From NCBI GenBank assembly GCA_002104905.1, contig MCFE01000044.1, positions 1 to 64,000 on the forward strand: DNA of 64,000 nucleotides. The letters run 5' to 3'. A program made the translations under genes and the position numbers. This DNA comes from Basidiobolus meristosporus CBS 931.73. Its lineage: Eukaryota > Fungi > Basidiobolomycota. Of the stretch, positions 1 to 64,000 are shown in pieces (position 1 is the first letter of the stretch; every line of letters begins with the position of its first letter). The notes under the pieces were generated by a model. That model ran no database searches. It saw only the letters and a list, made by a program, of their open reading frames with translations, and was not told the DNA's origin.

Positions 1-158
1 GATGACCATTCTAGATCATATTTGTGGATCTGAATCACTAAACAGACGTGGTTCAAGTGGGAGCAGGCCATCCCAGCTCAGAGTTGAGCAAAAACCTTCT
101 TTTTTTGGCCATGTTATATGTGCCACAGTGCCAGGAAACAAGGATAATCCGGATCAGG

Positions 159-362
159 CGTAAATGACAAAACCTTAACTTGACCCAAAGTAGGTCACTA
201 TTTTTTACCTCATATAGCATCTATATGATGGAAGTAACTGTCCCTGAGCCTAATATGGACACACAGTGAAGTTGTCTAAATGGATTAGACTGTTGGCTGG
301 AAATAAGGAAACTCCAGATCTGCCGTAAATGACAAAACCTTAACTTGACCAAAAGTGGGTCA
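159..362. repeat. Two ~39-bp direct repeats (159-197, 324-362), each ending in TGACC-N7-GGTCA
   Basis: CGTAAATGACAAAACCTTAACTTGACC(C/A)AAAGT(A/G)GGTCA occurs twice, 165 bp apart. Confidence 0.7.
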
Positions 363-695
363 ATTTTGCTCAAATAAGAAGCATTGGATAGCCCAGAGGC
401 TATATACTATTATTACAATCTGTCAATTAGACTCAGCTTATTATTCAAGCCTGTACAACTGATCAAAGTTGATGATAAGTATTATGATCAGATCATTCAG
501 ATTTTTAGGCATATTACTAAGTAGATATGCATACTGAATTCCAAGTTACTTGTTCTATTAAGTTGAACACAAATTCATACACCTTTGGATAATATATTAG
601 TCCAGTATGCAAAACAGTTAAATCTTATACGCTTATTACAGATTGCACACTCACAATATGTATTTATTACTCATGAATATTTTGTTGAGTGGGAG

Positions 696-1045
696 TGTTG
701 TAATTATTGAATTGTCACCTAAATATTCATGCTAACTTAGTCACATAGATCTTATTCTGTGATTAGCATTCTGTCCTGACTAGATTTCTTGTCGGGATTT
801 ACTTAGAATATTTTCACCAAATTGTCAGGTACCCAGATTATTATTTTTCTCAAAGTCGTCCAAAAGACCCCAAACTTTGCACACATATTCTTGGGACCTT
901 CCTTAACAAACTCTACACGTTTGTTTTCCTCTACTTTATCAAAAGTATAAATACCATACTTTTGATCAATAAATCTACAAGTGAATAACATGTAAATCTT
1001 CTAGTTCTCCACATCACTTCCAATACTCCTCAGAATATTGCAACA
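696..1045 (+). mobile_element. Ty1/copia family A LTR (3' LTR of a decayed element)
   Basis: TGTTG...CAACA, 350 bp, preceded by PPT GAGTGGGAG (687-695); clearly homologous to LTRs at 24987, 25582 and 29653. Confidence 0.85.
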
Positions 1046-1229
1046 ATCTTACCCCTATTGCTACCCATGTGCCCACTGAACAGTGTTGAACACCAAGGAG
1101 CTATCATTTCATGTTGTCAGCTTATCTACTAATTCCCCTCAACTAAAAACTCTTGTATCAGAGCTACAGCTGTAGTGCTGGCTTCTTTGTTTCAACTGAA
1201 ATAAAGATATAACCTCTTGGTGACTGTTT

Positions 1230-1620
1230 CTACCTCCCCCCCCTAATATTTATGTGTAATGACAATACTCACAAAAAGCTTAGCATCTGTTGGGAGATCT
1301 ATTGGTTTTTATTGTGACATCTCTGCTCTTTTGTATCTCATAACTTGTCATATGCATAATATGATACCTGAGAGTACCAGTGGAGTTTCTTCTTTGCAAC
1401 AAAGATACTGCATTGGGTAATTGAGATAGTAGCTGCACTAGGTCTTGGAAGGGTGAAAACTCATTTTGTAACTGATGGCAAATTGCAGCAACATTTTAGA
1501 ACTTTTAGTCAAGCACTGAGCTGAAATGATATCTTCAACAGCTGAGGATAGCAGGTCAGAGTATTTGGCAGTATGTGCCCAATGTCATAACACTGACCCA
1601 GTTGGTAATATGATTTTCTG
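1230..1620 (-). mobile_element. Highly degenerate copia RNase H/PPT remnant
   Basis: Minus-strand fragments LSSAVEDIISA (cf. ALSTxEAEYIxA) and RYHIM (cf. RYHF), ending in purine run AGGGGGGGAGG; many stops. Confidence 0.35.
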
Positions 1621-2024
1621 AAAGTTTTGTCATCGAGATTTAAAATTTTAGATTTGGTACTTAGATAACATTTATGATTTTTAAATTAGGGCATTTAAAG
1701 GTATACTTTAATTTTAATTTGTGTAAACTTTCAGCACACTTGAATAATTATTTTTACTTTAATCCACCATTGGCTTAAACTACTTTTGTTAACTTAGTCT
1801 GATCTTGGGTTAAACTTTTCTAAACTGTTTTTGTTTTCTTTGAGCAGCCTTTAGTTAATAAAATGTTGAACATTTAATTGCCAACATGAAATGTTTGAGT
1901 TTTAAATCTGATAAAATATAACAAGCTTTTTAATTTTTCTTAGTTTTTGTAAATTGTACCTACCTTGTTTCACTGCAATAATGACTGCTCCCCCTGATCC
2001 TAAATCCTGACTACTGGTAGGCAT

Positions 2025-2244
2025 GAGATTATCACCATTGCCATTGCCATCATTTCCAGTGCCATAACCACCAGGACCATTGTCACTACCGCCATTGCCA
2101 TTGGAACCCCCACTGGGTACATCTGTGACGTTGTAAGCTCCGTCACTCCTTGCCTGCAGTCTACTATCAAAAAGACTAAGCCGTAGCGTTGATTGCTGCT
2201 AAACTAGACAGGAGGTACAAGATTTTATGGGCATAAGGTTTCAA
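2025..2244 (-). pseudogene. Truncated pseudogene paralog of the Gly/Asn repeat protein
   Basis: Aligns to 5' end of 3667-5865 (LAAINA..., RLQARS.GAY.VTDV.SGG.NGNGG); ATG changed to TTG, in-frame TAG at 2176-2178, only about one repeat left. Confidence 0.85.
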
Positions 2245-2733
2245 CCTATTGTAGAAAGAGATGTATTACCCAGCGGGTGGCTTTATTTATCCCACTGGAG
2301 CCTCTATTTGTACCCACCCGCTGCTTTTCCTTTACGGAGGTACTCCACAAGCAAACTTATTAGGGTTAGGGTTATGTCTCATTAAGCCAGTTCAGTGTGT
2401 TTACTATCCGAATCAAACCAGATGCTTACCTACCAGCCTTACCATTAACTTGAACAGGGTACAGAGTCAACGCCTTATATGTTTATCCAGCATTTGTGTA
2501 TGATATCATAAATATTGGCCTATTAAGAGTGGCATTTGCATGGTTGATTTCGTTCAACTGAACTTGAGTAATATACCGCAGGGTTTTTTATCAGTGAGAG
2601 GTTTATTACATCAAACGGCGCACCGTTGCTGGTATGTTCTCCTGTAATAATGATTGAATGACAATATAGTGTTTAGAGTTCCTGAAGATTATTGATAGGG
2701 ATTTCTAATATATGCTGATATCAACCGAGTATT

Positions 2734-3440
2734 TTATGCACTTGCTATGATATCTTCAGCGACTTTCTGTGCCAACATGTGAATATACAACACCGGGAAG
2801 TATCCAGGGAGCATCCACCACACGCAGGCCTTTAGCGCCACGAACTTTGAATTTGGCGTCAAGAACCGCCATCACGTCCCCGTCTTCTCCAACTTTGGCA
2901 GTGCAGCAAGCATGGTGTCCCCAGGAGATTTCTTTGATGTACTGCTTCAATTGCTCGTCGGTGGTTACATTTTTACCGGGCAAGTACTCAGTGAACCTAG
3001 TCCAGATCGAGCCGCTGGTGCGCTTTCGCTGCTGGCGAATCTGGCTTACGATAGCATTCAGGTCATCATCACCGCCCTGTTCGAAGTAGTGAAAGTTGAT
3101 ATATGGAGTATCGAAGGGGTCGGTAGAGCTCAGACGAACAACTCCCGCCTTGTTCTTGGTATGCGCCTTGAGAATAATTTGGGAAAGGGCATCGGGATGA
3201 TCCGCTACAAGTTGGGAATATCCCTTAAAGTAGCCCTGAAAGTGGGCAGGGAAGTTCAGGGTGAACAGATCAGGCTCGGTCAAGCTTGATTTGGACTTGT
3301 CCATGAAGGCAGATAAGACTCCATTCGAGATATAAGGGCCTGTATGGTACTTGCGATACTCCTCGTAGCATGGATCGCTGGAATTGTCCCAGAATTTGCA
3401 GTCTTTGAGAAGGCTGAACTTACGGTCCCATTTGATAATC
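2734..3440 (-). pseudogene. GMC oxidoreductase, C-terminal half only, with a frameshifting deletion
   Basis: HHACCTAKVG..VLDAKFKVRGAKGLRVVDA motif; the true C-terminus PGYFPVLYIHMLAQKVAEDII lies in another frame; no N-terminal FAD-binding domain between here and the next gene. Confidence 0.8.
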
Positions 3441-3666
3441 TGTGTGCAGAACAGGAGTGGTGGTAACCCCGCTAGTGTAATCAGCAATGTACTGGTCGAG
3501 GTTGTGGCCGATACTAAACAGCACAAAATCCTCGTACTACTAATCTGCGCAATACTTTGAATAGCAGCTCTGACTGTGACAAAGGAATTACTGGATTAGA
3601 ATCAAGTTTATTAATAGCAATTATAAATACATAATGGTAAATACTGCTGTTGCTCTGATCTATAAT

Positions 3667-5865
3667 TTACTGGCAATCATCATTACCATTGCCGTTCCCA
3701 TTACCACCATTTCCGGAACCGTAGGCACCAGCTCCGTTACCACCAGTTCCATTACCATCTCCGTTACCTCTATTACCACCATCGCCATTTCCATCGCCGT
3801 TTCCAGCCCCGTTACTACCATTACCATTACCGCCGTTGCCATTGCCATTACCACCGTTTCCAGAGTCATATGCACCAGCTCCGTTGCCGCCGTTACCATT
3901 TCCACCATTGCCGCCGTTACCGTTGCCATTACCTCCGCTTCCAGAGTCATAGGCACCAGCTCCATTGCCGCCACTTCCATCTCCGCCATTGCCATTACCT
4001 CCGTTTCCAGAGTCATAGGCACCAGCTCCGTTGCCGCCGTTACCATTTCCACCATTGCCACCGTTACCGTTGCCATTACCTCCGTTTCCAGAGTCATAGC
4101 CACCAGCTCCGTTGCCGCCGTTGCCATTTCCACCACTGCTATTGCCACCGCTTCCATCTCCGCCATTGCCGTTGCCATTTCCACCATTGCTGTTACCGCC
4201 GTTTCCAGAGTCATAGGTACCAGCTCCGTTGCCGCCGTTACCATTTCCACCATTACCGTTTCCGTCTCCATTGCCACCACTACCGGTGCCGTTACCACCG
4301 TTTCCAGAATCATAGCCACCAGCTCCGTTGCCGCCGTTACCATTTCCACCATTACCGTTACCACCGTTTCCAGAGCCATACGCACCAGCTCCATTGCCGC
4401 CGTTTCCGTCTCCATTACCGCCGTTGTCATTACCATTACCTCCGTTTCCAGAGTCATAGGTACCAGCTCCTTTACCACTGTTTCCACCTCCACCATTGCC
4501 ATTGCCGTCGTTACCATTACCACCGTTTCCAGAGTCATAGGCACCAGCTCCGTTGCCACCGTTTCCATCTCCGCCATTGCCATTGCCGTCTCCATTGCCG
4601 CTGTTACCGTTACCTCCGCTTCCAGAGTCATAGGCACCAGCTCCATTGCCACCCTTCCATCTCCGCCATTGCCGCCCCATTGCCGCCCCATTGCCGCCGT
4701 TGCCATTGCCGTTACCACCATTTCCAGAGTCATAGGCACCAGCTCCGTTGCCACCGTTTCCATCTCCGCCACTGCCGTCTCCATTGCCGCCGTTACCATT
4801 ACCATTACCTCCGCTTCCAGAGTCATAGGCACCAGCTCCATTGCCACCACTTCCATCTCCGCCATTGCCGCCCCATTGCCGCCCCATTGCCGCCCCATTG
4901 CCGCCGTTGCCATTGCCGTTACCACCATTTCCAGAGTCATAGGCACCAGCTCCGTTGCCACCGTTTCCATCTCCGCCACTGCCGTCTCCATTGCCGCCGT
5001 TACCATTACCATTACCTCCGCTTCCAGAGTCATAGCCGCCAGCTCCTTTACCACCGCTTCCATTACCGCCGTTGTCATTACCATTACCTCCGTTTCCAGA
5101 GTCATAGGCACCAGCTCCTTTACCACTGTCTCCACCTCCACCTCCGCCATTGCCATTGCCGTTGCCATCTCCATTGCCGCCGTTACCATTGCCATTACCT
5201 CCGTTTCCAGAGTCATAGGCACCAGCTCCTTTACCACCGTTTCCATCTCCGCCATTGCCATTGCCGTCTCCATTGCCGCCGTTACCGTTGCCATTACCTC
5301 CGTTTCCAGAGTCATAGGCACCAGCTCCGTTGCCACCGTTTCCATCTCCGCCATTGCCATTGCCGTCTCCATTACCATTACCTCCGTTTCCAGAGTCATA
5401 GGCACCAGCTCCTTTACCACTGTCTCCACCTCCGCCATTGCCATTGCCGTTGTCATCTCCATTGCCGCCGTTACCGTTGCCATTACCTCCGTTTCCAGAG
5501 TCATAAGCACCAGCTCCGTTACCACCGTTTCCATCTCCGCCATTGCCATTGCCGTCTCCATTACCGCCGTTACCATTACCGTTACCTCCGTTTCCAGAGT
5601 CATATGCACCAGCTCCGTTGCCGCCGTTGCCATTTCCACCATTGCCGTTGCCACCGTTACCATTACCTCCGTTTCCAGAGTCATAGCCATCAGCTCCGTT
5701 GCCGCCGTTGCCATTTCCGCCATTGCCGTTGGCACCTCCACTGAATACATCTGTGACATCGTAAGCCCCGCCACTCCTAGCCTGCAGTCTTCTGTCGAAA
5801 GCTGCGGCGTTGATTGCTGCCAAACCAGAGAGGAAGCACAAGATTCTAGGAGCGGAGAATTTCAT
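3667..5865 (-). CDS. Secreted Gly/Asn-rich tandem-repeat protein, 732 aa, intronless
   Basis: Signal peptide MKFSAPRILCFLSGLAAINAAA, basic RRLQAR pro-segment, about 23 units anchored on GAGAYDSG, TATA box upstream, paralog nearby. Confidence 0.9.
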   Translation of the reverse strand: MKFSAPRILCFLSGLAAINAAAFDRRLQARSGGAYDVTDVFSGGANGNGGNGNGGNGADGYDSGNGGNGNGGNGNGGNGNGGNGAGAYDSGNGGNGNGNGGNGDGNGNGGDGNGGNGAGAYDSGNGGNGNGNGGNGDDNGNGNGGGGDSGKGAGAYDSGNGGNGNGDGNGNGGDGNGGNGAGAYDSGNGGNGNGNGGNGDGNGNGGDGNGGKGAGAYDSGNGGNGNGNGGNGDGNGNGNGGGGGGDSGKGAGAYDSGNGGNGNDNGGNGSGGKGAGGYDSGSGGNGNGNGGNGDGSGGDGNGGNGAGAYDSGNGGNGNGNGGNGAAMGRQWGGNGGDGSGGNGAGAYDSGSGGNGNGNGGNGDGSGGDGNGGNGAGAYDSGNGGNGNGNGGNGAAMGRQWRRWKGGNGAGAYDSGSGGNGNSGNGDGNGNGGDGNGGNGAGAYDSGNGGNGNDGNGNGGGGNSGKGAGTYDSGNGGNGNDNGGNGDGNGGNGAGAYGSGNGGNGNGGNGNGGNGAGGYDSGNGGNGTGSGGNGDGNGNGGNGNGGNGAGTYDSGNGGNSNGGNGNGNGGDGSGGNSSGGNGNGGNGAGGYDSGNGGNGNGNGGNGGNGNGGNGAGAYDSGNGGNGNGGDGSGGNGAGAYDSGSGGNGNGNGGNGGNGNGGNGAGAYDSGNGGNGNGNGGNGNGSNGAGNGDGNGDGGNRGNGDGNGTGGNGAGAYGSGNGGNGNGNGNDDCQ

Positions 5866-5926
5866 TCTATTGTAAAAGGAGATATACTACTGAGTGAGAT
5901 GTCTTGATTTTACCAACTAGAGTGCC

Positions 5927-5934
5927 TATTTATA
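5927..5934 (-). promoter_or_regulatory. TATA box of the Gly/Asn protein gene
   Basis: TATAAATA about 60 nt upstream of the ATG at 5865. Confidence 0.65.
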
Positions 5935-6791
5935 CTATAGCGTGGCATTCCCCACTGCACCCCTTGGCAATTACTCCTTACCCCACACACCATCTTGGTA
6001 AGCGAGATGTCAGCCATCATATCGAACCAGTATTTCTCCTAATCTTGCCTTCCCTCCCCTTCCCCTCAATTATTCTATCTGCAAATTGGGTAAACGAAAC
6101 CTTCCTTCCCCACATTTGGCATTACGATGCGTGCCTCCCATTACAGGACGACAAACACACATTGGATATTATTCACCGCTGCACGTATAGTGCCACCTTC
6201 CTCACACTTCGGCCTACACATCTCCTAGTGATATGGAACAGTGAACTATGGCATATTGGTATTTCTTGGACAATTTCAGAAGTGGCATTGTCTCGGCCCG
6301 GATAATCGAATGGTCAGTATCCCCTGCTTATAGTGATGCCAACATGAAGAACACTATCAAAGGAATATTCAGGATGTCATACGAAATTGCCAATTAGCAA
6401 CGTCACAAGCATGCTTAGGTAACGCCAGCAGTGGTCAACTGGGCTACTTTTATGAGTAAGCCCTACCCTCCCAACCAACATGGTATACGCTAAAGTAAAA
6501 GAGACAATCCAATGCTCAACGAACAAGCAAACCACCATATCAGTCGTGTACTTGTGTAAAAGAACTGAATGAATGCATTGTATGAGCCAAGTATCACCTT
6601 TGGTTCAACCAAGTTGCTGATATATGATGTACAGAGACATTTATAAGTGACTTTGAAGTGAGCAACCTTTACCACTTTTAACTTGCATGTGTTTGAGTGA
6701 AGGTAATCAAGGTTAGACTGAAAAACATACTTGGCAACACATTATTTATTTGAAAACCAACCCTAGAGTTGGAGAAACATTGGGCTGATTC

Positions 6792-7484
6792 TTACAAGTC
6801 TTTTAAGACTGTCTGAGCCAAGGTGCAGGTAATACCGGTATTATCAGGTTCAACATAAATCTTCTTCACTACTGCATCTTCAATAAGCAACGCAAAGCGC
6901 TTCGAACGGACAGAGCCGAGAACACCTACATAATGGACGGCAAGAACAATTTAGCCTCTGTTTGGTGAGATGGGGCCCCAAATCAGCTCGTCTTACCGGT
7001 GGCATCGAAGGAAAGGTCAAGGGATTTGACGAACTCCGCCTTGGGATCAGCCAACAGCTTGACTTTGTCCCCAGTTCCAAGAGATTCGGCCCAAGCCTTC
7101 ATTACGAAGGCATCGTTGACCGACACGCAAGCGACTAGCTCGACTCCCTTCTGCTTCAACTCGGGGTAAGCAGTCAAGTACGAAGGCACGTGAGTTTTCG
7201 AACACCCAGGAGTGAAAGCACCTGGAACACCAATGAGGATGGCACGCTTGTGGCGTTTAAAGATGTCACGCGAAGAAACTTCGTGAGAAGGGGAATCTTC
7301 TTGAAGCTTGACATTGGGGATCAAGTCGCCAACCGCCACACGACTCACAGAGGTGGCATGGAAGGCGCGGGCTTGCAAAGGCTGGACAACAAGAAATCAA
7401 AGCGTTAATAAATCGGCAGGATGTTTAGGAGCAAGGATAGCTTACACCGACTTTGATAACTTGAGGTAGGAAAGTACGAAGCAT
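6792..7484 (-). CDS. PRX5: Peroxiredoxin-5 type (Redoxin family), likely mitochondrial; exons 7484-7446, 7381-6997, 6925-6792
   Basis: VPGAFTPGCSKTHVP active site; GT-AG introns 7382-7445 and 6926-6996 give an open frame ending GITCTLAQTVLKDL; N-terminus MLRTFLPQVIKVGPLQARAF resembles a presequence. Confidence 0.92.
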
Positions 7485-7785
7485 TTTGTGCGTATACAAG
7501 ATTGACTAGCAGGATTTAGTTGCATGAACAGGGTAGGACACCTTAAATAGTCGATTCTGATTCGCTTACGTTTTGGTCAATAGGGCATGATGATGATGAT
7601 GATGAGAATTTCTACCGAGGGTCTGAGCATTGTGAAAGTGACATCAAAGGCTACATTGCGATACAACAAGAAGAGTTGAGTTTGTCAGGTGATGTTGTAC
7701 GTGTTTCAAAAGCAGGGCAATGTTCGAATGGTGGATTGTAAGCAGACACAGGTAACACTTCTTGAATGAAGGGGTGAATATACTT

Positions 7786-7834
7786 GGGGTATGGGTTAGG
7801 GATAGGGTCAGGGTCAGGGTCAGGGTCAGGGTCA
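7786..7834 (+). repeat. G-tract hexamer array, (AGGGTC)5 plus degenerate units
   Basis: GGGGTATGGGTTAGGGAT(AGGGTC)5 in the PRX5/G-gamma divergent intergenic region. Confidence 0.9.
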
Positions 7835-8042
7835 AGGCAGATACTCGTTATTCATTAATCAAGTAGATAATTTCTCCCTAATAAGACCAGTGACCAGTTG
7901 CCGGCCTCCTCTTCTTGGGCGTCCACCCACCCAGTCCTATTCCCCAGTCCTATTCTACGCTTCTCTGTCGTTGTATTTGTTTTCATTCAAGTCGATCTTT
8001 CAGCGAATAAACTTCCTCCTGGTGTGATACCTTGCCGAAGTA

Positions 8043-8341
8043 ATGCCTACTAGTGGATTAAATGCAATGTCTGAGCAAAAGCTTAGAAAGATGATGGAGT
8101 ACAACCAAAGGTTGAAAGAACAGCTCGAACTTCCACGGGAACCTGTATCTCAAGCAAGTAGAATGTATGTTCCTCAATGCCTAGTCGTTGACGTTGAGTT
8201 TGACTGAATTCCCTTTCTAGGCTGATCAAGTACGTGAGTACCACCCGGGATTACCTCCTTCCTTCGGTGTGGGGAACTCCCGGGGCAAACGACCCATTCG
8301 CTAATAAAGGAGGGGGTGGCTGCGAATGTGTCCTTGCTTGA
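8043..8341 (+). CDS. Heterotrimeric G-protein gamma subunit (exons 8043-8164, 8221-8341); absent from ORF track
   Basis: Spliced product MPTSGLNAMSEQKLRKMMEYNQRLKEQLELPREPVSQASRMLIKYVSTTRDYLLPSVWGTPGANDPFANKGGGGCECVLA; GGL-like core, CaaX CVLA; intron GTATGT...TAG. Confidence 0.93.
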
Positions 8342-8609
8342 TGAGGTCCAGCCCCGCACGATGCGATGCCTCGCCATGTTACTGCTTCTGTACTAATCAT
8401 CCGCTATACTGACACTTAACCATAAACTTAATTTTGATTAAGTATCCCTAATAATATTGCATCCATTGTATCTCCTCCACCAGGGATCTAATAAACCACT
8501 GCTATCTTGAACCCCTGAAATTCGAACCATGTGATGTGCATATGACTGCTTTACGCTGGATACCCTCGAGAATAGCAGTCTACCTGGAAAGAAGCTCAAC
8601 CAACCTAGA

Positions 8610-9662
8610 ATGAGCCAAAGTTCAGTTCAAGGCCCGCGTCAATTAGTTCCATTTCCCCATTTACTACAGCTAGTTGCCCTTCACAGCGATGTCGAGACCC
8701 AGATGCATATGCTGGCTTCGGGGAATCCTCTGAACGACTGCGTGCTGCAAAACCCTCATCAGGCTTACCTTCTGCTCCTGCACATGCTGCACCAGGGGCC
8801 AAGCCCGGAATATTGGTGGAATGAGGCACTGACAAAGCTGCTTTGCTCTCGACACCTGGACCCGAATACTCCTTACTGGGATGCAGAAGGGCTGTACTCG
8901 GAAAATCAGTCCCCGCTCTTGCTGGCGGTGACGAGAGGGCACTCTCCCATCGTAATTGGAAACCTGTTGCAAAAGGGATTCAATGCCAGTCACATCCGAA
9001 AATACTATTGGATGGAGTTTTTGGAGGGCCTAGAGCGCCACATCCCATCCCTACTACAGCTGCAGGCCATCAACCATCAACAAAGTGGTCTTATGATGAG
9101 GCAGCTGGAACGATGCGTGCTTCTTTGCACAGAACAATGCGCAGATTCCTATGTAAGCCATTTCAAGAATATCCGGGAATTTTCGACTGGAATGATGCGG
9201 AGAGGAGATCGTTTTCTTCGTCACTGGGAGTTGGGAAATGTGGGGAACATGATCAGCGAGTTCAGGGGCCCATTTGCAATCTCCCACTTACTTCTGTATA
9301 GAATATACATGCAGCCAACAACTGCCACATCACAAAAGCTCTTGACAGCCTTGATAGCGTCGGATTTTCTCCACCCGCAAGTCAAAGCAGATTTACTGAA
9401 ATTCCGAAGCGAGCAGGAGCTCGAGCTGCTATTTTCAACCGGGCAGATGTCCGAGCCATCGGCGGCGGAGTTACTCCTGCACCTGATGAAAAACCGGAAT
9501 GCAATGAAAGCGCTACTTACGTACCATCCATTCAGCCATGGAAGATTGCTATGGATTCTGGGCGTGATCAACGACCCAAGAACTACAAAATGGGACTCCT
9601 ACATTGACGAAAACGACGCGACCATCATCTCCAAACACGTGCAAAGGTTATTGGATAGCTAA
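8610..9662 (+). CDS. Hypothetical 350-aa intronless protein with one ankyrin-like repeat
   Basis: Long ORF; QSPLLLAVTRGHSPIVIGNLLQKGFNA resembles the ankyrin consensus. Confidence 0.7.
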   Translation: MSQSSVQGPRQLVPFPHLLQLVALHSDVETQMHMLASGNPLNDCVLQNPHQAYLLLLHMLHQGPSPEYWWNEALTKLLCSRHLDPNTPYWDAEGLYSENQSPLLLAVTRGHSPIVIGNLLQKGFNASHIRKYYWMEFLEGLERHIPSLLQLQAINHQQSGLMMRQLERCVLLCTEQCADSYVSHFKNIREFSTGMMRRGDRFLRHWELGNVGNMISEFRGPFAISHLLLYRIYMQPTTATSQKLLTALIASDFLHPQVKADLLKFRSEQELELLFSTGQMSEPSAAELLLHLMKNRNAMKALLTYHPFSHGRLLWILGVINDPRTTKWDSYIDENDATIISKHVQRLLDS

Positions 9663-9865
9663 TCTTCGAGGTTTATTGTCAGCAATAAAGTCAATATTTC
9701 ACAGGAGTACTGCCTCGAGTACAAATTGCTGGCCATGGACTCTATTAGCCTCCATTGAGCCTACGCGGCAAGTATACCAACGGGCACTCGCTCACAGTGT
9801 GCGTTTCGAGCGATGTGAATTCTCCATTCATCTGCTCTTGCTATAGTTCACTATGCTCCATCTTA

Positions 9866-10417
9866 TCAGTACGCATTGTAATTTTGATGGGTGCGGTCGT
9901 GATTCGCGTGGCTGGCGTGGCTGGACTTTCCTCGAGCCCAGCCATTTCCTCCGTTACCGTTCCCTCCGCTTTTTTGCTTGGTGTTTCCTTTGTTTTGTGA
10001 ACCCTGTCCTGAGCCTGATGCGCTTGAGAGCTTCTCAACTTTGTCAGTGATCTTCGTTAGACGTTCGGCCAAGTCTTCATTCTTGGCGACTGCCTCGGTG
10101 ATCTGGCCACCGGTCTGCGACGTAGAGGCTTGAATCTTGTTGGCAGAGGTCTCCAGGTCATCTACATTCTGACCCAGGTTGTGGACCGCCAGATTCAAGC
10201 CAAGCTTGTCGCCTCCTACCTTCAGGTCCAGACCGCCAAGGCTCCAGTCGTCGGATAAAGGCGAGTCAGTCTTGCTGAGCACGTCATCAGTTATAGAGAT
10301 ACCAGCTTTACTGACCAAGTCATCCAAAGCACCCAGGGAGCCGTCCAAAAGAGAGCCAGATGGAAGGCCATAGGTGGATCCAATTACAGCGAGAATAGAG
10401 ACAATGGAGAGTTGCAT
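9866..10417 (-). CDS. Secreted protein copy 1 (183 aa from MQLSIV), His-rich tail
   Basis: Signal peptide MQLSIVSILAVIGSTYG-LP; TATA at 10491-10498; near-identical paralog at 11138. Confidence 0.88.
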   Translation of the reverse strand: MQLSIVSILAVIGSTYGLPSGSLLDGSLGALDDLVSKAGISITDDVLSKTDSPLSDDWSLGGLDLKVGGDKLGLNLAVHNLGQNVDDLETSANKIQASTSQTGGQITEAVAKNEDLAERLTKITDKVEKLSSASGSGQGSQNKGNTKQKSGGNGNGGNGWARGKSSHASHANHDRTHQNYNAY

Positions 10418-10490
10418 CGCGGAAAGTGGATCAGTTAGTTGGATGACTCGGTCAAACAAGGTTCGAGGTGACAATCGATGAGTTCGGCAC

Positions 10491-10498
10491 TATTTATA
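10491..10498 (-). promoter_or_regulatory. TATA box of secreted copy 1
   Basis: TATAAATA about 75 nt upstream of the ATG. Confidence 0.6.
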
Positions 10499-11137
10499 CT
10501 TGAAAGTACCTCGGCATGTTTGTAAAACGTTGTAATGCTTGATGCAGAAGGATCTACAAACTGTGACATCAATACATCGGCAATAAACTGTACGGTAGAT
10601 CCCTTTGAGCAGACTTGGGCAATACCGATCAGTCTTGAATGGCCCTTGTTGAGGGTCTAGTGATTGTTTGGTGAACTTGGACATGCTTTCGAATGACGGA
10701 TGTAACTAGATCCGCTTTCAGCATATACAATAATGATTGTAGCGGCTTGATTCCTTTCAACGTGCATTTTATTGATTTGAGACCAGCAATAATATTCAAC
10801 GTAAGATGCGGTGATTGATGTAGCAACTGTATTTTATTTCTTTACAAAACCACAGTCGAGCCTTTATGATGGCCATGTGAACCAACTACGAAAGCTTCAC
10901 CGAATCAATATTCTCCTTGAGAACATGAGTAATGAAGAGTTCACTTGGTGAAGAAAGGTCAAAGCAGCCCCTCCTGGTGAGTGCGAGTTGAGTCGCATAC
11001 CAAGTAGGCATGGCTTTGCCCATCCGATCAATCTCGCACTGCCAGTGCACCATGGACTAAGAATGGAAGCTTACTAAAGACAGGCACTTCAGCCGAAGTC
11101 ACTTGCCTTTAAGCTGCGAATTACTTCATCTAGTGAA

Positions 11138-11680
11138 TCAGTATATCTTATACCCCTGATGCGCTTGGCCGTGGCTTGCGTGACTGGGCTTTCCTCGAGC
11201 CCAGCCATTTCCTCCGTTACCATTCCCTCCGCTTTTTTGGTTGGTGTTTCCTTTGTTTTGTGAACCCTGTCCTGAGCCTGATGCGCTTGAGAGCTTCTCA
11301 ACTTTGTCAGTAATCTTCGTTAGACGTTCGGCCAAGTCTTCATTCTTGGCGACTGCCTCGGTGATCTGGCCACCGGTCTGCGACGTAGAGGCTTGGATCT
11401 TGTTGGCAGAGGTCTCCAGGTCATCTACATTCTGACCCAGGTTGTGGACCGCCAGATTCAAGCCAAGCTTGTCGCCTCCTACCTTCAGGTCCAGACCGCC
11501 AAGGCTCCAGTCGTCGGATAAAGGCGAGTCAGTCTTGCTGAGCACGTCATCAGTTATAGAGATACCAGCTTTACTGACCAAGTCATCCAAAGCACCCAGG
11601 GAGCCGTCCAAAAGAGAGCCGGATGGAAGGCCATAGGTGGATCCAATTACAGCGAGAATAGAGACAATGGAGAGTTGCAT
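11138..11680 (-). CDS. Secreted protein copy 2 (180 aa from MQLSIV)
   Basis: About 5 differences from copy 1 over ~545 nt, different C-terminal tail; TATAAAAG at 11754-11761. Confidence 0.88.
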   Translation of the reverse strand: MQLSIVSILAVIGSTYGLPSGSLLDGSLGALDDLVSKAGISITDDVLSKTDSPLSDDWSLGGLDLKVGGDKLGLNLAVHNLGQNVDDLETSANKIQASTSQTGGQITEAVAKNEDLAERLTKITDKVEKLSSASGSGQGSQNKGNTNQKSGGNGNGGNGWARGKPSHASHGQAHQGYKIY

Positions 11681-12679
11681 CGCGGAAAGTGGATCAGTTA
11701 GTTGGATGACTCGGTCAAACAAGGTTCAAGGTGAATGTGTGTGAATGGAAAGCCTTTTATACATAGCCAGGAGAAATCCCCTTGGTTTGAAACATGCGTA
11801 GATGCCATCCACACGAGATGACTGTAACATGTCAACCTTCGGGAGATTTATGCTGTGTCAATACAAATGATCTGCCCTCCTGAAGTCGCCTTGAATGATT
11901 CGGTTCAATGGTGGATGTGCTCAGGGATGGGAGCAATAACGGCCGGTCACGTGCCTACGAGGAAATATGTAATCATTCCCATGGAGGAACGATTTGCAAC
12001 ACAATGTCACAAGAATACTCTTGGCCCTCTAGACTAGATTTACAGGATAAATCTCAAAACTGTCTGTCAGACATTGTAGCGGTAGTGAAGGTTACTGGGG
12101 TTTTGTGGTTGTTTGCTAGTGGGCAATACTGAATTTTGTAAAACTCCTTAGGATGTAGTGCGAGCAGGTGATTCAAGTGAGGTTCGTTTGCCAAACTCAA
12201 ACATGCTCAACCGACTCGAGGATGGCAGTTCATTCTATAGTGTACTAGGAACTAAACAGAACCATAAGGCAGTTCTCCACTTTGGATAATACCCTTCAAA
12301 ATACCCACTTGGTAAAAGTCAGCTCAGAGAAACCCACTTGCTGACTCCCACTCACCTACCTCATTTCCAGTCCCTTGAAAGGATAGCCTCTTTGGTTGAT
12401 CAGACACAACAAAAGTCAGTATGACCCGAACAGATTCTCACCCAAAGCCTCTCTAATCCACATTGCTCATATCACTGTAGAACTGACGAGATCGCCGAGA
12501 GGTATGGTACGCTGAAATGCCAGTCTAGAATTTGGAGCTGAACCTATTTCTTAGCCTGAAGGCACTACCGAAGTTACATGAAGGGCTACTTCTGGATGAG
12601 CTGGTTCGAAACCCGCCCACGTCATGAAAGCGTCACTAGCAAACTCGATCCTGGACATTTATTGAATAAATTGATAAAA

Positions 12680-14056
12680 TCAAGAGCTTCGAGCACAGGC
12701 GCGTGGATGCGCCCACAGTTGGCTCATCCCAGGAGACCGGATATTCGCTTTTAGTTTGGTGGTTTCGCAAGCCAGGAATGGGTTGAACAGGCCGTTGGGG
12801 TCACCATAGTGCTCGTTCACTGTTCTTACTACGTAGCTTCCCTTGGCATCATATCTCCCCTTGAGCGTGTGAGCGATCACATACTCGGTCGCTCTACGAA
12901 TGGCCTGGTTATTGGATTCCCAACCATTGAAGCCTAATGCCTCGCCTAATTTGGCGAGGTAGATAAGTGCCTCCAGATTGAAGAACATGTACTTTACGTA
13001 ATCGGCTCGCTCGGCCTCAAGTGGCTGGTCGCCGTCAGCAGTAATCTGTCCAGGGATCTTCTGGGCAAAGAAAGCCTCCAGGTAGCCTCTGGCCTCCTCA
13101 TTCCTGTTGATAAACCTCAAGTAGGTGCACAGTTGGACGTGGTAGTAGGAGCAATGGTTGTTGTCACAGCTGAAGGCTTTGCGACCGATCTCACTGTGGA
13201 GCATCCATTCCACCAGCGCAGAAAACCACTGCTGGATGGCCAGATATTCCTGGCGATAGCGTTCTGTATAAAGTAACGGAAGCGTGTTGGTCACCTGGGT
13301 TAAGGCTCGGACCCCGATAAGTCCGGTTAGCTCTCCACTGGATGACCAGTTGGGTCTGATCTGGCCGTACTCAACATTAGGGTTCATGCGAGTACTCTCG
13401 TCGACGAAGAAGACCCGCAACAAGGTCCACGCGTGATCCAAGTATCTCGGCTCCGAAGTGAATGCATACCCGAGTGCGAGGTTTGTCACCTCACTACACA
13501 TGTCCTCGAGTTGCCTCTGGCAGGGCAGCTCGTCCACCCGGGGATTTTTCTTACCGTCCCTGCGAACGTAGGGTGCGGTGGCTGGGTCGGCCGCTTTTTC
13601 GTCCGGCCAGAAGTAGGGTGCGTGGGAGACGAAATCACGCGGGTCGTTCGAGGGTGGTACGTGGGGGTTGCAGGTGATGGTGAACGGTCCTTTCTCGAGG
13701 GACTTCTTGGCTGCTTTTTCAAGTTGGTTCAGTTTCTCTTTTGGAAGCAGGCTTCTATCTGCCGCTTGCTGCTGAACCGCCTCATAGTCAATAAAGCGAA
13801 CATACGGCTCGTTCGGTGCAACTAATGCTTGGAGTGGAGGCTCAGCCGCTGGGCGAACAGGTATGGGTGGTGTAGAGGCGGGCTGATTTGCAGGAGGACG
13901 TGAAGGGATAGCTGGTGTAGATATAGGTTGGTTTGCAGAAGGTCGAGGGGGAACGACGGGCTTGGCGGCGGTTGGGTTCATTGTTGGGGGAAGGGTAATA
14001 CCTACGCTCTCTAGCTTCTCGGAGACACGGTGAATTTTTTCCTTTAGCTTATCCAT
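12680..14056 (-). CDS. Alginate lyase family (PF05426-like) protein with Pro-rich N-terminus, no signal peptide, intronless
   Basis: DFVSHAPYFWPD, PYVRRDG.KNP, MNPNVEYGQ, NNH and Y.FFNLEAL motifs typical of the family. Confidence 0.88.
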   Translation of the reverse strand: MDKLKEKIHRVSEKLESVGITLPPTMNPTAAKPVVPPRPSANQPISTPAIPSRPPANQPASTPPIPVRPAAEPPLQALVAPNEPYVRFIDYEAVQQQAADRSLLPKEKLNQLEKAAKKSLEKGPFTITCNPHVPPSNDPRDFVSHAPYFWPDEKAADPATAPYVRRDGKKNPRVDELPCQRQLEDMCSEVTNLALGYAFTSEPRYLDHAWTLLRVFFVDESTRMNPNVEYGQIRPNWSSSGELTGLIGVRALTQVTNTLPLLYTERYRQEYLAIQQWFSALVEWMLHSEIGRKAFSCDNNHCSYYHVQLCTYLRFINRNEEARGYLEAFFAQKIPGQITADGDQPLEAERADYVKYMFFNLEALIYLAKLGEALGFNGWESNNQAIRRATEYVIAHTLKGRYDAKGSYVVRTVNEHYGDPNGLFNPFLACETTKLKANIRSPGMSQLWAHPRACARSS

Positions 14057-14908
14057 TCTTGGCGCTGAGTATTGAACGCCCGTGCATATGCGTGTGTATA
14101 TATACTATTTAGTCAAGACTACTATTTCTCGATAAAGTGATACGTAGCTAAGGATCGATTGGTGTGGAATCATCGCTCCGTCATATACATCACGATCGGC
14201 TATGGCGACAGTTCATGCACACACCCTTCCATGTCAAACAATAGGCAGCCACATAAACACCGACTGTTCTGTAGTTTCAGCCAAGAAAGTTGAAACCATC
14301 AATGCGAGTGGTGTGCGTGTGGTGTGCGTGTGGTTTGTTTCTAACGCTAAATCCATTAAACCGCTTGAATGATGCCTAATCGGCATAGGGTCAGGCAAAT
14401 CCAATTTATAAACATCTTTTAAACGGCTTCCAAGTCACGAATGGATTTTGGATTAAATTCGTATCGCGATAGCTACGATATCAATCCCGGTACCAATGGA
14501 ATTCCCTTTCCAAGCGTCTAACCAGCTTTTCTATCGCCTAGCTTTATACTTCTTTTCTCGTCCATATCATACTCTAGATTCAACTGCAAGAGCCACGCTT
14601 TATCTTTTCTTTCCAAGTTAGCTAATTCACCGACTTCTCAGTCACTCTAAATATATACGCGTCTAGGCTTGCTTTGTATACGGCAAAGAGTTCGAGCCTA
14701 CCTTAAAACCTGGTCCATATTTTCGGTATAGAGTTCATCCATTCTTGCTTGCACCTTACATCTGGTTACATCCCGGTGCCTATTGTTTCCTGGATTGCTG
14801 CACCTCCCCTTCCTTTTTCTGCACACAATAACCGACCGTTTTATTTCCCTCCACAGAACACCCGATTTCGAGACACCAATATAATAGCTTCTACTCACTA
14901 ATTTGTTC

Positions 14909-17900
14909 ATGGCTGCCATTGTACGGGCCTTATACGACTTCGATTCTGCAGACGATTCAAGCTTAAAATTCAAGAAGGGTGATGTTATCGAAGTAATTAC
15001 ACGTTTGGATTCAGGCTGGTGGGATGGCCTCTGCAATGGGATAAGAGGCTGGTTCCCATCCGAATTTGTAGTTCCCCTTGAAGCAGAAGAAGTCGAGCAT
15101 GACGAACAGGTAAGCGACGTTGCGCGGGGAATCTGGAGGAGCTCATCCTTCCAGAAGGGATCTCGGGCCTAACTCCTCCTATCTAGGGTAACGAGCAAGA
15201 ATATTTTAACCAAGTCGACCCCAGCACGAACCGGAAGCTTAGCCACACATATTCCGTAGAGGAGAGCTATGGAAACGAGATCAACCTGCCAGAGAACTGG
15301 ATCACTCATTCCGCTGAAGATGGAACCTTCTGGTACTACAATAGCGTTACAAAAGAAACCCGGTGGTCATACCCGGGGACGCCTAGCCAAAGCGACGCTC
15401 ACCCGACGCAAGGGGAGAATGGAACCAGCATGTTGCAGGACAAAAACAGCAGTGGGGTGGAAGTACCCTCCTTCCGCAAGGCAGCTCGTTCAGCCAGTGA
15501 CGATAAGGTTTGTGTCTTGCTTGGCAATGGGAGCCGTATTCTATGGTTAATCTATTGGGATAGCAGCTACCTCCCAACTGGAAAGAGAAGAAATCGCCCA
15601 ACGGCCGTACATACTACTTCAACATGGTCACCGACGACACAACGTGGAATCTCAACGAAGTGGATTGGGAAACAGGCTTGATCGTAAGTACTGGTATCTA
15701 CCGAGTCTCTGGATCGTTACTTACCCAACACCAGTTTAACCAAAACAAGGCGAGCACCAAAAGAAACTCCGCAGTGTCCACCTCCTCTGGATCATCCCTG
15801 GGGAATGACAATCCTTCGATTGGAGCGGGGGGCCCTCCCTCGTACCCAAAGAACCGCCGGCCCTCAGGGTTTGTGGGGCCCATGGACTCGGAGGGAAGCA
15901 TCCTGCACTTCAACTGGGCCAGATTGACCGCAAACATAGTTCTAGCCATTCACCGTCTGAATCACTCCTCCAAGCGCAATATGAAAGGGTACTTCATTGA
16001 GCAGGCCTCGGCCATTGTTGAAGCGGTAAGAGTGATGTTTGTTTCCTCTCGCACCGAGAGTATGGACTCCCCCGTGCTGAACGCACACCCCATGCTGAAA
16101 GCCCATCACCACCATGTGTTCAACTCCCTGTGCCGACTGGTCCTCTCGGCTCAATATGCCTCCATTGTCTGGTGCGCGCCTGATGCGGTCTACAAGATGC
16201 AACAAGACGCCAACGAGGTGCTGCTTGCTACCAGACACTTCATCACCGTCGCCCAAGACAACGGAGTCGACATTCGCAGCATCGACCGCGCAGAGCCCGA
16301 GGGTGGGGAGACGGGTAGATATGATGAGGGTGACCTTGCAGAGGCGGACCCCAATTCGGAATTTATCCTGGACAAGTCGGGAGCTCACACAGACATACTG
16401 ACGGAGCTTTTGGCCTGCTCCGGCTCGGTAGCCAGGTCAACAAACCAGCTGATCAAATACCTCATCATGGGGGATTTCAAGTCTGCCTCCCTGGTTGCGT
16501 TCATGAAGCAAGCCATCGCGGAGATCGGCCAGCTTCTAGCATTGACCGACGACATGGATGTGGAGAATGTCGACGAGACGATCGTCCGTGACTTTAAAAT
16601 CTGCAAGCAGTATGTCTACAACAACATCGCCATTCTGGTGGCCATCACCCAACGGGCCACCGAGAACTTGGCTCCCGAGAATATCTCCGAACAATTGCTG
16701 GAATGTGCCCGCCAAGTGGAGCTGTCGGTGAAGGAGCTGATTATCGCCAGCAAGTTCGTCATCCACGAGAAGGAGATGTACGAGCAGGTGTTCTTGGCCG
16801 AGAAGTACCGCAACCACACCAACCCGAACACCCCCGAAAACACTTTCCGCCCCCGTCGTGCCATGTCCTTGTCGTTTTTGGGCCGACACGTTGACCGGGC
16901 CTATGGGCTGGGTGCTGACGGGGAGAACAGCGCCGTCCCTATCCGTCGGAGGATGGATTCGCACGCGAATATCACCGACTCTATGGACATCCTGCACGAG
17001 GAAGAACCAGAGCTCCCCACAAACAACAAGCAGAAAGAGAAGCTCAAGAAGTTCTTTGGCGACGATGCCCCAAACACCGTGGTGACCAAGAGCGCCAGCG
17101 ACGAGCGACCATGGTACCTCGAATACGACTACGCCCCCAGTGACGTCGTATTCAACATGGAGGGCCAAGTGAAGGGCGGGACCTTGGTAGCATTGGTAGA
17201 ACGCCTTACGCTCCACGACCTGTTAGGTAGGCGAACACCCCCGGGACATTCTGCGATGACTCGACTAACCGTATTTCAAACACAGATTCCACCTTCATCG
17301 CCACCTTCCTGCTAACTTATCGCTCGTTCACCACCACGGAGGATCTATTCGAGCTCCTTTTTGAGCGGTTCAATATCCAGCCACCTGCCGAGCTAACCAA
17401 CGAGGAACACGAGATCTGGACCGAAAAGAAACTTGTCCCGATCCGGCTAAGGTAATGTTGCGGTCAGAAATGTAGCCATGGTCAGGCGGGCCACTAACCT
17501 GCCAGACAACCAGAGTGTTCAACATCATGAAGAGCTGGCTCGAGAGCTACTATCTGGAAGGCGAAGACGACTTCGCTCTAGAGGTCCTGAAGAACTTCGC
17601 CCAGGACAAGATGCAGGAGGTCATGCAGTTCGCCTCCAACCAGTTGATCAAGCTTATTGAAAAACGAGTGAGTCCCCTTCGCCCTCCTCAGCGAGCGCAA
17701 CCTACCCGGCTAACCACGTGATCTAGATGTCCTCTGAAGGGAACTTCCGAAAGATGGTGCTCAACATGAGCCGCGAGGCCCCGCTCCCCATTCTCCCTAG
17801 AAACATGAAAAAGCTGAAGCTGCTCGAGATCGACCCCATAGAGATCGCTCGCCAGTTCACCATCATGGACTCCACCATGTACAACAAAATCAGACCTGTC

Positions 17901-18838
17901 GAATGCCTCAGCAAGGCCTGGAGCCAAAAGGACGCGTCCATTGCCGTCAACATCAAGGCCATGATCGAGGTTTCAAATCAAGTATGCGCCTTTGTGTAGT
18001 CTCTTGTTGCCGCTGCGCCCTGACCTTGATCACCCTTCCAGGTTACGAACTGGGTTGCCGAGACGATCTTATCCGAGAAGGAGGTTCGGAAGCGAGTGGC
18101 TCTCATCAAGCACTTTATCTCCATTGGCGAGGTGACGATCTCTCATCCCGGGTCTTGCTCCACGCCACAGTTGCTTACCTTTGCATTCCTAGCGATGCCG
18201 CAGCCTCAACAACTTCAACACGCTGACCGCCATTCTGGCTGGACTCAACTCCGCGCCGATCCACCGGCTGAAGCGAACCTGGGAGGTACGGTTTCTATAG
18301 GGGATCTGATGGACGATGTGCAACGTGAACTTACCCGCATATAGCTGGTGAATGCCAAGTCAATAGGCACCCTCGATGGCTTGAAGAAGCTCATGAATTC
18401 CACCAAGAACTTCGGAGAATACCGTGAGGAGTTACATTCGGTGAACCCTCCGTGCGTTCCCTTCCTTGGTAAGTGATTTGGTGACCTTGCATATTCGCTC
18501 AACATCCCAAGCGATTAAGCCACGTTCCCTGGCTAGGTTTATATCTGACCGACCTGACGTTTGTCGAAGACGGCAACCCCGACCACGTTCCTAACCACCC
18601 CCATCTCATCAACATCGCCAAACGGGCGAAATGCGCCGAGGTGATCCGAGAGATTCAGCAATACCAGAACTCCCCGTACAACCTCACCACCGTCCCAGAG
18701 CTGCAGGCTTTCATTTGGCAGGCCCTCCGCGAACCCAACGGCGAGCGCGATCTGTACAACATGAGTCTCCACATGGAGCCCAAGGAACGCGAGGACGAGA
18801 AGATTGCTCGCCTGCTGCACGAGAGCGGCTTCTTATAA
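14909..18838 (+). CDS. CDC25: Cdc25-like Ras guanine nucleotide exchange factor (SH3, two WW, RasGEF_N, RasGEF), multi-exon
   Basis: ALYDF..GWWDG..GWFPS SH3; [16 protein letters not shown] and LPPNW..YYFN..TTW WW domains; [12 protein letters not shown]; [11 protein letters not shown]; [20 protein letters not shown]; multiple GT-AG introns. Confidence 0.95.
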
Positions 18839-19365
18839 TTTATCCCGCCCGACTTTACCTGATAGCAACTTCGTATTCCACGCCTAACCTATACTGCGGT
18901 GCCATCCGGATAACCATTTCTTTCATTCCCCTCCCCCAAAACACAACCCCCCCCCATTTCAACTGACCTTGGTCCATTCACTTCGATTAGTCTATTCCAT
19001 CGACACCGGGCAATACCATTCCCAAGCTTGTTTCTGAACCTACAAATATGTGACTTCTTTGTGTGTCCCTTCTACTCATCACTTTCAATAGTAAACATTT
19101 CCTTTCTCCTATTCGATCATATAACGTTGGGTGCGATGAGCATGAGCATGGGCATGGGCATGGGTAAGAGAGAAGGAAATCTGGATTGCAGCACCCCGGT
19201 CAAATGAAATGGATCCAAGCATGGCGATGGCAAGACGACCGGAAAATCCCATGGTTCCAGGGTCAAGGATCGACATGGTGTCGAGGAGAGAAAAAAATTT
19301 CCGAGAATAAATAGATGCCCACGGGCAGCTGGGTGCGCCCTCTTTCTTTTAGAAACTTAACGAAG

Positions 19366-19730
19366 ATGTCTTACGTTGCCAAAGGTAAACCCGGATTCGA
19401 AGAACAAGTCGAGCCAAGATCCACAAGATCCGTATCACCTTGACTTCCCGTAACGTCAAGAACCTCGAGAAGGTTTGCGCCGACTTGGTCTCCCGTGCCA
19501 AGGACAAGCAACTCCGCGTTAAGGGTCCCGTCCGTCTCCCCACCAAGGTCCTCCGCATCACCACCCGTAAGACCCCCAACGGTGAGGGTTCCAAGACCTG
19601 GGATCGTTTCGAAATGAGAATCCACAAGCGTTTGATCGACTTGCACTCTCCTTCCGAGATCGTCAAGCAAATCACCTCCATCTCCATCGAGCCCGGAGTC
19701 GAGGTTGAGGTCACCATCGCTGACGCCTAA
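19366..19730 (+). CDS. RPS20: 40S ribosomal protein S20 (uS10); one base missing near 19414
   Basis: [24 protein letters not shown]...KGPVRLPTK...[15 protein letters not shown]; ATG at 19366 ([17 protein letters not shown]) is out of frame by 1 nt. Confidence 0.95.
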
Positions 19731-20106
19731 ATCTGTTCTCTTCCTGTTCCGCAGCGAGCGAGCTTTCTTCGACAATAAACTTTTCTTGTCTTCTATTCTA
19801 CCTTCTTGGGTTATGTGTGATGGATGGGTGTGTATGGTGGTTAGGATGCGGTGCTGGAATCGGATATTCCAGAATGCATCAAGGGATCGGGATTAGTCAA
19901 CGTGGGGAGATTTGGAAGCTCCTGAGCGTTGTCTCGGATAATCCATATCATGGACGACCTGTGTGCTACTTCCCCAATCAATTGGTATTACTATTCTTGA
20001 TGCCAACATTTTCGTACACTAGCCAATTCTCCTGTCATCCTACAGCTAATTAAGCGAGTCCTCATCCCAACCTTGGCTTCGTTTCCACTCACTGACACCC
20101 CAAACC

Positions 20107-22439
20107 ATGCCCCCTCTCTTTAGATACCTCTCCAGACCGGCGCTCAGAAACACCAGGTTCTGGAACAGTAGGCCCACGGCCTTGATGACCCCCCACGTGC
20201 TCAAAACCGCCTCTCGAACCGCCACCGTAAGATATTTAAGCGGCGGGCAGGAAAATGCTCTGCACGCTACGCCCGTCCTTGAGAACGGAAACCGGGTTGA
20301 GAGGGAGCCCAGTGGGAAAACGTCAGGTATTTAAACCACCCGGTCTACACGGTCAACCCTGCCGGTTCCGGCGAGACTGTTCACCATGTCCGTGGTTCTC
20401 TCCACTGAGCCAGGTTTGTTTTAGAACACGACGGGCCGATCGCGACGTACGACAAGCTGGTCACCTCGGGGGTGGTGAACGACGACAGCTACCAACGCTC
20501 CGTAGTTCAACTACTGGAGGATTTGCATACCGAGTTGAAAACCTACCACCCCGGACTGAGCCCGGCCGTCCAGACATCTTTCTTCTCAAAGGTAAGCGTG
20601 CGTGTGTGCGTGTGCCTGTCGTTTGGCCGGTAGTAATGTGTTCGCTTCGTCACCCCTTCCCCAGTGGTTTGGCAACACGACTGCGTCGCGGAGCAGCGCA
20701 CCCAAAGGTTTATACTTGTAAGTAGGCCGAGGTAGGGGAACTTCGATTTGACACTATGGATGCTGACTGTTGTGCTCTAGGTATGGTGACGTGGGTAAGT
20801 GGTGGAGCGCTTCAGGCTGCCCTCGGTTCCGTGGAATTCACTCCCTCCCCTTCCTGTTAGGAACCGGCAAGACCATGCTGATGAATCTGTTCTACGACAC
20901 GCTGCAGATCCAAAGGAAAAGACGGATCCATTTTCACGCCTTCATGCTAGACGTGCACTCAAGTAAGCCCCCTTCAGGGTGTGCCAACGATCAGGGACCA
21001 ACTCCCGCCTGATTGCTTGCTCTCGATGTAGGAATCCAGAAGCTGAAGGATCGTGAAGGGGCCATCGAGGATCCAATCCCGCCCATCGCCCGAGATCTCG
21101 CCGATGAAGCGTACGTCCTCTGCTTCGATGAGTTCCAGGTAAGTTCCCCGGGGTGCCCACCGCCGACCACGCCATTCATACGCCACCATCCAGGTCACCG
21201 ACATCGCCGACGCGATGATCCTCCGTCGACTCATCTCCAGTTTGACCGAACACGGGGTCGTGATCGTGACGACGTCCAACCGGCATCCAGATGGTATGTC
21301 CTCGTGCATCCGGCTACCATGGGCACCCTCCAAACTAACCATCCCACTTCCCCAGAGCTTTACAAGAACGGGATCCAGAGAAAGAGCTTCATCCCCTGCA
21401 TCGAGTTACTGAAAGAGAAGTGCAAGGTGGTCGCGCTGGATTCTGGAACGGATTACCGTAGACTTGGTAGGTTTCCTCCACGGATCACCCCTTCGGCCAT
21501 AGACCAACTCGATTCCCCCTTTAGCCAAAGAAGCGGACCGGGTTTTCTTCAGGTAGGTCGATCCCCCGCCCTCCCACTCAAACCCACGTCCCAATCACCC
21601 CTCCATCTCACCGCGTATTCTTCTACCTTCTAGCCCCCTCACCAAGGAAAACACGGAGAGCGTCCAGAAGATTTTCGATCGGTTGTCTCAAAGCCAGCCA
21701 GGTAACTACTTCGTGACTCATCACTCAGTCTGGGCACATCCGACAGACCGTCCTAACCTACATCACATCAACCAGTCAAGCCGAAGGTCCTCGAATTCCT
21801 AGGCCGCAGTCTGGTGATTCCTGAGTCGGCGGGCGGTGTGGCGAAGATCAGCTTCCAAGAGCTTTGTGGCGAGGTACGACCCCCTTCCCCCTTCCACAAA
21901 CCTAACAGGCTGACGGTTGTTTTCGCAGGCGCATGGGGCGGCGGATTACCTCGAGCTGGCCAAAAACTTCCACACCTTGGTTCTCACGGACATGCCCAAG
22001 ATGAATCTCAGCCACCGGAACGAGGCCCGACGATTCATCACACTGCTGGATGCGTTATATGAGAATCACGTAATTCCCCTTCACCATCCCCTCGTTCGAC
22101 CCGACCTAACCCTTCCCCATCCTCCTTCCCCTTCATCTTTAGGTCGTGCTCGTCTGCAGCGCCGAGGACGATATCCTGAACCTCTTCTCCCCCGACAAGC
22201 AACTCGACCACGAGTCCAACGACCATAGGATGCTGATGGATGACCTGGGCCTTTCCAACCAGCAGGTAAGTCCCTTCCTGAACGTTCCGGTCGCTCTCAC
22301 GTGGGACTAACTCGGGGACCAGCTGTCCAGCCCGATCTTCTCCGGGGAGGAGGAGATCTTCGCTTTCCAGCGTGCGGTCAGTCGTCTGATAGAAATGCAA
22401 GGGCAGAGCTGGTTGAGCCGCAACCGCAGCCACGCTTGA
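20107..22439 (+). CDS. AFG1: AFG1/LACE1-like mitochondrial ATPase, multi-exon
   Basis: Spliced [18 protein letters not shown] (Walker A), [52 protein letters not shown]. Confidence 0.93.
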
Positions 22440-22554
22440 CTTGACCGGGTGGAAACCATGTGAACCAACAATAAACCGATGTATCATTCACCAGCCAAAT
22501 CGAATCCTCGCCAGTGCATAGTTTATTTGGGTGCGATTGGGAGGGGAGGGAGGC

Positions 22555-22626
22555 CGCAGTGGTGGGGAAGGGACAGGGGACAGGGAAAGGGAAAGGGACG
22601 GGAACGGGGGCATGGAAAAGGGGGCT
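22555..22626 (+). repeat. Degenerate G-tract array between convergent AFG1 and MEMO1 3' ends
   Basis: GGGGAAGGGACAGGGGACAGGGAAAGGGAAAGGGACGGGAACGGGGG. Confidence 0.8.
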
Positions 22627-22645
22627 GGTATTGCTTGGGCAGGAT

Positions 22646-24086
22646 TCATGCGGGCACAGGGAGAAAGATGTAAGCGGAGGCGTAGCTCACGGAGCTTTCG
22701 TTGGGTCGCTGGACCCGACTCGATTGGGAGTAATGTATGAAGCGAATGATCGGCCCGGTGGATGCGTGGTTTCCATCGAGAATGGTAGGCTCGGGGGTTG
22801 GTTGCGGCCAACCTTCGATCGCCGCCAGCACCACTCCGATCGGATGCCTACCGCAGATGGTGTTCTTCGTGCGACCCAGGTATTCGACGAACCTCTCATG
22901 GTTCACCTCCTCGATCACCGCCATCCCTTCCCGGTCGAGGCGTTCGATCGATTCGTAGATGGGGATGCTTCTCTCCCGGGTCCGGGTGACGTCCGACGGG
23001 GCGGTGCTGGGCTTCTCCGCGGTGGAGTAGAACGTGTACGAGAATCGCGATCCCCTGGAGAATGAAGAATCGTGGTGAGCTACGGGATCAAGACGTCGGG
23101 CTCATTGGTCCCCTCACCAGTGGCAGAAATCGGAGGAGATCACGAAGAAATTCTCCGGGTCGGCGAGGTAGTCCTGTAGCAACCGACCGTACGCCTGCTC
23201 TTTGCTGGCCGTCAGGGCCCCCACCAGAATCGGGACCAGGGTGATCTGGTCCACCTTGCTGCGAGGGAAAGGGAGCGGAAATCCCGGGCGTCAGCGAACA
23301 CCTACTCCACAAGAAGACACAGGGACGCCCTTGGCGCGCGGCTCTTACCTTTCGAACGTCTTGTAGATGTAGGGAAGATGCATCTCGAGGCTGTGCTCGT
23401 CCTCGTCCACCGACCGGCTCATGGTGGTGAACTTCCCGGTTTCCACCAGTGCCTCGCACACTAAATACCAAAATTCCCCGCCGGTTCAGCCGCCGTACAA
23501 CCAGTACCACCACCCACAACTACCACGGCGGCCACGGAGGACCCCTATCCGCTTACCTTCCTTGTCCACCGACAACGACCCCAACGGGGTCTCGTAGGTG
23601 TCGCACTTCGAGACCGCGCACCCGCTCAAGTATACGTGGTGGGACGGGCCAAGGATGAAGACCCGTTTGCTGGAGGGGAAGGGAGGGAAGGGTTTGGTGA
23701 GTGGGGGCTCGTCACTATCACTATCACTGTCACCGTCACCGTCATGGCCACGGTCACGCCGAACTTACATGGTCTCCACGTCGATGCATTTGTAGGCGTA
23801 CGCGGCGGCCTGACCGCTGTACGTGTACCCGGCGTGACTAGATATCATGAGAAGGGAAAGGGGTCGAGGTTAGTGAGCGGTCCAAGTGGTAGGGAGGGGT
23901 AAAGTCGTGGAGTAAGGTTGGATTCCATGCGTACGGTGCGATCACGGCTCTGGCCCCTTTCACCGGGACTTTGACCCCCTCGGGGCTCTCCTCCGGTACC
24001 CTTCCCAGCCAGGTGGTCAGCTCCTTGTCGAGCTGGCCTCCGTGGCCGGTGTACCAGGAGTTCGCGTGGGTGGCTTTGCGGTGCAT
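22646..24086 (-). CDS. MEMO1: MEMO1 family protein, multi-exon
   Basis: [69 protein letters not shown]. Confidence 0.93.
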
Positions 24087-24930
24087 TTCTCGCTCGATTT
24101 CCTTCTTGGTGACTAGAATGATCTTACTTTCTGGTGAGAATCCACTCCCCGCTTTATGGATTCGTCATCGCCCGGGTCACGTGAGGGCCCGCGTAACCGC
24201 TCCCCCTCCCGCCAATGGTTTGTGACTTCCGTGTGACTCTTAAATGACAGACTTGTGGTCTCAAATCGATTCTAATGGGGGAGGGGAGGGCATCTAATAG
24301 AGCCTACCTACCTCATTGCCTGGATTCCCTACTAGGAGTATTTGGAGGTGTTTGGGTTGTTCACTGATGTTATTCTATTCACTTCACAATATTCTGCCAC
24401 CAAACCTAGGCTTTGTGACAAAGGGCCTGCCATTGCAAACACCCTGGCAAACTTGTGTATGGAGGTATTGTACTTGATGGTGGAATTGCCTGGTATTCAC
24501 CCAACTTTACATAAGTCCTCAATTGGGGTAAATGTAGGCAAACCCACAGAATAGTCAGGGCCAGAGAGCTTAGTGCATCATTCTTTGGATTATGATGCTA
24601 GAGCAAAATCTGCAGCAATCTATGTTGTTGCACCTAACTGTTCCACTAACTTGGTCACTTGATGTTCTATGAGTCATGAAAGACCTATCTAAACACTCTG
24701 TGGGGATTTATCAAGAAAACTGTGCCAAAATATTAGGTCCCCTGAATATGAAAACACTTGCAAAACACTTCTCACTATTTAGCCAATGTATTCCTTCTCC
24801 ATGCTAGATTCTAGTCCAACTTATTAGTGTGAGTTCCATATTGAAAGGTGTAGAAATTGGCATGTAACCAAGAGAAACCCAGCACACTTTGGTAAAGCTG
24901 TCCTAATAAAGACTAGGTACTTGTTGCATC

Positions 24931-24986
24931 TGTTGTAAAAACTTCTAGTTCCCCCTAAATACTCATCTAATTTGGTCACTTAGATC
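24931..24986 (+). mobile_element. 56-bp stub of a family A LTR interrupted by the next element
   Basis: TGTTGTAAAA...GTCACTTAGATC matches the first ~56 bp of the LTR at 25582. Confidence 0.7.
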
Positions 24987-27900
24987 TGTTGTAAGAGTCT
25001 TAGAGATATTGGAAGTGATTGGGAGAACAAGTAGAGAATGTGGTTTTCACTTAATGATTTATTGAATGTAAAAGTAGTATTTATACTTTTACCTGGTCTC
25101 GGCATTACAAACACGTAGAATAGGTTTAGAAAGGTCCCAAGAACATGTGTGCAAAGTTTGGGGCTTTTTGGACAACTTTGAGAATTTTCATGTTCTGGGT
25201 ACCTGGTATTTTGGTGAAAATATTCTAAGTAAATTCCAACAAGGAATTTGGTCAGTATTCTCTAGGATTTGAGGGTAATGATCTAAGTGGCTAAGTCAGG
25301 TGAATATTTAGGTGGAGCTACAAACTTTTACAACACTCCCACTCAGCTAAATGTTCATACTGACTAGTCCTAATTTTGACCTAAGATATTCAAACTTGTC
25401 TCTAGCTAATGGTTTGGTAAATATGTCTGCAATCATTTCATCTGTAGGACATTAAACTAAGCTAACTAAGTTATTCTCTATAGCTTCATGTATGAAATGA
25501 TGTCTAATATCTATGTGCTTGGTTCTAGCATGAAAAGTTGGATTTCTACCTAATTGTATACATCCTGGATTATCTTGAAATTGTTGTAAAAAATTTGTAT
25601 TTCCACCTAAATATTCACCTAACTTAGTCACTTAGATCATTACCTTCAAATCCTAGAAAATACTGACCAAATTCCTTGTCGGGATTTACTTAGAATATTT
25701 TCACCAAAATACCAGGTACCCAGAACATGAAAATTCTGAAAGTTGTCCAAACAGCCCCAAACTTTGTACACATGTTCTTGGGACCTTCCTTAACCTATTC
25801 TACGTATTTGTTATGCCAAGACCAGGTAAAAGTATAAATACTACTTTTACAATCAATAAATCATTAATGAAAACCACATAATCTACTTGTTCTCCCAATC
25901 ACTTCCAATATCTCCAAGACTCTTACAACAGAAATAAAGTAATAGGCGTTTTTGACATAGGCCTAAATCTGTAAAAAGCTTTCTTAACCACATTGCTTCT
26001 TTTGTAGCTTCACAGGCTGCCATGTATTCTGCCTCTGTGGTGGAAAGTGCTACAGTTGGTTGCTTTCTTGAATTCCATGAAATTGCTCCTTTACAGTAAA
26101 GAAAGGTGTATCCTGTGGTGGATCTTCTGTTGTCTAAGTTTTGTCCCCAATCTGCATCAGAGTATCCCACAAGATCTTGTTCTGAGTCCTTATAAGTGTA
26201 TCTTAAGCAGATATCCGCAGTTCCTTTTAGGTATCTAAAAATCCGCTTAACTGCTGCAATATGATCTGATCCATAGTTCTGATTATGTTGGCTGACAACT
26301 CCCACTGAATATGAGATATCTGGACTTGTTCCAAGCATGATATACATCAGACTGCCGACCATAGATTGATAAGGAAAGTCAGGGCTTTCAGATGGCACCA
26401 AGCTCTCTTAATTTGGTTGAGTTTTGACCAAGTTAAGGTTTGTCTCCATTGGGGTAGCTGCCAGTTTACAGTATTCCATTTGGTACTTCTTTAGTATATC
26501 TTGAATATACTTGGATTGGCTTAGGGTGATAGTCTGGGTACTTCTGTGTATGGAGAACTTAATCCCTAAGTAGTAATTAAGCTCTCCTAGATCAGACATC
26601 TTGAACTCCTTAGATAGGCTGGATTTAGTCTCTTCCAGTGTTTCTAGGTTATTGGTGGCTATAATAAGATCATCCACATATAGAGCTAATAGAACTGGAC
26701 TTGCTCTATCTGGCTTATAGTATATACTATAGTCAGCATTACTCCTTTTGAAACTCAAAGATTCCAAATATGAATCTATCTTGCAATTCCAGGCTCTTGA
26801 TGATTGTTTGAGACCATATAGTGACTTTTTAAGCTTGCAGACCAAATGGGGGTTATCTTGGTCAACAAACCCATCAGGCTGGTCCATATACACATCCTCA
26901 TCAAGTTCTCCATTCAAAAATGCAGTTTTTACATGCATTTGATGAATAAAAAAACTTATATTTGGCTGCAATAGCCAATATTCATCTGATGGAATTAAAC
27001 TTGGCTACCGGTGCAAAGGTCTCAGTATAGTCAAGTCCTTTTGTTTGAGAGTATCCTTTGGCTACAAGTCTTGCTTTGTATCTTTCAATTGTACCATCAG
27101 CCTTGTATTTTATCTTGAAGACCCATCTGCATCCAATTGATTTTTGGTTGATTGGTAATTTGACTAAGTCCCAAGTTTGATTTTCCGTCAGGGCCTGATA
27201 TTCCTCAGTCATTGCAGATCTCCAAAATTTTGTCTGAGGGCTACTTAGGGCCTCTTTTTCAGTCTGGGGTTCATCAACATGGACTGAATAGGCATAGGCT
27301 AAGTTTGTACCCTCATTGATATAGTAATTTGGGCTATTTCTTGTCCAATTGGATATCCAGGCATTTGATACTGGAATGATCACTTCTGGGATATTCCTGG
27401 GCACTGATTCTGGCTGAACCATGGTTGTGGAGTCCTCTGGAGTGAAAAAATTTCATTGTTTTGCTCTGATTCAATCCTGACAATTGGTGGACTTGAGATC
27501 AAATTTTTGTCATCATCTGATATCATTTTTTGTGAAAATTTTGAATTTTCATCAAACAACACATCCCTGGACTTGATAAGCTTCTTTGCTCTGGTATAGT
27601 AGAGACTGTATGCCTTACTCTCATTGCAGTAGCCCATAAATATGCATTTTACACTTTTAGGCTCAAATTTTGACTGATTTCCGGCTAGTTTTTTGGCATA
27701 TGCTGTACACCCAAATATTCTTAGATGTTCTGCACTTGGTCTGTATCCATACCATACTTCAAATGGAGTAGAATCACAAAGTATTCTGTTATAACTCCTA
27801 TTTTTCAGGTATACAGCAGTGGCAACTGATTCTGCCCAAAAATCATAGGATAATTTTGACCATTGATCATAGATCTTGCCATATTGCATATTGATCTGTT

Positions 27901-30000
27901 AGCTTGTTCTGCTACTCCATTTTGCTGTGGGGAGTATGGTACAGCAGACTCTTGCTTTATCCCATGAATGTTGCAGAAGTGGATGAAGAGTTTTGAGGTA
28001 TATTCTCCACCATTGTCAGAGCATATTTTCTTGATTTTTTCACCAGTTTCTCTCTCCACCATGACTTTAAACTCCCTGAGCTTAGACAGAGCTTCTTCCT
28101 TTCTCTCCATGAAGTAGACCCATGTGTATCTTGTATAATCATCAATAAAAGTGATTAAATACTTCATCCCGCCTAAGGATAAATTTTGCATAGATCCACA
28201 CAGATCTGAGTGAATTAGATCTAATTTTTTCTTAGTTTTGATTAACCCAGAGCTCTTGAACGGTTGTCTGGCTTGTTTCCCATATATGCAGGCTTCACAG
28301 TGCTCCAAATTAGCTGCAGATCAATTTTCACTCCAGAAATTAGCTGATCTTTGATTATTTTGCATAAATAATCAAAATTGATGTGCCCAAATCTCCTGTG
28401 CCAAAGCATTGGTGTTTCTTCATTTAAGTTACTTATATTGGCTTCCAAATATGATGGAATATAAGTCAACTTGTATAGATTCTGATCTCTGATGCCCAAT
28501 GCAATATGGGCACCATTTTGATCAGTGATCCTGCATCCAGAATTGTTAAAACTGAAACTGAGTCCTTCTGCTGTGGCCTTGCTTACAAAGAGTAGGTTCT
28601 TGGCTATTTCTGGTACATAGAGTACTTCTTTAAAGGTCAGTGTATGGCTTCCTTCACTGCTTCTAAAGTTTACTTGGATAGTTCCTTCTCCCACTGCATC
28701 AAGTGTTCTATCATCAACCATGAAAACCTTCTTAATTGGAATTTCTTGATATTGGGTAAAAAGTTTTTTTTGGTGTGTAAAGTGTTGAGAAGCTCCAGAG
28801 TCAATATACCACGTCTGAGAATCCTTGTTTGTGGTCATATTTAGTGCAGATATGAATAGTCTATCTTCAGTTGTTGCGGCCATTCCATAATCAGGCTTCT
28901 TCTGCTGATTATCTTTCTTTTTGAGACACCAGTCTGATGTGTGTCCTTTCCTTTTGCAGTAGTTACAAAACAGGTTGCTGTTGCCTTTGTAGGGTCTTGG
29001 GTACCTCCTTTGCTGGTTATCATTGCTTATTAAAGCATTTTCTTCTCCCTTCTTATTTGCGCTTGATTTTCTTAATTCTTCATCCAGGAGCCTTTCATAT
29101 ATGTAATTTAAGGTCAAATCTTCTGTTCTGGACTCAAGGGCTGATACAAGGCCTTGAAACTTGTCTGTCAGGCTATTCAGGATGGTATCTATCACATCCT
29201 CATCAGTAGTTGGTATGCCCACAGATTCATCTCATCCACCAGCAGGGTAATTCTGTTAATTAAATTTTTCATTTCTTCTCCTGGCAGCATCTTTGTAGTA
29301 AAGAATATTTGTCTCAGATGCATTATCTTGGCAGCTGAACATGACTGGTAGGTGTCTTCCAATGCTTTCCAGGCATTCTTTGCCGTTTTTGCTCTTGAGC
29401 ATTGAATAAGCAATTTGTCCTTGACATTAAGGCAAATGCAGTTAAAGGCACTTTGTTCTTTCTTCTGGCACATTAAGGCTTCCTCTCCCACATCTTTAGG
29501 AGGGCATTCATCTCCCATGACAATATCCCAATGGGTTCATCTTCACCTTCCACACTGGGTAGTTAGATCCATCCAACTTTTCAGCAGAGGCAGAAATTCC
29601 AGTAATAGCAGTAGTAGAGATTGCAGTGAGTGACAGCTTGGGGCTCATAACCTGCTGTAAGAGTCTTGGAGATATTGGAAGTGATTGGAAGGACAAGTAG
29701 ATTATGTGGTTTTCACTTAATGATTTATTGAATGTAAAAGTAGTATTTATACTTTTACCTAGTCATGGCATTACAAACACATAGAATAGGTTACAGGAAG
29801 GTCCCAAGAGCATGTGTGCAAAGTTTGGGGCTGTTTGGACAACTTTGAGAATTTTCATGTTCTGGGTACCTGGTATTTTGGTGAAAATATTCTAAGTAGA
29901 TCCCAACAAGGAATTTGGTCAGTATTTGCTAGGATTTGGGGTAATGATCTAAGTGACTAAGTCAGGTGAATATTTAGGTGGAATTACAAATTTTACAACA
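24987..30000 (-). mobile_element. Ty1/copia family A element, frameshifted gag-pol; LTRs 24987-25335 and 29653-30000
   Basis: PBS GGTTATGAGCCC (29641-29652), PPT 25336-25346; CX2CX4HX4C-like knuckle, WYIDSGAS protease, rve integrase, YVDDL RT, ADWG/EAEY RNase H in copia order. Confidence 0.95.
25582..25930 (+). mobile_element. Family A solo LTR inserted antisense into the RNase H of the host element
   Basis: TGTTG...CAACA with perfect 5-bp TSD GAAAT; removing it restores TLFQDNPGCIQLGRNPTFHARTKHIDIRHHF. Confidence 0.95.
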
Positions 30001-30299
30001 CTTACTCCATACCTCACAAACATTATTATTACCCAAACACCAGCACTAAGAACATCATGTTTCTACAGAGAGAGCTTACAGAAGTCAGCATGCAATTGAA
30101 GCAAAGTTGGCAAGCTATAAGCTATTTGCTGGAATATGTGATTAATTACAAACTGTTGATACCTAAGATAGAGGATATCTGTTGGAGCAAAAACTTTCCA
30201 CTGGGAGCAATGCATTTGATTTTAAGACAATAGTCCTATACTGATGACCAAGTTGTACATGGGGCATTTCAAGTTAAATGGGCCCTTTGCAATACCAGA

Positions 30300-31222
30300 G
30301 AAGTTTGAAAGAATTGGCAAGATATTAGAGTGTTTCTGCTACCTTGAGTACAATCAACATTCATACACATATGCAACAATACAAGTACAAGGACTGGATG
30401 AACTAGATATATTTATTTGAGGGGCCTTGTGAAACAATTTTTACCAAGAGTACATTGGAAGCATTGGGAGTCATATGTGGACATTGTAGGAGAATTTATT
30501 CAGAAGTGGATCACCAAGGACAACTTGACACATCTACAGCTTTTGTGCAAAGAGTTTGTGATGGATTTGAGAGGCTATATTACAAACATAAAGCTGAACA
30601 CTTGATCTGCACCACTACTGTATACATTTGCTACTCCATCTTGCTTGGTGTGTTGAGAATATTGGACCTTGCTTCACCTTTTGGGAGTTTCCTATGGAGC
30701 AGAAGTGTGGAGAGATAGGAAGACAAGCCAAGTTGCAGGTACTACCATATTCCAATCTTATCAAGAATATCATCTTCAAGTCCATCAAGTATGTGTTGAA
30801 TTGCCACATGAAGGACAGTCAGGAAGAGTTGGAAAATACTGAGGACAGATATGCACATGGAGACACCTATGCCTATGGCATTAAGAAGATAAGCAGTCCC
30901 AATGCATGGGTAATCAGAAAAGTAATGCAAAGTTGGGGTGGGTGCAACCATCAACCAATTTTTATCAGGAAAACACTACCAAGGTATGCCAGATTTCTCT
31001 TGGTCACAGGCCAATTTCTACATTATTCAGTATAGAATTCACACAAACAAGAGCCAGAAAGCATCCAGGAGAAAGAATGAATACATTGGCTAAATACCAA
31101 AGAGTTCTATGCGGATATTGAGGAGATATTCATGGCATAAGTGGTAGCAACCAAGCATATTTTGGCAAGATGATATGTTACCAGCAATATAAGATATATG
31201 GCATCTTTGCAAGCTTCACACT
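30300..31222 (+). mobile_element. CACTA/EnSpm-like transposase 3' remnant
   Basis: LHLAWCVENIGPCFTFWEFPMEQKCG..PYSNL resembles the fungal tnp2/DUF4218-type motif; homologous copies at 42430-44060 and 44500-45600. Confidence 0.55.
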
Positions 31223-34200
31223 AATGGAAATAAATGCATATCACACTATAAACCACACTGATGCTTACCATTTTAGTTACCATTACTCCGATTGGATGGT
31301 ATCTCAAAGGTTGATTGATGCAAAAGTATCCTGAAGCTGTCAGCCCCCAAATAGCTCTTTGACCAGTACACAAGCTACCTGATTTGCCATCAAATATTCT
31401 ATTTTGCCCTTTGAGCAAGTAAATCCCTGATCCTAGTGATTGGAAAAGGTGTAATAATTAGCACGCAACCAATTGGATAGGTGCAAAACAGATCCAATGG
31501 CTGCACTGTTGCTACAGATGATGAACATATATGCAGGGTGCTTATTTATAAAGGTTCTATCCCAAATGTGAGACAACCTTGATATTACTAACATCAGAAG
31601 CTTAGTGATCACTGATTTGCAATGGCTCAACTTGATTTGCAAAAGAAAAATGCATTAATTGGATGATGAGAAATGATAGCAATTCAATGCAATTGCATCA
31701 TCTTCTCCTAAGTTTTTTCTCACAGGTATTACTACTGATACATTTGGTAGTGATTCACTTTGCACACCTAAGCTACTTCCTTGTTGACTATCATCTTTGC
31801 TACTTGTGTACTTGTAGTCAGTATATTGCCTCCTAGTTGCTGAGAGCAATGCTGCAGCTTGGCCATGTTTAATTGCTCTGGATGATGCTACTGAACTAGA
31901 CGGTGGTACTATGCACTGACACATTCTTTTACTTGCCAAAAGCTCAAGTGGTGGAGGTGCTTAATGTGGGTCATCATCAGTTAGTTCACCAGAAGTAACT
32001 TATTGATTGTCAGCCATAATGGCATGTGCAGGTGCAACTTGACATATTGGCATGGCCCTTGGCTAAGATTGATGTGATGCTGCTTGCTGACATAATTTGG
32101 CCTGCTCCAATGAACTTGTGTCTAAATGAGCAGTTTGGTAAGTTCTGGTAGTTGTGCTCCAAAGCATGTGAATATACCCAACATACATTGACCTGGTGCA
32201 GGGTCTCTTGTGTAGGGTGTTGGCATAGTATGGACTGATGTGCCCTGGCATGTTGAAGTTGCAAGGGATGGTAAGGAATCCAGCAGGGTGTCCTGGCGCA
32301 ATCTGGATGCTGTTGCTTGTGGTCTGTATTCCTCCTCTTGTAGCTCACCTTCTGATTTCTAAAGGTATTCACTTACCCTCTGTCTGATACTTTGGAACTG
32401 TTTCCTGGATACATCCTGTGTATATTGCTCTTGAAAGCCACTTAGCTCTACTAATATATCACATTGTACATTAGTCATTTGAGGCAAAAACTCATTCAAG
32501 GCCTCTTTGGTTCCCAAAATTGAGGCATAAACAGGTGCGTCTGGCCTGTACTGAGCAAATTGCATGCAAAATTGTTCCTGCATGGCTTCCTCATCAAATG
32601 TCCTCACTCTCAGCTCATTTTTGATTTCCATACTTATCTTGTATTATATATTCTTACATGCATCTGCTGACATCTTGATGTAGAGCTCATGCCACAGCTT
32701 TTACCCAGGTTCTTCCATCTCTGTCAGCTCTCTGAGGTATTTAGTTCTGCAAGATTAATGAGTAGTCCTCAAATATCTATATGAAAGCTCATCATAGACA
32801 CTTGGGCCCTACTAAAATCATTTGGCAAGAACCCAAACATATCCAACATCAACCTCTCTGGTCCAGACTGCACATGTGAGCTGGGGGACAGGTTTTGTCT
32901 GCTTTGTACTAAAGATGTGTTGAGACTTGGCATAGGGGCTACATTGATGTATTTGTATACTTCTGCAGTAGTGTATTGGCATCAACCTGGTCTTATATGA
33001 TATATATATATGAAACTAACATGATTTTTAAGTTTTCCATATATTATGCATGATGCATGTTGAATTGCATTGACATGGATCAGATCACATCAATCACAGA
33101 TTTACTATATGGTTATAGAATTGTGTATAAAGTATTGATAAAAATACCAAGTCTTTATTTGAGAATGATTTTTGCAACATAATGATGGGATACATGGCAA
33201 TTGATGGAGATTTGATCATAACTCATGGAAAATTAGATAAATAAAGCTGATTGCACCAAATCAATTCAAGTCACCTTGGCCCAATCACCTACCAATTTTG
33301 ATATGACTTACTCATCTGAATAGTCTTCTCTCATCAATCCCATCACTACCACTGTATTTCCTTTTGACAAACTAGAGGAGATCTATATTAGACTTGTTCC
33401 GTTGGATAGTGCCACATTGAGCCATGAGTGCCAAATGATGCCATAGTGTGCCAGAGAGGCCAAATGAGCCTCTACCTGGCCACAGAGTGTGAAACATAGC
33501 TCCGCATCTTCACACAAAGCAGCCCCTGTGTTTCACCCATTGTGTTGGAGAAAATCCATTTTTTGACCTTTTTTTTTGGATCAATGTTGTGTAGGATGTG
33601 TTAGAGCACAAGTAGATTGAAGATATGCATCTGGTACTCAATACCCATGGCACTCTGAATCCAGCTCCTAAGCTTTTATCATGTCACAAAAATGAATGGC
33701 ACTATCTTGGTCCACTGGTACTATCTGCCACTATAAGTGCTTTTTATAGATCTTACTTTAGGGTTAATATTTAAATATAGTGCCAGATAGTACCAGTGGA
33801 CTAAGATAGTGCCATTCATTTTTGTGACATGATACAAGCTACAGGAGCTAGATTCAGAGTGCCATGGGTATTGAGTACCAGATGCATATCTTCAGTTCTC
33901 CTGTGCTCTTACACATCCTGAGCTACATTGATCCCCAAAAAAAGGTCAAAAAGTGGATTTTCTTCTGCGTAATGGGTGAAACACAGGGGCTGCTTTGCAT
34001 GAAGATGCAGAGCTATGTTTCACACTCTGTGGCCAAGTATAGCCTCACTTGACCTCTCTGGCACACTATGGCATCATTTGGCACTCACGGCTCAATGTGG
34101 CACTATCCAACAGAACAAGTCTATTAAGTACTGTGAACCATCTACCCCAGTCTACTCAAGGAGATCCCCTGCTAAGATTCTCTGCTATTACAAGAACTAT

Positions 34201-35101
34201 TGCCCCACAAGGTCTCATCCCATCATCCATTACAACAAAAGCTTTAGAAGCTTTTATTCCCGGCTGGCAGCAATGGAGAACCACCTTGCAGAGCATATGA
34301 GTGCCTTAGAGCAAGTTTGAAATACTAGGTTCAGAAGCTCCAATAGACTTTCATATCCCAGAGTGTTCAGCAACAGTTTTCATATCAATATTATTTTGGA
34401 TACCTTACCAATCAGGATGAACAGACCTTCTAGAAGGCAGAGGCACTTTTATTCTGGCAAGTACAAGGCACACTCTGTGAAGTTTCAAGCACTGTCTGAC
34501 ATTGAGAGTAACATCATCTGCTTTAGTGGGCCATTTGCTGGAAGTAGGCATGACAAAGCACTCTGAGTAGAGAATCCTCCAGAATTCAGTAGAGGGGTGA
34601 AATGTATGGCAGACCTAGCTTATATAGGAGAGGATTGTCAGAGATTAGGATGTATTACAGCATATAAGAAGCCAAGCAATGATGTGCTTAGTAGGAAGCA
34701 GAAGCTTTACAACAATATATTAATCATTCCAGAGTTAGGGTGGAGCATCAATTTGGATATCTGCAGATATTCAGCATATTAGCTGGTAAATACAGAGGAA
34801 AGTCCCACATAGGCAAAAACAGCAAAATAGGTAAATAGTTATGATACTTATCAATGCACAGTATATTCATACAAGAATACATACACTGAGAGAATTATGT
34901 CTGGATCATTATGAGGAGCAAATAATGCAAGGAAAGCACTATATGGAGCAACACAAGTAAGATTCAATAGCATTGCCAATTACCATATCCTACCACTGGT
35001 ATTATGGTAGAAATTATAGTGCTAGATAGTGCCATAGAGTGCCAGATCAATCCAGTACTAAACAGGCTGGACTATGTGGCACTATCCTATGGATCAAGTC
35101 T
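31223..35101 (+). mobile_element. PIF/Harbinger-superfamily copy X (Myb-like ORF on minus, DDE_Tnp_4 on plus), left end missing
   Basis: LDTLPIR..YSGKYKAHSVKFQ, MADLAYIG; right TIR GGATCAAGTCT at 35091-35101; interrupted by MITE1. Confidence 0.8.
33390..34122. mobile_element. Foldback MITE 1 (733 bp), TSD ATT
   Basis: AGACTTGTTCC...AGAACAAGTCT; ~345-bp inverted arms; splits copy X transposase. Confidence 0.93.
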
Positions 35102-35506
35102 TATAAACTTACTGATACTTACACTTTGGTCACCATCACTCCAGTTGGATGGTATCTCAATGGTTGCTTGGTTTCAAAGTATCCTGAAGCTTGCAGCCCC
35201 CAAATAGCTCTTTGACCGATACACAAGCTACCTGATTTGGCATCAAATATTCTATCTTGCCCATTGAGCAAGTAAATCCCTGATCCTACTGACTGGACAA
35301 GGTGTCATAGCTAGCATGCAACCAATTGGATAGGTGCCAAACAGATCAGAGGGCTGCACTGGCATTACAGATAATGATTATATATGCAGGGTGTATATTT
35401 ATAGAGGTTCTGTCTCAAATGTGCAAAAACCTTGATATTATTTATAACCAAAACCTAGTGATGACTGATTTGCAATGGCTTGAATTGGATAGCAAAAAAA
35501 TACATT

Positions 35507-36239
35507 AGACTTGTTCCATTGTATAGTGCCACATTGAGCCATGAGTGCCAAATGATGCCATAATGTGTTAGGGAGGCTAAGTGAGCCTATACTTGGCCAC
35601 AGAGTGTGAAGCATAGCTCTGCATCTTCAAGCAAAGCAGCCCCTGTGTTTCACCCATTGTGCTGGAGAATATCTATTTTTTGACCTTTTTTTTTAGATCA
35701 GTGTTGTGCAGGATGCATAAGAGCACAAACGGATTGAAGATATGTATCTGGTACCTAATACCCATGGCACTCTAAATCTAGCTCCTGTGGCTTGTAACAT
35801 GTCACAAAAATGCACGGCACTATCTTGGTCCACTGGTACTATCTGGCACCATATTTAATAATTAGCACTAAAGTAAGATCTATACAAACCACTTATAGTG
35901 CCAGATAGTACCAGTGGACCAAGATAGTGCCATGCATTTTTGTGACATGTTACAAGCCACAGGAGCTAGATATAGAGTGCCATGGGTATTAGGTACCAGA
36001 TACATATCTTCAATCCATTTGTGCTCTTATGCAACCTGCACAACACTGATCTAAAAAAAAGGTCAAAAAGTGGATTTTCTCCTGCACAATGGGTGAAACA
36101 GAGGGTCTGCTCTGCATGAAGATGCAGAGCTATGTTTCACACTCTGTGGCCAAGTATAGGCTCACTTGGCCTCTCTAACACACTATAGCATCATTTGGCA
36201 CTCTTGGCTCAATGTGGCACTATACAATGGAACAAGTCT
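35507..36239. mobile_element. Foldback MITE 2 (733 bp), TSD ATT
   Basis: Same TIR and arms; empty-site sequence matches 31655-31670. Confidence 0.93.
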
Positions 36240-36938
36240 ATTATTTGGATGATGAAAAATAATAGCAGTTCAATGCAGTCACATCATCTTCCCCTAGGTT
36301 TTCTCTCACAGGGATTATTACTGAAGCATTTGATATTGATTCACTTTGCACACCTAAGCTGCTTCCTTATTGACTATCATCCTGGCTACTTGTGTATATG
36401 TGGTGAGTATTTTGCCTCCTAGTTGATGAGTTCAATGCTGCGGCTTGACCATGCTCAATTGCTCCAGATGATGCTACTGAATTGGCCTGTAGTACTATGC
36501 ACAGATGCATTTGTTTACTTGCCAAAGGCTCTAGTGGTAGAGGCTCTTCATGTGATATGTTATCAGTCAATTCACCACAATTAACTTGCTGATGGGCAGC
36601 AGTAATGGCACATGCAGGTGCAGCTTGATGCATTAGCATGGCCCTTAGCCAAGTTTGTTGTGATGCTGCTTGTTGATCCAACTTGGCCTGCTCCAATGAA
36701 CTTGTGTCTGAATGAGCAGTTTGGCAAGCTCTGGTGGTTTTGCTCTGAAGCACAGGAAACCAAGGAATAGTGTGCCTAGCAGGAAGCAGAAGCTCTACAA
36801 TGAGATATTGAATCATTTCAGAGTGAGAGTAGAGCACACATATGGATATCTGAAGAGACTTAGCATATTAGAAGATTAATACAGAGGAAAGTCAAATAAA
36901 GGGGAAAGCTGCAGTATATGAAGAATAGTAATGATACT

Positions 36939-39900
36939 AGACTTGTTCCATTGGATGGTGCCACATTGTGCCAGCCTGTTTATAGTGGCGGATCAATCTG
37001 GTGCTCTATGGTACTATCTGGCACTATAACTTCTACCATAATGCCAGGTGTAGGATATAGCTACTTGTAATTTTATTCAATCTTACATATATTGCTCAGA
37101 ATAGTGCTTTCTGTGCTTTATTTACTCCTCATAATGATCTAGACACATTTCTCTCAGTGGATGTCTTCTTGTATGAATATACTCAGCATTGATAAGTATC
37201 ATAACTATTTACCTATTCTGCTATTTTTGCCTATATGGGACTTTCCTCTGTATTTACCAGCTAATATGCTGAATATCTGCAGATATCCACATATGTGGTC
37301 CAACCTCACACTGAAATGATTCAATATCTCATTGTAGAGCTTCTGCTTCCTGCTAAGCACACCATTGCTTGGCTCCTTATATGCTGTAATACATCCTAAT
37401 CTCTGACAATCCACTCCTGTATAAGCTAAGTCTGCCATCCATTTCTCCCCTCTGCTCAAATCTAGATGACCCTCTACCCAGAGTGCTTTGTTATGCCTAC
37501 TTCCAGCAAATGGCCAACCAAACCAGATGATGTTACTCTCAATGTCATACATTGCTTGAAACTTCACAGAGTGTGCCTTGTACTTGCCAGAATAAAAGTG
37601 CCTCTGCCTTCTAGAAGGTCTGTTCATCCTGATTGGTAAGGTATCCAAAATAATATTGATATGAAAACTGTTGCTGAACACCCTGGGATATGAAAGTCTA
37701 TTGGAGCTTCTGAACCTGGTATTTCAAACTTGCTCTAAGGCACTCATATGCTCTGCAAGGTGGTTCTCCATTGCTGCCAGCTGGGAATGAAAGCTTCTAA
37801 AACTTTTGTTGTAATGGACAGTGGGATGAGACCTTATGGGGAATTAGTGCTTTTAATAGCAGAGAAGACTAACAAGGGATTGCTGTGAGTATATTGGTGT
37901 AGATTGCCAACAGTACTTGGTATATATCTCCTCTAGCATGTCAAAAGGAAATCTAGTGTTTGCAATGGGATTGATGAGTAAAGAGCATTCAGATGAGTAA
38001 GTCATATTGATATTGGTAGGTGATTGGGCTGAGTTAATTCGATTCAATTTGGCACAATCAGCTTTATTTATCTGATTTTCCATGCATTATGATCTAATCT
38101 CCACCACTTGCTATATATCCCATCATTCTGTTGCAAAAATCATCCTCAAAGAATTACTTGGTTTTTTATCAATGCTTTATGCACAAGTCTATAATCAGAT
38201 AGGAAATCTGCAACTGATGTGATCTGATCCATGTCAATGCAATCCAAGATGCATCACACATAATGTATGGAAAATTCAACAATCACATTAGTTTTCACAT
38301 ATACTTCATATAAGACCAGGTTGATGCCAATACACTACTGTATAAGTATCCAAATCTGTCACTATGGTCCAGATACTAAATCTCAACTCATCTTTAGTAC
38401 AAACCAGACAAACCCATACCCCAGTGCACAAGCATGGTCCCAACCAGTGAAGCTGATGTCAGATCTGTTTGAGTTCTTGCCAAATGATTTTAGTATGGCC
38501 CAAATGTCTATGATGAGCCTTCATACAGATATTTGGGTACTACACATTAATCTTGCAGAACTAGAAACCTAAGAGAGTCAATAGAGATGGAAAAACCTGA
38601 GTAGAAAGCTGTGGCATAAGTTCTACATCAAGATGCCAGCAGATTTATGTAAGAAGATGTATAACAAGACAAGTATTGAAATCAAGAATCAGCTGAGAAT
38701 TAGGGGATATGATGAGGAAGCCACATGGGAACAATTTTGCATGCAATTTACACAGTGCTGGCTAGATGCGTTTGTTTATACCTCAACTTTTGGAACTAAA
38801 GAGATTTCAAATGAGTTATTGCCACAAATAACTAATATACCACATGATAAATTAGTAGGGCTAAGTGGCTTCTAAGATGAATATAAACAGGACTCATCCA
38901 GGAAACAGTTCCAGAGTATTAGACAAAGGGTAGGTGAATACCTAGAGAATTGATAAGGTGAGCTTCAAGAGGAAGAAAACAGAGCATCTGCATCAGCATC
39001 TAGATTGCACCAGCATGCCTGCCAGATTCCTTACCATCCCTTGCAACTTCAGCATGCCGGCACAAATCATTCCAAACTACATAAACACCCTTCACAAGAG
39101 TGCCCTGCAGCAAGTCAACACATGTCAGGTCAACATGTGTGCCTCAGAGAAAAACCACAAGAACTTGCTGAACTACTCATTTATACACAAGTCCATTGGA
39201 GCAGACTAAGTTGTGTCAACAAGTGACATCACAGCCAAGGGCCATGCCAGCACATCAAGTCACACCTACACATGCCATTACACCTGACCATCAGCAAGTT
39301 TATTCTGGCAAACTAACTGATAATGACCCACATGAAGTGCCTTCACTACCAGAGCCTTTGGCAAGTAAAAGAACACATCAGCATGTAGCAGTGCAGGCCA
39401 GTTCAGTAGCATCATCTGGAGCAATTAAGTGCAGCCAAGTTGCAGCATTACTCTAAGCAACTAAGAGGCAAAATATTAGACTTGCTCCGTTGGATAGTGC
39501 CACATTGTGCCATGAGTGCCAAATGAAGCCATAGTGTGCCAGAGAGGCCAAGTGACCCTATACTTGGCCACAGAGTGTGAAACATTGCTCTGCATCTTCA
39601 TACAAAGTAGCCCCTGTGTTTCACCTATGATGCAGGAGAAAGTCAATTTTTTGATGTTATTTTGTGGATCAATGTTGTGCGGGATTTGTAAGAGCACAAA
39701 AGAACTGAAGATATGCATCTGATACTCAATACCCATGGCCCTCCGAATCTAGCTCATGTGGCTTGTAACATGTCACAAAAATTCATGGCACTATCTTTGT
39801 CTACTGGTTCTATCTAGCACTATACTTAATTTTTAGCCCTAAGTAAGATCAATACAAAGCACTTATAGTGCCAGATAGTACCAGTGGACCAAGATAGTGC

Positions 39901-41077
39901 CATGCATTTTGGTGACATGTTATAAGCCACATGAGCTAGATTCAGAGTGCCATGGGCATTGAGTACCTGATGCATGTCTACAACTCTTCTGTGCTCTTAC
40001 ATGTCCTGTGCAACATTGACCTAAAAAAAAGGTCAAAAAATGGATTTTCTCCAACACAATGAGTGAAACATAGGAGCTGCTTTGCATGAAGATGCAGAGC
40101 TATGCTTCACACTCTGTGGCCAAGTATAGGGTCACTTGGCCTCCCTGGCACCCAATGGCATCATTTGGCACTCAAGGCTCAATGTGGCACTATCCAACAA
40201 AACAAGTCTATTGACTACAAATACACAAGTAGCCAAGATGATAGTCAGCAAAGATGTAGTCAAGGTATCCACAGTAAATCACAACCTAATGCATCAGTAG
40301 TAATCCCTTTGAGAAAAACCTAGGAGAAGATGATGCATTGCATTGAATTGCTATCATTTCTCATCATCTATATAATGCATTTTTCTTTTGCAAATGAAGT
40401 TGAACCGTTGCAAATCAGTAATCACTAAGTTTTTGATGCTAGTAATATTAAGGTTGTCTCACATTTGGGATAGAACCTCTATAAATAAGCACCCTGTGTA
40501 TATGTTCATCATTTATAACAACAGTGCAGCCATTGGATCTGTTTTGTACCTATCCAATTGGTTGCGTGCTAATTATTACACCTTTTCCAATCACTAGGAT
40601 CAGGGATTTACTTGCTCAATAGGCAAAATAGAATACTTGATGGCAAATCAGGTGGCTTGTGTACTGGTCAAAGAGCTATTTAGGGGCTGACAGCTTCAAG
40701 ATACTTTTGCATCAATTAACCTTTGAGATACCATCCAATTGGAGTAATGGTAACTAAAATGGTAAGCATCAGTGTGGTTTATAGTGTGATATGCATTTAT
40801 TTCCATTTACATCAAAGAAACATATCCAAATATCAGATTTTACCTACAATAATATCAGTGTCTGATTGCGCACACAATGCAAACACTACAAGCTGGTGTA
40901 ATTATCCATGCCAACCTCATTGTGTCAGATTATGCCATAGTGTGCAAGATTGTCCAACATGGTGCAAAATTGTCCAAGAGCAATCCTACCTACTGGTAGC
41001 TATAATTTTGCACCCTATTGTTCTTAGAGACCGCAGATTGCACCGCACACCCTGGCACAGTACAATGGAACAGGTCT
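36939..41077 (-). mobile_element. Full-length Harbinger-superfamily copy Z (~3.4 kb without MITE3), TSD ACT
   Basis: ~25-bp imperfect TIRs AGACTTGTTCCATTG / CAATGGAACAGGTCT; ACT on both flanks; transposase 37125-38083 (-); Myb-like ORF2 from ~38400 (+) with RWKNL motif. Confidence 0.88.
39478..40209. mobile_element. Foldback MITE 3 (732 bp), TSD ATT
   Basis: TIRs and arms; inserted in ORF2 of copy Z. Confidence 0.93.
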
Positions 41078-41481
41078 ACTGATTAATGCACAGTATATTC
41101 ATACCAGAGGACATCCACTGAGGGAAATGTGTCTGGGGCATTGTGAAGAGAAAATAAAGCAAGGAATGCACTATTCTGAGCAACATAATTAAGATTGAGT
41201 AAAATATTAGTAACTATATCATACCACTGGCATTATGGTAGAAGATACAGTGCCAGATAGTGTCATAGAGTGCCAGATCAGTCCTGCACTAAAACCAACT
41301 GGCACTATGCGGAACTATCCAGCAGAACAAGTCTACTTTTAATGGGACAGCCCTACTAGAGTTTGCAAGGTCTCTTATGTTCACAACCCAGCTTCCAAAA
41401 CATTCAGTATGGAACTCACAAAAGCAAGTGCCAGAGCACATCTATAAGGGGGACTATAATACAGTGGGGAGAAGGAGTATT

Positions 41482-42150
41482 AGACTTCTTCCATTGAATA
41501 GTGCCACATTGAGATATGAGTGCCAACAGTGCCATAGTGTGCCAGAGTAGCATAGCAGGCCTATATTAGGTAACACAATGTGAAACTTAATTCTTCATCT
41601 TCATGCAAAACAGCATGGTGTTGCACCCATAATGCTGGAGAAATCCTTTTTTTGACCTCTTTTTTTTTTGGATTGATGCTGGGCATGATGTGTAAGAGCA
41701 CCAATGGACTGAAGATATGCATTTAGTACATAGTACACTTTGCACTCTGAATTTAGCTCTAGAGGCTGAAATATGTTGCAAAAATGCATGGCTTGATTTT
41801 AGTCTGCTGGTACTATCTAGCACTATAAGTGCTTTGCATAGGCCTTACTTTAGGCTAATATTCAAGTAGAGTTCCAGCTAGTACCAGTGGATTGAGATAA
41901 TGCCAAACAATTTTGTGACATGTTACCAGCCCCTAGAGCTAGAATTTGAGTGCCATGAGTATTGAGTACCAAGTGCAGGTCTTCAGCTATGATTTCCTCT
42001 TACAGATCAGGCACAACACTGATCCCCAAATAGAGGCCAAAAAGTGGATTTCCTCCAGCTGAGTGGGTGGAACAAAGTGGCTGCTTTGCGTAAAAATGAA
42101 GAGCTATCTAGCACACCTTGAGACTAAGTATAGATCTGCCTGGCCTCAAT
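41482..42150. mobile_element. Foldback MITE 4, older, right TIR missing
   Basis: Left end ATT|AGACTTCTTCC; diverged arms. Confidence 0.8.
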
Positions 42151-42429
42151 GGCACACTATAGACTGTTTGGCCAGTCAGGTGTGCACACATAAATGTTGA
42201 GCTCATCATGACTGTTAGGGTGCCATGCAATTCATGTTAAAGGACCACCAAATCAGTAACAAGTTTTAAGCATTTTTTTGGCAGTAGGATCAGCAAAATG
42301 CCATTGCAGTCCCATCACCAGATTGTGTAGAGGGTCAATAATTCCAAGCTGCTGGCATTATGATGTACTCATTGCAGGATCCTGATGGCTGATTGATATT
42401 GATTGACCTGCAGGACCAAGTTATTTTTC

Positions 42430-44060
42430 ATAAGGGTACATTGGAAGCATTCAGAGTCCTATGTTGATATTGCATAAACATTTATCCAGAAGTGGATCAC
42501 AAATGTCACTTTTGCACATCTATAGCTATTATGCAAGGAGTTTGTGACATGATTCAAGCAGCTATATAACAAGCATTTAACTTGAGGCCTAGATCTTTGC
42601 CCCTACTGCATCCTTTCTTTTCTCCATCTTGCTTGGTGTATAGAGAGTATAAGGCCTTGCTTAAGCAGTTAAGAACTCCCGATGGAGCAAATGTGTAGAA
42701 GGACAGGAAGACAAGTTGTGTTGTAAGTACTGAAATATCCCAATCTCATCTAGAGTGCTACCTTCAAGTCCATCATGGATGTAATGCATTGGGGCATGTA
42801 CAACAGTCTAAATGTGTTAGAAGTACTGAAAACAGATGTGCATATGGGGATATCCATGATTTTGACATCAGGAATCTAAGTAGCTCAAATGCATAGGCAA
42901 TTGGTTGACAAAGGCAAGATTGATTTTTATACAACAGGCAAATGATGTTTGATAGGACAACTTTACCAAAGAATGCTGGGTTTCTCCTGAGTACAGGCAG
43001 GCATTTGAGCTATGCAATACAGAATCCATTGAAACAAGAATCAGATGGCTCCTATGAGGGGCACTAAAGTCTAGCTGGCAAAAAAATATATTATGTTCCA
43101 TTGGATAGTGCCACATTGAGCCATGAGTGCCAAATGATGCTGTAGTGTGCCCAAGAGGCAAAGAGAACCTATAATTGGCTGCAGAGTGTGCAACATAGCT
43201 CAGCATCTCCATGCAAAGCAGCCCCTGTGTTTCACCTATGATGCAGGAGAAAATCCATTTTTGGACATTTTTTTGTGGATAAATGTTCTGCAGGATGTGT
43301 AAGAGCACAGAAGAACTAAAGATATGCATCAGGTACTCAATACCCATGGCACTACAAATCTAGCTCCTGTGGCTTGTAACACGTCACAAAAATGCATGGC
43401 ACTATCTTGGTCCACTGGTACTATCTGGAACTATAAGTGCTTTGTATAGATCTTACTTTAGGATTAATAATTAAATATAGTGCCAGTAGTACCAGTGGAC
43501 CAAGTTAGTGCCATGCATTTTTGTGACATGTTACTAGCCACAGGAGTTAGACTCAGAGTGCCATGGGAATTGAGTACCAGGTGTATATCTTCAATTCTTT
43601 TGTGCTCTTACACATCCTGCACAACATTGACCTTAAAAAAAAGGTCAAAAGTTGATTTTCTCCAACACAATGAGTGAAATAGAGGGGTGGCATTGCATGA
43701 GGATGCAGAGCTATGTTTCACACTTGGCGGCCAAGTATTAGCTCACTTGGTCTCCATGGCACACTATGGCATCATTTGGCACTCATGGCTCAATGTGGCA
43801 CTATCCAACGGAACAAGTCTATTAGTTAAGTACCAAAAAGTATTTGACAATATTCTTGGGTTCTTATGGCAAAGTGATAGTAACTAAGCATAAACTTGCA
43901 AGAGGTATATATTACCAGTAATATAGGCATCTGGCAACTTTGCAAGTATCACACTGAAAATCCTTGATCTTGAGATGATGGAAGTGAGTCAATTGCAGCA
44001 GGTGAGCATGTATGTACAGGTCAGTAGGCCATAGACTGTAGTTTTCTGACTCATAAAATA
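42430..44060 (+). mobile_element. Second CACTA-like transposase remnant, split by MITE5
   Basis: Nucleotide homology to 30450-31222 on both sides of MITE5. Confidence 0.6.
43093..43820. mobile_element. Foldback MITE 5, TSD ATT, 4-bp deletion in left TIR
   Basis: ATT|A----TGTTCC...GGAACAAGTCT|ATT; empty site matches 31080-31100. Confidence 0.88.
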
Positions 44061-44499
44061 TGTGGAAAACCCGTAATTTTAGTGAGTGAACACACAAATT
44101 GGTGTGATTTTACTATGGAACCTAGAAATGGTGTGAGAGGAGATAGCTATAGTAAGTACCATTTGGTTAATATGCATAGCAGCCTTATACCAGACTAGCT
44201 GTAGGCTGCAGAGCTGCCATATCAATGCCAATAGATATCTGCAACATGGCACTCAAAGAAGTGGCAAATACTCTCAAGAAATGGCATTTGCATGTTTTGG
44301 CTGGTTGGGTCTGCTTAAATAAGTGTGGACCACACTAGCAGTATCAGAATACCATGCAAATAATGCTTAAGGCTGCAAGAACAAATAATATCTGGTTTTC
44401 TGGCAGCCTTCCTGCTGACCAAGGTTGGCATCATGACAGCAATACAAGTGCCTATAACTAGCCCTGTATAATGCTGCTGTACTAATTTACAAAATGCTA

Positions 44500-45600
44500 T
44501 TTACACCTTCTACCTTTAATTGCACTACTGGTATATTGCACTGTAGAAATAACCACTTTATTTACTTGCCCATTACCACAATGGGTATTTCCCATATGGT
44601 ATGAATCAAAAGAAGCTATGGCTTTGCCTTACTAGCCTCTACATATATGCACACTTGCTGCAATGGATGCACTTCTATCACCGCATATCTGAAGCTTTTC
44701 AGTGCAAGACTTGCAAAGTAGCCATACAACTTCTATTGCCAGTAAAACATATATCTAGCAAGCATATGCTTAGTAGCTACAACTTTTGCCATGAATACAT
44801 CTTGAATATCTGCAGGATACTCTCTGGTACTTGGCTATTATACTCCTTTTCACTGCTGGATACTAGTCCCCCTTAAAGGTTTGCAGCAATTCTTATTTGC
44901 TGAGCTTACATTGAATGGTGTTGAGGCTGGCTTGTACCCAGGACAAACCCAGCATACTTTGGTAACTTAATGCCAAGGGCATAGGTGTCCATTTGTAGAA
45001 TCTGTGCCCAGTATTTTCCAACTCTTCCGGGCTGTCCTCCATATGCCACCCAATTGCTTTTATGAGAGACATGAAGGTATTATTCTTGATGAGATTATGA
45101 TATAGTGGTGCTTGCTACTTAACTTGTCAACCAATATCCCAACACATCTGCTTAACAGGAAGCCCCAATCTGAATTAAGGCTGCAACAATCACCACACAC
45201 CCAGCAAGATGGTATCAAGAATGAATGCAGTATTGGCAGAAATCTTCATGTTCAGGTTTCTTCTGGTAGTATAGTTGCTCAAATCCTGTCAAACATTCCT
45301 TGCAAAATAGCCGTATATACACCAAATGAGCACTGGTGATCTGCTTCTTAATCAATGCTGGCTAATGTTAACAGAGGTGTCTGATGGGTGCAACAGCCTC
45401 TGGGTCTAAACTATCAATGACTCTATAGCCATATCACTGTGATAAAGGTACCTACCTCTCTAGCTTTCTAGATACCCCATATCTCTCCAAAGACCTCTGT
45501 ATGTCTTGTGAATTGCACTAAAGCGCTCTTTGATATATGTCTTGGGTGTAGCTGTTGAAGATAAGTGAGTGATCATCTACCAATCAATGAGGGAAAAGTG
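44500..45600 (-). mobile_element. Third CACTA-like transposase remnant (inverted)
   Basis: Minus strand FEQLYYQKKPEH..HLAGCV homologous to FERLYYKHKAEH..HLAWCV; shared 3' block with 31100-31220. Confidence 0.55.
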
Positions 45601-45699
45601 CCACTAATAGAAGGGATAAGTTACTGATAAGGTGCTGACTTCCTGTAAACATGTTTCTTAACTGCCAAGTGGCTATCTACAACAGGGGTCTGGAGTACT

Positions 45700-48473
45700 C
45701 CCTACTTCAGTAGAATTAATAATGAAATCACTACAAGCTAAGAATGGTCTAAGATTCTGGCAGGTTCTAAAGGGTGCAGCTAATTTTACCAATCAGGGTT
45801 CAGTTGCTTGAGACCAGTGTAACCTAGAGATACCATTTATTATTTTGAAATGGTAGGGATCCCTATGAACATTATTGTAATGATCCTGTCAAAAATCCAT
45901 CACAAATTTAAAGTTCCATGACTAACAGGTATTGATCCTATCATGACACCATGCAAAGACAGTCAAAAAAAATTTTCACTTCAGATTTCACAAAAACTTG
46001 GTCCAAATTAATCATGACATCAATACAAAAGTGGCATTTGATTTGTTCTCTGCCAATCCTCTCACTTTGTGATCCTGGACACTCTATCACCTCCTACACT
46101 TGTGTGCATTGACTGGCTATTGCCTCTATTTCACACTTCTTACTTCCTAACTCAACTGTTTCTCTTACTTTTCAGGCATAAGAGCTGATTTAGGTCCATT
46201 GAAACTTCTGTTGTACCCCCATTGCCAAATGTATTGACCTATACAAGTCCCAATACCCTACATTAACATTAAGTCCAACCCCACACTCAACAAGTATCTC
46301 CATTGAAATCCACCACTCAATAAGTATTTCAGCTGTAATGCTCTGTTTCCATGACTTTGGCAGGAGCCCTGCAGCTTTATGCCACTTTTCATTTACTGGC
46401 TCCCGTATGTCCTGGGCTTCAGCCACTACTGCAAGGTTTGGCATCTCATCTGCCAGTCCTTATAATATTCAAGTGCATTTTCTTGAGCACTGCTCTTGAA
46501 GAAGAGCTGCCTCTTGGTATGCCTATTAATGATCCAGAATTCCACTGAAGGCATTATTATGACCTTTTGAGTTCTTGACATTGTTGCTTTATCTGCCAGT
46601 GGGATCTCCACTCTGTCAACAGTGAAGAAAATGGAGGCTGTGGTAGACAAATTGCCTTTCCCTGCAAACTCTCTACCTCATTGGAGTATAGCGCAACTGG
46701 CTGTGCTTCCAAATCATGTGAAAGCAGTGGTTTTCTTATTATAGATTCTTCTTACCTATGATGGGATGCACTCTGTTCCAGGCTTACAGCATCAATTGAC
46801 AAGAACTGCAGCTTTTTCTCCCACTTCCCTGTCTCTGGATTAGGTAGACTCTTTTCCCTGTACCTTTTCTTCTATCACTGCTAGGTCTTTCACTGCTACT
46901 TTGTATGAATGCTTCTTGTATTGAACTTCATTTTCTGCCTGGTAATGCTGCTTTGATGCATCAATTTTGGCCTACCTGGCCATTGCTTACACTCTGGAGT
47001 CAACCTGATCCTTCTTTTCCTCTTATTTTGAGCTCTCAGCCTATGCTGAGAAAGGCTCCTGAAGTAAACGCTTATTTATATCACTGCCAGTTTCTTTACT
47101 GCTACATGGACTGAGTGCCTCTTGAGTAGAAAAACACTTTTTTTGTGGTAAATGTTGTGCTAGTGCATCTGTGACTGCCTGCTTTTCCCTTATTAGTACT
47201 CTTCCAGCTACTTGAGGTTTCTTTGATGCTTGTCTGGAGCTTTTGGCCCTGCTTGTAACAGGCTCTTGAGGAAGCTGCTGGTTTTTAGCCATTGCACCAT
47301 TGTTCTTCTGCCTTTGATATTTTCTGCTATTCTTGAGATACTTTCTTAGCATACCTATGCTGGCCCAAAATCTGTTTGCTTGCTTGAGCCCAGGATAATG
47401 CACATGGAGCAAGTCAAGCGCATACTTCTGAGCCTTGAGTTCCTTCTTTACAGCAAGAATATTGCTTTACCTACCTGAAGTACTGATTGCTCTACATGTA
47501 TTAGCCACTCATCCTATTTCTGGACTCTTTCTTGATTTCTCTGAGCCACTGCACCTATTTTCCTCATTAATGCTTTGGTATCAGTTGACAACATACTAGC
47601 TAAAATGGTTGGTGGTGATGTTATGACAGTTACTTGCTGGTCTTCAGCTAAAGGTACTGCTTTTGCTACATTTCATCTGCCTCAGCACTATGATAGGCTT
47701 GCGGTGTGGTGGTGTATAAGTCCCAGGGAGAGATACGTCTAACACTTCTTAAGTGTTTTGTGTGCGGGGTGTTCACTGGGTGCAATAACCTCTGGCAAAA
47801 GCTTGCTAGGAATACTTTGGTTCTGTCTCTAATCTAATGTGATGGGGAATAAAGCTACAAGCTTGTCAAGGGAAAACTACTGAGCTACAATCCCCAACTT
47901 AGTTGGCATCTTAACAAAAGTATGTGCTGGGCTCAATGTTCTATGAGATGACAATGTACTAAAGCTTCCAAAGTCAAAAAAACTGTAAACTCAACCAGCA
48001 GGGACTTGGTAAGAATGCAGCTGTGGTCAATAGTTACAAAGACAGAAAAGTATCTTTGCCTGTACAAGAACAAACATGGGAAAGAATCAAATATAATAAA
48101 AGGTACCTACTCTGAGTATTCCTCACAAGTAGTGCCTCCAAGGTCAATTGGCTGTTGGTGCGGTTTCCTGGGAGTGTCCTGTGGTCTGGAGTTGGCAGTT
48201 CAGGTAGCAGCAGGTAGCAGCGATCACACTAATCAATAAGTTGGTATATTGATAAAAGGATGATGATTTATTGTTGAAGGATAGTCTCCCTTATATACTT
48301 TTCTCACTGGCTAAGTAATTGCTAAACATAGTGTTCCAGAAGGTTCCAGATATCAATAGAAATCTTAATGACATCAGAATGAGCTAAGAGTATTCTAGGT
48401 AGCTACTGGAAGGTTCTAAGAGGCACAGCACATCCAACCTATCAGGAATCAGTATTATGAAACCTGCGTAACA
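45700..48473 (-). mobile_element. Very decayed LTR-retroelement 5' part (gag-like) with putative LTR ~48153-48473
   Basis: TGTT..AACA ends with minus-strand TATA (GAAAAGTATATAAG) and AATAAA spaced as in the other LTRs; charged, stop-riddled gag-like frames. Confidence 0.35.
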
Positions 48474-50719
48474 TAGGGATACCATATATGGTATGAAAAT
48501 TGTAGGGATGGAGACATGGGCTGATCAAGTGTTGCAGGTACTGGCACAGGTACTTGCCTAATATAGAAGCCCTCACAGCTAGTAATCTTACATAAAGTGA
48601 GGGATGACTTATGCAATAAGGTAAGCAGGTGTGATAGTCAACTGGCTTATGGGATAGTACTGATCAGGTAAGACAAATGTGATAAAACTAAAATAACTGT
48701 AGCAGAGATATAGGGAAGTAGAAAATATGAGAATGAGCACATCTGTCAGTGAGTGTCACTGTCACCCCACTGTAGTGACTCAGCGGAAGTCCCAATTGCT
48801 TACTGGACTAAGAGTCTGAGGTGTCCACATCATTACTTTCAGTGGGCTGACTGTACACAGGATCTTTTGTGGTTGTAGCCCTGCTTGATGCACTTAATGT
48901 CAAAACAAGCTGATGTCAGCAGTGGTGTTTGGCTGGGAACCAGATAACTCTACTTCATTTTTTGGTGGCATATTTATGAAAGTTAGTCAAACCAAAGAGG
49001 AATGGTGTTACATATATGTGTACATGTGGCGCTACAACTTTATTTATAATGTTTACTATGGCTGATCATTGTTGAATCTTACATTCATGTTGGTGCAATG
49101 TCACAAATACCGTCCACCTTAAATCTGCATGAGTACTAACAAAAAAATGATATAATAGTGTTACATTGTTGAGTGTCAAACTGTTTGCTGCATGGACAAG
49201 ACTACTCTGATTCACCACTGTAAGCAACGAGAAAAATGACCATGTGGCCATTGTAGCAAGATGCTCAGCCATGAAGCTCACAGGAAGTGTAGGAAGTATT
49301 ACAAGGATCACAGCCTGTGTTCTCCCACACAAGTCATACTTGACCTTCATTAGTCACTGCTGCACCAACAACATCTGGCCAGCCACTTGATACTTCTATA
49401 ACTGTATCAGGCTGTACTTGTCACCTTGCACAAACTGAGTCAGGTAAGTTTGTGATCCCTATAGGCTCACCCCAGCCTTCTGCGTATAGCATGCAGAGCA
49501 ATAGCTCTGAGGAAGCAGGCTTGCTGATGGATTGTGAGCCTATCTCCCCTGACAAAGGTACCCAGCATGAGCTTGGCAAAGTCCCATTATGCAATGAGAC
49601 AACACCTGTGGAAAGAAACACTGTGGATACTTTATGGAGTCATGTGAGCCCAGTAATCTACTTACTGGAGCATGATGTGATGTTGTGGTTGGTGACACAG
49701 TGTGTATCCACTCATATCTCAAATGGGGGCTTTGTGGATTTACTAAAACCTCTTGCCAAAATTGTCCTGGGATGCATCTTACCATCTAAATGGTATAAGT
49801 GGATATTATTGCTGGCAACTTGTGACATAGAGACTTTTCTGATACCAGCATGTATTAAAAGTTGCATGTCATTCACATCCAAGAATGCTACCATTGCAAG
49901 AGTGCACATTTGTTGAGGTTAGTAAGCAGGAGGCCATAATATTCTCTGATTTAAACTCTATGTGGAATACCCAAGGTGGTAGTGGGTAGGCAAGTAAAGA
50001 GGGGTGAATCTACAGTGGAATATATGAATTATGTAAGGAGAGGTAGAAAAAGGAAATACCACTTTGTTGATTGGTACACTAGTATTACATAGAACTAGCT
50101 GTAGGCTGCCATACTGCCATAATAATTTCTATAAGTGGCTTGCAAAAAGGCTGTCAAAACACCATCAAGTGTTTTGCCATATAAGGCAGTGGGACATCTT
50201 GGCTGGTTAGATGCACTCAAATAATTGCAGAGGGCACTAAGACTGCCCTAATGTCATGCCACCCTTGGCAAAGCACTGCCCAAACACTGTTATGTTTTTA
50301 ACTTTTTTTGGCAGCAAAATTAGCCAAACACTGTTGTGATCCCATTATAAGGTTGTGTAGAGGATTATTAGCTCCAGACTACTGGAAATATCACGGTCTC
50401 CTGGCAGGATCATGATAGCTGATTTGGATTGGATCCACCTGCAGGATCAGATAACTTATTATAGGGCCTATCTCTGCTAGCATTTGTTGAAATATTGGAC
50501 ACTGTAATATCACTCAGTAGCTGAATGTTTACTCAGTAACTCTAAGGTAAGCTTAGTCACTTCAGACCTCATATACCGCATTAACTTTGCCATTTTCTTT
50601 AGAGATATGATCCTATGATTATTCCCCTACAGTCAGGATCACAGTAGCACTTTTACAGACATCTAGTATAAACCTTCACACTGTTACAGAATGCTCCTGA
50701 TGATTGAGAAACCTACCTG

Positions 50720-53035
50720 ACAATCTTGCACTCTATGGCACCATTGGGCACTATATTTCTACCATAGTGCCAGTGGTAGGATATAGTTAAAGGTATTTTA
50801 CTCAATCTCACTTATGTTGCTCAGAATAGTGCTTTCCCTGCTTTATTTACTCTTCATAATGCTCCAGAAGCACTTCTCTCAGTGGATGTCTTTGTGTATG
50901 AATATACTGTGCATTAGTTAGTATCATAACTATTTTGCCTATTCTGCAGTTTTCTCCTATATATAACTTGCCTCTGTATTTACCTGCTAATATGCTCAGT
51001 CTCTTTAGATGTCCATATGTGTGCTCTACTCTCACTCTGTAATGATTGAATATCTCATTGTAGAGCTTCCCCTTCCTGCTAAGCAATCCATTTCTTGGCT
51101 TCCTATGAACTGTAATACATCCTAATCTATGACAATCCTCACCTATATAAGCTGAGTCTGCCACACTTTTCTCCCCTCTACTGAACTCTGAATGATTCAC
51201 TACCCAGAGTGCCTTGTCACGCCTACCTCAAGGAAATTGCCCACTGAGCCAGATGATATTAACCTCAATGTCAGACAGTGTTTGAAACTCCACATATTGT
51301 GCCTTGTACTTGCCAGAATGAAAGAGCCCCAGCCCTCTAGAAGGTCTATTAGTCCTCACTGGGAAAGTATCCAAAATACTATTGATATGGAACCAGTTGC
51401 TAAGCACTCTGCAATATGGAAGTCTATTGGAGCTTCTGAACCTAGTATTCCAAGCTTGCTCTAAGTCATTCATATGTTCTGCAAGGTGGTTTTCCATTAC
51501 TGTCAGCAGGGAACAAAAGCTTCTAGAGCTTCTGTTGCCAAGAATGGCAGGATGAAACCTTGTAGGGCAATATTTCTTGTAATAACTGAGAAGCTTAACA
51601 AGGGATCTCCTTGAGTAGATTGGGGTTGCTGCTTCACAGTTCCTAGTATAGGTCTCCTCTGATCTTTCAAAAGGAAATCCAGTGGTAATGATGGGATTGA
51701 TGAGAAAAGACCATTCAGATGAGTAAGTCATGTTAATATTGGTAGGTAACTGAGTAGAGTTGATATATATCAACTTGGTGCAATCAGCTTAATTTATCTG
51801 ACTTTAATGCATTATGATTACATCTTCATCAAAAACCATGTATCCCATCATTATGCTGCAAAAATCATCCTCAAACAATAAACTTGTTCTGTTGGATAGT
51901 GCCACATTGAGCCATGAGTGCCAAATGATGCCATAGTGTGCCAAGGAGGCTACGTGAGCCTATACTTAGCCACAGGGTGTGAAACATAGCTCTGTTTCTT
52001 TATGCAAAGTGGCCCCTGCGTTTCACCCATTGTGCTGGAGAAAATCCATTTTTTGACCATTTTTTTTGGATTAATGTTGTGCAGGATTTGAAAGGGCACA
52101 GAATGACTGAAGACATGCATCTGGTACTCAATACCTATGGCACTCTGAATCTAGCTGCTGTGGCTTGTAACATGTCACAAAAATGCATGGCACTATCTTG
52201 GTCCACTGGTTCTATCTGGCACTATAAGTGCTTATATAGGTTTTACTTTAGGGCTAATATTTAAATATAGTGCCAGATAGAAGATCAATACAAAGCACTT
52301 ATAGTGCCAGATAGTACCAGTGGACTGAGATAGTGCCATGCATTTTGGTGACATGTTACAAGCCACAGGAGCTAGATTTGTAGTGCCATGGGTATTGAGT
52401 ACCTGATGCAAGTCTTCAGTCCTTCTGTGCCCTTTCACATTGTGCACAACATTGATCCGGAAAAAAAGGTCAAAAAATGAATTTTCTTCAGCACAATGGG
52501 TGAAACACAGGGGCTGCTTTGCATGAAATGAAGAGTAATGCTTCACACTCTGTGGCCAGAGTTAGGTCTGCTATGCCTTTCTGGCACTCAATGGCACTAT
52601 TTGGCACTCATGGCTCAATGTGGCACTATCCAACCAAACAAGTCTAATGTCTTGGTGACTTTATTGATGACTTACTCACAAGTATATAAACAAGTACAAA
52701 ATCTGCAATTGATGCAATCTGATCCATGTCAATGCTATCTTAGATGCATCATGCATTATATATGGAAAATTCAACAGTCACATTAGTTTTCACATGTACT
52801 TCATATAAGACCAGGTTGATGCCAATACACTACTGTATTAATATCCAAATCTGTCACTATGGTCCAGATACTAAGTCTCAACTCATCTTTAGTACAAACC
52901 AGACAAACCCATCCCTCAGCTCACAAGCATTGTCCCAACCAGTGAGGTTGATGTTAGATCTGTTTGAGCTCTTGCCAAATGATTTTAGTATGGCCCAAGT
53001 GTCTATGATGAGCCTTCATACAGATGGAATATTTC
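50720..53035 (-). mobile_element. Harbinger-superfamily copy W (transposase 50847-51773), both ends truncated
   Basis: DDE triad LDTF / ADSAY / RVEH; ORF2 start at 52744-53035; interrupted by MITE6. Confidence 0.85.
51880..52645. mobile_element. Foldback MITE 6 (766 bp), TSD AAT, duplicated centre
   Basis: AAT|AAACTTGTTC...AAACAAGTCT|AAT; extra ~34 bp at the axis. Confidence 0.9.
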
Positions 53036-53039
53036 TTAC

Positions 53040-54483
53040 AATTCTGACTCTCAGATATTGTTTCAGGTCATGTAGAGATTTTTTATGCTTGCAGACCAAG
53101 TAAATGTTATGATCAACAGACCCTTGAGGCTGGTTCATGTGCATGTCCCCATAAAGTTCTCCATTTAAAAGTGCAGTTTTTACATCCTGTTGATGAACAG
53201 CAAGCTTATATTTGGCTGCAATGGTTACTATTATTCTGATGTATCAAACTTAGCTCCTGGTTCAAAGGTCTCAGTATAGTTAAGTCCTTTTGTGTAAGAG
53301 CTTGCTTTGACCAAAAGTCTTTCTTTGTATTTTCAATTGTTCCCTATAGACTTGTATTTAGCTCTCAAGATTATCTGCATCCACTTGACTATTGGTAGAT
53401 TGTAATTTGATTGAATCCCAAGTTTGAATGTGTATCAATGCTTGATACTCCTTAGTTAATGTAGATCTCCAGAACCTATTTCTAGGTCTGTTTAAGGACT
53501 CATTTACAGTCCAAGGCTCATCAATACAAGCAAAATAGGCAAAGGTCATATTTGTATCTGCATTAATATGGAAGTACAGGCTTTAGCTAGTCTAGTTTGA
53601 TCACTTGGCTTTTAATAATAGAATGATCCCTTCCAGGATATTCCTGGGCACTGTTTTAGGCTAAAAGCCTGTTGCAAAGCCCTCTGTGGAGAAGAAATGC
53701 TTATAGTTTCCCTCTAATTCAATCCTGACTATTGATTGACTTAAGATTAGATTTTTGTCACCATCTGATGGCACACTTTGTGAGAACTATGCATTTCATT
53801 AAACAATATATCCCTCAGCTTGATCAGCATCTTTGATTTTGAAGTGTATGTGGGTTTTAACTGACTGTTCCTTGTAGCCAAGAGAGCTTGTGGGTCAAGT
53901 CAGTGCCACTTAGCTCAGAATAGCTTCCAATAGAAGGTTGTAAGGTAATAAGGACCTATGTTTATTACATCAAAAATTTTTCCCTTTCAACTTGTGTCAA
54001 TTGGATACATTTATCTCACTAAGAGGGGCTTAGGTGATAGAAAATGTGATATAAAATAGGCTTGTCAACACCTTCCTGTTATTGTAACTGTTCTAACTAG
54101 GTAAGGACCCAAATGGGCAGAAGGAGGTATGAGAGAACTATAGGGAGAATACTGGGGAGACTTTGAGTAGGATAATGGGGGAACCCTTGGACAAAGGAAG
54201 GTACTACACTTGGTAATCACAATGTGGTGTCATATTGCCTCACTCCCATTGCAGTAGCTGAAGAATATGCATTTTACACCTTTCAGCACAATTTTGGCTG
54301 ATTTACGAGCTCTTTATTAGCATACGGTGTGTACATAGATGTAGTTAGATGTTTGGCACTGAATCTATATCCATACTATGCCTCAAATGGAGTAGAGTTA
54401 CAATGTACTCTGCTATATCTCATATTCTTAAGGTATGCACCTTTAGCAACGGATTCCACCCACAAATCATAGGATAATCTTCA
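53040..54483 (-). mobile_element. Decayed family A-like copia internal region (RT/integrase); continues at 63773-64000
   Basis: Homology to 26900-27860; resumes after 63772 with sequence matching 27860-27950. Confidence 0.8.
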
Positions 54484-57400
54484 TGTTGCAATTCAAGAAG
54501 TGACTTGGATATAAGGAACTTATCAAGAAATAGTGATAATAGTTGAACTGTTGTTTATTCACAAAGAAGCTCAGTATTTATACCTTTGTAGAAGTAATAC
54601 AGCTGTAACACTGAGTAGGGAGGGTTTTTCAATATTCAGGAGCATTCTGTAACAGTTTCAGGGTTGGTACATAATGTTTGGTAATAGTGCTAATTTGATC
54701 CTGACTATAGGGGAATAATCATAAGATCATATATCTGGAGAAAGTGGCAAAGTCAAGGCAGTAAATGAGTCCTACAGTGACTAAGACTAGTCTACAATTG
54801 TTAAGTAAGTTTTCAGCTGCTGAATGATACCAAATAGTCCAATATTTCAACACTCCCCCTCAACTAACTAATTTCTTTATCCCAATTTCTCTCTAAGGAT
54901 CTTAAACTGTGGCCTAGCTAGTGGTTTTGTCAAAATGTCTGCCGCCATTTTGTCAGTAGGGCAGTAAACTAACTCCACCAAGTTATTTTTTACAGCTTCC
55001 CTCACAAAGTGATGCTGTATATCAATGCGCTCAGTTCTGGCATGATTAGTAGGATTTCTAGCTAATGAAATACAACTTTGATTATCCTTGTAAATACATG
55101 TTGGTTCACCTGAATTGAAACCCAAGTCTTTGAATAATTTTTGTAGCCATATAGCCTCCTTAGTTGCTTGACATGCAGCCATATATTTGGCTTCAGTTGT
55201 AGATAGTGCAACAGTTGGCTGTTTCTTGCAATTCCAAGTAATAGCTGCACCAGCATAAAGAAATACATAGCCTGTGGTAGAGTGTCTGTCAATCAAATCC
55301 CTACCCAATCTGATGTTGCAATTTAAGAAGTGATTTGGATATAAGGAACTTATCAAGAAATAGTGATAATAGTTGAACTGTTGTTTATTCATAAAGAAGC
55401 TCAGTATTTATACCTTTGTAGAAGTAATACAGCTGCAACACTAAGTAGGGAGGGTTTCTCAATATTCAGGAGCATTCTGTAACAGTTTCAGGGTTAGTAC
55501 ATAATGTTTGGTAATAGTGCTAATTTGATACTGACTATAGGGGAATAATCATAAGATCATATATCTGGAGAAAGTGGCAAAGTTAAGGCAGTAAATGAGT
55601 CCTACAGTGACTAAGACTAACCTAGAATTGTTAAGTAAATTTTTAGCTGCTGAATGATACCAAATAGTCCAATATTTCAACACTCCCCCTCAACTAAATA
55701 ATTTCTTAATCCCAATCTCTCTCTAAGGATCTCAAACTGTGGCCTAGCTAGTGGTTTTGTCAATATGTCTGCCACCATTTTGTCAGTTGGGCAGTAAACC
55801 AGCTCCACTAAGTTATTTTCTACAGCTTCCCTCACAAAGTGATGCTGTATATCAATGTGCTTAGTTCTGGCATGATTAGTAGGATTTCTAGCTAATGAAA
55901 TACAACTTTGATTATCCTTGTAAATACATGTTGGTTCACCTGAATTAAAACCTAAGTCTTTGAATAATTTTCGTAGCCATATAGCCTCCTTAGTTGCTTG
56001 ACATGCAGCCATATATTTGGCTTCAGTTGTAGATAGTGCCACAGTTGGTTGTTTCTTGCAATTCCAAGTAATAGCTGCACCAGCATAAAGAAATACATAG
56101 CCTGTGGTAGAGCGTCTGTCAATCAAATCCCTACCCCAATCTGAATTACTATAACCATCATATTTTTGCCTATTTGCTGCTCCAGAGTATTCCAGTACCA
56201 TATTTATGGTACCTTGTAGATATCTGAAAATCCACTTAACTGCTGCAATTTGATCTGATCCATAATTCTGCATGAATTGACTGACTATTCCAACTGCTAC
56301 TGCAATATCTGGACGTGTAGACACCATCAAGTACATTAGGCTACCAACCATTGAATGATAGGGAAAGTTTTGGTCCATATTTGAGCCGTTTTCATCTATA
56401 ACTGGCTGAGATTTGCTTAATTTCAGGTTATTGTCCATAGGGGTTGCTGCAGGTTTGCAATTTTCCATTTTGAAGCGTCTAAGAATGTCCCTGATGTACT
56501 TAGACTGATTCAGCACAATTTTCTGCGTAGGTATGTCAAATTTGACCTCAATTCCAAGAAAATAGCTCAATTTTCCAAGATCTTTCATCTCAAACTTGCT
56601 GAAGAGATCTGATTTCGTCTGTTTAAGTGCCTCTTGATCACTTGTAGCTATAATTAGGTCATCCACATAAAGAACTAGGATGATCACATCCTTTTTGAGC
56701 TGTTTCACATATATACTGTGATCTGCAGTGCTACAAGAGAACCCAATTTCCTCTAGATATGTGTCAATCTTGTTATACCATGCTCTGGGTGCCTGCTTAA
56801 GCCCATACAATGATTTTCTAAGTTTGCACACCTTATGGGGGCTTTTTGGATTGGTAAAACCTTCTGGTTGCTCCATATATATAGTTTCTTGCAAATCCCC
56901 ATTTAGAAAGGCTGTTTTGACGTCCATTTGGTGTAGATCTAGACTGTGTACAGCTGCCAGGGCTAGAACTGTCCTAATAGAGTTAAACTTGGCAACCGGA
57001 GCAATTGTTTCCTTAAAGTCTAGTCCCTGGATCTGGGAATAGCCTTTAGCTACCAATCTAGCCTTGTACTTATCAACAGCACCATTTGAGGTTATCTTGA
57101 TCTTGTAGACCCATCTACATCCTATTGGCTTTCTCCCATTTGGTAAATCTACCAGTTCCCACGTTTTTGCCTTGATCAGTGATTGGTACTCCTCCTGCAT
57201 GGCTTGTTGCCACTTAGTAGCATCTGGACCTTGCATTGCCTGTTCCAGATTCTGAGGTTTGGCACATAAGGCAAGATAAGCTTCTTCATGATTATTGGAT
57301 GTCTGCCACCAGGATCCAGGGGCATTTCTTATTCTGGTAGATCTCCTAACTGGGATAATCTGCTCTGATCTGGAACTGGTAGAAGTATCTTCCATCTCTG

Positions 57401-60400
57401 GCTGGATTTGGTACGTATCTTCTTCATTTGTGTTGATTGCATCATCAGGCAGCTGGCCAATGATTTCTGTGGCTTTCTGATCTGAATTTTCCTCAAATAC
57501 AACGTCCCTGCTCTTGATCAGCTTCTGAATTTTGCCATCATACACTCTATACCCTCTAGTATCTTCACAATACCCAAGAAAGATCCCTTTTCTACTCTTT
57601 GGCTCCAACTTTGAGCGTTTTTTGTCAGGGATGTGATAAAAAACATCACTGCCAAAGATCCTGAGGTGCTGGAGATCTGGTTTTTTGCCTGTATATGCTT
57701 CAAAGGGTGTAGAATCACCTAGTGCTGTTGTTGGGCATCTGTTCTTGATGTATACAGCGGTAGCAACAGATTCAGCCCAAAACATGTAGTCCATTCCCTT
57801 ATCATGTAGCATAGATCTTCCCATCTCTACTATTGTTCTGTTTGCACGTTCTGCTACTCCATTTTGCTGTGGAGTATGAGGAATTGTGGTCTGTTGAAGT
57901 ATACCAGTAGACAAGCAGTATTTTGCAAACTCCTTTGAGCAGTATTCTCCTCCATTGTCACTTTGTAGTACCTTCAATTTACACCCAGTTTGTGTTTCTG
58001 CCATTTTCTTGAAGTGCTTGAAAGTCTCTAAAGCTTCATCCTTTGCTTTGAGGAAGTACACCCATGTATATCTTGTCTTGTCATCAATAAACGTCATAAA
58101 GTATCTCTTGGCTCCAAAAGACAGTGTTCTCATGGGGCCACATAAGTCTGAGTGTACAATAGCCAATATTTCGGTGGTATTGATGCCTTCTGAGCTCTTG
58201 AAACGTTGCCTAGCTTGTTTGCCATATGAACATCCCTTACAAACATTCAATTTGATCGGAATTGAGTATTTTAGGCCCAAAACAAGCTGATTTTTCACCA
58301 ATTGGCTCATTTTCTGTTCCCCTATGTGTCCTAGCCTCCTATGCCACGTCTCCCAGTTGGTTTCATCAGTTTCAGCAACGTTGACATACTCAGGTACAAT
58401 GATCTTGCATTGTAACTTGTATATATTGTGATCTCTGATTCCCGAAGCTAATTTTTGTCCATTTTCACTCAATATTGAGCAGCTCAGCTTAGTAAAAATG
58501 AATTTCAGTCCCTGAGTAGTTGCTTTACCAACTGAGAGTAGGTTCTTAGCTATTCCAGGTACATAGAGTACGTCAGTCAGTTTTGCTGTTGTTGCCCCTG
58601 AGTTATCACTCATATTTAGTTGTATAGACCCACTGGCGGTAGCTTCCAATGCAGAGTTATCTCCCAGATAAACCTTTCTTACAGGAATAGTTTTTAAGTT
58701 GCTGAACCAATCCTTTATACCACAAGTATGCTGTGATGCTCCAGAGTCAATATACCATTCATTACTTGGTTACTTGCACTCTCTTGTACAGTGACAAATA
58801 GCTGTTCATCAGTAGTTATATGGTTTGCCTGCTCTAGTTTCTGTTTTTCGTCTGCTTGTTTCTTCTTGCATTCTCTTGCCCAGTGTCCTGGCTTCTTACA
58901 GTAGTTACAGCAGCCAGGTTTTCTTCGGTTTTGTTGCTTTCCCTTCTTTTCTGTATGCCTTTCTGAGCTGAATAAAGCATTATCTTCAATTTTCTCTGCT
59001 TGATCATTACGTCTGAGTTCTTCATGGAGAAGTCTTCCTTTGACATAGTCTAAAGTCAAGTTGTCTTCTCTGCTTTCAAAAGAAAGTATGAGTGGCTCAT
59101 ACTCGTCTGGTAGGCTGCAAAGCAGACAGAGTATCTTTTCTTCATCATCTACACCAGCATTAATACTGTAAAGTTCTTCTGCAAGTGTCTCCATTCTGGT
59201 AATGAGTTGTAGCATGTCATCATCTGGCTACTTCCTCATGTTGAAGAACTTTTGTTTCAAATAAAGCTGCTTGATACTGACTTTGCTCTAAAGATCTTCT
59301 CTAAGGATTCCCATGCTGCTTTGGCAGTATTTGAGGCATGGATTTGTCCAATGAAGGAGTCTTGCACATTGATGCATATTGCATTGAAGGCCTTTCTCTC
59401 CTTCTCTTGAAGCTTCTCCACATCTTCTGCTGTTCCTTTGGGCTCAACTTCCTTTCCTGTTACTATGTTCCAAAGCTTTCTTTCCTCAAGGTGGATCTGC
59501 ATCTTGATTCTCCAAAGTCTGTAGTTCTTCCCATCAAACCTCTCCTTTACAGGGAAGATGTTGGTATTGCTTTGTTTGCTGGTAGAAGTCATCTTTAGAA
59601 TAGATTAAGGCAATTGGGGTTCATAACCTGTTGCAATTTAAGAAGTGATTTGGATATAAGGAACTTATCAAGAAATAGTGATAATAGTTGAACTGTTGCT
59701 TATTCATAAAGAAGCTCAGTATTTATACCTTTGTAGAAGTAATACAGCTGCAACACTAAGTAGGGAGGGTTTCTCAATATTCAGGAGCATTCTATAACAG
59801 TTTCAGGGTTAGTACATAATGTTTGGTAATAGTGCTAATTTGATACTGACTATAGGGGAATAATCATAAGATCATATATCTGGAGAAAGTGGCAAAGTTA
59901 AGGCAGTAAATGAGTCCTACAGTGACTAAGACTAGCCTAGAATTGTTAAGTAAATTTTTAGCTGCTGAATGATACCAAATAGTCCAATATTTCAACATCT
60001 GAATCACTATAACCATCAAATTTTTGCCTATTAGCTGCTCCAGAGTATTCCTGTACCATATTTATGGTCCCTTGTAGATATCTCAAAATCCGCTTAACTG
60101 CTGCAATTTGAACTGATCCATAATTCTGCATGAATTGACTGACTATTCCAACTGCTACTGCAATATCTGGACGTGTAGACACCATCAAGTACATTAGGCT
60201 ACCAACCACTGATTGATAGGGAAAGTTTGGGTCTAAATTTGAGCCGTTTTCATCTATGACTGGCTGAGATTTGCTTAATTTCAGGTTAATGTCCATGGGG
60301 GTTGCTGCAGGTTTGCAATTTTCCATTTTGAAGCATCTAAGCATGTGCCTGTTGTACTTAGACTGATTTAGCACAATTTTCTGCGTAGGTATGTCAAATT

Positions 60401-63400
60401 TGACCTCAATTCCAAGAAAATAGCTCAATTTTCCAAGATCTTTCATCTCAAACTTGCTGAAGAGATCTGATTTCGTCTGTTTAAGTGCCTCTTGATCACT
60501 TGTAGCTATAATTAGGTTGTCCACATAAAGAACTAGGATGATCACATCCTTTTTGAGCTGTTTCACATATATACTGTGATCTGCAGTGCTACAAGAGAAC
60601 CCAATTTCCTCTAGATATGTGTCAATCTTGTTATACCATGCTCTGGGTGCCTGCTTAAGCCCATACAACAATTTTCTAAGTTTGCACACCTTATGGGGGC
60701 CTTTTGGATTGGTAAAACCTTCTGGTTGCTCCATATATATAGTTTCTTGCAAATCCCCATTTAGAAAGGCTGTTTTGACGTCCATTTGGTGTAGATCTAA
60801 ACTGTGTACAGCTGCCAGGGCTAGAACTGCCCTAATAGAGTTCAACTTGGTAACCAGAGCAAATGCTTCCTTAAAGTCTAGTCCCTGGATCTGGGAATAG
60901 CCTTTAGCTACCAATCTAGCCTTGTACTTATCAACAGCACCATTTGAGGTTATCTTGATCTTGTAGACCCATCTACATCCTATTGGCTCTTTCCATTTGG
61001 TAAATCTACCAGTTCCCACGTTTTTGCCTTGATCAGTGATTGGTACTCCTCCTGCATGGCTTGTTGCCACTTAGTAGCATCTGGGCCTTGCATTGCCTGT
61101 TCCAGATTCTGAGGTTTGGCACATAAGGCAAGATAAGCATCTTCATGATTATTGGATGTCTGCCACCAGAATCCAGGGGCATTTCTTATTCTGGTAGATC
61201 TCCTAACTGGGATAATCTGTTCTGATCTGGAACTGGTAGAAGTATCTTCCATCTCTGGCTGGATTTGGTTTGTATCTTCTTCATTAGTGTTGATTGCATC
61301 ATCAGGCAGTTGGCAATGATTTCCGTGGCTTTCTGATCTGAATTCTCCTTAAATACAACGTCCCTGCTCTTGATCAGCTTCCAAATTTTGCCATCATACA
61401 CTCTGTACCCTTTAGTATCTTCACAATACCCAAGAAAGATCCCTTTCCTACTCTTTGGTTCCAACTTTGAGCGCTTTTTGTCAGGGATGTGATAAATAGG
61501 TGCTGGAGATCTGGTTTTTTGCCTGTATGTGCTTCAAAGGGTGAAGAATCACGTAGTGCTGTTGTTGGGCATCTGTTCTTGGTGTATACAGTGGTAGCAA
61601 CAGACTCAGCCCAAAACTTGTAGTCCATTCCCTTATCATGTAGCATAGATCTTCCCATCTCCACTATTGTTCTATTTGCACATTTTGCTACTCCATTTTG
61701 CTGTGGAGTATGAGGAACTGTGGTCTGTTGAAGTATACTAGTAGACAAGCAGTATTTTGCAAGCTCCTTAGTGCAGTATTCTCCTCCATTGTCACTTTGT
61801 AGTACCTTCAATTTACACCCAGTTTGTGTTTCTGCCATATTCTTGAAGTGCTTAAACATCCCTAAAGCTTCATCCTTTGTTTTGAGGACGTACACCCATG
61901 TATATCTTGTCTTGTCATCAATAAACGTCATAAAGTATCTCTTGGCTCCAAAGGACAGTGATCTCATGGGGCCACATATGTCTCAGTGTACAATAGCCAA
62001 TATTTTGGTGGTATTGACGCCTTCTGAGCTCTTGAAATGTTGCCTAGCTTATTTGCCATATGAACATCCCTTACAAACATTCAATTTGATCAGAATGGAG
62101 TATTTTAGGCCCAAAACATACTGAGTTTTTCACCAATTGGCTCATTTTCTGTTCCCCTATGTGTCCTAGCCTCCTATACCATGTCTCCTGGTTGGTTTCA
62201 TCAGTTTCAGCAATGTTGACATACTTGGGTACAATGATCTTGCATTGTAACTTGTATATATTGTGATCTCTGATTCCCAAAGCTAATTTTTGTCCATTTT
62301 CACTCAATATTGAGCAGCTCAGCTTAGTAAGAGCAAGTTTCAGTCCCTGAATAGTTGCTTTACTGACTGAGAGTAGGTTCTTAGCTATTCCAGGTACATA
62401 GAGTACATCAGTCAGTTTTGCTGTTGTTGCCCCTGAGTTATCACTCATATTTAGTTGTATAGACCCACTGGCGGTAGCTTCCAATGCAGAGTTATCTCCC
62501 AGATAAGCCTTTCTTACGGGAATAGTTTTTAAGTTGCTGAACCAATCCTTTATACCACAAGTATGCTGTGATGCTCCAGAGTCAATATACTATTCATTAC
62601 TTCCGTTACTTGCACTCTCTTGTACAGTTACAAATAACTGTACATCAGTAGTTATATGGTTTGCCTGCTCTAGTTTCTGTTTCTTGTCTGCTTGTTTCTT
62701 ACTGCATTCTCTTGCCCAGTGTCCTGGCTTCTTACAGTAGTTACAGCAGCCAGGTTTTCTTTGGTTTTGTTGCTTTCCCTTCTTTTCTGTATGCCTTTCT
62801 GAACTGAAAGTGACATAGTCTAAAGTCAGGTTGTCTTCTCTGCTTTCAAAAGAAAGTATGAGTGGCTCATACTTGTCTGGTAGGCTGCAAAGTAGACAGA
62901 GTTTCTTTTCTTCATCCTCTACACCAGCATTAATACTGTAAAGTTCTTCTGCAAGTGTCTCCATTCTGGTAATGAGTTGTAGCATGTCATCATCTGGCTA
63001 CTTCCTCATGTTGAAGAACTTTTGTTTCAAATAAAGCTGCTTGATACTGACTTTGCTCTAAAGATCTTCTCTAAGGATTCCCATGCTGTTTTGGCAGTAT
63101 CTGAGGCATGGATTTGTCCAAGGAAGGAGTCTTGCACATTGTTGCATATGGCATTGAAGGCCTTTCTCTCCTTCTCTTGAAGCTTCTCCACATCTTCTGC
63201 TGTTCCTTTGGGCTCAACTTCCTTTCCTGTTACTATGTTCCAAAGCTTTCTTTCCTCAAGGTGGATCTGCATCTTGATTCTCCAAAGTCTGTAGTTCTTC
63301 CCATCAAACCTCTCCTTTACAGGGAAGATGTAGGTATTGCTTTGTTTGCTGGTAGAAGTCATCTTTAGAATAGATTAAGGCAATTGGGGCTCATAACCTG

Positions 63401-63767
63401 TTGCAATTTGAGAAGTGATTTGGATATAAGGAACTTATCAAGAAATAGTGATAATAGTTGCACTGTTGTTTATTCATAAAGAAGCTCAGTATCTGTACCT
63501 TTGTAGAAGTAATACAGCTGTAACACTGAGTAGGGAGGGTTTCTCAATATTCAGGAGCATTCTTTAACAGTTTCAGGGTTAGTACATAATGTTTTGTAAT
63601 AGTGCTAACTTGATCCTGACTATAGGGGAATAATCATAAGATCATATATCTGGAGAAAGTGGCAAAGTCAAGGCAGTAAATGAGTCCTACAGTGACTAAG
63701 ACTAGTCTAGAATTGTTAAGTAAATTTTTAGCTGCTGAATGATACCAAATAGTCCAATATTTCAACA
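54484..63767 (-). mobile_element. Ty1/copia family B outer element; LTRs 54484-54852 and 63399-63767
   Basis: 369-bp TGTTG..CAACA LTRs (~15 differences), PPT at 54853, PBS GGTTATGAGCCC, TSD CTTCA/TTTCA, fragmented gag-pol. Confidence 0.95.
55314..59997 (-). mobile_element. Ty1/copia family B inner element, young; LTRs 55314-55682 and 59629-59997
   Basis: LTRs differ at 3 of 369 sites; perfect TSD TCTGA; 990-aa pol ORF 55677-58649 (integrase, YVDD RT, RNase H); gag broken. Confidence 0.97.
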
Positions 63768-64000
63768 TTTCAACCATTGGTCAAAGATCTTGCCATGTCA
63801 ATTCTTGATCTATTTGCACATTCAGTAGCTCCATTGAGCTATGGGAGGTATGGTACAGTGGTCTTTTTTTTGAGTATTTTGTCCAAATAATCAAAGTTGA
63901 CTTGTACAAATCTCTTGTACCAAAGTATTTATACTTCTCCAATTGAGTTATTTATTTTGGCTTCCAGACCACTTTAAATTTTTAAATTAATTACTTTTTT

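Follow-up and report, generated by a model that had tools for sequence, protein, structure and literature searches.

Within the window, the 64,000-nt stretch of DNA analyzed here from Basidiobolus meristosporus CBS 931.73, a fungus of the frog and lizard gut, the minus strand carries an intact open reading frame (ORF) at positions 3667..5865 that runs from ATG to TAA and encodes 732 amino acids. We model it as a complete single-exon coding sequence of 732 codons plus TAA on the basis of the list of ORFs, the pN/pS values, and the N-terminus of a protein from Basidiobolus ranarum. By direct sequence reading, a TATA box (TATAAATA; 5927..5934, minus strand) lies 69 nt 5′ of the ATG, the start codon is preceded by an A at −3, and an AATAAA polyadenylation-type signal (3607..3612, minus strand) lies 55 nt 3′ of the stop. 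The coding sequence, all of it on the minus strand, comprises a signal-peptide-like segment (residues 1–22; 5800..5865), recognized from its composition and the layout of the B. ranarum protein; a non-repeat N-terminal segment that contains the first Tyr (residues 23–45; 5731..5799), defined by the B. ranarum alignment; a repeat array of 22 units of 22–49 residues each (residues 46–718; 3712..5730); and a C-terminal tail ending in D-D-C-Q (residues 719–732; 3667..3711).

A relic paralogous copy of the 5′ part of the gene, recognized by six-frame reading, DNA alignment, and tblastn, is located 1.5 kb away at 2028..2330 (minus strand), where it adjoins a 5′-truncated GMC oxidoreductase remnant. 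The relic keeps the promoter, with the TATA element as TACAAATA, and extends through the 5′ leader, signal peptide, and N-terminal segment into one or two Gly/Asn/Tyr units. It matches the gene with 75% DNA column identity (tblastn E 7.5e-15), but its start codon now reads TTG and an insertion of 7 nt introduces a stop. Retrotransposon fragments are present elsewhere in the window. At 100% identity, the neighboring alginate lyase matches a protein of B. meristosporus CBS 931.73; its identity to the B. ranarum enzyme is 72%. A peroxiredoxin is also among the neighbors, whereas the surroundings of the locus showed no gene for a tyrosinase, a laccase, or a peroxidase.

Architecture and predicted structure of the protein

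The 732-residue product consists mainly of Gly (347 residues, 47%) and Asn (165, 22.5%), with Asp (54, 7%), Ala (52), Ser (45), and Tyr (23) making smaller contributions. It contains no Glu, its sole Pro is residue 6 within the signal segment, and the mature chain, with 11 Lys and Arg residues in all, has almost no Arg. Across 80-residue windows, the Gly fraction ranges from a minimum of 0.29 to a maximum of 0.55. Removal of a signal peptide of ~22 residues would leave a Pro-free chain of ~60 kDa. The computed net charge is −38, all of it from Asp, with a pI of about 4 (4.05) and a GRAVY of −1.3. The very high Asn-Gly content that the initial annotation had pointed out is evident from 155 NG dipeptides; with all of these sites deamidated, the computed charge would be about −193.

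The N-terminus contains K2, R7, a hydrophobic core at residues 8–22 (mean Kyte-Doolittle value of 2.0), and A-A-A at residues 20–22. All three parts of a signal peptide (n-region, h-region, and an A-x-A c-region) can thus be recognized, as in the B. ranarum protein, in agreement with the signal peptide that had been proposed. The sequence F-D-R-R-L-Q-A-R follows the A-A-A and, later in the same segment (residues 23–45), G-A-Y-D-V-T-D-V-F-S-G-G. The basic pro-segment of the initial annotation is conserved in part only: the R-R pair is replaced by R-Q in B. ranarum, and dibasic processing is therefore doubtful. This pair (R25-R26) and residues 401–402, a relic of the frameshift described below, are the only dibasic K/R pairs in the protein. 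The sole cysteines are residue 10, which belongs to the signal segment, and residue 731, so that the terminal Cys (D-D-C-Q) noticed earlier is indeed the only one of the mature chain. The protein ends in G-N-G-N-G-N-D-D-C-Q and has no GPI-type hydrophobic C-terminal tail, the signal expected of a GPI-anchored fungal wall protein.

The Tyr residues are spaced 22–49 residues apart (mean 30.9, sd 6.2), and 22 of the 23 lie in anchors of the G-A-G-A-Y-D-S-G type. The array is therefore periodic, as had been described, but has 22 units and not about 23, since the remaining Tyr (Y35) sits in the non-repeat segment. Nor is the anchor entirely fixed: it is exact in 14 units, and the other eight carry one-residue changes (GADGYDSG once, GAGGYDSG three times, GAGTYDSG twice, and GAGAYGSG twice). 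Conservation also extends well beyond these eight residues, to a core of ~28 residues per unit that spans positions −12 to +15 around the Tyr. At the DNA level, the 24-nt anchor occurs 21 times at ≤3 mismatches, compared with 0 occurrences expected from 100 shuffles, and had no match outside the array in the rest of the 64 kb. A single Lys at −5 from the Tyr is found in five units only. Each core is followed by a Gly/Asn/Asp spacer of variable length, and many of the spacers read G-D-G-N-G-G-D-G. The basic rhythm of the array is a GGNGN pentad rather than a Gly triplet: the Gly autocorrelation is −0.04 at lag 3, with its peaks at lags 2, 5, 7, and 12; Gly recurs at every third position for at most 4 triplets in a row; and there are 92 GN dipeptides versus 65 GGN tripeptides.

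When modeled by AlphaFold2 from the single sequence, the protein showed essentially no secondary structure, with a pLDDT of 36.6 for residues 22–257 and 26.7 for the whole protein. These models suggest a protein that has no stable fold and is apparently disordered, although a low single-sequence pLDDT is no proof of disorder. The models consist of coil and contain no polyglycine-II bundle, for which the same low confidence (pLDDT 26.7–36.6) is no proof of absence.

Homologous sequences and selection on the Gly/Asn frame

Among 1.84 billion protein representatives, we identified one true relative, the B. ranarum protein KAK9709718.1 (phmmer E 1.3e-17), an unnamed and unstudied entry recorded as hypothetical protein K7432_008854, partial, whose 96 residues are cut off in the record. 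The two proteins align by BLASTP over residues 1–42 without gaps (55% identical, 79% similar; E 2e-15), and tblastn with the B. ranarum protein (P0001) matches every unit of the array. They have in common the M-K-F-S start, the signal peptide, the R-x-L-x-A-R and G-A-Y-D-V-[ST]-D-V-F sequences, and A-Y-D-[ST]-G-N-G-G-N-G anchors set amid Gly/Asn spacers. The B. ranarum protein differs in its spacers, which are richer in GGG, in the Thr that replaces Ser in its anchor, and in having R-Q in place of R-R. As far as HMMER can see, the Gly/Asn/Tyr family appears to be restricted to Basidiobolus.

No Pfam family was matched at E values up to 1, and no match was found among PDB sequences or ESM Atlas features. 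A search for homologous proteins of 403–1281 aa with the whole protein and with residues 1–60 likewise returned no match, in a length range that leaves out the 96-aa B. ranarum fragment. The representative-search matches P0002–P0005 are compositional look-alikes, in which GGNGT, GNGNGN, or GNRGTG runs are joined to other domains, and were dismissed as relatives because they have neither the Tyr anchor nor the common N-terminus. A metagenome scan with a degenerate pattern of the N-terminal segment produced 4 matches, all by chance and with no Gly/Asn array downstream. The sequence searches and structure prediction suggested in the initial annotation thus matched no characterized family and predicted no fold, and its description of an uncharacterized Gly/Asn polymer that is apparently secreted and carries Tyr at regular intervals holds, with no Pfam, PDB, or extra-genus match. 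By exact look-up and representative search, the 732-aa protein is missing from the public collections searched, including the B. meristosporus protein set, for which repeat masking may be the cause. Long low-complexity genes can be absent from fungal annotations, and this gene is an example. The literature searched on Basidiobolus contained nothing on such proteins, and no paper on a comparable fungal protein was found.

Because four of the six frames across the array are open, the ORF alone is weak evidence of a gene. Over 22 aligned anchor blocks, however, the Gly/Asn frame has a pN/pS of 0.17, with 3, 4, and 12 variable columns at codon positions 1, 2, and 3, respectively; values for the three other open frames range from 1.7 to 8. 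The antisense in-phase ORF (3634–5907, plus strand), which is rich in Ile, Thr, Ser, and Val, was rejected as non-coding, given its pN/pS of 4.07 and a promoter and poly(A) signal that fit the minus strand. Codon usage is distinctive as well, GGG accounting for 2% of the 347 Gly codons; its share in four other ORFs of the window is 20–35% in three and 4% in one. Codon-by-codon comparison of two 207-nt duplicate units (TRF match of 96%) revealed a compensated frameshift at 4654..4698 (minus strand), in which three copies of an 11-nt microsatellite accompany an 11-nt loss, four out-of-frame codons (R-R-W-K), and then the loss of 1 nt, by which the frame is recovered (11 + 1 = 12 nt). The same microsatellite (coding-strand unit GGCGGCAATGG) is also found in four copies at 4862..4905 (minus strand), where it is read through in three frames and yields an odd A-A-M-G-R-Q-W insert. 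The ORF at 3667–5865 is a real gene, and its Gly/Asn frame is under purifying selection.

The array evolves via unequal crossing-over between its units, whose DNA identity to one another ranges from 60 to 96% and which include very recent duplications. The anchor codons (GGA GCT GGT .. TAT GAC TCT GGA) hardly vary, wobble positions included, so that anchor conservation within the gene, for which the repeat copies are non-independent samples, owes at least as much to concerted evolution as to selection at the protein level.

A candidate extracellular material and its alternatives

Our preferred interpretation, in which we place about even confidence, is that the protein is an exported, genus-restricted, disordered, Tyr-spaced polyanion used as an extracellular material, such as a coat or wall matrix, a mucilage, a glue, or an elastic layer in conidiophores or spores. 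Export, cross-linking, the material role, and the site of action are all steps that we infer. The TATA-driven, single-exon gene would give rise to an acidic chain of ~60 kDa that is exported once its signal peptide of ~22 residues has been removed. This chain would act as a "stickers and spacers" polymer, in which 22 cores, each with one Tyr in A-Y-D-S-G, are separated by flexible GGNGN-type spacers. Cohesion could come from the evenly spaced Tyr residues, by non-covalent contacts or by oxidative Tyr-Tyr cross-linking; the terminal Cys might form one disulfide, as a tether or to link a dimer; and hydration and entropic elasticity would stem from the Gly/Asn spacers. The roles put forward in the initial annotation, in spore discharge, adhesion, or a coat, are likewise conjectural. 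Basidiobolus forms pressurized "rocket" conidiophores that rupture along a circumscissile line, and capilliconidia with adhesive material on the beak are described within its family, the Basidiobolaceae (PMC13370150). As a counterpoint to a role in glue, so acidic a chain that lacks both cationic and hydrophobic blocks is no obvious adhesive by itself. To our knowledge, the materials of the rocket conidiophore and of the glue-tipped capilliconidia described in the family are molecularly undescribed. If the protein belongs to such a material, it would represent a Pro-free, Asn-rich design for an elastomer or glue and a natural test of massive Asn-Gly deamidation as a timer.

The same composition could instead serve a real, secreted, but mainly soluble polyanion that acts as a buffer of cations (Ca2+ or metals), as a hydration or anti-desiccation coat, or as a shield against cationic peptides of the host or of bacteria in the gut, with Asp and the Asp/isoAsp arising from Asn-Gly deamidation as the active groups and Tyr as an incidental feature. 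The 54 Asp residues in the absence of Glu, the net charge of −38, and the pI of about 4.05 all fit this reading, as do the 155 NG dipeptides and the charge of about −193 upon their full deamidation; Asn-Gly within flexible chains deamidates in days at neutral pH. The G-D-G-N-G-G-D-G spacers also recall the acidic G-X-N stretches of shell-matrix proteins. We nevertheless consider it unlikely, since it is the Tyr core that is best conserved, both among the units of the gene and across species, whereas the Asp-bearing spacers vary in length and sequence; moreover, the RTX-type GGxGxDxUx calcium motif is incomplete, having no hydrophobic position, and no calcium-binding Pfam family was matched. 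There is similarly only a small chance, in our judgment, that the ORF is a minisatellite of recent origin that is expanding fast and has scarcely any selected function or none, a lineage-specific orphan, weakly expressed or silent, that stays open mainly because GGN/AAY-rich DNA is poor in stops. Such an origin would be in keeping with the four open frames out of six, the 60–96% DNA identity and recent duplications of the units, the toleration of the slippage product A-A-M-G-R-Q-W within the array, the dead 5′ copy 1.5 kb away beside the GMC oxidoreductase remnant, the retrotransposon fragments in the window, and the lack of the gene in public annotations. Against it, pN/pS is below 1 in the Gly/Asn frame only, the frameshift is compensated within 12 nt, GGG codons are strongly avoided, and the core promoter and poly(A) signals of the gene are intact, whereas the relic has no ATG. 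In addition, B. ranarum, a species whose version of the neighboring enzyme is 72% identical, has kept the anchor along with the start, signal peptide, and N-terminal segment.

Two readings that assign the repeats a more specific purpose appear highly improbable. Bundles of polyglycine-II helices, as in the snow-flea antifreeze protein (AFP) or PGRS proteins to which the initial annotation had likened the array, would make the product an ice-binding or rigid surface protein, and the very high Gly content and numerous GGX tripeptides are compatible with this. The analogy fails, however, on the absence of a lag-3 Gly periodicity (−0.04), on the maximum of 4 triplets, and on the excess of GN (92) over GGN (65); AlphaFold2 returned no bundle, and there are no paired Cys to serve as staples. 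A polyprotein precursor cut into ~22 small Tyr-containing peptides, in the manner of Kex2-processed repeat proteins, would be at home in B. meristosporus, which has the largest count of such proteins (43) among the fungi surveyed (PMC7329392), and the signal peptide and many near-identical units would suit it. It is hard to reconcile with the lack of any dibasic site between units and with unit lengths of 22–49 residues, which are unlike those of a peptide precursor.

We assign a low probability to, and raise only as speculation, a reading in which the protein supplies the polyanion of a complex coacervate outside the cell, with polycations or Ca2+ as its partners and deamidation as its clock. 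The 22 Tyr stickers and the Asp charge would then condense with these partners to form a sticky or elastic droplet, for example the adhesive of the capilliconidial beak, and deamidation at up to 155 Asn-Gly sites, shifting the charge from −38 towards −193, would cure, swell, or dissolve the material. If this were true, the protein would be a fungal, Pro-free, and DOPA-free counterpart to the glue chemistry of the sandcastle worm or mussel.

Comparison with known systems

Secreted Gly-rich chains with spaced Tyr have originated independently in insects (resilin), plants (wall glycine-rich proteins), molluscs, and spiders, in which they form elastic, adhesive, or framework materials. Insect pro-resilin (Drosophila CG15920) resembles our preferred reading of the Basidiobolus protein, an extracellular Tyr-spaced polymer, in being exported, disordered, and Gly-rich, with one Tyr per short repeat amid Gly, Ser, Asp, Asn, and Ala; the Tyr residues of resilin form di- and trityrosine cross-links. 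The Basidiobolus protein, however, is missing the R&R chitin-binding domain (PF00379; Pfam, E up to 1) and the Pro-containing repeats of resilin (of the type G-G-R-P-S-D-S-Y-G-A-P-G-G-G-N), its mature chain being Pro-free and almost devoid of Arg, and its Tyr spacing is ~31 residues compared with ~15 in resilin, with no sequence homology between the two. Nacrein, the snow-flea AFP, and the PE_PGRS proteins are similar in their Gly runs with Asn or Asp. The Basidiobolus protein lacks the carbonic anhydrase domain of nacrein (Pfam) and follows a pentad rather than a G-X-N triplet, and it is a fungal protein with no PE domain (Pfam), in contrast to the mycobacterial PE_PGRS proteins. The analogies to resilin and nacrein drawn in the initial annotation are therefore compositional only, as the domains that define both are missing.

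The class I glycine-rich wall proteins of plants (Petunia GRP1 and bean GRP1.8), which are deposited in the wall and thought to be insolubilized through Tyr, share the layout, in which a signal peptide precedes a nearly pure Gly-X chain dotted with Tyr. They are built on (GGX)n and contain few Asn or Asp, whereas the Basidiobolus protein, with which they have no homology, has the GGNGN pentad and a long Tyr core. Evenly spaced aromatic stickers within Gly/Asn-rich spacers are a design known to drive condensation, and the prion-like domains that exemplify it (hnRNPA1; Gly/Asn/Ser) resemble the Basidiobolus protein in their Gly/Asn-rich spacers and uniformly spaced aromatic residues. These domains are intracellular and near-neutral, unlike the Basidiobolus protein with its signal peptide and net charge of −38; because of this charge, the chain would condense with itself only in the presence of counter-ions or a cationic partner.

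The SilkSlider criterion, which combines a secretion signal with an 80-residue window of ≥25% Gly, has found material-forming proteins across animals (PMC4944945), including shematrins and Gly/Tyr-rich matrix proteins (McDougall et al. 2016). The Basidiobolus protein has a Gly content of at least 29% everywhere and a signal-like segment as judged from sequence features and, like the members of this class, is modular, repetitive, lineage-restricted, and independently evolved. The class is a compositional one, defined and validated in animals, rather than a homologous family, and the Basidiobolus protein stands apart from it as a fungal, Asn-rich, Pro-free, and strongly acidic chain.

Repeat architecture and reading frame of the Gly/Asn gene

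The minus strand carries an unbroken ORF at positions 3667-5865 that starts with ATG, spans 732 codons, and ends in TAA; it encodes a repeat protein (here the Gly/Asn protein) composed mostly of Gly (47%), Asn (22.5%), Asp (7.4%), Ala (7.1%), Ser (6.1%), and Tyr (3.1%), with no Glu and with Pro at residue 6 only. Re-reading of the sequence confirmed the ORF, the signal-like N-terminus followed by an Arg-rich segment, and the D-D-C-Q C-terminal end reported in the initial annotation. The 23 tyrosines are spaced 22-49 residues apart, with an average of 30.9 and a standard deviation of 6.2. An octapeptide anchor, G-A-G-A-Y-D-S-G, surrounds Tyr exactly in 14 of these 23 contexts and with one residue changed in eight; the remaining tyrosine, Y35, belongs to the N-terminal segment ahead of the repeats. 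The periodic array, first read as about 23 units with a fixed eight-residue anchor, stands as such, but it comprises 22 units, each with a conserved core of ~28 residues (-12 to +15 around Tyr) and then a spacer that differs in length between units. The 24-nt DNA of the anchor, searched with up to 3 mismatches, occurs 21 times, all in the Gly/Asn gene and none elsewhere in the window, versus 0 in 100 shuffles. Tandem Repeats Finder resolved nested array periods of 66-288 nt, and one 207-nt duplication has 96% identity.

GGN/AAY-rich DNA rarely contains stop codons, which explains why the array is open in four of the six frames; the presence of an ORF therefore says little by itself. When the 22 anchor blocks are aligned, the Gly/Asn frame has 3, 4, and 12 variable columns at codon positions 1, 2, and 3, with a pN/pS of 0.17; the values for the other open frames are 4.07 (in-phase antisense ORF), 7.95, and 1.69, and the only further frame with a low pN/pS contains a stop codon in each unit. 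The low ratio is due largely to the Gly and Asn codons on either side rather than to those of the anchor (GGA GCT GGT .. TAT GAC TCT GGA), which are almost invariant at wobble sites in the 22 units whereas the adjoining Gly/Asn codons vary freely. Much of the anchor's conservation within the gene is therefore attributable to concerted evolution; its synonymous-site invariance could reflect homogenization by unequal crossing-over, constraint at the DNA or RNA level, or codon selection. GGG accounts for 2% of the 347 Gly codons, compared with 20-35% in three of four other window ORFs and 4% in the remaining one, a gene for a small secreted protein at 9866-10474; this scarcity could come either from translational selection or from a need to avoid slippery G runs.

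Both 207-nt duplicate units contain an 11-nt microsatellite within the coding repeat (4654-4698 and 4862-4905, minus strand) that is translated in all three frames into A-A-M-G-R-Q-W. The second unit has lost one 11-nt copy, continues through four out-of-frame codons (R-R-W-K), and regains the frame by a 1-nt loss, a small natural case of frame compensation. The minus strand also has TATAAATA 69 nt 5' of the ATG and AATAAA 55 nt 3' of the stop, and an A occupies position -3 of the start codon. We consider it very probable that the gene is real.

Relic copy, relatives, and surrounding locus

A decayed, paralogous partial copy of the gene (the relic) is located at ~2028-2330 on the minus strand, ~1.5 kb downstream of the gene, with 75% column identity and a tblastn E of 7.5e-15. 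It spans the promoter (TACAAATA), leader, signal peptide, N-terminal segment, and one or two Gly/Asn/Tyr units, with a Tyr context of G-P-G-G-Y-G-T-G; its start codon now reads TTG instead of ATG, and a stop is introduced by a 7-nt insertion. Decay of the relic alongside retention of the signals and start codon in the intact copy speaks for maintenance of the latter. Between the two, at 2756-3526 on the minus strand and only 140 nt from the Gly/Asn gene stop codon, is an ORF for a GMC oxidoreductase that retains the C-terminal half (PF05199, E 5.7e-19) but no FAD-binding half and is probably a 5'-truncated remnant; the final residues of the enzyme are encoded in a different frame, suggesting a frameshift or a short intron. 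The position of this half-gene between two copies indicates that the locus has been rearranged.

The Gly/Asn protein had no exact match in a collection of 15 billion proteins, and phmmer, run exhaustively against 1.84 billion representatives at E up to 0.001, retrieved no long relative; public protein sets for the B. meristosporus genome thus seem to lack this gene. The single true relative from phmmer was a 96-aa protein of B. ranarum (KAK9709718.1, 'hypothetical protein K7432_008854, partial'; E 1.3e-17). Four other matches were dismissed as compositional look-alikes without the anchor or the shared N-terminus, and a metagenome scan for the N-terminal segment returned chance matches only. 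The two Basidiobolus proteins have the M-K-F-S start and putative signal peptide in common, and residues 1-42 align without gaps at 55% identity and 79% similarity. Both also contain R-x-L-x-A-R and a G-A-Y-D-V-[ST]-D-V-F segment, and KAK9709718.1 has A-Y-D-T-G-N-G-G-N-G anchors matching those of the window protein. The R-R pair of the latter is R-Q in B. ranarum, so the dibasic processing site is not conserved. Judged by sequence, the only family to which the protein belongs is an unnamed, Basidiobolus-restricted one defined by the common N-terminus and the anchor.

Elsewhere in the window, two tandem minus-strand genes (9866-10474 and 11138-11722), 98% identical over 300 nt, encode products of ~195-200 aa that have no Pfam match, an internal M-Q-L-S-I-V-S-I-L-A-V signal-like start, and G-G-N-G-N-G-G-N-G in the tail. 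A single-exon alginate lyase gene (PF05426; 12680-14056, minus strand; ORF 12683-14056) encodes a product 100% identical to a B. meristosporus CBS 931.73 protein, which confirms the organism, and 72% identical to that of B. ranarum; beyond the latter, its best matches are 30-35% identical and come from metagenomes and the bacterium Acerihabitans, which makes it a candidate for bacterial origin. A 563-aa ORF at 15624-17315 (plus strand) contains a DUF7783 domain (E 9e-36). The stretch at 20000-24000 is GC-rich (55-60% versus 30-50% around it); it has many overlapping ORFs in both orientations and includes a fragment of an AFG1-like ATPase. Three minus-strand intervals, 28242-29222, 55677-58649, and 59958-61070, contain pieces of Ty1/copia-type retrotransposons with gag, integrase, and RVT_2 domains.

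Chain properties and predicted structure

If cut at ~A22, the mature chain would have 710 residues, a mass of ~60 kDa, a pI of ~4.05, a GRAVY of -1.32, and a net charge of -38. The protein contains only five N-x-S/T sequons, no hydrophobic C-terminal GPI signal, and 155 NG dipeptides, which bears out the very high Asn-Gly content reported initially. Asn-Gly is a strong β-turn former and the fastest-deamidating dipeptide, making turn strings and time-dependent acidification of the chain plausible. Gly autocorrelation peaks at lags 2, 5, 7, and 12, and tokenization of the chain into 92 GN and 65 GGN gives a GGNGN pentad as the basic rhythm. At lag 3 the value is -0.04, and Gly recurs at every third residue for four triplets at most, which removes the sequence basis for polyglycine-II bundles, an analogy drawn in the initial annotation. 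Structure prediction, also proposed there, yielded no fold: single-sequence AlphaFold2 returned pLDDT values of 36.6 (residues 22-257) and 26.7 (entire protein) and practically no secondary structure, which is consistent with, but not proof of, an intrinsically disordered chain.

Proposed role and comparison with known systems

We propose that the Gly/Asn protein is an exported sticker-and-spacer polymer and a component of extracellular material, a reading that, taken whole, we give an even chance. The 22 conserved Tyr-bearing cores would act as stickers, through non-covalent contacts or oxidative coupling of Tyr, and the flexible, hydrated Gly/Asn stretches as spacers, while the lone C-terminal Cys could form a single disulfide link. 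No oxidase gene was seen near the Gly/Asn gene.

Given its charge, the chain could instead be a soluble polyanion that buffers cations, forms a hydration coat, or serves as a shield, but this is unlikely, as conservation centers on the Tyr core rather than on the spacers that carry Asp. We hold it just as unlikely that the ORF is an idle, expanding minisatellite: the several open frames, the recent duplications and tolerated slippage products in the array, the rearranged locus, and the missing annotation favor this, whereas selection specific to the Gly/Asn frame, the compensated frameshift, the intact promoter and poly(A)-type signals, and conservation across species, in B. ranarum, speak against it. 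B. meristosporus is rich in Kex2-type peptide precursors (PMC7329392), yet no dibasic sites lie between the units, and such a precursor is highly improbable here; the failed periodicity test leaves a polyglycine-II or antifreeze protein with an equally slight chance.

The sticker-and-spacer polymer can be set beside silk-like structural proteins, defined operationally by a secretion signal and an 80-residue window in which Gly makes up 25% or more, a rule that retrieved material-forming proteins across animals, typically lineage-restricted and independently evolved (PMC4944945). With its signal-like N-terminus and a Gly content of 25% or more in such a window, the Gly/Asn protein would fall under this definition. 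The Basidiobolus conidiophore is pressurized and ruptures on a circumscissile line, and capilliconidia with adhesive material on the beak are described within the family Basidiobolaceae (PMC13370150); both the conidiophore and the capilliconidial beak are candidate sites for such material.

Membership in the resilin, nacrein, PE_PGRS, or snow-flea AFP-type families, all analogies of the initial annotation, fails on the defining features tested, as does that in Kex2-processed repeat or GPI-anchored wall proteins. The literature searched contained no description from fungi of a secreted glycine-rich, tyrosine-spaced structural polymer, and the Gly/Asn protein is proposed to be a polymer of this type. 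It resembles resilin, plant wall glycine-rich proteins, and prion-like low-complexity domains in design rather than by descent.
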